From Promethearchaeota archaeon (GTDB lineage Archaea > Asgardarchaeota > Lokiarchaeia > Sigyniarchaeales > SOKP01), in NCBI GenBank assembly GCA_016930515.1, contig JAFGGO010000107.1, positions 1 through 24,992 on the forward strand: 24,992 bases of DNA, in the 5' to 3' direction. Shown in pieces: positions 1 through 24,992 of the stretch. Position 1 is the first letter of the stretch; every line of letters begins with the position of its first letter. The notes under the pieces were generated by a model, which worked only from the letters and a program-made list of their open reading frames with translations, was not told the DNA's origin and did not search any database. Both the position numbers and the translations under genes were made by a program.

Positions 1-143
1 TATTTATTCTAATATCATAATATATTAATAAATCCTGTTTAAAGTAGTTATGATATATAATAGCCCAAATTAAGATATATCTTAAAATATTTACCTAAAT
101 TCATTGAATAGATTTAAATTATCGTACTACAATTTGAACAATT

Positions 144-1343
144 ATGAAGAAAATTACAAAGATTCTAGTAATTCTCGTTATATCTGGGGCGCTTTTTGGA
201 AGCTTAATTCCATTCATATTATTCAATATTGCAAATGAACCTCAATCTCCTCAATCTCCTCAAGAAGGTTATGTTCGAATTTATGTAAATTCGACGATAT
301 ATAATAGTCTTTCCTCTGAACTTGAGCAATACCTGCAAGACATTGAAACGCAAGGATTCAAGGTCAATTTAACAACTTGGTCGAATAAGGACGTAAGAGC
401 CTTGAAAGAAAACATAACATATTATTACAATAATAGCGAATTAGTAGGTGTTGTTTTAATTGGTAAGGTGCCTTATGCCCAAGCGAGGTATAACGACACG
501 GACTATGGTTATAATAACTATCGATATTTTCCTATCGATCTCTATTTAACAGACCTGGATGGCAACTGGAGCGATCCGGACGGGGATTTAACATATAATT
601 TCGATCTATATGGCAGTACAAACATTTGGAACGATTTAGAACACAATAACGGAACTAGGGATATTTTTCCCGAAATATGGCTTGGTCGAATATGTCCGGA
701 ATCCCTAAACAACACAAACCATCTCCAAGCATATAAGGATTATTTTGAGAAAAATCACGCTTATCGAACGGGACGATTACATCAACCTCATTCTGCCTTA
801 CTTTACATTGAAGATAGTTGGTCAGCTTGGGACACTGAATATCTTGGAGCCCTTACTGCTTATACGAATGTGACAATGGTATCAAATAATTTACAAACTA
901 GTAGAAGCGACTATCTAGATAAATTAACCCAAAACTTCGAATTTATACAATTACTTGCACATTCCTGGCAATACGAACATTATTTCGATGTATCATCTAC
1001 CACGGAGACTGTAAATTACAATGATATACTTAATTCTAATACAAAAGCCCTCTTCTACAATCTATATTGTTGTTACGCTTGTGATTTCACTTTTCAGAAT
1101 AATATGGGAACTCAATATCTTTTTTCTAATAATACACTTGTGGTGGTAGGATCAACGCGTTCAGGTGGAACCACTTGCTATCAACCTTTTTACGATTTGT
1201 TGAAAAACAACAAATGCTTTGGAGAATCGTTGAGAATTTGGTTTCACAATCCTGAAAACCAACCAGCACCGTTGGGATTTGACCGTTGGGAAGAATGTTT
1301 AGGAGTAACCATTCTTGGAGATCCTCTTTTAACTATATACTAA
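144..1343 (+). CDS. Membrane-anchored peptidase C25 (gingipain)-like protein
   Basis: N-terminal basic plus hydrophobic anchor (MKKITKILVILVISGALFG). C25-type motifs GVVLIGKVP, DLYLTDLDG, PEIWLGRI, His in LAHS, Cys in YCCYACDF, terminal ILGDPLL. About 10 N-x-S/T sequons. Confidence 0.7.
   Translation: MKKITKILVILVISGALFGSLIPFILFNIANEPQSPQSPQEGYVRIYVNSTIYNSLSSELEQYLQDIETQGFKVNLTTWSNKDVRALKENITYYYNNSELVGVVLIGKVPYAQARYNDTDYGYNNYRYFPIDLYLTDLDGNWSDPDGDLTYNFDLYGSTNIWNDLEHNNGTRDIFPEIWLGRICPESLNNTNHLQAYKDYFEKNHAYRTGRLHQPHSALLYIEDSWSAWDTEYLGALTAYTNVTMVSNNLQTSRSDYLDKLTQNFEFIQLLAHSWQYEHYFDVSSTTETVNYNDILNSNTKALFYNLYCCYACDFTFQNNMGTQYLFSNNTLVVVGSTRSGGTTCYQPFYDLLKNNKCFGESLRIWFHNPENQPAPLGFDRWEECLGVTILGDPLLTIY
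240..263 (+). repeat. 9-bp tandem repeat (CCTCAATCT x2.7) encoding a PQS-PQS-PQ linker
   Basis: cctcaatct cctcaatct cctcaa directly after the membrane anchor. Confidence 0.85.
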
Positions 1344-2772
1344 TTTTTTTATTATTTCTTAAGCATTCCTTAATGTCAATGATATGACCTTCTTGAATCA
1401 TTAAACTAAACTCATTTCGATCTCGCTCGCTTAATTCGTTCCATGGAAATGTTTCAATTAATTTCCTTGCTTGAGTTAAACCCAAGTATTTTCTAATATA
1501 TTCCGCATCTGAATATTTGTATGTTGTTAGAAATTCGCTATCTAACTTTTCTCTAAAATGCTCTAGAAGTAAATTAAAGTATTTCTTCAATAATTCTTGA
1601 GTTCCAAGATCTTGTTCGGGTTCGAAAAATACTTGGATGGGGTGAGTTCTATACGGATTTCCTGAAACATATATTGCGTCTGCATCAAAATCGTCTTTTA
1701 TATTTCCCAATCCCACTCGACCTTCCAAAGAACCCGTGTCTACCGTGCGGATGTATAATATGTTATTTTTAATCTTTTGATTTAGCTCGTCGTTAATGTG
1801 AAGTATTATTTTTTTATATTTAGCATTCTCGTATTTGTTCGCATCAATTGCAACGATTGAATTCTCCCCCAAATTTAGTTTTACGTCTTCCTTTTTTAGA
1901 TAATAATTTACAATGAGAGGCTGTTCTGACCTATATTTCTCAATAAATTCTAAAAATTCAGATCCCGCTCGATAATTAAACTCTGGCTTTAGCTCATAGG
2001 TTTTTTGGAGGCAAATATTTTTTTTTTTATATTTTAAAGCGTTAAATTTAACGATTTCCAATTTTTTGGCTTGTTTTTTCCTAAAGAAGCCAACACAAAT
2101 GTTTGTACCCGTAAATTCGAATTTCTTTGTCTCGAACAGGAACATTTTCATTATATCGTAGCGTTTAAAAAAATTTAACCTGAATTTATTCGAAACTGAA
2201 GCTCCATACAAGAAATTGGAGGGGATTATGTAAATTAAATTATTAATTTCGCTATTAAGATCGTTCATCATTGCGATTTGATATAGGTCTTGATATCCTT
2301 TGTAATCCCCTTCAAAATACTTCAAGAAACCTTGGGTTTCCTCGTGCTTGCGAATGTATCCTAAATACAAATATGGTGGATTGGTTATATGATAAAGGGG
2401 AAGTTTTTCTACTTTTAAGAATTCGGGAAAATTAATGAGGTTATCTCTTAAAATAATTTTGCTTTTTGCGATTTTAGGAGAAATTCCGTATTTAATTGTG
2501 TTTTCGGTGCATTTCTTAATCATACTAGCTTGAGTATCGAATAAATAAATGTGTTTTCGAAAGAACGACTCTCTATTTTCTCGAGGAATAAAATCTAACA
2601 TTGGTAATATCAAATTTCCTTCTCCGGCGTATAAATCAACCCAGATATGTTTATTTAAATCCTCTTTTATTTCTGGAAAGATAAAATCTAAGAAAAGTTC
2701 TTTTGAAGTTAAATGTTCTCCGTATTTTCTTCGATTTGCTTTTAGGGCGTTTTTATCCAATGATTTTACCAT
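1333..2772 (-). CDS. Amino (probably N6-adenine) DNA methyltransferase, gamma-type motif order, orphan
   Basis: Motif X-like YGEHLT, SAM-binding motif I VDLYAGEGNL, catalytic motif IV TNPPY, then DLYQ, IIPSNFL and FETKKF. Long C-terminal target-recognition-like region. Confidence 0.8.
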   Translation of the reverse strand: MVKSLDKNALKANRRKYGEHLTSKELFLDFIFPEIKEDLNKHIWVDLYAGEGNLILPMLDFIPRENRESFFRKHIYLFDTQASMIKKCTENTIKYGISPKIAKSKIILRDNLINFPEFLKVEKLPLYHITNPPYLYLGYIRKHEETQGFLKYFEGDYKGYQDLYQIAMMNDLNSEINNLIYIIPSNFLYGASVSNKFRLNFFKRYDIMKMFLFETKKFEFTGTNICVGFFRKKQAKKLEIVKFNALKYKKKNICLQKTYELKPEFNYRAGSEFLEFIEKYRSEQPLIVNYYLKKEDVKLNLGENSIVAIDANKYENAKYKKIILHINDELNQKIKNNILYIRTVDTGSLEGRVGLGNIKDDFDADAIYVSGNPYRTHPIQVFFEPEQDLGTQELLKKYFNLLLEHFREKLDSEFLTTYKYSDAEYIRKYLGLTQARKLIETFPWNELSERDRNEFSLMIQEGHIIDIKECLRNNKKISI

Positions 2773-2872
2773 ACAAGTTAATCATTAATGCATCGATTCT
2801 AAAAAAGTTTGATATAAAAGATACTTCAGGGTATGTTCTTGTTATAATTTGATTATCTTGAATTATAATGAG

Positions 2873-3823
2873 TTAATTATTTTTAATTTTTGAATAAGAA
2901 ATAGTTTTCAATTTTTCTGGGATTTGTGCAATAAAGCGAAATTCCAAGGATAATACGCGAATTAAATTCTCGTATTCGTTCAGCGTGAGATTTTCAAAAA
3001 GGACGACATTGTCTCCCTTTTTTTCAGGATTCACGTGAAAGTTTACATAGTAATAATTTCCTGATTCCTCTATATCGAAAGCTCTTAGTTCTCTTTGATC
3101 CAATAGAATTATATCGCCTTTTTCTTCAAGAGCGTATTTGGGTATGTCAGAATAATCTAAAAGTCGATTGAAAATGTGGTTGAGAATTATTCTTTTATTT
3201 GTTATAACATATCTAACTTCGTGCTCTTTTATCGCAATATCGTTCACTTGGCTTTCGTGCTTCAATCGTGCCTTGTATTTCTTGTCCTTGCTCACTACTT
3301 TAAACCAATTTTCTGTTAATTTAATACTTGAGTTTTTAATCCATAGAATTTTTTCGTCTTGATCGAGTATTTGCTTGATTTCACTGAGCTTCGATGTTTC
3401 TGTAATGTCTAATTTCGTGTTTTTAATTTCGTCTATTTTCATCTCTTCTTTTTCAATATTCCGAATATATTTTTTGTCTTCTAGCTTGTCTTCTTCCTTG
3501 ATTTCCATTGATTCGAGACCGAACACGTTCAAGAACTCTTCTAGTTCTTCCCCTTGATCTACTGCCACTACTTTACAACGTTTCAAGCCAGCTTTCATGA
3601 CGTCTCCTTGAAGCACCGTAGCAACTCTCGATCCTAGAAATCTTTTTCTAACGGACGAACGAGCGCCTTTCCATAGATATATCCTTTTGATCTCTTGAAA
3701 CAAGATAAGGAAAACTTTGTCAGGCGTTAAATAATCTCCTAAAGAAGGCCTATCGAGCTTTAGATCGGTTTTATTCCCCTCTTCGTCGAGTTCGAATACC
3801 ATGAAATCGTTCCATTCTTCCAT
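2873..3823 (-). CDS. Gelsolin-like domain protein with charged linker and C-terminal PH-like domain
   Basis: aa 1-103 show the gelsolin repeat signature (LTPDKVFLI, IYLWKGARSS..KR, VDQGEELEEFLNVFG). From aa ~153 there are LDQDEKILW and YVITNKRII motifs typical of bacterial-type PH domains. Confidence 0.7.
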   Translation of the reverse strand: MEEWNDFMVFELDEEGNKTDLKLDRPSLGDYLTPDKVFLILFQEIKRIYLWKGARSSVRKRFLGSRVATVLQGDVMKAGLKRCKVVAVDQGEELEEFLNVFGLESMEIKEEDKLEDKKYIRNIEKEEMKIDEIKNTKLDITETSKLSEIKQILDQDEKILWIKNSSIKLTENWFKVVSKDKKYKARLKHESQVNDIAIKEHEVRYVITNKRIILNHIFNRLLDYSDIPKYALEEKGDIILLDQRELRAFDIEESGNYYYVNFHVNPEKKGDNVVLFENLTLNEYENLIRVLSLEFRFIAQIPEKLKTISYSKIKNN

Positions 3824-3981
3824 GATTCAACACTATATCTTGGAAATATTTTGTAAGTTGAGGTAAAAAGGTTCTTTACAACAAGATAAATTCCATCAAT
3901 AAAAATTTTTTTAATATTTTATGAAACCTACTATTATAATATTTTACGAGAACAAGTATCTAAGTTAAATAATTTAATGAA

Positions 3982-4003
3982 TAAAAAAAAAATGAAAAAA
4001 AAA
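3982..4003 (-). terminator. Oligo-T terminator downstream of the PadR-HAAS operon
   Basis: Long A-runs on + (T-runs on -) immediately after the stop codon at 4005. Confidence 0.5.
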
Positions 4004-4004
4004 T

Positions 4005-5033
4005 TTATATAGATTTATAATTCTCTAGCTTTATCATCCAATAGACTTCCTCAATCGTGCTAAGTAAGACCAACATCATGATTAAAACAACAATTCCCCG
4101 GGCAATTTCATAGAATTCAGGGCTTATTGTAATGATGGGAGGCATTTGATTTGGATCAATCCATGGAATCATTGCTGGATTTAAGATTACAAATATAAAC
4201 ATCATTGCACCACCTATTTTCGAACACATGATAGCACCTAAGATGATTTGGTGCGTTTGAGGCTTGGTGTTTCCGATAATTCCTCGGGTTAAGTTTAACG
4301 CTCCTTCAAGTATTGAAAAAATTCCCCAAACACGTAGGATCGTTAGTAAATTCAAGTCAAAATAATCTTCAATCCCAACAACGGGTTGTATGACGAGTAC
4401 AAATCCAATAATCATTCCGAAAATACCTTCTGCTATCTTACCTCCAGGTTTGACGAAAGGTTTTAATTGCTTTCCCGTTTTAGGTGAAACCGGTAAACCA
4501 AGATCTATGGCTTTTTGCAATTCCCTTCCACTTTTCTTTATATCTACTTTTGATTTAAAATCTTCAGGAAAATATCCTTCCATTGACAAAGCAACGAAAA
4601 TAATTGTAATTACTGCAAATGCCATTGCCAATCCTCCAAAAATATTAAAAGTTATATTTTCCCAGTTGCCAAAGATAGCGTTAACAATAAAAGAAATTAT
4701 GTTTATCGCAATTATTATGGATAAAACTATCGTCAACGCTTTTTTATACAGTGGAAATAATTCTTCTGATATGAAATATTTTGGAGTTCCTCTCCTCTTA
4801 TATTCCTTCGCAATATTATTTGGAGTGCCCATTTGTTCGATTGCCAGCCTTATAGACTGTTCTGTTGGCTCACCCGTCTCTGAGAGTTCCGTCGCCTTAT
4901 CCCAAATATGCTCCTCGAGTTGATCTAAAACATCCCGTAGTTCGTCCTTCTTATCTTTAATCCACTCTGGAAGTTTCTCTTTAACTTCCTTTATAAAATC
5001 CTTTACAAGATTTTGTATGATTTTTTCGCTCAT
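4005..5033 (-). CDS. HAAS (permease-prefix) domain multi-pass membrane protein
   Basis: N-terminal helical domain with LEEHIWDK...AIEQMGTPNNIAKEY, followed by about 6 hydrophobic segments. ATGA overlap with the upstream PadR gene. Confidence 0.75.
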   Translation of the reverse strand: MSEKIIQNLVKDFIKEVKEKLPEWIKDKKDELRDVLDQLEEHIWDKATELSETGEPTEQSIRLAIEQMGTPNNIAKEYKRRGTPKYFISEELFPLYKKALTIVLSIIIAINIISFIVNAIFGNWENITFNIFGGLAMAFAVITIIFVALSMEGYFPEDFKSKVDIKKSGRELQKAIDLGLPVSPKTGKQLKPFVKPGGKIAEGIFGMIIGFVLVIQPVVGIEDYFDLNLLTILRVWGIFSILEGALNLTRGIIGNTKPQTHQIILGAIMCSKIGGAMMFIFVILNPAMIPWIDPNQMPPIITISPEFYEIARGIVVLIMMLVLLSTIEEVYWMIKLENYKSI

Positions 5034-5581
5034 TTTATCAAACCTCTTTCTGTTAATTCTTTTTCAATATTATGACCACAAATATCACAAAATCGCAGTC
5101 CATTTTCAAGATATTCCTCTACATTTATTTTGTTTGCACAATCGGGGCAAAAATAAAATCGCTGTTCTAGCGTAATGTTCACGCCAAAAAGTGGCGAAAT
5201 TGCCTCGGATAGCTTTGAATAAAACCCTTCCATTCTGTTATAGGCCTTGAGACCAGATTCCGTCATGTAATAATTCTTTCTTAGCCTTCCATCTACTTCT
5301 ACACGTTGTGCTTCAATGAATCCTTCCTTTTCAACTTTCCTTAATAGTGGATATAAAGTTCCTTCCTCAATTATAAGGATGTCTTCTGTTTTTTCGCTTA
5401 AATCCCTAATTATCTGATACCCATGAATGCCCGCTCTTCCCGAATTTTTAATTACCGAAAGAACGCATAGCGTGCTTATTCCCCTGTTTATTTCAGATTC
5501 AAACTTTTCAATGAAATCTCTAAATTTTATATCTGTACCGATTAAGGATTTAGGATCTGGTTCCTTTATTCGTTTTATCAA
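5030..5581 (-). CDS. PadR-family transcriptional regulator with C-terminal zinc ribbon
   Basis: HGYQII, EEGTLYPLLRKVEKEGFI, GRLRKNYYMTESG; C-terminal CPDC...CDICG. Start placed at TTG 5581 because GAGGTGA lies 7 nt upstream; the ORF track extends to ATG 5608. Confidence 0.85.
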   Translation of the reverse strand: MIKRIKEPDPKSLIGTDIKFRDFIEKFESEINRGISTLCVLSVIKNSGRAGIHGYQIIRDLSEKTEDILIIEEGTLYPLLRKVEKEGFIEAQRVEVDGRLRKNYYMTESGLKAYNRMEGFYSKLSEAISPLFGVNITLEQRFYFCPDCANKINVEEYLENGLRFCDICGHNIEKELTERGLIK

Positions 5582-5795
5582 TAATTTATCACCTCTTATG
5601 ATACTCATTTTATTACTATATTATGTGTTATCCAATACTATATCCATAATTATACCATGCGGTCCTATGTATTAAAAGTTATGGGAGACCAATTTTTACA
5701 AAAATCTTGGACATAAGACCATATACAATTAGCCCAATAACACAATAAAAAACTTTTTTAACCCATATTAATGTCCTACTTGTCGTGCGAAAAAA

Positions 5796-5811
5796 GGGAA
5801 AGGTTTAAATA
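5796..5811 (+). promoter_or_regulatory. Archaeal BRE-TATA promoter (GGGAAAGGTTTAAATA)
   Basis: Purine-rich BRE directly followed by TTTAAATA, upstream of the small ORF at 5957. Confidence 0.55.
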
Positions 5812-5956
5812 TAGGTATTATCATTATTGATCAAGGGAGCAATTAAGATGTCAAATTGCTTTTTCCTTAATTTTAATTAGCAGTAATAATGTCTTCATTA
5901 TGATATTGCCAGTTAGAATTTGCATAATATTTCTCGAGGTGTTAATAATCCCAAGG

Positions 5957-6154
5957 ATGAATATTGAAGAAGCTTTAATAATGTTGGAAGGCTTTCAAGA
6001 TGCGCTTCAGGAGATCGTCAGAAATGTGGATGATATGGCGTTTAAATCGGATGTATATATGTTTTCGGTTTATCACCTGAAAAAAGTGGTTGAAAAGTAC
6101 AAACAATTCACAGAATCGAAAATATATAAACCACGAGAAGTTCGAGTTCTGTGA
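5957..6154 (+). CDS. Small helical hypothetical protein (65 aa from ATG; possibly starts at ATC 5948)
   Basis: Amphipathic helical pattern, SD-like GAGGTG at 5936-5941 and an upstream promoter. The ORF-track N-terminus from 5900 reads through the SD and is probably not real. Confidence 0.55.
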   Translation: MNIEEALIMLEGFQDALQEIVRNVDDMAFKSDVYMFSVYHLKKVVEKYKQFTESKIYKPREVRVL

Positions 6155-6293
6155 GATATGAATAAAATACTTGGAAATCTTCCATGATGTTAAATAAATC
6201 TTTAAATAATGATAGTTTTCGTTAATTTCAGAATCCTATATTATATTAACATTAATCTTTTAACTCATTTTTTACTTGCACAATTGAATAGAG

Positions 6294-7112
6294 ATGACAT
6301 TTAGTGAAAATCTCCAGGACAAATTAGAATGCCTAAAAAAGATCATAAGCAGAAAAAAAGTCATAGTAGCGTTTTCTGGAGGTGTTGATAGCTCTCTTCT
6401 CGCGTTTATTGCCCATAAATACGCAAAAGAAACGCTTCTCGTCACTGAAAATTCAATTTTATATCCAAGCGAAGAGATAGAAGAAACTAAAACCTTTGCT
6501 CTTAAATACGATATTCCCCATATGATAATTGAGCGAAATCCTTTAGAAGTAGAAGATTTTCGTTCTAACCCGAAAAATCGGTGTTATATATGTAAAAAAG
6601 GTTTATACAACGAAATTCTTCAAATTAAAGAAGAAAAAGGATACGATATGGTTTTAGATGGTTCAAACTACGATGATCTTCAAGATTTCCGTCCAGGAAT
6701 GCTAGCACTCCAAGAACTTTCTATAGACACTCCTTATTTGAATTGCAGGATAACTAAACAAGAAATACGCCTTATTTGCGAACAGTTCAATCTCGAAGTA
6801 AAGTCAAAACCTTCAATGGCGTGCTTTTCTTCCCGAATTCCTTATGGTCAGGATATTGACGAAAAAAAATTGAATAGAATAAGAGATGGTGAAAAATTTT
6901 TAAAAGAGTTCTTAAATATCAGACAAGTACGCGTCAGACACCACGATAATAATCTCGCCCGCATAGAAATAATGCCAGAAGAGCTTGTTGATGTTCTTGA
7001 TCTAAAAAAGCTATCCATAATTGTGAGTAAATTCAAAGATTTAGGATTTACATATATCACCCTTGATATGGAAGGATTTCGATCAGGTTCAATGAACGAA
7101 GTTTTAAACTGA
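6294..7112 (+). CDS. larE: ATP-dependent sulfur transferase LarE (PP-loop)
   Basis: AFSGGVDSS PP-loop, NRCYICK, DGSNYDD..DFRPG, PSMACFSSRIPYG, VRVRHH, ARIE, GFRSGSMN. Confidence 0.9.
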   Translation: MTFSENLQDKLECLKKIISRKKVIVAFSGGVDSSLLAFIAHKYAKETLLVTENSILYPSEEIEETKTFALKYDIPHMIIERNPLEVEDFRSNPKNRCYICKKGLYNEILQIKEEKGYDMVLDGSNYDDLQDFRPGMLALQELSIDTPYLNCRITKQEIRLICEQFNLEVKSKPSMACFSSRIPYGQDIDEKKLNRIRDGEKFLKEFLNIRQVRVRHHDNNLARIEIMPEELVDVLDLKKLSIIVSKFKDLGFTYITLDMEGFRSGSMNEVLN

Positions 7113-7115
7113 ACA

Positions 7116-8504
7116 TCACGAATCTTTAATATAAGCAATAATTCTTTTTCTTTTCTCAAGTGCTTTTTGGGCGGCTTGCTGTACATTTTCTTCCATAAAT
7201 TGAATCACTTCTGGAGTGTCTTCTCCTATTACCTGTTTGATTTTGGTATAAGCAGATTCTCTGAATCTCGGTAATATGGTTGTTTTACCAGTTTCTTTGA
7301 AAATCATTATAATTTCACCTGAATTTGTAACTTCTCCTATCTCCAAGCATTTTACGCCGATTTCTGTCAAATCGCGAACGATTCTATTTGAAACGCCTTC
7401 CGAGCAATAAATCAACAAGGAATCAAGTGAAACGCCTAAATAATCAACATTAATTTTTTTTAATAAATTAAAAACAATGGGATCTACGAGTTTTCTTACC
7501 TGCTCTTCGTAAATGACGACGCCACAGTTTGCTTCGTAATTAATTTCGTATAGATCCCCTCGAAGACCACCATTAGTTACGTCGCACATTGCTCTTATAT
7601 GCTCTTGATAATCTGATTTAAGGATTTTTTCGCAAGCTTTTAAAAATCTCACATTTATGGTTTGCTTGACGACTTCGGGATTTCCTGAATAAATCGCCGT
7701 GGTTGTTATGGTTCCTCCTCCTGCTCCCTCGGTCATCAAGATCTTGTCGCCAGGTTGAATGTTTTTTCGAGCTAAGAGTCGTTTACTTGCAAGACCAACG
7801 GCGCTAATACCACCTACAAATCGATTTCCAATTACCATATCGCCTCCAATTCTCAATGTGGAGCCTGCAGTGATCGGAACATTCATTAACTCAGATATAG
7901 CAGAAACGCCCGCCATGAAATCGAATAATTTTCCAACATCCGCATCGTCTCCGAGGTGTACATCAATCATTATTGAAACAGGCTTTGAACCCTTCACGTA
8001 AAGGTCGCGAAGGCAAGCTCTGGTAACGTGAAAACCACATATAAAGGGAAAATCGCTCAGACGCGAGTGAATGCCTTCCATCTTCGATACTACGATTAAA
8101 TCTTCTGAGTTGTACGAATTACCCTGAAAATCCTTGATATCAATTAGTCTTATCGCTCCAGCGTCATCTAAGGAACTTGGAGATAAATATGCTTTTTGCT
8201 CGGTCTCTGATAACTCCGTTATGAGTTTATGCACGAAAAAATCTCCTGCTCCCCTGCACCCTACACCTTGCTTTCCAATGGTAACTTCCGCCTTGTTGAT
8301 TTCTAATAGATCTTTCAAAAAGGGTTCCGATATGTTTTTAATATCGCTTTTTTTACATTCCTCTAAAACGGCTTTTGCAAGCTTTTTTGCTTCCTCAAAG
8401 CGCAAATCCTTATAATCCTTGTACGCTTGGATCAATCTATCAATGATAGATTGTTCTGTTTCTCCTTTCTCAATTAATCTTCTTGTTAGGCCTTCCAAGT
8501 CCAA
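7116..8504 (-). CDS. Archaeal AIR synthase (PurM/HypE/SelD fold)-related protein
   Basis: TTG start MDLEG; GVGCRGAGDFFVH, DDAG, EGIHSRLSDFPF, RDLYVKG, GSTLRIGGD, GAGGGT, DVTNGG. Confidence 0.8.
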   Translation of the reverse strand: MDLEGLTRRLIEKGETEQSIIDRLIQAYKDYKDLRFEEAKKLAKAVLEECKKSDIKNISEPFLKDLLEINKAEVTIGKQGVGCRGAGDFFVHKLITELSETEQKAYLSPSSLDDAGAIRLIDIKDFQGNSYNSEDLIVVSKMEGIHSRLSDFPFICGFHVTRACLRDLYVKGSKPVSIMIDVHLGDDADVGKLFDFMAGVSAISELMNVPITAGSTLRIGGDMVIGNRFVGGISAVGLASKRLLARKNIQPGDKILMTEGAGGGTITTTAIYSGNPEVVKQTINVRFLKACEKILKSDYQEHIRAMCDVTNGGLRGDLYEINYEANCGVVIYEEQVRKLVDPIVFNLLKKINVDYLGVSLDSLLIYCSEGVSNRIVRDLTEIGVKCLEIGEVTNSGEIIMIFKETGKTTILPRFRESAYTKIKQVIGEDTPEVIQFMEENVQQAAQKALEKRKRIIAYIKDS

Positions 8505-8948
8505 TTTTTATTTCACTTCTTTCTTCTCATTTTGAATCCTGTAAAATTAGAATGTAAGTCTTCGCTATAAGCCCAGTTGTAATATCTGAAGTCTTACTTT
8601 TATCTACATTACTCTTTTAAATGCTAAAAAAATTTTATAATTTATTATTGCTAATGATTGTGTTTTTTTTTGTTTGCGAGAGGAAAAAACGCTTGAGTAA
8701 TGAAAAAAAAAGGTTTAAAACTAGTATGGATTATTACAAACCTCCCTATAGAGGTTGTTTGGGATGAAATAAAGGAAAATTTAAAAAATAGGATCAATAT
8801 AGAACTTTTTTTTAGATCCCCTTAATTTGTTTTTTAAATAATCTAAATTTAAATAAACTCTCAATAATTCATTAAATCTTAAATATTTCTGAATGGGGTT
8901 CATATATAAGATTAATGATATGAATCGTCCCTTTTTTAACAATTAATT

Positions 8949-8999
8949 TCTGCTTTTCTAGGGAGGCTAAATTTAAATAAAATGAAACATTCCCTCTAT
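8949..8999 (+). promoter_or_regulatory. feoA1 upstream motif (TCTGC-N4-CTAGG-N3-GCTAA, TATA-like, CCCTCTAT)
   Basis: Conserved with near-identical spacing upstream of feoA2 (10000-10049). Contains TTTAAATA at 8972-8979. Confidence 0.55.
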
Positions 9000-9032
9000 T
9001 AATAATTAAACAATTATTCTGTGAATCTTTAA

Positions 9033-9338
9033 ATGTTGAGACAATTTATGAAAGCTTCTAAAGACTCAAAAACTGAAAATCACAACAAAAACTTGATACA
9101 ATGTTTATCGTCGTGCGATATGGGATCTGAACTCATTGTTATAAGGGTGGAAGCAGGACAAATGGCAAAAAACCGACTCGCCAATTTGGGAATCGTTCCA
9201 GGAGCTAAAATAATAAAGAAAAAGTCTGCTCCGTTTAATGGCCCCGTAGAAATAGATGTAAAAGGATCGTCTCTCGTATTGGGAAGGGGATTAGCCGCAA
9301 AAATAATTGTAAATTGTGGTAATAGTTGTAAATTTTAA
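9033..9338 (+). CDS. feoA: Ferrous iron transport protein A (copy 1)
   Basis: RLANLGIVPG, APFNGPVEIDVKGSSLVLGRGLAAKIIV. Confidence 0.9.
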   Translation: MLRQFMKASKDSKTENHNKNLIQCLSSCDMGSELIVIRVEAGQMAKNRLANLGIVPGAKIIKKKSAPFNGPVEIDVKGSSLVLGRGLAAKIIVNCGNSCKF

Positions 9339-9355
9339 TTAATTAGTTCTAGTTT

Positions 9356-9796
9356 TTATCTACAACTCACCTTAGAAAATTTTAATACACATTCAATGTC
9401 CTTATAAAGATCTTGAATCGTGCAAGGTTTATTCGTGAAAATCATGGCGCCTATTGATAATGCTTGATTTTTTACTGATGTATCAGCACTGATAAATATT
9501 ATTTTAAGATCTTGGTCCATTTCTAACATTTCTTTAGTGGTATCAAGTCCATTTTTTAATGGCATTCGATGATCCATTATTATTATATCGGGTTTAGGTG
9601 AAAAACTTTTGAACATGTCAATAGCTTCCTTGCCATTTTTAGCTGAGGCCAAGACCGTATAACCTTTCAAATTTAATGCCTTTTCGTACAATATTCTTAA
9701 ATATGTGTCGTCTTCAACAATGAAAATACTTGTAATGATTTTCACCAAATAATTATTTTCAGTAAAATTCTTCCTTAGTAGTTGGATCGTCTCCAT
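9356..9796 (-). CDS. Stand-alone CheY-like response regulator receiver (true start probably near 9736-9748)
   Basis: IFIVEDD, AKNG, PDIIIMDHRMPLKNG (phosphoacceptor Asp), IIFISA, KP. No output domain. Confidence 0.9.
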   Translation of the reverse strand: METIQLLRKNFTENNYLVKIITSIFIVEDDTYLRILYEKALNLKGYTVLASAKNGKEAIDMFKSFSPKPDIIIMDHRMPLKNGLDTTKEMLEMDQDLKIIFISADTSVKNQALSIGAMIFTNKPCTIQDLYKDIECVLKFSKVSCR

Positions 9797-9999
9797 AATA
9801 TTAATATAAAACCAGATTTATAATAGTGATCCTTTTATTATAAAAATAGTTGAGAATCTTGAAATTTACTTTTAAAGCATAATAAATCCTAGATATAAAC
9901 CAGAATTGAAATTATATCAAAAATAAGAATATAATATGGATATTTTAATCAATTATATAGAAAAAAACATATTTATGACCATTAAAATTAGAGAATTTA

Positions 10000-10049
10000 T
10001 CTGCACAACTAGGCGCACCAAAAAGCTTTAATAAGAAAAAACCCTCTAT
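10000..10049 (+). promoter_or_regulatory. feoA2-feoB upstream motif (TCTGC-N4-CTAGG-N3-ACCAA, BRE/TATA, CCCTCTAT)
   Basis: Paralogous to 8949-8999. AAAAAGCTTTAATAA resembles BRE-TATA. Confidence 0.55.
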
Positions 10050-10078
10050 AATATTAAGAAAAATGAGATATATTAGAT

Positions 10079-10414
10079 ATGAATAAAAAAAATAATAACA
10101 ATTTCGATATTACCCAAAATTCTAAATGCGATTTCAATGAGATATATCTTGGAAACGAAAAAGGTTTGTTCGAATGTTATTTAACCGAATGTTCGAAAGG
10201 TGAAGAAATTATTGTCTCTAGAGTTGAGATTGGTCCCAAGGAAAAAAAAAGACTCGCAAATTTGGGAATCGTACCTGATGTAAAATTGATCAAAAAAAAA
10301 AGTGCCCCACTAAAAGGACCAATTGAAATATTTGTTAAAACAACATCCTTAGTACTTGGTAGAGGATTAGCTTCTAAAATAAGAGTAAAATGCCAAAGCG
10401 CATGTCCAAGATAA
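10079..10414 (+). CDS. feoA: Ferrous iron transport protein A (copy 2)
   Basis: RLANLGIVPD, APLKGPIEIFVK..SLVLGRGLASKIRV. Lies directly upstream of feoB. Confidence 0.9.
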   Translation: MNKKNNNNFDITQNSKCDFNEIYLGNEKGLFECYLTECSKGEEIIVSRVEIGPKEKKRLANLGIVPDVKLIKKKSAPLKGPIEIFVKTTSLVLGRGLASKIRVKCQSACPR

Positions 10415-10468
10415 TCTAATATGAAAAATCAATAAATTAACAAATTTAATCAATTGAAAGGATAAATT

Positions 10469-12649
10469 ATGAGTTGTCATTTACCTAAAAAGGGAAAGAA
10501 AAAATATTGGAATAAGAAAAGTAATAGTTTGGTTCACCAGTCCAGAATGAAAGATGTAAAATATAAAGAAACGATAAATGTGGCTCTTGCTGGTAATCCA
10601 AATGTGGGAAAATCCGTTATCTTCAATCAATTAACAGGTCTTTCTCAAACAATAGGAAATTGGCCTGGTAAAACAGTAGAAAGAATGGAAGGGAAATTGG
10701 ACTTTTTAGGCTATCACTTTAATATTGTTGATTTACCTGGAATTTATTCTCTTTCAACCTTTTCTTTAGAAGAAATTGTAAGCAGGGAATACATAGTCTC
10801 GGATGATGTGGATTTGATTATAAATGTCGTGGACGCAACGAATTTGGAAAGAAACCTTTTTTTCACCTTTCAACTCCTCGAATTGAGAGTTCCTATGATT
10901 ATTGCGATAAATCAAATGGATTTACTTAGGAGAAGAAACATAATGCTTGATTTTAAAAAGCTAGAGGAAACCTTCCAATTGCCCGTTCTTCCAGTTGTTG
11001 CCGTTCACGGTAAAGGAGTTCACGAACTACTCGAGGAAGCCATAGAAATGGTAGTTTTTCGGCATCCTCATCGCCATTACAGCAGGGAGGGTAGAAGATC
11101 TAGGGATCATCACGGTCATGGCTATCATCGTACGGAACATATACACGAAAAGGTTGATGAAAGCGTGCTAGTAAAAAAAGAATTTCGATTCCCAGATTTA
11201 AAAAGTGTTAGCTCATATGGTAAAGAAGTAGAGACTAAGATTGGCGTCCTTCAATCTTCAATAAAAAAAAAAGGAGTCTTACTTGAGAAACATAATTATC
11301 CTTCAAGATTTTTAGCCATTAAAGTTCTTGAAAACGATGATGAGATCAAGAAAATATTTGACATTAGCGAAGAAACAAGGGAAATTTTGAAACAAGCAGA
11401 TGATATGAGAAATTCTTTAGAAGAATTACATGGTGAAGACATTAATACCATAATTAGCTCAGAAATCTACAATAATATAACCCAAATTACAAACCAAGTA
11501 TTAATTATAAATCGTAGGGAAAAGCGGACCTCTTTAGCTGATAGATTAGACCATTTGACGACTCATTCTTTTTGGGGCTATGTTATTTTAATTTTGGTCC
11601 TTGTAGGAACTTTTTTATTCACCTTTATGATTGGAGATTTTATAGGTGGTTTATTAGATGACGCTTTTGGAACTTGGAGCGAATCTATATATGCTGAATT
11701 TGGAGAAAACGCAATTGGAGTAGTTATACTATGGGACGGTGCATTAGGGGGATTAATAGGTGCTATTGGTGGTGTATTGGTTTATGTAGTCCCGTTTTTT
11801 TTTATGATTGAAATTCTCCAAGATTCAGGTTATTTACCTCGGGCAGCGTTTTTAATGGATAAATTCATGCATTACATTGGGGTCCACGGTAAAACAATCA
11901 TTCCCATGATTCTCGGGTTTGGATGCAATGTTCCAGCGTGCGCTGGGTGCAGGATAATGGAAACAGAAAGGGAAAAAAAGATCTCCATAGCTCTTACATC
12001 CTTAGTTCCTTGCGCCGCTACGATGACGGTCGTAATGGGGTTAGTCGGGCGATATTTAGGATTAGGATGGGTGTTAGTCTTATTTATAATCAATTTTGTG
12101 GTTATTATTTTTGTTGGAAAACTATTGAATAAAAAAATGCCAGGGCAATGCACGGAACTGATAATGGAAATGCATGAATATAGGATCCCTAATTATAAAG
12201 TGATCTTTTCGCAAACATGGGTTCGATCGAAAGAGTTCATATTCAAGGCATTGCCAATCATAATCGGATTAGGAATCATATTGGAAATTCTGGTTCTTCT
12301 CAACGCATTAGAACCTATTAATATCGTGCTTTCACCAATAACTTTCTTTTGGCTGGGGTTACCTATTACAACGGGGGTCTTTCTCATATACGGAATACTA
12401 CGCAAAGAATTAACGCTCGTTCTATTAGCTTTGTTTGCAGGAGATTTAAGTACATTTTTACAGCCGCATCAAATGATCGTTTTTAGCTTGGTAACGATGT
12501 TATATATACCCTGCTTGACAACTATTGTCGTAATTGCGAAGCAAACTAGTTGGAAATATGCAATCCAACTTGCATTGCTCGAAATATTCATAGCAATATT
12601 TATTGGTGGTATAATCAACTGGGGATATGTGTTATTTACCAGCCTTTAA
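10469..12649 (+). CDS. feoB: Ferrous iron transporter FeoB with His-rich insertion
   Basis: GNPNVGKS, GNWPGKTVE, DLPGIYSL, VVDATNLERNL, DSGYLPRAAF, GFGCNVPA, VPC, GILRKE, LYIPC, and a multi-TM C-terminus. Confidence 0.95.
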   Translation: MSCHLPKKGKKKYWNKKSNSLVHQSRMKDVKYKETINVALAGNPNVGKSVIFNQLTGLSQTIGNWPGKTVERMEGKLDFLGYHFNIVDLPGIYSLSTFSLEEIVSREYIVSDDVDLIINVVDATNLERNLFFTFQLLELRVPMIIAINQMDLLRRRNIMLDFKKLEETFQLPVLPVVAVHGKGVHELLEEAIEMVVFRHPHRHYSREGRRSRDHHGHGYHRTEHIHEKVDESVLVKKEFRFPDLKSVSSYGKEVETKIGVLQSSIKKKGVLLEKHNYPSRFLAIKVLENDDEIKKIFDISEETREILKQADDMRNSLEELHGEDINTIISSEIYNNITQITNQVLIINRREKRTSLADRLDHLTTHSFWGYVILILVLVGTFLFTFMIGDFIGGLLDDAFGTWSESIYAEFGENAIGVVILWDGALGGLIGAIGGVLVYVVPFFFMIEILQDSGYLPRAAFLMDKFMHYIGVHGKTIIPMILGFGCNVPACAGCRIMETEREKKISIALTSLVPCAATMTVVMGLVGRYLGLGWVLVLFIINFVVIIFVGKLLNKKMPGQCTELIMEMHEYRIPNYKVIFSQTWVRSKEFIFKALPIIIGLGIILEILVLLNALEPINIVLSPITFFWLGLPITTGVFLIYGILRKELTLVLLALFAGDLSTFLQPHQMIVFSLVTMLYIPCLTTIVVIAKQTSWKYAIQLALLEIFIAIFIGGIINWGYVLFTSL

Positions 12650-12721
12650 CCATTTTCTTTCAAATCTTATAAATTTAAATTACTGTCAATATAATTTACA
12701 TCATAACATAACAACAAGTTA

Positions 12722-13738
12722 ATGTTAATGAAAGTACGAATAACAACTCCTTGTCGAATACATTTATCGCTAATCGACGAAAATGGATATACAGGAAGGG
12801 TTGATGGCGGCATCGGGCTAATGCTGGACAAGCCAAATGTTGTCTTTGAAGCCTCAAATTCAGCAAGCGAATTTCAAATAGAATGTAATCATTATTATCG
12901 TGAATCGATTGATGTTATTAACGAAAAGGCTTCAAAAGTCTTTAAAATGTTTAACATCAGCAATAAAAATTTTCACTTCAACCTAGAAAAATATTATCCA
13001 AGTCATGTGGGTTTAGGCTCAAAAACCCAATTGAGTTTGGCGATTGCAACTGCGATAACTTTATTAAAAAATAAGGAGATAACCGTTTGTAATCTTACAA
13101 AACTAGTGGAAAGAGGAGGTACTTCCGGTATTGGTTGGAGAGGCTTTGAAAAGGGTGGCTTTGTATTAGATGCGGGTCACGAATTTGGAATGGGTAAAGA
13201 AAAAGAAACATTCTTGCCCTCTTCGGCTTCTAATTCTGCAGATCCGGCTCTAACGATTTTAAGATATCCCATACCTGAACATTGGCGATTCGTGATAATT
13301 ATTCCTAATGTGAAGAAAGGGGCGTATGGAGATGAGGAAGTGAGTATTTTTCAAAAATATGCTCCAATACCTAGAGAAGAAGTGAATGAGGTATCGCATC
13401 AAATTCTCATGAAAATTTTACCAGGAATAATAAAGCAAAATTTAACTTGTTTCGGAGAAGGATTGAAGAGAATTCAAAAAATTGGTTTTAAAAAAATTGA
13501 AATAAGCCTCCAACACGAAATTGTTAAAAATTTGCTTTCATTTTTAGAAAACTATGGGGTTAAAGGATATGCAATGTCGTCCTTTGGGCCGAGCGTTATC
13601 GGAATAACCGAGTCCGATTCTGAAGCCGAAGAACTAAGAAATGCCGTAAAAAAATTTCTCAAACCAGATAATGAACATGTCTATATTTCCCGTCCGAACA
13701 ACACGGGAGCAAAAATAGAATTTTTTGAATGTGAATAG
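12722..13738 (+). CDS. mptG: Beta-ribofuranosylaminobenzene 5'-phosphate (RFAP) synthase, GHMP-kinase fold
   Basis: TPCRIHLSLID, GRVDGGIG, HVGLGSKTQL, RGGTSGIG, GGFVLDAGH, FLPSS, MSSFGP. Start may be ATG 12728. Confidence 0.9.
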   Translation: MLMKVRITTPCRIHLSLIDENGYTGRVDGGIGLMLDKPNVVFEASNSASEFQIECNHYYRESIDVINEKASKVFKMFNISNKNFHFNLEKYYPSHVGLGSKTQLSLAIATAITLLKNKEITVCNLTKLVERGGTSGIGWRGFEKGGFVLDAGHEFGMGKEKETFLPSSASNSADPALTILRYPIPEHWRFVIIIPNVKKGAYGDEEVSIFQKYAPIPREEVNEVSHQILMKILPGIIKQNLTCFGEGLKRIQKIGFKKIEISLQHEIVKNLLSFLENYGVKGYAMSSFGPSVIGITESDSEAEELRNAVKKFLKPDNEHVYISRPNNTGAKIEFFECE

Positions 13739-14132
13739 CTTAATGGACGAAAAAATATTCTTCTCTGAAAATTTAAGCAATAGAGAAAGAGCTTGTTTTG
13801 AAGCGGGAATTAAATTAGGTGCTCTTTACCATATTTTATGTGGAATTCCAATATCTTCTGATGTGACAGTAATTTCTTCCATCGAACGAGGGATAGAAGC
13901 TGCAATTTCTTGTCAACCTTATGTAAAACGAGTTAAAATCTCATTAAATCTGGAGAAGATCAAAGGAAGGAAAGAAAATGAATTTGATTACGATGAAGTA
14001 TCGGGAAAAATTATCAATGCTCATTTAATCCTTCAATACGAAAATGTGATTTTAGAAGCGAAAATCGATTGGATCGAAGATATGGATTATCCTCTAATGT
14101 ATATTGAAAAAATATACGATTCAAATCGATAA
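13725..14132 (+). CDS. mptD: Archaeal dihydroneopterin aldolase
   Basis: RERACFEAGIKLGALYH...GIPIS, QPYV, YPLMYI. Overlaps or abuts mptG; start could also be GTG 13731 or ATG 13743. Confidence 0.9.
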   Translation: MNVNSLMDEKIFFSENLSNRERACFEAGIKLGALYHILCGIPISSDVTVISSIERGIEAAISCQPYVKRVKISLNLEKIKGRKENEFDYDEVSGKIINAHLILQYENVILEAKIDWIEDMDYPLMYIEKIYDSNR

Positions 14133-14199
14133 AAAAAGAATGTTCAAAGGTTATTTGGAAAGAGGGAAGAAATAAAAAATCTTAATAGAAAAACAATCC

Positions 14200-14913
14200 T
14201 TAATATGGAGCCCCTAAATAGCGATTTATTAAATCAACTGTTTCTAAAGCTTGATAATTTTTCCCAAATCTTTTAATATTATTTATATTACTCGTAAGCT
14301 GAGACTTAAGTTCATTAAATAAAACTTCATTTTGTCTTTCTCGAGCTATTTTTATTCTGGTTGCTATAATAATTGATTCCAAAGCAAGATTCTCTGCACG
14401 ATTAAATAATTTTGCCGAGTTTCTAAAAAATTTTATTTTTAAGGGTTTTAAATAGAATTCAATCAGAGAAACATCTCCTAATAAATCCTTTTTTATGACA
14501 GAATTTTCTTTTGAAACAACACATATGAGCACGGCCCAAGATTGTTTGATAAAAGGAATTGATATTTTTGAGGGTGATGAATCAGAATTAAACAAATAGC
14601 TAAGCTCCTCGTATTCGTAATATTCCCTTGGGAAAATAATGCCAAGATCCTCGTTTTTTAAAGCAGATAATGCGTATAAATGGATGTCGTCTACAAGATT
14701 GATGGTTATGATTTTGGTTTCTTTTAGATTTTGTAGCGTTTTTGTTTTTGGAAACGGCTTGATCGTGATAAAATTATCTTGGGTGAGTCTGATACCCATT
14801 GCCGAGGTATTAGGGATTTTTTTTATTTTTGAAATGGTTGTTGCTAAGATTTCGTATAAATAATTTGGTTTGAATCCTAAATCGATAGGATAAAGATTTT
14901 TAGTATCCATCAC
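14200..14913 (-). CDS. DUF447-family protein (flavin-binding split-barrel-like N-terminus, helical C-terminus)
   Basis: YEILATT...PNTSAMGI, KTLQNL..., NRAENLALESIIIATR. The pterin gene context fits. Confidence 0.8.
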   Translation of the reverse strand: MMDTKNLYPIDLGFKPNYLYEILATTISKIKKIPNTSAMGIRLTQDNFITIKPFPKTKTLQNLKETKIITINLVDDIHLYALSALKNEDLGIIFPREYYEYEELSYLFNSDSSPSKISIPFIKQSWAVLICVVSKENSVIKKDLLGDVSLIEFYLKPLKIKFFRNSAKLFNRAENLALESIIIATRIKIARERQNEVLFNELKSQLTSNINNIKRFGKNYQALETVDLINRYLGAPY

Positions 14914-15004
14914 ATTTACTAAAGGAATTGGAGTAAAAAATGTTTTATAATTTGTAGGATTGATTCAAATAAGTCATTAAAAATAAACAATAAACAATGA
15001 TTGA

Positions 15005-16108
15005 TTGATGCGCGTTCTCGGGATCGATCCTGGTACTAAGTCGTGGGATTTCTATGGCTTGGATTTCAGCAAGGAAAAAGAAAAAATTATATTAGACGCA
15101 TCGATTCCCTCTGCTGAACTCATTCAAAAACCTGAAAAAGTAATTTCGTTATTGAACTCCGTTGGATCAATTGATCTCATGGTTGCACCAAGTGGATTCG
15201 GTCTTCCCCTTAAAAGAGTAGAAGATTTAACGGAAAAAGACCTATTTCTGACTTTACTCAAGTTTGATAGCAAATATAAAGATAAGCTTTTAGGCTTAGG
15301 AGATGTCTTACGACTTATCAAGTCCGCTGGGTTTTCAGCGATGATAGTCCCTGGAGTCAAGCACCTCCCCACCGTTCCAAGATATCGCAAGGTTAACAAG
15401 GTTGATATGGGCACTGCCGATAAACTATGCACGGCAGTTGTAGGAATTCGAGATCAAATGCAAAGGGATAAAAAATTACCTCAAGAAACTAATTTTATCA
15501 TGATCGAGGTTGGATATGGATTTACGGCCGTTCTTGCTGTTGAAAACGGTCAAATCATCGACGGTATTGGTGGTTCTAACATTATGGGATTTAGAGCCTG
15601 TGGAAGCTTAGATGGAGAATTGGCTTATTTGATCAAAAATATCGAAAAAAAAAACATTTATCGGGGGGGAGTGGCATACATAGCGGGTTATGCAGATATG
15701 GGCTTGAAAGAAATAGCACTACTAGCAGAAAAGGACGATCAAACGAAAATGGCTCTTGATGCTTATATTTCAAGCGTTAAAAAATCGGTATACGCGATTG
15801 CTTCATCTTTCTCAAGTAAGGATAAAATCACGGAAATATTATTAGCTGGTAGAGGTGCTGAAATTCAATATTTAAGAGAAAACATTGTTTCGTCACTCAA
15901 GGATATTGCTTCCGCAAGATTAATGAGTTCCTATAGTCAAATAGCAAAGAGAGCGGCTCAAGGAGCTGCCTTCATTGCCAACGGTCTACTAGGTGGAAAC
16001 CTAAAAGCCATTACGGCTAATCTTCAATTAAAAGAAGCTTCAGGGTCGATATTGGATGATATTTTCATCCCGTTTGAAAAAGACAGGTTAATGAGTGATC
16101 TAAATTAA
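15005..16108 (+). CDS. DUF1464-family ASKHA (actin-like ATPase/kinase fold) protein
   Basis: VLGIDPGTKS, APSGFGLP, PGVKHLPTVPRYRKVNKVDMGTADK, GQIIDGIGG, LDGELAY, AAQGAAFIANGLLGG. Start probably ATG 15008. Confidence 0.85.
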   Translation: MMRVLGIDPGTKSWDFYGLDFSKEKEKIILDASIPSAELIQKPEKVISLLNSVGSIDLMVAPSGFGLPLKRVEDLTEKDLFLTLLKFDSKYKDKLLGLGDVLRLIKSAGFSAMIVPGVKHLPTVPRYRKVNKVDMGTADKLCTAVVGIRDQMQRDKKLPQETNFIMIEVGYGFTAVLAVENGQIIDGIGGSNIMGFRACGSLDGELAYLIKNIEKKNIYRGGVAYIAGYADMGLKEIALLAEKDDQTKMALDAYISSVKKSVYAIASSFSSKDKITEILLAGRGAEIQYLRENIVSSLKDIASARLMSSYSQIAKRAAQGAAFIANGLLGGNLKAITANLQLKEASGSILDDIFIPFEKDRLMSDLN

Positions 16109-17675
16109 TATCCTAATTATAACTGGTGAGCAAAGTAAAGCCATCGTAGAAGAGATCGTAAAATCGATTAAAAATCACGATATAACTGTTTACATGGCGC
16201 CTATTTCGGTTTCAGCGTTTTTATCGGAACAAATGACCGATGAAATTATTAATACTATTTCTTTAAGTGATTATTCCCTAATCCTTATTCCTGGATTTGT
16301 TCAATGGGATACTTCTCAATTAGAAAAAAAATATTCAATCAAAATTCGGAAAGGTCCAGAATTTGCTTCAGACATTCCCACAATAATTAAAAACATTGAT
16401 ATTATTGAATTATCAAATGAAATACCTGCTAATAGACTCTACGAAGCATCTGGTAGATCATTATATCATCAAATTGTTAAAGACGCATTTCTTCAAGCTG
16501 AAAAATCTTTAGATCAATCAACATTCTATATTAACCAGAATCGCTCGAATATCATAATAGGGGGTGGGCTACCTCCCCCTATCATTGCAGAGATCGTAAA
16601 TTCTACCGAAAAGAGCGATGAAAATATTTTAAAAAAAGCTAAGCACTACATCAAATCTGGTGCAAGCATCATTGATATAGGTTGCATATCAAATAAACCA
16701 AATCCAGAAAGAGTTAAAAAAATAATATCATTCCTTAGAGAAAAATTTGAAGTTTTATTGAGCGTGGATTCAATGGATCCAGGTGAAATTTTAGCCGCCG
16801 CTGAAGCTGGTATTGATCTCGTGTTAAGCGTTGATCTTGGAAATTATGGTGATTTATTAAGCCTTCCTAGAGATCTTACTCTCGTTATTTTACCAACAAA
16901 TGTAAAACAAGGATATTTCCCAAAGAATCCGTCTGAACGGGTTAAAAACTTACTCGATCTTACGAAAATATTATTAAAACTCGGATTTACAAAACTCATT
17001 GCAGATCCCTTGTTAGAATCTCCCATAGCACCTGGAATTTCCATATCGCTTGAAACCTATTTTCTTTACAACATGACAGTTTCCAAGGGAAATAATAAAG
17101 AATTACGCTTACCACTCTTCTTTGGGGTTTCGAATGTGGTAGAACTCGTGGATGTTGATTCTATTGGTATAAATGGCCTTCTTGCCGCTATTGCTATAGA
17201 ATTAAATGTTGGCGTTTTATTTACCGTGGAACATAGCGCTAAACTAATGAACGGAGTAAGGGAGCTAAAAGAATGTGTAAAACTGTGTTATCTTTCAAGA
17301 ACTAAAAAAGTTCCTCCAATAAATATAGGTATTGATTATTTTAGCGCCAAGGGAAAAATTAATCCAATTTCCCTTGATATTGATGAAAAAAGATCAATCG
17401 TTGTCAAGGAGCCAAACAAAGGTTATTTAATGGATGAAAAAGGATATTTCAAGATATATGTAAATCATTATGCAGGATTAATCTATGTATTATTTTTTTC
17501 TAATCAACACGAATTGAAATCATCCTTAATGGGACAAGACGCAGAATCTTTGAGTAAGAAAATTTTGGAATTGAAATTAACAACTGATATCTACCACGCA
17601 AATTATATAGGTCGGGAGTTAAGAATGGCAGAATTTTGCTTATTGTCAGGAAAACCTTACCTACAAGATGAATAA
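16104..17675 (+). CDS. Dihydropteroate synthase-like protein (N-terminal domain, pterin-binding TIM barrel, DUF4346-like C-terminus)
   Basis: IIAEI, GASIIDIG, SVDSMD, IADPLL, PLFFGVSNVVELVDVDSIGING, TVEHS.K, DEKGYFKIY, HANYIGREL...YLQDE. The frame opens at ATT 16104 (INILIITG), 30 codons upstream of the first ATG at 16194. Confidence 0.85.
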   Translation: MNILIITGEQSKAIVEEIVKSIKNHDITVYMAPISVSAFLSEQMTDEIINTISLSDYSLILIPGFVQWDTSQLEKKYSIKIRKGPEFASDIPTIIKNIDIIELSNEIPANRLYEASGRSLYHQIVKDAFLQAEKSLDQSTFYINQNRSNIIIGGGLPPPIIAEIVNSTEKSDENILKKAKHYIKSGASIIDIGCISNKPNPERVKKIISFLREKFEVLLSVDSMDPGEILAAAEAGIDLVLSVDLGNYGDLLSLPRDLTLVILPTNVKQGYFPKNPSERVKNLLDLTKILLKLGFTKLIADPLLESPIAPGISISLETYFLYNMTVSKGNNKELRLPLFFGVSNVVELVDVDSIGINGLLAAIAIELNVGVLFTVEHSAKLMNGVRELKECVKLCYLSRTKKVPPINIGIDYFSAKGKINPISLDIDEKRSIVVKEPNKGYLMDEKGYFKIYVNHYAGLIYVLFFSNQHELKSSLMGQDAESLSKKILELKLTTDIYHANYIGRELRMAEFCLLSGKPYLQDE

Positions 17676-17771
17676 CGCTATGGAAATATTTTTATAGTTC
17701 CTCCAAACTATTTTAACTGGAGTTTAAATATTGTTAATTGCATTAAAATAATGATTTCGAGCGTGTATTAA

Positions 17772-18413
17772 ATGAAAATAGGCATTATTGGTACGGGTAA
17801 GGTTGGAACGAGTTTAGGAAAAATTTGGTTTGAAAAAGGTCAAGAAATATTTTTTGGCTCAAGAGATCCCTACAAAGCAAGCAAATTGGCTGAAACTTTT
17901 AACGATAAAATTATAACGGGAACACATGCAGATGCCTCCAAATTCGGAGAAATTATAGTACTCGCAATTCCATGGTCTGCCGCAGAGGAAACCATTTCTT
18001 CTTTAGGCGATCTTAGCGGGAAAATAATTATAGATGTGATAAACGCCGTTGCACCGAATCTAGGAGGATTATTGATTGGTCATACAACTTCTGCGGCTGA
18101 AAAAATTCAAAGCTGGGCTAAAGGGGCTAAAGTGGTGAAAGCTCTAGGTGCATTTGATCCAGAATTTCTTTCAGAAGTTAAAAATAGGACGCCAAAACCA
18201 AGTCTTTTTATATCAGGAGACGATGCACAGGCAAAGTCTAAAGCAAAACAACTAGGAGAACTCATAGGATTTGAAGTCGTGGATTGCGGTCCTCTTAAGA
18301 ATGCGAGATTGCTCGAACCAGTTGGAATGTTATGGATCGAACTTGCTTATAATCAAGGTATGGGTCCTGGAATTGCTTTTAAGTTATTACACCATAGAAA
18401 ATTGCCCGAATAA
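17772..18413 (+). CDS. NADP oxidoreductase, F420-dependent family (Fno/NpdG-like)
   Basis: MKIGIIGTGKVG Rossmann motif, GSRDP, LAIPW, GKIIIDVIN, AKVVKA, GDDAQAK, DCGPLKNARLLEP. Confidence 0.8.
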   Translation: MKIGIIGTGKVGTSLGKIWFEKGQEIFFGSRDPYKASKLAETFNDKIITGTHADASKFGEIIVLAIPWSAAEETISSLGDLSGKIIIDVINAVAPNLGGLLIGHTTSAAEKIQSWAKGAKVVKALGAFDPEFLSEVKNRTPKPSLFISGDDAQAKSKAKQLGELIGFEVVDCGPLKNARLLEPVGMLWIELAYNQGMGPGIAFKLLHHRKLPE

Positions 18414-18421
18414 TAATAAAA

Positions 18422-18709
18422 TTAAATAATTTCGGAACAAACCTCGATTATAGCCCCAGGTTCGAGGAGAGGATTAAATTCAACCATATTCGTCCTTAAA
18501 TTCTTATTATGCGCCTCAAAAGCCTCCTTGTTGGCGTATTTTTCGTAAAAAAGAATGACATTTTTCTCTTTTTGAACCGTGTGTGTGATGTATTCCAAGC
18601 ATCCAGGTTCTGACGCCTTTATTTTCGGGATGACTTTCTTCAATATTGAAATTGCTTCTTCCATTTTTCCTTCTTTTACTACGACCCGAGCAATAATCGT
18701 AATTGTCAT
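18422..18709 (-). CDS. Antibiotic biosynthesis monooxygenase (ABM)/YgiN-like protein
   Basis: IIARVVVKEGK, SEPGCLEY, FYEKYANKEAFEAH; 95 aa. Confidence 0.85.
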   Translation of the reverse strand: MTITIIARVVVKEGKMEEAISILKKVIPKIKASEPGCLEYITHTVQKEKNVILFYEKYANKEAFEAHNKNLRTNMVEFNPLLEPGAIIEVCSEII

Positions 18710-18839
18710 GATATTTTTTCTCTTTTCATTTATATATTTTTAAATTCGATATTTAGCAAGGTTTTTGCTTGCTTTATAATTTTACTAATTAACATTCAAA
18801 AATGTTTTAAAAAATTATGGGGAAGAAGTAAATCGATTT

Positions 18840-18986
18840 ATGAGTAAGAGCTCAGCGTTAGGTATTAGTGGGATTATCATAGGTGCAGCAGGTTTGGGAT
18901 TAACTTGATTTACTTTTGGTCTTAATCAGGTTCAAAACACTGATAATGACTTGTTTTTCTATTTTAAAATAAATAAAGAGGCGTAA
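18840..18986 (+). pseudogene. Remnant of a single-pass membrane-anchored protein with an internal TGA (or a 22-aa peptide)
   Basis: ATG 18840 reads MSKSSALGISGIIIGAAGLGLT*FTFGLNQVQNTDNDLFFYFKINKEA*; TGA at 18906-18908 interrupts the hydrophobic helix. Not in the ORF track. Confidence 0.4.
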
Positions 18987-19042
18987 AAACATTATTTTAA
19001 AAAGAGTAGAGTTAATTTAATAAATTTAATATTTAATGAAAT

Positions 19043-19309
19043 TTATCTCCATCTTTTTTTCTTTTTCTTGCGCGTGATACCATCACCCTCGATTTTAGGG
19101 GTTATATCAACATCACACTCGGCAACGATAAACGCTAAATATACGGGGCCATAATTTCCAAAACGGGGATCAGAATGGACAGAGAAATTAATATCAATCA
19201 CTTTTGCGTTATTATCTGAGTCGCGCAAAATTCTTAAATTTTTATTGAGTTTTCTTGTAAACTCTGAAGGGTCGTCGTATTGACCTCCGACCACATACAC
19301 TTGCTTCAT
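19043..19309 (-). CDS. Small hypothetical protein, Cse60/DUF2758-like pattern, polybasic C-terminal tail (may start at ATA 19345)
   Basis: beta-alpha-beta-beta pattern (QVYVV, EFTRKLNKNL, VIDINFSV, YLAFIV); ends in RKKKKKRWR. Confidence 0.6.
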   Translation of the reverse strand: MKQVYVVGGQYDDPSEFTRKLNKNLRILRDSDNNAKVIDINFSVHSDPRFGNYGPVYLAFIVAECDVDITPKIEGDGITRKKKKKRWR

Positions 19310-19479
19310 CCTGATAATATTCTCAAACGGAGTAATCTTTTCTATTTTTCTTCACCTTTGGGATTCGATTTTGATGAATTTATTTTAAGGAAAATTCACA
19401 TTTTCTGGTATTTAATTAAAGGATAAAGCACTCTTATATTTTTAATTTTTATGTTAGAACTAAAAAAAATTATTTTTTG

Positions 19480-20613
19480 TTAATAAATCGAAATAATATT
19501 ATATAAAGTATCTCTTTGTGCGGGAATCTTTCCTGCTCCTTTGATGATTTCGATTATCTGGCTAGGAGGCAAATATTCTCCGTGAACTGCACCAGCGCTT
19601 TTTGAAATGTTCTCTTCCATTAAAGTACCCGAAAAATCGTTTACTCCGTAATTAAGAGATTCTTGGGCTAATTTTGGTCCTAATTTAACCCAGGAACATT
19701 GCAGATTTTCGATGTAATTATTAAAAAAGATCCTTGAAACAGCGTAAAGCCTGAAATCGTCGATATAATCGTGATGTTTTAATGGATGCTCTACCGACTT
19801 GGACAATATGGGATTTTCCTTCATGTAAACTAATGGAACGAATTCCGTGAAACCCTTCGTTTCTTTTTGGATGTTTCTTAATATTTCGAGATGTTCTACT
19901 ATGTGATTCAGATCCTCGATATGTCCGTACATCATTGTTGAGGTTGTTGGAATGTCTATTTCGTGGGCTATTTTTATAACATCTATCCATTGTGCCGTAT
20001 TTATTTTAGAAGGACAAATAATGCGTCTAATCTCGTCAACTAATATCTCCGCCGCCGTTCCTGGCATGGAGCCTAGTCCGGCCTTTTTGAGCTCTTTAAG
20101 AGTGCTTTCAATTGAATCTCCAGTTAATAGCGACATGTGGAACACTTCTTCGGGAGAATAGGCGTGAATGTGAATACCGGAATTTATTTTTTTAATAGTT
20201 TTTAATATATTTTTATAAAATTCAAAATCTACCTCTAGATTAATTCCTCCTTGCACGCAAATTTCGGTACAGTTAAATTTTAAGGCTTCAAGAACCTTTT
20301 TCTCGATTTCGTCGATTGAGAGCAGATATGCTTCGGAGGAATCCCGTGGAACGCTAAAAGAACAGAACTTGCATCCGTGATTACAAATATTTGTAAAATT
20401 AATGTTTCGGTTTACGACAAATGAAACCATATTTTTCTTCTTTTCGGAGCATATTTCTGTTGCTACATGTTGGAGAGCGAGTAATTCGTTTCCTTTTGCT
20501 TTCAATAATTTCAAGGCGTCGTTTGGGGGTATTTCGTCTCCTTTTAAAGCAGATAATAGGATCTTCTTCACGCTAGACCTTGCTTGATCGATCAACTGGT
20601 ACGATACAGTCAT
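19480..20613 (-). CDS. cofH: FO synthase subunit 2 (radical SAM)
   Basis: VNRNINFTNICNHGCKFCSF, VQGG, HIHAYSPEE, SMPGTAAEIL, TMMYGHIE, FTEFVPL, QCSWVKLG, NDFSGTLMEENISKSAGA. Adjacent to cofG. Confidence 0.92.
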   Translation of the reverse strand: MTVSYQLIDQARSSVKKILLSALKGDEIPPNDALKLLKAKGNELLALQHVATEICSEKKKNMVSFVVNRNINFTNICNHGCKFCSFSVPRDSSEAYLLSIDEIEKKVLEALKFNCTEICVQGGINLEVDFEFYKNILKTIKKINSGIHIHAYSPEEVFHMSLLTGDSIESTLKELKKAGLGSMPGTAAEILVDEIRRIICPSKINTAQWIDVIKIAHEIDIPTTSTMMYGHIEDLNHIVEHLEILRNIQKETKGFTEFVPLVYMKENPILSKSVEHPLKHHDYIDDFRLYAVSRIFFNNYIENLQCSWVKLGPKLAQESLNYGVNDFSGTLMEENISKSAGAVHGEYLPPSQIIEIIKGAGKIPAQRDTLYNIISIY

Positions 20614-21714
20614 TTATAAGATTATATTATTAATTTTTTTTTTAATAGTTTCCGAACAAAACCCTGGTTTATTAATGAATTTCTCGTAGATTGGTAATCT
20701 TTCAACTAATTTATATCCAATATTATTGCAGGAATTTTCTAATCTCGAAATTTGTGGCCATGGTTGAGAAGGATTGACTAAATCTTCCGTGAAGGGCGAA
20801 ATTCCTCCAAAATCGTCAATGCCCATTTCGATAAATTCTTTTTCCATTCCTGGAACTAGATTGGGTGGAATTTGAACGGATATGTTGTTTTCAAATAAAA
20901 TTTTCGCAATACCTACAATTTTAAGCATTTCCTCAAAATCAAGAGGTGCAATCGGTTTATAAGGAATACCTGGTTTTTCAACGAAATTTTGAACGATAAC
21001 TTCTTGGATGTGTCCATATTCTTCGTGAATCTGTTTGATGAGTATCAAGTCTTTAATTCTTTCTTCGATAGTTTCACCTATACCTAGTAATAATCCCGTT
21101 GTAAACGGGATTTTTAGCTTTCCTGCGTTTTTAATGTGCTCGATTCTTTTTTCTGGAATCTTTCCAGGAGACGATTCGTGCACTCCACCTTTTTGAAAGA
21201 GTTTTGGGCTTGTACTTTCTAACATAAGCCCCATGCTTGCGTTGAAATCCTTTAATTCGCGCATCTCTTCGAAAGATAACATTCCAATATTTGTATGGGG
21301 TAAGAAGTTAAAATCGAGCAAGTAAGTACAAATGTCCTTAACGAATTCTATGAAATCACTACACCCCTGTTGTTCTAATTTTTCTTTAACTTCTGGAAAG
21401 CTATCTGGTCTTTCTCCTGAGATGAGAAGTGCTTCTTTGCAATCGTAATGTAACGCTTGTTGGATCAAGGTAACCATTCTCTCGTTGTCCAACACTATGA
21501 TATTTCCCTCGCCGTTGATTTTTGGGATTTTATAGTTAAAAAAACAATAACCACATTGATTTTCGCAGTAGTTAGAAAGTGAAAGCGTGAAATTTCTGGA
21601 ATATGTGATGATATTTCGCTTTTCTTCAGGAAGTCTGGATTTAATCTCTACAACTTGTTGCTTTATTTCCTTGATGGAGAGAGTATTTAACTTTTCGAGA
21701 GTATTATCTATCAT
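20614..21714 (-). CDS. cofG: FO synthase subunit 1 (radical SAM)
   Basis: TYSRN, CENQCGYC, LPHTNIG, ASMGLMLE, PFTTGLLLGIGE, HIQEVIVQNF, QIPPNL, DDFGGISP, VNP..PWP, ERLPIY. Its TAA abuts the cofH ATG. Confidence 0.92.
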   Translation of the reverse strand: MIDNTLEKLNTLSIKEIKQQVVEIKSRLPEEKRNIITYSRNFTLSLSNYCENQCGYCFFNYKIPKINGEGNIIVLDNERMVTLIQQALHYDCKEALLISGERPDSFPEVKEKLEQQGCSDFIEFVKDICTYLLDFNFLPHTNIGMLSFEEMRELKDFNASMGLMLESTSPKLFQKGGVHESSPGKIPEKRIEHIKNAGKLKIPFTTGLLLGIGETIEERIKDLILIKQIHEEYGHIQEVIVQNFVEKPGIPYKPIAPLDFEEMLKIVGIAKILFENNISVQIPPNLVPGMEKEFIEMGIDDFGGISPFTEDLVNPSQPWPQISRLENSCNNIGYKLVERLPIYEKFINKPGFCSETIKKKINNIIL

Positions 21715-21718
21715 TTCT

Positions 21719-22393
21719 TTATTTCCTCGTATATCTTAAAATTATATAATTATCCCTAGAACGAACATTAGTTAATATGAAACGAGGTGCCTTGAGCATG
21801 CTATCAAATCCTTCTCCTTCAACGAGACTAGTTGCTTCCTTTCCTCCAACGACCCAAGGAGCGATGGTGAGTCTCATTTCGTCTATTAAATCGTCATTAA
21901 TAAAACTCCAGTTCAATGTACCCCCGCCTTCTAATAAAATCGATTTGATTCCTAATTCAGATAAAAGGGGCATCAATTTCAATAAATCAACGCGTGAACC
22001 TTTTCCAGCTTGGACAATCTTGACCTTATTTGACTCGAATTCCTTTATCCTTTCTTTAGGGATGTTTTCCGTGGTGCAGATGATTGTTGGATAAGTATCT
22101 GGTTGGAATGTAATCACATTTGATTTTAAGGGTATCGATAAATTACTATCAATAACTATTCGATAATAACCAGAATGGTCGTAATATTTGATGTGGAGTT
22201 TTGGATCGTCCTTGAGGATTGTTCCCTTTCCGACCAGTATAGCGTCAACTTCGGTGCGAAGTTTATGAACTTCTCGCCAGTCTTCTTCATCTGATAACTC
22301 GGGATCTCCTGCTTTAGACGCAATCTTTCCATCAATGGTCATTGCGGCACTTAAAATGAGGTAGGGTTTGCTCAAATAGATCAAGAAATTCAA
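21719..22393 (-). CDS. arfC: 2,5-diamino-6-ribosylamino-4(3H)-pyrimidinone 5'-phosphate reductase (stand-alone RibD C-terminal reductase)
   Basis: KPYLILSAAMTIDGKIA, VHKLR..VDAILVGKGTILKDDPKL, RIVIDS, LLEGGGTLNWS, GGKEATSLVEGEG. No deaminase domain. Confidence 0.88.
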   Translation of the reverse strand: MNFLIYLSKPYLILSAAMTIDGKIASKAGDPELSDEEDWREVHKLRTEVDAILVGKGTILKDDPKLHIKYYDHSGYYRIVIDSNLSIPLKSNVITFQPDTYPTIICTTENIPKERIKEFESNKVKIVQAGKGSRVDLLKLMPLLSELGIKSILLEGGGTLNWSFINDDLIDEMRLTIAPWVVGGKEATSLVEGEGFDSMLKAPRFILTNVRSRDNYIILRYTRK

Positions 22394-22502
22394 TTAATTC
22401 CTATCGTATTATCTGGTATAAGGAATGAAGAGATAAAAATATCATCCAATTAATTTACAAATTTCAAAATTTTAATTTCGGGATAATAGAGCTTTAATTA
22501 AC

Positions 22503-23672
22503 CTAAAAAAACCTTCCTCGTGAGTTATTTTCAAAAACAAGTTTTCCATTGATGAATACTTGCTTGATATTATGAGATCCTGTTCTCTGAACTATTAGAG
22601 TTGGAAGGATCTCTCTATTAAGTTGGCAATAATAATTTGAATCTTCCAAATCGATTACAAAAAAATCTGCTTTTTTACCTTTTGAAATAGATCCAATATT
22701 TGAATCTAGTTTAAAAATCCTTGCGGGATTAATGGTCACCATCTTTAACAATTCAAGTGGTGTTAAAAGACTCGAATCACTATCCTTGCCTAATACCCTT
22801 GCTATTCGATACAAATATCGTAGTTCCTCGAATAAATCTGGACTATTTGCCATGAGATTGTCGGTACCGATTGCTATTGGGACCTTCAAACTTAGAACTT
22901 CAAGAACGGGCGGAAATCCAACGCCAAAATAACCATTACATCTTGGACAAAGAACCAATGAAATATTCTTCCTAATAATCATTTCGATATCTTTTTTTAT
23001 TAATTGAGTTCCGTGAATCATCACATCAATAAGTTGGTCATTAACTATTTCGAATATTAACTCTTCGTCTCTTACAACTTCAGCACAATGACAAGCAACT
23101 TGTTTATTTTTAATTTTTTTAATTTCTTTCAAGATATTTTTTTCTTGAATTGAACCGTATTTGTAGCTAGATAAGCCAATTCCGTCAGTTAAATCAAATA
23201 CTACTTCTATTTCATTAACGCTTTTGTATCTTCCAAATATTAAACACTTGATGGAAGAGTCTTCTAACGCCTCTTTTAGTAATTTGGCTCCCGCTTCTCC
23301 CTCCTCGCGAAAATCAAAAAAACAAGTGATTCCATTAGAAAGTAGCTCTCGAATAGCGTGTTTAATGCCTACAATCTTGGTTAATCTATCTGTTATAGAT
23401 AAGAGATAGTGCTTGATGCCATTCGGTGGAGCGACCACGTCCTTGAGTGGCTTGTTGAATCCTTTTTCTTTGGCAAAACTGTCTCCAATATGAATGTGAG
23501 AATTGATAAAACCTGGAACGATTATTTTGTCTCTGAGAATTTTATCTTCGATGTTTTTATGAATTAATTCCACGATATTTCCATTTTCGTCAATTTCTAT
23601 TTGAATATCTTGTTTGAGTTCCAGTTCCTCTCCGATAAAACCGTATTTAAAGAAGAATGTTTTGTTAGACAA
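22503..23672 (-). CDS. Metal-dependent amidohydrolase, deaminase-type
   Basis: PGFINSHIHIGDS (HxH), DFREEG, CHCAE (HxxE), IHG, LCPRCN, IGTDN, GSISKGKKADF. TTG start with AGGTTGA upstream. Confidence 0.85.
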   Translation of the reverse strand: MSNKTFFFKYGFIGEELELKQDIQIEIDENGNIVELIHKNIEDKILRDKIIVPGFINSHIHIGDSFAKEKGFNKPLKDVVAPPNGIKHYLLSITDRLTKIVGIKHAIRELLSNGITCFFDFREEGEAGAKLLKEALEDSSIKCLIFGRYKSVNEIEVVFDLTDGIGLSSYKYGSIQEKNILKEIKKIKNKQVACHCAEVVRDEELIFEIVNDQLIDVMIHGTQLIKKDIEMIIRKNISLVLCPRCNGYFGVGFPPVLEVLSLKVPIAIGTDNLMANSPDLFEELRYLYRIARVLGKDSDSSLLTPLELLKMVTINPARIFKLDSNIGSISKGKKADFFVIDLEDSNYYCQLNREILPTLIVQRTGSHNIKQVFINGKLVFENNSRGRFF

Positions 23673-23973
23673 TAATTCAACCTGTATTAATTTTATAAAT
23701 ATGTAAAATGATTATGTCGATAATATAGTATTGCATGAGGTGGAGAAGTGATATTAAAATAAAATCACTATAGTTAATTTGAGAATCTTTTTTAAATTTG
23801 ACATTAGAATTCGTATAAGGTTTTCTTTAAACGAATATTATTTTATTTATCAATTGGTTTTCTATGTTCTTAAAGATGTATTTTTATAATACTTTACCGT
23901 AGGATATGCCAAAGTGTTAAAATGAATTCATCTTTTTCTTACTCAGAATAAGTGATTATTATCTAGAAATAGC

Positions 23974-24939
23974 ATGTATGAATTTAAAAAAGACTTGCAA
24001 GACTCTGGAAGCTTGGTAGATATTGCTATCGATAAAGTCGGTATTGTGAATGTGGAAAAAAAGGTCGATGTAGTTCATAAAAACAAGCACTACTCGTTTT
24101 ATCCCCGAATATCTGCCTTGATATCTCTTCCAGCTCAACAACGGGGAATTCACATGTCAAGAACATCAGAAACCATAGAAGAAGTCATCAACGAGGTAAT
24201 ATTTCAGCCAACACCAACAATAGAGCTTGTGGGAGATAGGATCGTTAAATCTTTATTAGAAAAACATCCTTATACCACTAAAGTTGAAGTTAAGCTCGAA
24301 GGTAAGATAATCGTTCAAGTTAGGGAAAATTCCCATAGAAACATCCAAAAAGCCTACGATATTAGTTCTTTCGTCAAGGCTCGTAAAGACGAAACTGGCC
24401 ATATGGACTATAACTATTTTATTGGTGCTAGCGCAGTTGGAATGACCGTGTGCCCGTGTGCTCGCGAGATGTCGCAGGAATTCGCCGAAGAGTTGATAAA
24501 AAATAGAAAGGACATCGAAGTGTCCGATGTAGATATCAAAAAATTAATCAATTTGCTCCCATTTTCTTCGCACAATCAGAGATCCAAGGGAACGATAGTA
24601 ATGCAAATCAAGGATTTAAACAGCCATGTGATCGATGTTCTTGATATTATAGATGTGATTGAAGAAAGTATGAGCGGAAAGATCCAATCCGTTTTGAAAA
24701 GACCCGAAGAAGCCGAATTAGTACGATACGCTCATTTAAAGCCCTTATTCTCAGAAGATGTAGTGAGAGAGATGGCTAAAAATTTTCGTTTTAAAATCCT
24801 GGAAGATTTCAAGGACTTGGACGACGACTTTAAAGTCGTTTTTAAAATTGAGAGCTACGAGTCTATTCACCCTCACAATGTCTATTCTGAAATGAAAACA
24901 ACCGTGGGAGAATTAAAAAAAAAGATAAAAATCAATTGA
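23974..24939 (+). CDS. mptA: GTP cyclohydrolase IV MptA (FolE2 family)
   Basis: DLQD, IDKVGI, QRGIHMSR, GMTVCPCA, SHNQRS, LKRPEE, FSEDVVR, ESIHPHN. Confidence 0.92.
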   Translation: MYEFKKDLQDSGSLVDIAIDKVGIVNVEKKVDVVHKNKHYSFYPRISALISLPAQQRGIHMSRTSETIEEVINEVIFQPTPTIELVGDRIVKSLLEKHPYTTKVEVKLEGKIIVQVRENSHRNIQKAYDISSFVKARKDETGHMDYNYFIGASAVGMTVCPCAREMSQEFAEELIKNRKDIEVSDVDIKKLINLLPFSSHNQRSKGTIVMQIKDLNSHVIDVLDIIDVIEESMSGKIQSVLKRPEEAELVRYAHLKPLFSEDVVREMAKNFRFKILEDFKDLDDDFKVVFKIESYESIHPHNVYSEMKTTVGELKKKIKIN

Positions 24940-24992
24940 GGGAATTTTTAACTCTTTTATTTTGATTGAAATCAAAAAATCAGCAATTTAAA

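Follow-up and report, generated by a model that had tools for sequence, protein, structure and literature searches.

The window analysed here, a 24,992-nt stretch from a Promethearchaeota archaeon (contig JAFGGO010000107.1), carries a gene for a 316-aa protein in which a single gelsolin domain is followed by a predicted PH-like domain (Table 1). A search with the whole protein returned 80 homologues of ~310 aa with the same architecture, which establishes that the gene is real. Nearly all of these homologues were 309–337 aa long, with identities from 83% down to 39%, and the start codon matched the N-termini of 39 of them in the alignment. Both modules were conserved together across 40 aligned sequences (39–83% identity). 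The fusion of a gelsolin domain to a PH-like domain is real, conserved and restricted to one lineage. The motifs quoted in the original prediction were located exactly at LDQDEKILW 153–161, SKDKKYKARLK 178–188 and YVITNKRII 205–213, and IYLWKG lay at 48–53.

Table 1. Coordinates in the window of the gelsolin-PH gene, its parts and its flanking genes
Feature	Coordinates	Strand	Description
Whole gene	2873..3823	minus	316 aa + stop codon, ATG start (ORF list, translation)
Gelsolin domain	3515..3823	minus	aa 1-103
Conserved post-gelsolin extension, then charged, partly helical linker	3374..3514	minus	aa 104-~120, then to aa 150
PH-like domain (predicted)	2876..3373	minus	aa 151-316; seven predicted strands, C-terminal helix 281-294, two extra strands
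Helical basic-aromatic insert between strands 1 and 2	3227..3319	minus	aa 169-199, core W173-K188
AT-rich upstream intergenic region	3824..4004	minus	181 bp, sequence read; next upstream ORF ends at 4005
Protein directly downstream	1333..2772	minus	479 aa; SAM motif VDLYAGEGN, NPPY motif
PadR regulator and HAAS/permease-prefix membrane protein	4005..5608	minus	between the gelsolin gene and LarE

The AT-rich spacer upstream of the gene and a further spacer of ~100 bp downstream suggest that it probably has its own promoter, presumably within the upstream intergenic region. The neighbouring genes encoded a PadR regulator, a HAAS/permease-prefix protein, LarE, an AIR-synthase-like protein and an NPPY methyltransferase-like protein. 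An operon with cytoskeletal genes was considered and rejected, as these neighbours give no cytoskeletal or membrane context. The 479-aa protein showed a weak Pfam N6_Mtase match and 58–62% identity among orthologues, and may be an orphan amino-methyltransferase. Of the 12 loci with a visible downstream side, 9 had its gene directly after the gelsolin gene. This conserved arrangement may reflect inherited gene order, all loci coming from one family, and no functional link was seen. In several related loci LarE directly adjoins the gelsolin gene, and the intervening PadR and HAAS/permease-prefix pair looks like a local insertion. Paralogous copies of the 342-aa protein of this stretch were tandemly repeated in one related locus (L001).

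The original prediction had assigned a gelsolin signature to aa 1–103, and this assignment held well above chance in both Pfam and PDB sequence matches. Pfam PF00626 matched aa 32–98 with an E value of 4.1e-5 and 23.8 bits (gathering cut-off 21), and several homologues likewise passed this cut-off. The best PDB sequence match with phmmer was Thorarchaeota ProGel (7c2f, E 1.1e-6), followed by the Thor, Loki and Heimdall 2DGels and then by eukaryotic adseverin and CapG. The N-terminal domain of the model has the gelsolin/cofilin fold, and the top 50 rows of a Foldseek search of the PDB with the full model were all gelsolins. In the HMMER alignment to 2DGel3, the stretch 'sDDvyll' paired with 'pDKvfli', which puts K36 at the position of the second Asp, and E93 of QGEE was kept. 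We take the second Asp of the 2DGel3 'DDvY' strand to be a type-II calcium ligand, as in gelsolin G1. With K36 in place of this presumed ligand, calcium-independent behaviour would be expected for the 316-aa protein, as reported for ProGel and 1DGelX.

The segment after the gelsolin domain had been described as a charged linker. Its charge was evident, with 26 of the 47 residues at aa 104–150 charged (55%; 11 K+R and 15 D+E), and the AlphaFold2 model placed a helix at 122–134 between stretches with pLDDT below 50 (aa 115–121 and 136–143). However, the first part of this segment is nearly invariant (L103, E104, S105, M106 and D116 in the alignment; extension consensus ESMEV..KLEDK.Y.RN), which makes it more than a spacer. 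The gelsolin domain and this extension (aa 1–~129) recurred at 40–55% identity in proteins whose C-terminal parts differ widely. On this sequence evidence, aa 1–~120 constitute a shared head module that bears different tails.

The C-terminal part had been proposed to adopt a PH-like fold. Predicted structure favoured this proposal, but no sequence method tied the domain to a PH family. AlphaFold2 run on the single sequence was unusable (mean pLDDT 39.7), and the model used here was built with 40 homologues as the alignment. It reached a mean pLDDT of 81, with 83–92 over aa 151–300. The predicted order of elements was a strand at 159–168, a helical insert at 173–195, strands at 200–208, 211–215, 232–242, 246–254, 257–264 and 274–279, a helix at 281–294 and two short extra strands. 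The core of the model is a seven-stranded antiparallel sandwich capped by the C-terminal helix, which is the PH topology. When the whole-protein model was searched against representative structures, all 20 rows aligning to aa ~145–316 were PH-superfold chains. These neighbours were SSRP1, Pob3, Spt16, Rtt106, the PH-GRAM domains of MTMR2/MTMR6, Vps36 GLUE, Lam6, the bacterial PH domain 3hsa, TFIIH p62, pICln, a RhoGEF PH domain and the neurobeachin PH domain. In the ESM Atlas, the C-terminal domain matched bPH_3 and bPH_2 clusters with TM scores of 0.52–0.53. A second gelsolin or cofilin repeat in the C-terminal part was rejected, with zero gelsolin/ADF-H chains aligning to aa 145–316.

By sequence, none of 43 members passed for the Pfam PH-clan families (PH, GRAM, bPH_1-6 and others), the best match being that of one member to bPH_3 with an E value of 0.045. 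A profile of the domain gave chance matches alone against PDB sequences (E >0.2), NCBIfam was blank, and the Atlas feature search returned no usable match for a PH assignment. It is the predicted structure by itself that assigns aa 151–316 to the PH fold.

The original prediction of a basic insert between LDQDEKILW and YVITNKRII was borne out. The insert occupies the loop that joins strands 1 and 2, and its basic and aromatic residues are among the best-conserved positions of the PH-like domain. Among 43 sequences, W173 was kept in 41, K175 in 38, K181 in 37, R186 in 41 and K188 in 36. Position K179 was basic in all 43, K182 and K184 were basic in 41 each, and Y183 was aromatic in all 43. One use of a PH fold would be self-association, as in the ring-forming bacterial PHb domains. 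The C-terminal domain would then be an oligomerisation module, and the multivalent gelsolin would bundle or cross-link filaments. Such a role gives no reason for the basic patch to be conserved, and we consider it very unlikely.

Eukaryotic PH domains that bind phosphoinositides carry the signature K-Xn-(K/R)-X-R, which runs from the end of strand 1 to the start of strand 2. Set against this eukaryotic consensus, position 168 was basic in only 18 of 43 sequences and R204 was absent in one subgroup. The canonical motif does not appear to be conserved; the conserved basic residues sit instead in the inserted helical segment (aa 173–188) of the same loop. For PH folds, protein ligands are at least as common as lipid ligands, which counts against a membrane role. 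The PH-like domain could be a protein-partner module that recognises a small GTPase or a peptide motif and recruits the head to a signalling or trafficking complex, with no lipid involved. We regard this as unlikely.

The PH-like domain also occurs outside the fusion. A search with aa 140–316 against 1.84 billion representative proteins gave eight matches, of which the three longest were ~310-aa proteins matched at their C-terminal end and the other five were 55–170 aa. As all eight are either ~310-aa proteins or short sequences, the domain is found in no other fusion among these representatives. A domain profile search across 400 Asgard genomes gave weaker matches in ten further genomes, mostly to small ORFs, and five of these ORFs were examined (L101:231-827, L103:249-884 and L105:179-775; L100:452-943 and L102:267-755, both on the minus strand). 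Two encoded soluble proteins of 162–163 aa with the same layout of 'DEKILW', a basic stretch and 'Y.ITNK'. The other three encoded proteins of 198–211 aa with two TM-like segments exactly between the 'DEKILW' and 'Y.IT.KR' strands. This TM-like pair occupies the same site as the basic insert of the fusion protein. Compared with the domain of the fusion, hhalign scored a TM form at 96.4% (E 1.4e-9) and a soluble form at 95.3% (E 2e-8). The stand-alone relatives had zero Pfam matches. They form a small family in the GTDB family of the window, some being soluble with the basic insert and others carrying a two-TM hairpin. Two TM helices are the typical anchor of prokaryotic PH domains (PMC2817789). 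This usual anchoring, together with the TM hairpin at the insert site of the paralogues, suggests by analogy that the insert face of the PH-like domain would look at the membrane.

Full-length fusions are confined to a narrow group. Strong matches occurred in 17 of 400 Asgard genomes, all of one GTDB family, and in 6 of 85 genera. Within this family, 17 of 135 genomes (16 of 134 besides the source genome) carried the fusion, which makes it dispensable. Across the other 32 GTDB families sampled in the phylum, neither the fusion nor the domain profile was found in any of 266 genomes. The fusion family is narrow and not Asgard-wide. NCBI titles assign some carriers to Thor-, Hermod- or Hodarchaeota. 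A single GTDB genus of the carrier family holds both the 'Thor' MAG QM1B.325 and the 'Hod' MAG DZ1B.199, so phylum-level titles in this set of MAG records are unfit for claims on distribution.

The source genome (~4.0 Mb, 94% complete) also encodes an actin of 381 aa (PF00022, E 1e-131). Seven other loci of this genome had gelsolin-domain matches (contigs C161, C136, C85, C158, C166, C159 and C140). Among them were a 329-aa 2DGel whose tail resembles a zinc ribbon, a form of 403 aa with a helical tail and a 271-aa form. The 271-aa form has a small beta-rich domain X that was 75–90% identical across the 120 proteins listed of 413 database matches.

On these data, our preferred reading, which we place somewhat short of an even chance, is that the head handles actin and the PH-like module places it on a membrane through the insert. 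The first module (aa 1–~120) would bind actin monomers or filament ends, by homology to ProGel/2DGel. The second (aa 151–316) would be the localising part, with the insert W173...K188 seated on anionic lipid head groups. The protein would then be located at the inner face of the cell membrane, and capping, severing or sequestering of actin would occur there. The conservation of the insert, the stand-alone homologues in the same archaeal family and the TM pair at the insert site support this reading. That both modules are conserved together and that the domain is in no other fusion argue for one functional unit. Against a membrane role stand the missing sequence link to PH families, the poorly conserved phosphoinositide motif, the absence of TM segments in the 316-aa protein, the neighbouring genes and the presence of the fusion in a minority of the family's genomes.

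Acidic actin would be an equally possible target of the conserved basic patch. In this case the PH-like domain would be a second actin site, contacting the filament from its side, and the single gelsolin domain would compete for actin-actin contacts and sever. Akil et al. hypothesised this role for the X part of 1DGelX, and they found weak binding and no severing for single-domain ProGel but severing for 1DGelX (PMC7444086). However, the X of the characterised 1DGelX is probably a different one, no actin binder was among the structural neighbours of the PH-like domain, and the TM hairpin at the insert position in the paralogues points to the membrane and not to actin. We judge a filament-side site to be improbable.

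To date, the actin-binding proteins named in Asgard archaea comprise profilins and gelsolins whose extensions are unexplained. Actin supports the protrusions that these archaea build, and their crawling motility was recently reported (10.1101/2025.11.30.690169). The gelsolin and PH-like fusion offers a concrete and easily expressed candidate for a link from Asgard actin to the membrane or to a partner protein. It is a candidate for the membrane link because its most conserved surface is a basic-aromatic patch at the site where paralogues carry a membrane anchor. In its strongest form, which we hold to be somewhat unlikely, the protein could be the first one recognised in archaea to tie actin regulation directly to the membrane. 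Its PH-like domain would bind anionic archaeal lipids, possibly inositol-phosphate head groups, via a W/K/Y/R insert that replaced an ancestral two-helix anchor, and the head would act on Lokiactin, by capping or severing, at the cell cortex or within protrusions. If this were true, lipid-targeted control of gelsolin would have arisen independently in an Asgard lineage. The narrow and patchy distribution limits the general importance of the fusion.

The original prediction had found this architecture unfamiliar among Asgard gelsolins. A gelsolin domain with a further domain X has in fact been published as '1DGelX', a name given by Akil et al. in 2020 (PMC7444086); it is the PH-like identity of X that seems to be new. 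In vitro, Asgard gelsolins act as regulators of actin (PMC7444086, PMC9433394), and several '1DGelXs' were counted per Loki genome, as a loose class (PMC9433394). The Thor 1DGelX binds rabbit actin with a Kd of 7.7 uM, and it nucleates, sequesters and severs without calcium control. Akil et al. predicted its X to be a coiled coil with I-TASSER and suggested a filament side-binding element within it, and GFP-1DGelX localised near the ER and the nuclear membrane in human cells (PMC7444086). The Thor protein is listed as KXH72031.1, and B35_GelX of L. ossiferum is a further member of the class (10.1101/2025.11.30.690169).

The 316-aa protein falls within the 1DGelX class, having a single gelsolin domain followed by a non-gelsolin X. 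It shares with the class the N-terminal position of this domain, a head that resembles ProGel and an Asgard-only occurrence. Unlike the published X, described as coiled coil or disordered, its X is a confidently modelled 165-aa PH-like sandwich. The Thor 1DGelX (KXH72031.1) probably belongs to another family, a separation drawn from description and distribution. We separate the two because the PH-like domain was confined to one GTDB family, because SMTZ1-83 proteins numbered 0 among the 80 homologues of the fusion and because the published descriptions of X are unlike a well-folded sandwich. SMTZ1-83 entries were absent from the best 120 matches of each of two other gelsolin-X families, and KXH72031.1 was not among the members of the clusters of ten homologues of the fusion. 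The literature that we searched contained nothing that calls X PH-like or ties an Asgard gelsolin to a PH domain, and the PH-like nature of the tail and its membrane-anchored relatives appear undescribed.

Other gelsolin-X forms share the gelsolin domain and the ESMEV...Y.RN extension, the same-genome paralogue at 43% identity, and differ in their C-terminal domains. One form, of 403 aa, ends in a helical domain (P0105; L085 in the same genome). Others, of ~270–400 aa, combine a small beta-rich domain with a disordered linker (P0226, P0106). A P0106 protein of ~390 aa (L016:6001-7191) has the same head, a long disordered linker, the small beta-rich domain and a C-terminal motif, which its Atlas cluster identifies as Rho_N/SAP/HeH, of nucleic-acid-binding type. 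These C-terminal domains are unrelated to the PH-like domain, and the families are much larger and more widespread, with 2004 and 413 matches compared with 80. The '1DGelX' label covers several unrelated C-terminal domains, and results on the Thor protein are therefore not transferable to all 1DGelX. ProGel (PDB 7c2f), at 94 aa, is the gelsolin domain alone; its actin binding is weak, and it bundles filaments (PMC7444086).

The prokaryotic PH families (bPH_2/YdbS-like PF03703, bPH_3 PF14470 and PHb1 3hsa; Xu et al. 2010, PMC2817789) gave no significant sequence match to the PH-like domain. Unlike these domains, the one described here is soluble and gelsolin-fused, and a basic helical insert replaces the TM hairpin. 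Eukaryotes combine actin binding with PH-superfold domains in the WH1 domain of WASP, the EVH1 domain of Ena/VASP and the PH domains of spectrin and myosin X, and their gelsolin is regulated by PIP2. We know of no eukaryotic gelsolin-PH protein, and we saw no evidence of homology between the eukaryotic fusions and the 316-aa protein, for which lipid or peptide binding is putative. What it would share with these eukaryotic regulators is their logic, in which an actin module is targeted or regulated via a PH fold or a polybasic lipid-binding element.

Follow-up and report, generated by a model that had tools for sequence, protein, structure and literature searches.

Near-cognate codons behind Shine-Dalgarno motifs as probable translation starts in an uncultured Asgard archaeon and its relatives

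Initiation at AUU or AUA behind a Shine-Dalgarno (SD) sequence is known in bacteria from E. coli infC, which encodes IF3, starts with AUU and is autoregulated, and from pcnB. In these genes a near-cognate codon is read by the initiator tRNA at a site positioned by the SD, and in infC the factor that rejects near-cognate codons is itself made from one. The Asgard genes described here would be similar in both respects, the factor in this case being aIF1, with a conserved ATT or ATC start. However, bacteria have only a handful of such genes per genome, whereas here there would be tens to hundreds, ACG included, and aIF1, a homolog of eIF1, is unrelated to IF3.

In eukaryotes, near-cognate initiation (at CUG, ACG, AUU and others) is policed by eIF1, eIF5 and 5MP, and eIF1 is autoregulated via the poor context of its own start (PMC5714202, PMC13754004, PMC4705826). 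The codon set is the same as here, one base from AUG; the proofreading factors are homologous; and the weak start of the factor's own gene would act as the sensor. On the other hand, eukaryotes rely on cap scanning and Kozak context, whereas here the site would be fixed by SD pairing, and their near-cognate starts mostly produce extra isoforms or uORFs rather than being the sole start of ordinary genes. Among Asgard archaea, an ATT start was proposed for the AtubA tubulin gene of a Kariarchaeaceae (Heimdallarchaeia) MAG, which likewise had an annotated N-terminus that was too short and an upstream ATT at a plausible RBS distance; this was a single gene, with what its authors called "a rare ATT start codon" and no genome-wide or comparative analysis (PMC13394414). 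Ribosome profiling in Haloferax volcanii placed about 30% of putative alternative initiation sites at near-cognate codons, but the sites in question were additional or alternative ones, which the authors left aside as potential false positives, rather than the only conserved starts of core genes (PMC7261190). Mitochondria with AT-rich genomes routinely use ATA, ATT and ATC as starts (many mitogenome papers), but with a changed code, a modified tRNA-Met and no SD, whereas here ATA encodes Ile inside genes and the starts are SD-dependent.

We analysed a stretch of 24,992 nucleotides (the window) from an uncultured Asgard archaeon (Promethearchaeota archaeon, GCA_016930515.1 JAFGGO010000107.1:1-24992). 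A sequence-only reading had noticed an SD-like motif followed 5 or 6 nt later by ATT, ATA or ATC at four genes and had inferred that start-codon selection on SD-led mRNAs may be relaxed; its motif and start coordinates were exact at all four sites (Table 1). Most likely, judging from the sequence evidence, ATT, ATA, ATC and ACG behind a ribosome-binding site are the starts of a few percent of ordinary genes in this archaeon and its relatives. The candidate codons are all one base from AUG and in frame with an intact gene: ATT 16104, ATT 9736, ATA 19345 and ATC 5948 in the window, and the ATC of FEN1 and the ACG of a cyclase in the same genome. Sites 1, 2 and 3 are supported by comparison of putative starts among relatives, while site 4 remains undecided.

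Table 1. Coordinates of the proposed starts, their SD motifs and neighbouring features in the window
Feature	Position	Strand	Remarks
Site 1 SD element GTGATC	16095..16100	+	Perfect 6-mer complement of 16S 3' end GAUCAC; within 3' end of upstream DUF1464 gene; aligned spacing 8 to ATT 16104
Site 1 dihydropteroate-synthase-like gene (DUF6513 + Pterin_bind + PterinBD-DUF4346), 523 codons	16104..17675	+	Proposed ATT start 16104
DUF1464 gene upstream of site 1	15005..16108	+	Pfam DUF1464, E=5.6e-89; stop TAA 16106-16108
Site 2 SD GGTGA	9742..9746	-	5 nt before ATT 9736; aligned spacing 8
Site 2 single-domain response-regulator receiver gene	9356..9736	-	Pfam Response_reg; proposed ATT start 9736, in-frame GTG 9745 not excluded
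Site 3 SD AGGTGA	19352..19357	-	6 nt before ATA 19345; aligned spacing 9; contains in-frame TGA 19354-19352
Site 3 small conserved gene, no Pfam family, 100 codons	19043..19345	-	Proposed ATA start 19345
Site 4 SD GAGGTG	5936..5941	+	6 nt before ATC 5948; aligned spacing 8 to ATC 5948, 17 to ATG 5957
Site 4 small gene, no Pfam family	5948..6154	+	Start undecided: ATC 5948 or ATG 5957
AGAGGTGAT + 6 nt + TTG 5581	5579..5596	-	Canonical SD-led start of PadR-family gene
AGGTTGA + 4 nt + TTG 23672	23670..23683	-	Start of amidohydrolase gene

The 3' end of 16S rRNA in relatives is GGAUCACCUCC, and the motifs at the sites match its anti-SD. All four sites have an aligned spacing of 8-9, and ATG starts peak at 8-10 nt. 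At site 1, the motif first noticed was GAGTGA (16093-16098, 5 nt before the ATT), while GTGATC is the best anti-SD match, with a spacing inside the ATG peak. The ATT directly follows an in-frame TAA (16101-16103), and the next ATG, GTG or TTG occurs only at 16194. A match to DUF6513, below Pfam's cut-off, covers residues 2-86 of the protein, and orthologs align from residue 1-3. In five genomes the ATT follows a stop without any canonical codon, two others have ATG in its place (G009 and G020), and other orthologs have GTG or TTG 2-3 codons upstream.

The ATT (16104-16106) shares one base with the DUF1464 stop, and in relatives the conserved C-terminal Asn codon and stop of DUF1464 (AAT TAA/TAG) overlap it as well, so that conservation of the ATT is partly forced by the upstream gene. 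Since most relatives have this layout and the SD lies within DUF1464, ribosomes terminating at the DUF1464 stop might simply restart on the ATT, in which case the relaxed stringency at this one site would come from coupling and would not be lineage-wide. We find this doubtful: most other supported cases have intergenic SDs and in-frame stops, not overlapping pairs, and in G009 the two genes are apart, the downstream one having an SD and an ATG of its own. Moreover, coupling at site 1 is compatible with SD-positioned near-cognate initiation and does not substitute for it. A programmed frameshift joining DUF1464 to the site 1 gene was rejected, since AAT-TAA is inferred to allow no +1 re-pairing of tRNA-Asn, relatives have their own ATG, GTG or TTG starts, and the genes are separate in G009.

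Site 2 is best read through its relatives. In this genome (G000), TTG 9748 and ATG 9796, as well as the GTG 9745 within the motif, lie in frame upstream of the ATT; none was mentioned in the sequence-only reading, and an in-frame GTG start cannot be excluded from the sequence. At 13 related loci, the aligned codon is ATA (7), ATG (2), TTG (2) or GTG (1), in each case behind an SD-like purine-rich motif that is clear in most and weak in two (G008 and G009). In five of the loci with ATA, the interval from the stop to the conserved FIVEDD is free of canonical codons.

At site 3, the in-frame TGA within the motif means that the frame opens only two codons before the ATA, and the first ATG is at 19309. 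The residues between these two codons are conserved in two congeners with synonymous changes, the downstream ATG is ACG in one congener (G004), and ATA 19345 aligns exactly with ATG in two distant orthologs (G018 and G016). The A run at this site is 1 nt longer than in the congeners, whose GTG is thereby put out of frame. This raises the question of whether the extra A, like the in-frame stops and the ATH codons themselves, is an assembly artefact or a mutation in a decaying gene, especially as the sequence comes from a metagenome bin of 190 contigs and 5.3% contamination and the ATC of FEN1 was found in no other genome. Such an explanation is scarcely credible, however. The same codons are found, position for position, in many genomes that belong to different genera and were assembled independently, the reading frames are otherwise intact and full length, and the affected genes include essential ones (aIF1, FEN1 and XPD). 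A Logan contig of the source run (an independent assembly, probably of the same source sample) is identical over 15900-19500 at a depth of 11.

For site 4, GTG 5939 and ATG 5900 are also in frame, and the ATG 9 nt downstream of ATC 5948 is conserved: the arrangement recurs, as GGGGTG-N6-ATT-N6-ATG, in G003, the sole ortholog found.

Elsewhere in the genome, a Pfam domain starts upstream of the first canonical codon in 13 of 20 SD-led candidates, among them FEN1, XPD, rubrerythrin, a radical SAM enzyme and a P-type ATPase. FEN1 starts with ATC here and with ATG (21) or TTG (5) in relatives; a call from the first canonical codon would remove half of its XPG_N domain. In the cyclase, the ACG of this genome is replaced by ATA in two others and by ATG in ten. 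For sites 1, 2 and 3, FEN1 and the cyclase, the codon aligned with the proposed start is thus a canonical one in some orthologs, and ATG, GTG, TTG, ATA and ATT are seen to exchange at one aligned position in these genes and in aIF1.

Could the pattern be due to chance, as the sequence-only reading had left open? ATH codons are common in this AT-rich genome (9.5% of coding codons and 11% of intergenic triplets), and the real starts might be the nearest ATG, GTG or TTG, which are available in frame at sites 2 and 4. Genome-wide, 3278 long ORFs were taken, and for in-frame codons preceding the first ATG, GTG or TTG by 6 codons or more we counted how often an SD match of at least 5 nt occurred at a spacing of 9-10, with control spacings as the null. 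ATH upstream of any canonical codon was found at SD spacing 40 times against 17.3 expected (p=2e-6), and ACG 11 times against 1.1 (p=4e-8), whereas all other codons showed no enrichment (85, versus 113 at control spacings). ATH differed from the other codons with an odds ratio of 3.1 (Fisher test, p=5e-7), and the four top-ranked codons were ACG, CTG, ATT and ATA. ACG is in the start-codon set besides ATH, and CTG probably is too. The same ATH peak was present in a complete genome of another family, of which 1.2 Mb was analysed. For a wider and more diluted set of candidates, the excess of ATA and ATT was not significant, and no negative-control genome known for canonical-only starts was put through the pipeline. 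Some apparent extensions are false: L21e possesses a good TTG start, and a canonical start fits about 6 of 30 sampled long pre-canonical ORFs. Nevertheless, chance is a very improbable explanation, since the peak at ATG-type spacing is confined to near-cognate codons and no canonical codon exists between the in-frame stop and the conserved protein at site 1, site 3, FEN1, aIF1 and the five receiver orthologs. Starting downstream would delete catalytic N-terminal parts.

How many genes are involved is less certain. ORFs with at least 40 pre-canonical codons number 75 against 24 expected; among 329 reciprocal-best-hit (RBH) pairs, 3.3% have an alignment that reaches at least 5 aa beyond the first canonical codon on its upstream side; and in a random sample of 30 ORFs, extension was supported in 3 of about 9 informative ones. 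The prevalence estimates span a tenfold range, and we estimate that roughly 1-10% of genes have a near-cognate codon as their only start. SD use is modest (a 5-mer precedes about 10-14% of first ATGs), so SD-based counts capture only part of the near-cognate starts.

The sequence-only reading had also pointed to aIF1, and the gene for this start-codon proofreading factor turned out to have a conserved near-cognate start itself. In about 20 of 23 family genomes examined it starts with ATT or ATC, and in the other three an in-frame GTG or ATA is not excluded. In most of the 23, AAAGGTTGTGA followed by 8-9 nt and ATT or ATC is conserved, and protein conservation begins at the ATT. In the sister family the start is ATA, TTG or GTG, and it is never ATG in this order; other Asgard families have CTG, ATA, GTG or ATG. 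Like infC and eIF1, aIF1 thus starts at a codon that its own product discriminates against. This suggests an IF3-like feedback, which is inferred: when aIF1 is low, near-cognate initiation would increase and yield more aIF1 from its AUU start.

How might such codons be read? We propose that the small ribosomal subunit would be placed by SD pairing to sub-words of GGAGGUGAUCC, so that the P site falls about 8-10 nt downstream of the GGAGG core. There, the initiator Met-tRNA would accept AUG, GUG and UUG and also AUU, AUA, AUC, ACG and probably CUG, the extra codons being one base from AUG; between species, near-cognate starts may drift to and from ATG, GTG and TTG. That the initiator tRNA reads these codons, and that the first residue is Met, is inferred. 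A dedicated decoding device could be invoked instead of relaxed proofreading, either an initiator tRNA in which a modified C34 reads AUA or an additional, initiator-like tRNA whose anticodon reads AUH. Archaea do modify C34 of tRNA-Ile2 (to agmatidine) to read AUA, which provides a precedent, and ATA and ATT prevail among the supported cases. No initiator tRNA was identified in this MAG, whose tRNA set is incomplete, and an extra tRNA cannot be excluded. We nevertheless consider such a device improbable: ACG, mismatched at the second position, shows at least as strong an enrichment, aIF1 of another family starts with CTG, and mismatches at all three positions are not explained by one altered anticodon. 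ATA, ATT and ATC interchange at conserved Ile positions inside genes, in the receiver and other alignments, which indicates a standard code and led us to reject a changed one (ATA as Met, as in mitochondria).

We thus regard SD-positioned initiation at near-cognate codons as the probable origin of these N-termini, with good confidence but without direct evidence of translation: no RNA run containing the stretch was found, and neither N-terminal peptides nor ribosome profiling were at hand for the proposed starts. We lean only slightly towards the broadest reading, in which the whole Asgard order, and probably further Asgard families, would combine SD-anchored initiation with relaxed codon checking, AUU, AUA, AUC, ACG and CUG being regular starts for several percent of genes and the relaxation being set homeostatically by aIF1 through its near-cognate start. 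Such a system would be the archaeal equivalent of, and possibly a precursor to, the near-cognate initiation and eIF1 autoregulation of eukaryotes, its eIF1 homolog having the type of weak start by which bacterial IF3 and eukaryotic eIF1 are controlled. We know of no earlier case of genome-wide, conserved near-cognate initiation in archaea.

Asgard proteomes serve to reconstruct the origin of eukaryotes, and if several percent of genes start at unaccepted codons, N-termini would be absent from databases, including signal peptides, Zn knuckles and catalytic N-terminal domains. Standard gene finders shorten such proteins because the start codons lie outside ATG, GTG and TTG. As had been anticipated, the genes at sites 1 and 3 appear in the public annotation only in truncated form, with 493 aa and 88 aa, respectively. 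The similar motifs previously noted before two TTG starts in the window were both found again (Table 1); in the PadR-family gene, an in-frame ATG (5608) lies upstream of the TTG, without an SD.

In three of the four genes where an SD-like motif precedes an ATH codon (ATT, ATA or ATC), namely at sites 1, 2 and 3, near-cognate codons, one base away from ATG, most likely serve as starts. The sequence-only reading had given the positions of all four motifs and codons correctly, and its wider proposal, that start-codon selection is relaxed on SD-led mRNAs, is supported by codon exchange among orthologs and by enrichment at a defined spacing, without direct evidence of translation. The window is contig C160 of the bin G000 (4.0 Mb, 190 contigs, 35% G+C, 94% complete, 5.3% contamination). 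An independent assembly in Logan, of the probable source run, is identical to it over 15900-19500. No RNA run was listed as containing the window stretch, and none of it was found in two metatranscriptomes from the same study.

At site 1, ATT 16104 directly follows an in-frame TAA (16101-16103), and the next canonical codon (ATG, GTG or TTG) is ATG 16194. Read from the ATT, residues 2-86 of the product match positions 2-86 of the 86 in Pfam DUF6513, with a score below the Pfam cut-off. Orthologs occur in 28 of 31 relatives; their alignments mostly begin at residue 1-3, and the open frames exceed this by only a few codons. At the aligned start, G000, G014, G008, G006 and G007, which belong to different genera, have an ATT that follows an in-frame stop immediately or nearly so, without a canonical codon. 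In G009 and G020 an ATG occupies exactly this position, and seven genomes have a GTG or TTG 2-3 codons upstream. The conservation of the ATT is partly forced, since the C-terminal Asn codon and stop of the upstream gene (AAT-TAA/TAG) overlap it; in the window, that gene is a DUF1464 gene, and its TAA stop and the ATT have one base in common. Translational coupling may contribute here. The public call is a truncated 493-aa form, the kind of miss that had been predicted for gene callers. A frameshift fusion was also weighed and was rejected on the ortholog alignment. (The DUF1464 and dihydropteroate-synthase-like genes form an overlapping pair kept across the family and separated only in G009.)

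The motif and ATT 9736 of site 2, in a receiver gene, were likewise placed correctly, but three in-frame canonical codons had been omitted: GTG 9745 (inside GGTGA), TTG 9748 and ATG 9796. In an alignment of 13 related receiver loci, the ATT is matched by ATA (7), ATG (2), TTG (2) or GTG (1), the exchange between ATG, TTG and ATH that had been proposed as a check. An SD-like purine-rich motif lies 5' of each aligned codon, clear in most loci and weak in G008 and G009, and five of the ATA loci lack any canonical codon from the in-frame stop up to the conserved FIVEDD. A start at the GTG three codons 5' of the ATT cannot be excluded in G000; this codon lies inside the motif and has no SD of its own.

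At site 3, the TGA within AGGTGA is in frame, so the open frame extends only two codons 5' of ATA 19345. Two congeners of G000 retain GGTGA-N5-ATA and the subsequent residues (KIEKITPFENIIR), with synonymous changes only. G004 has ACG in place of the downstream ATG. G018 and G016, which are more distant, have an ATG in exact alignment with the ATA, 12 residues ahead of the downstream-ATG position, again the exchange looked for. The motif's own GTG is in frame in two congeners and out of frame in G000, because a run of A (window 19346-19351, minus strand) is one base longer there; the SD-to-ATA distance in G000 is still within the optimum despite the longer run. Judged from these alignments, it is the distance from motif to ATA that is conserved, and not the frame of the GTG.

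Site 4 remains undecided between ATC 5948 and ATG 5957, two codons after it. The SD has a spacing of 8 to the ATC and 17 to the ATG, and at 17 ATG starts are at background; the sole ortholog found has a matching layout, GGGGTG-N6-ATT-N6-ATG. The TTG starts behind SD-like motifs at 5581 and 23672 are as originally described. Elsewhere in the window, a PadR-family regulator gene overlaps by 4 nt a gene with a HAAS domain at the start of its product, making a PadR-HAAS pair; the alignment of the HAAS-domain gene with G026 reaches 8 residues 5' of its ATG, which is nonetheless conserved in both genomes.

Is the pattern general in this genome? No 16S gene was found in the G000 bin, so the anti-SD was taken from relatives. 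The 16S 3' end is GGAUCACCUCC in five of these, one from the same family as G000, and the expected SD is therefore any sub-word of GGAGGTGATCC. The words enriched 5' of first ATGs in G000 are GAGGT, AGGTG, GGTGA and GGAGG, and the aligned spacing, counted to the start codon from the final G of the GGAGG register, peaks at 8-10 nt for ATG starts. SD use is modest, with an exact 5-mer at only about 10-14% of first ATGs, and a duplex-energy SD score barely separated ATG starts from gene bodies. The test covered 3278 stop-to-stop ORFs that do not overlap and span 100 codons or more. For the in-frame codons located 6 or more codons 5' of the first ATG, GTG or TTG, exact SD matches of at least 5 nt were counted per aligned spacing, with expected counts from control spacings in the same phase. 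At spacing 9-10, ATH codons were observed 40 times against 17.3 expected (p=2e-6), an enrichment over the null that the sequence-only reading had left to be established. ACG was at least as strongly enriched (11 vs 1.1, p=4e-8), CTG not significantly so (3 vs 1.0, p=0.08), and all other codons not at all (85 vs 113). Fisher odds ratios against other codons were 3.1 for ATH (p=5e-7) and 12.8 for ACG, and the top four codons by rate, ACG, CTG, ATT and ATA, are each one base from ATG. ATH alone was too narrow a set of non-canonical starts: ACG, and probably CTG, have to be added to it. In a broader set, comprising the first 60 codons of every ORF, ATA and ATT were diluted to non-significance, whereas ACG was still significant. 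In G026, whose complete genome represents a different family of this order, the first 1.2 Mb has the same kind of ATH peak (11 vs 3.7, p=0.0016) and no ACG signal. Metagene codon log-odds around the candidates shift weakly, from -0.12 upstream to +0.04 downstream, which is suggestive at best. An EM model that was agnostic to the start codon (61 start types, with an SD feature and dicodon coding potential) put its mass on TTT, AAA and AAT and was not used, because the coding potential (0.13 nat per codon) was too weak to fix boundaries.

Protein families provide evidence of another kind. In 13 of 20 SD-led candidates, taken from a list of 67, a Pfam domain starts 5' of the first canonical codon (those numbered in the table); in FEN1, XPG_N begins at residue 6. 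The FEN1 codon is preceded by an in-frame TGA and aligns with ATG (21) or TTG (5) before the conserved GVKINE, G000 alone differing from these 26 relatives. (A second FEN1-like gene, 33% identical, lies on C116.) The ACG of the cyclase aligns with ATG (10), TTG (1) or ATA (2), before the conserved KFIDLS.

Proposed start codons and locations of genes in G000, with neighbouring features
Feature	Location	Proposed start	First canonical codon (number)
Site 1, dihydropteroate-synthase-like	window 16104..17675 (+)	ATT	
Site 2, receiver	window 9736 (-)	ATT	
Site 3, small gene	window 19345 (-)	ATA	
Site 4, small gene	window 5948 (+)	ATC or ATG, undecided	
aIF1	C31 (L048:1400-1752)	ATT	
FEN1	C126:24504 (L049:1089)	ATC	55
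Rubrerythrin		ATA	101
Zn-ribbon protein		ATT	99
Phosphodiesterase		ATT	76
SIS-domain protein	L053:301	ACG	75
Radical SAM enzyme		ATA	53
XPD helicase		ATA	33
Cytidylyltransferase		ATT	13
P-type ATPase		ATT	20
Reverse transcriptase	L060:301	ACG	22
Cyclase	L061:301	ACG	15
DUF166 protein		ATT	35
Ferredoxin-nitroreductase		ATT	12
Methyltransferase	L067:301	ACG	
DUF1464 and site 1 gene pair	window 15005-17675		
PadR-family regulator	window 5030-5608 (-)		
HAAS-domain gene	window 4005-5033 (-)		
L21e	C139 (+); A_2334		
CAT-anticodon tRNA	C140:10573-10703		

Five rough estimates together place near-cognate starts at roughly 1-10% of genes. The SD-based excess amounts to at least about 35 genes, or 1%, and near-cognate codons make up about one sixth of SD-led starts. 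Stretches of 40 or more codons precede the first canonical one in 75 ORFs, where the stop and start frequencies of intergenic DNA predict 24; for 60 or more codons the figures are 32 and 2. If every excess ORF were real, about 10-20% of genes would be implied, probably an overestimate; the statistic is uncalibrated, lacking a control genome known to use canonical starts only. For 329 reciprocal best hits between G000 and G026, 3.3% of the G000 genes and 4.6% of the G026 genes have an alignment reaching 5 or more residues 5' of their first canonical codon; with a threshold of 8 residues the shares are 2.1% and 2.4%. Some of these extensions are false, and L21e shows, at the level of the alignment, that short ones can be. 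(Its upstream region, with ATC/ATT directly after the stop, matches that of G026 at the protein level; the TTG/ATG start fits the canonical N-terminus, and the upstream match is a conserved leader or chance.) From the 155 ORFs with 30 or more pre-canonical codons, 30 were drawn at random: Pfam backs the extension in 3 of them, a canonical start suits about 6, and the others are uninformative. The supported cases found without an SD criterion, in this sample and among the reciprocal best hits, all have an SD of at least 5 nt, compared with about 10-14% of ATG starts, and near-cognate starts so appear to depend on an SD.

The gene for aIF1, the start-codon proofreading factor, whose inspection had been suggested, is the sole SUI1-domain gene of G000. 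It reads, after an in-frame TGA, AAA GAG CGT ATT AAA GAC GAC GAT ATT TGC (Zn knuckle), with no canonical codon. Of 23 genomes examined in the family, most retain the leader AAAGGTTGTGA followed by 8-9 nt and ATT, with ATC instead in one genus; in G012, G009 and G034 an in-frame GTG or ATA cannot be excluded. Codons 5' of the ATT vary freely, and conservation holds from the ATT on. A gap shorter by one base in G016 brings the motif's GTG into frame, which shows that the motif is where the ribosome binds rather than the start itself. At the aligned position the sister family has ATA, TTG or GTG, and ATG never occurs there in this order. Among other families of the phylum, eight coded ones have ATG, some have GTG, two have CTG and three have ATA; in one CTG case an in-frame TGA lies one codon upstream. 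The logic is that of infC in bacteria and eIF1 in eukaryotes, where the fidelity factor is made from the codon that it discriminates against, and aIF1 is a candidate for an IF3/eIF1-like feedback loop. In the mechanism inferred from the sequences, the SD would anchor the ribosome, codon checking in the P site would be tolerant, and aIF1 would exert feedback on near-cognate starts.

No systematic description of near-cognate starts was found in the literature on Asgard archaea; one paper suggests that an Asgard tubulin gene has "a rare ATT start codon" (PMC13394414). In Haloferax ribosome profiling, near-cognate codons made up about 30% of putative alternative sites and were set aside by the authors (PMC7261190). 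An initiator tRNA was found neither in G000 (ARAGORN, an anticodon-arm pattern and 27 Rfam tRNA hits) nor in the 1.2 Mb of G026 examined. The sole CAT-anticodon tRNA detected in the bin is 131 nt long, apparently with two introns, and many other tRNA hits in G000 are 100-135 nt.
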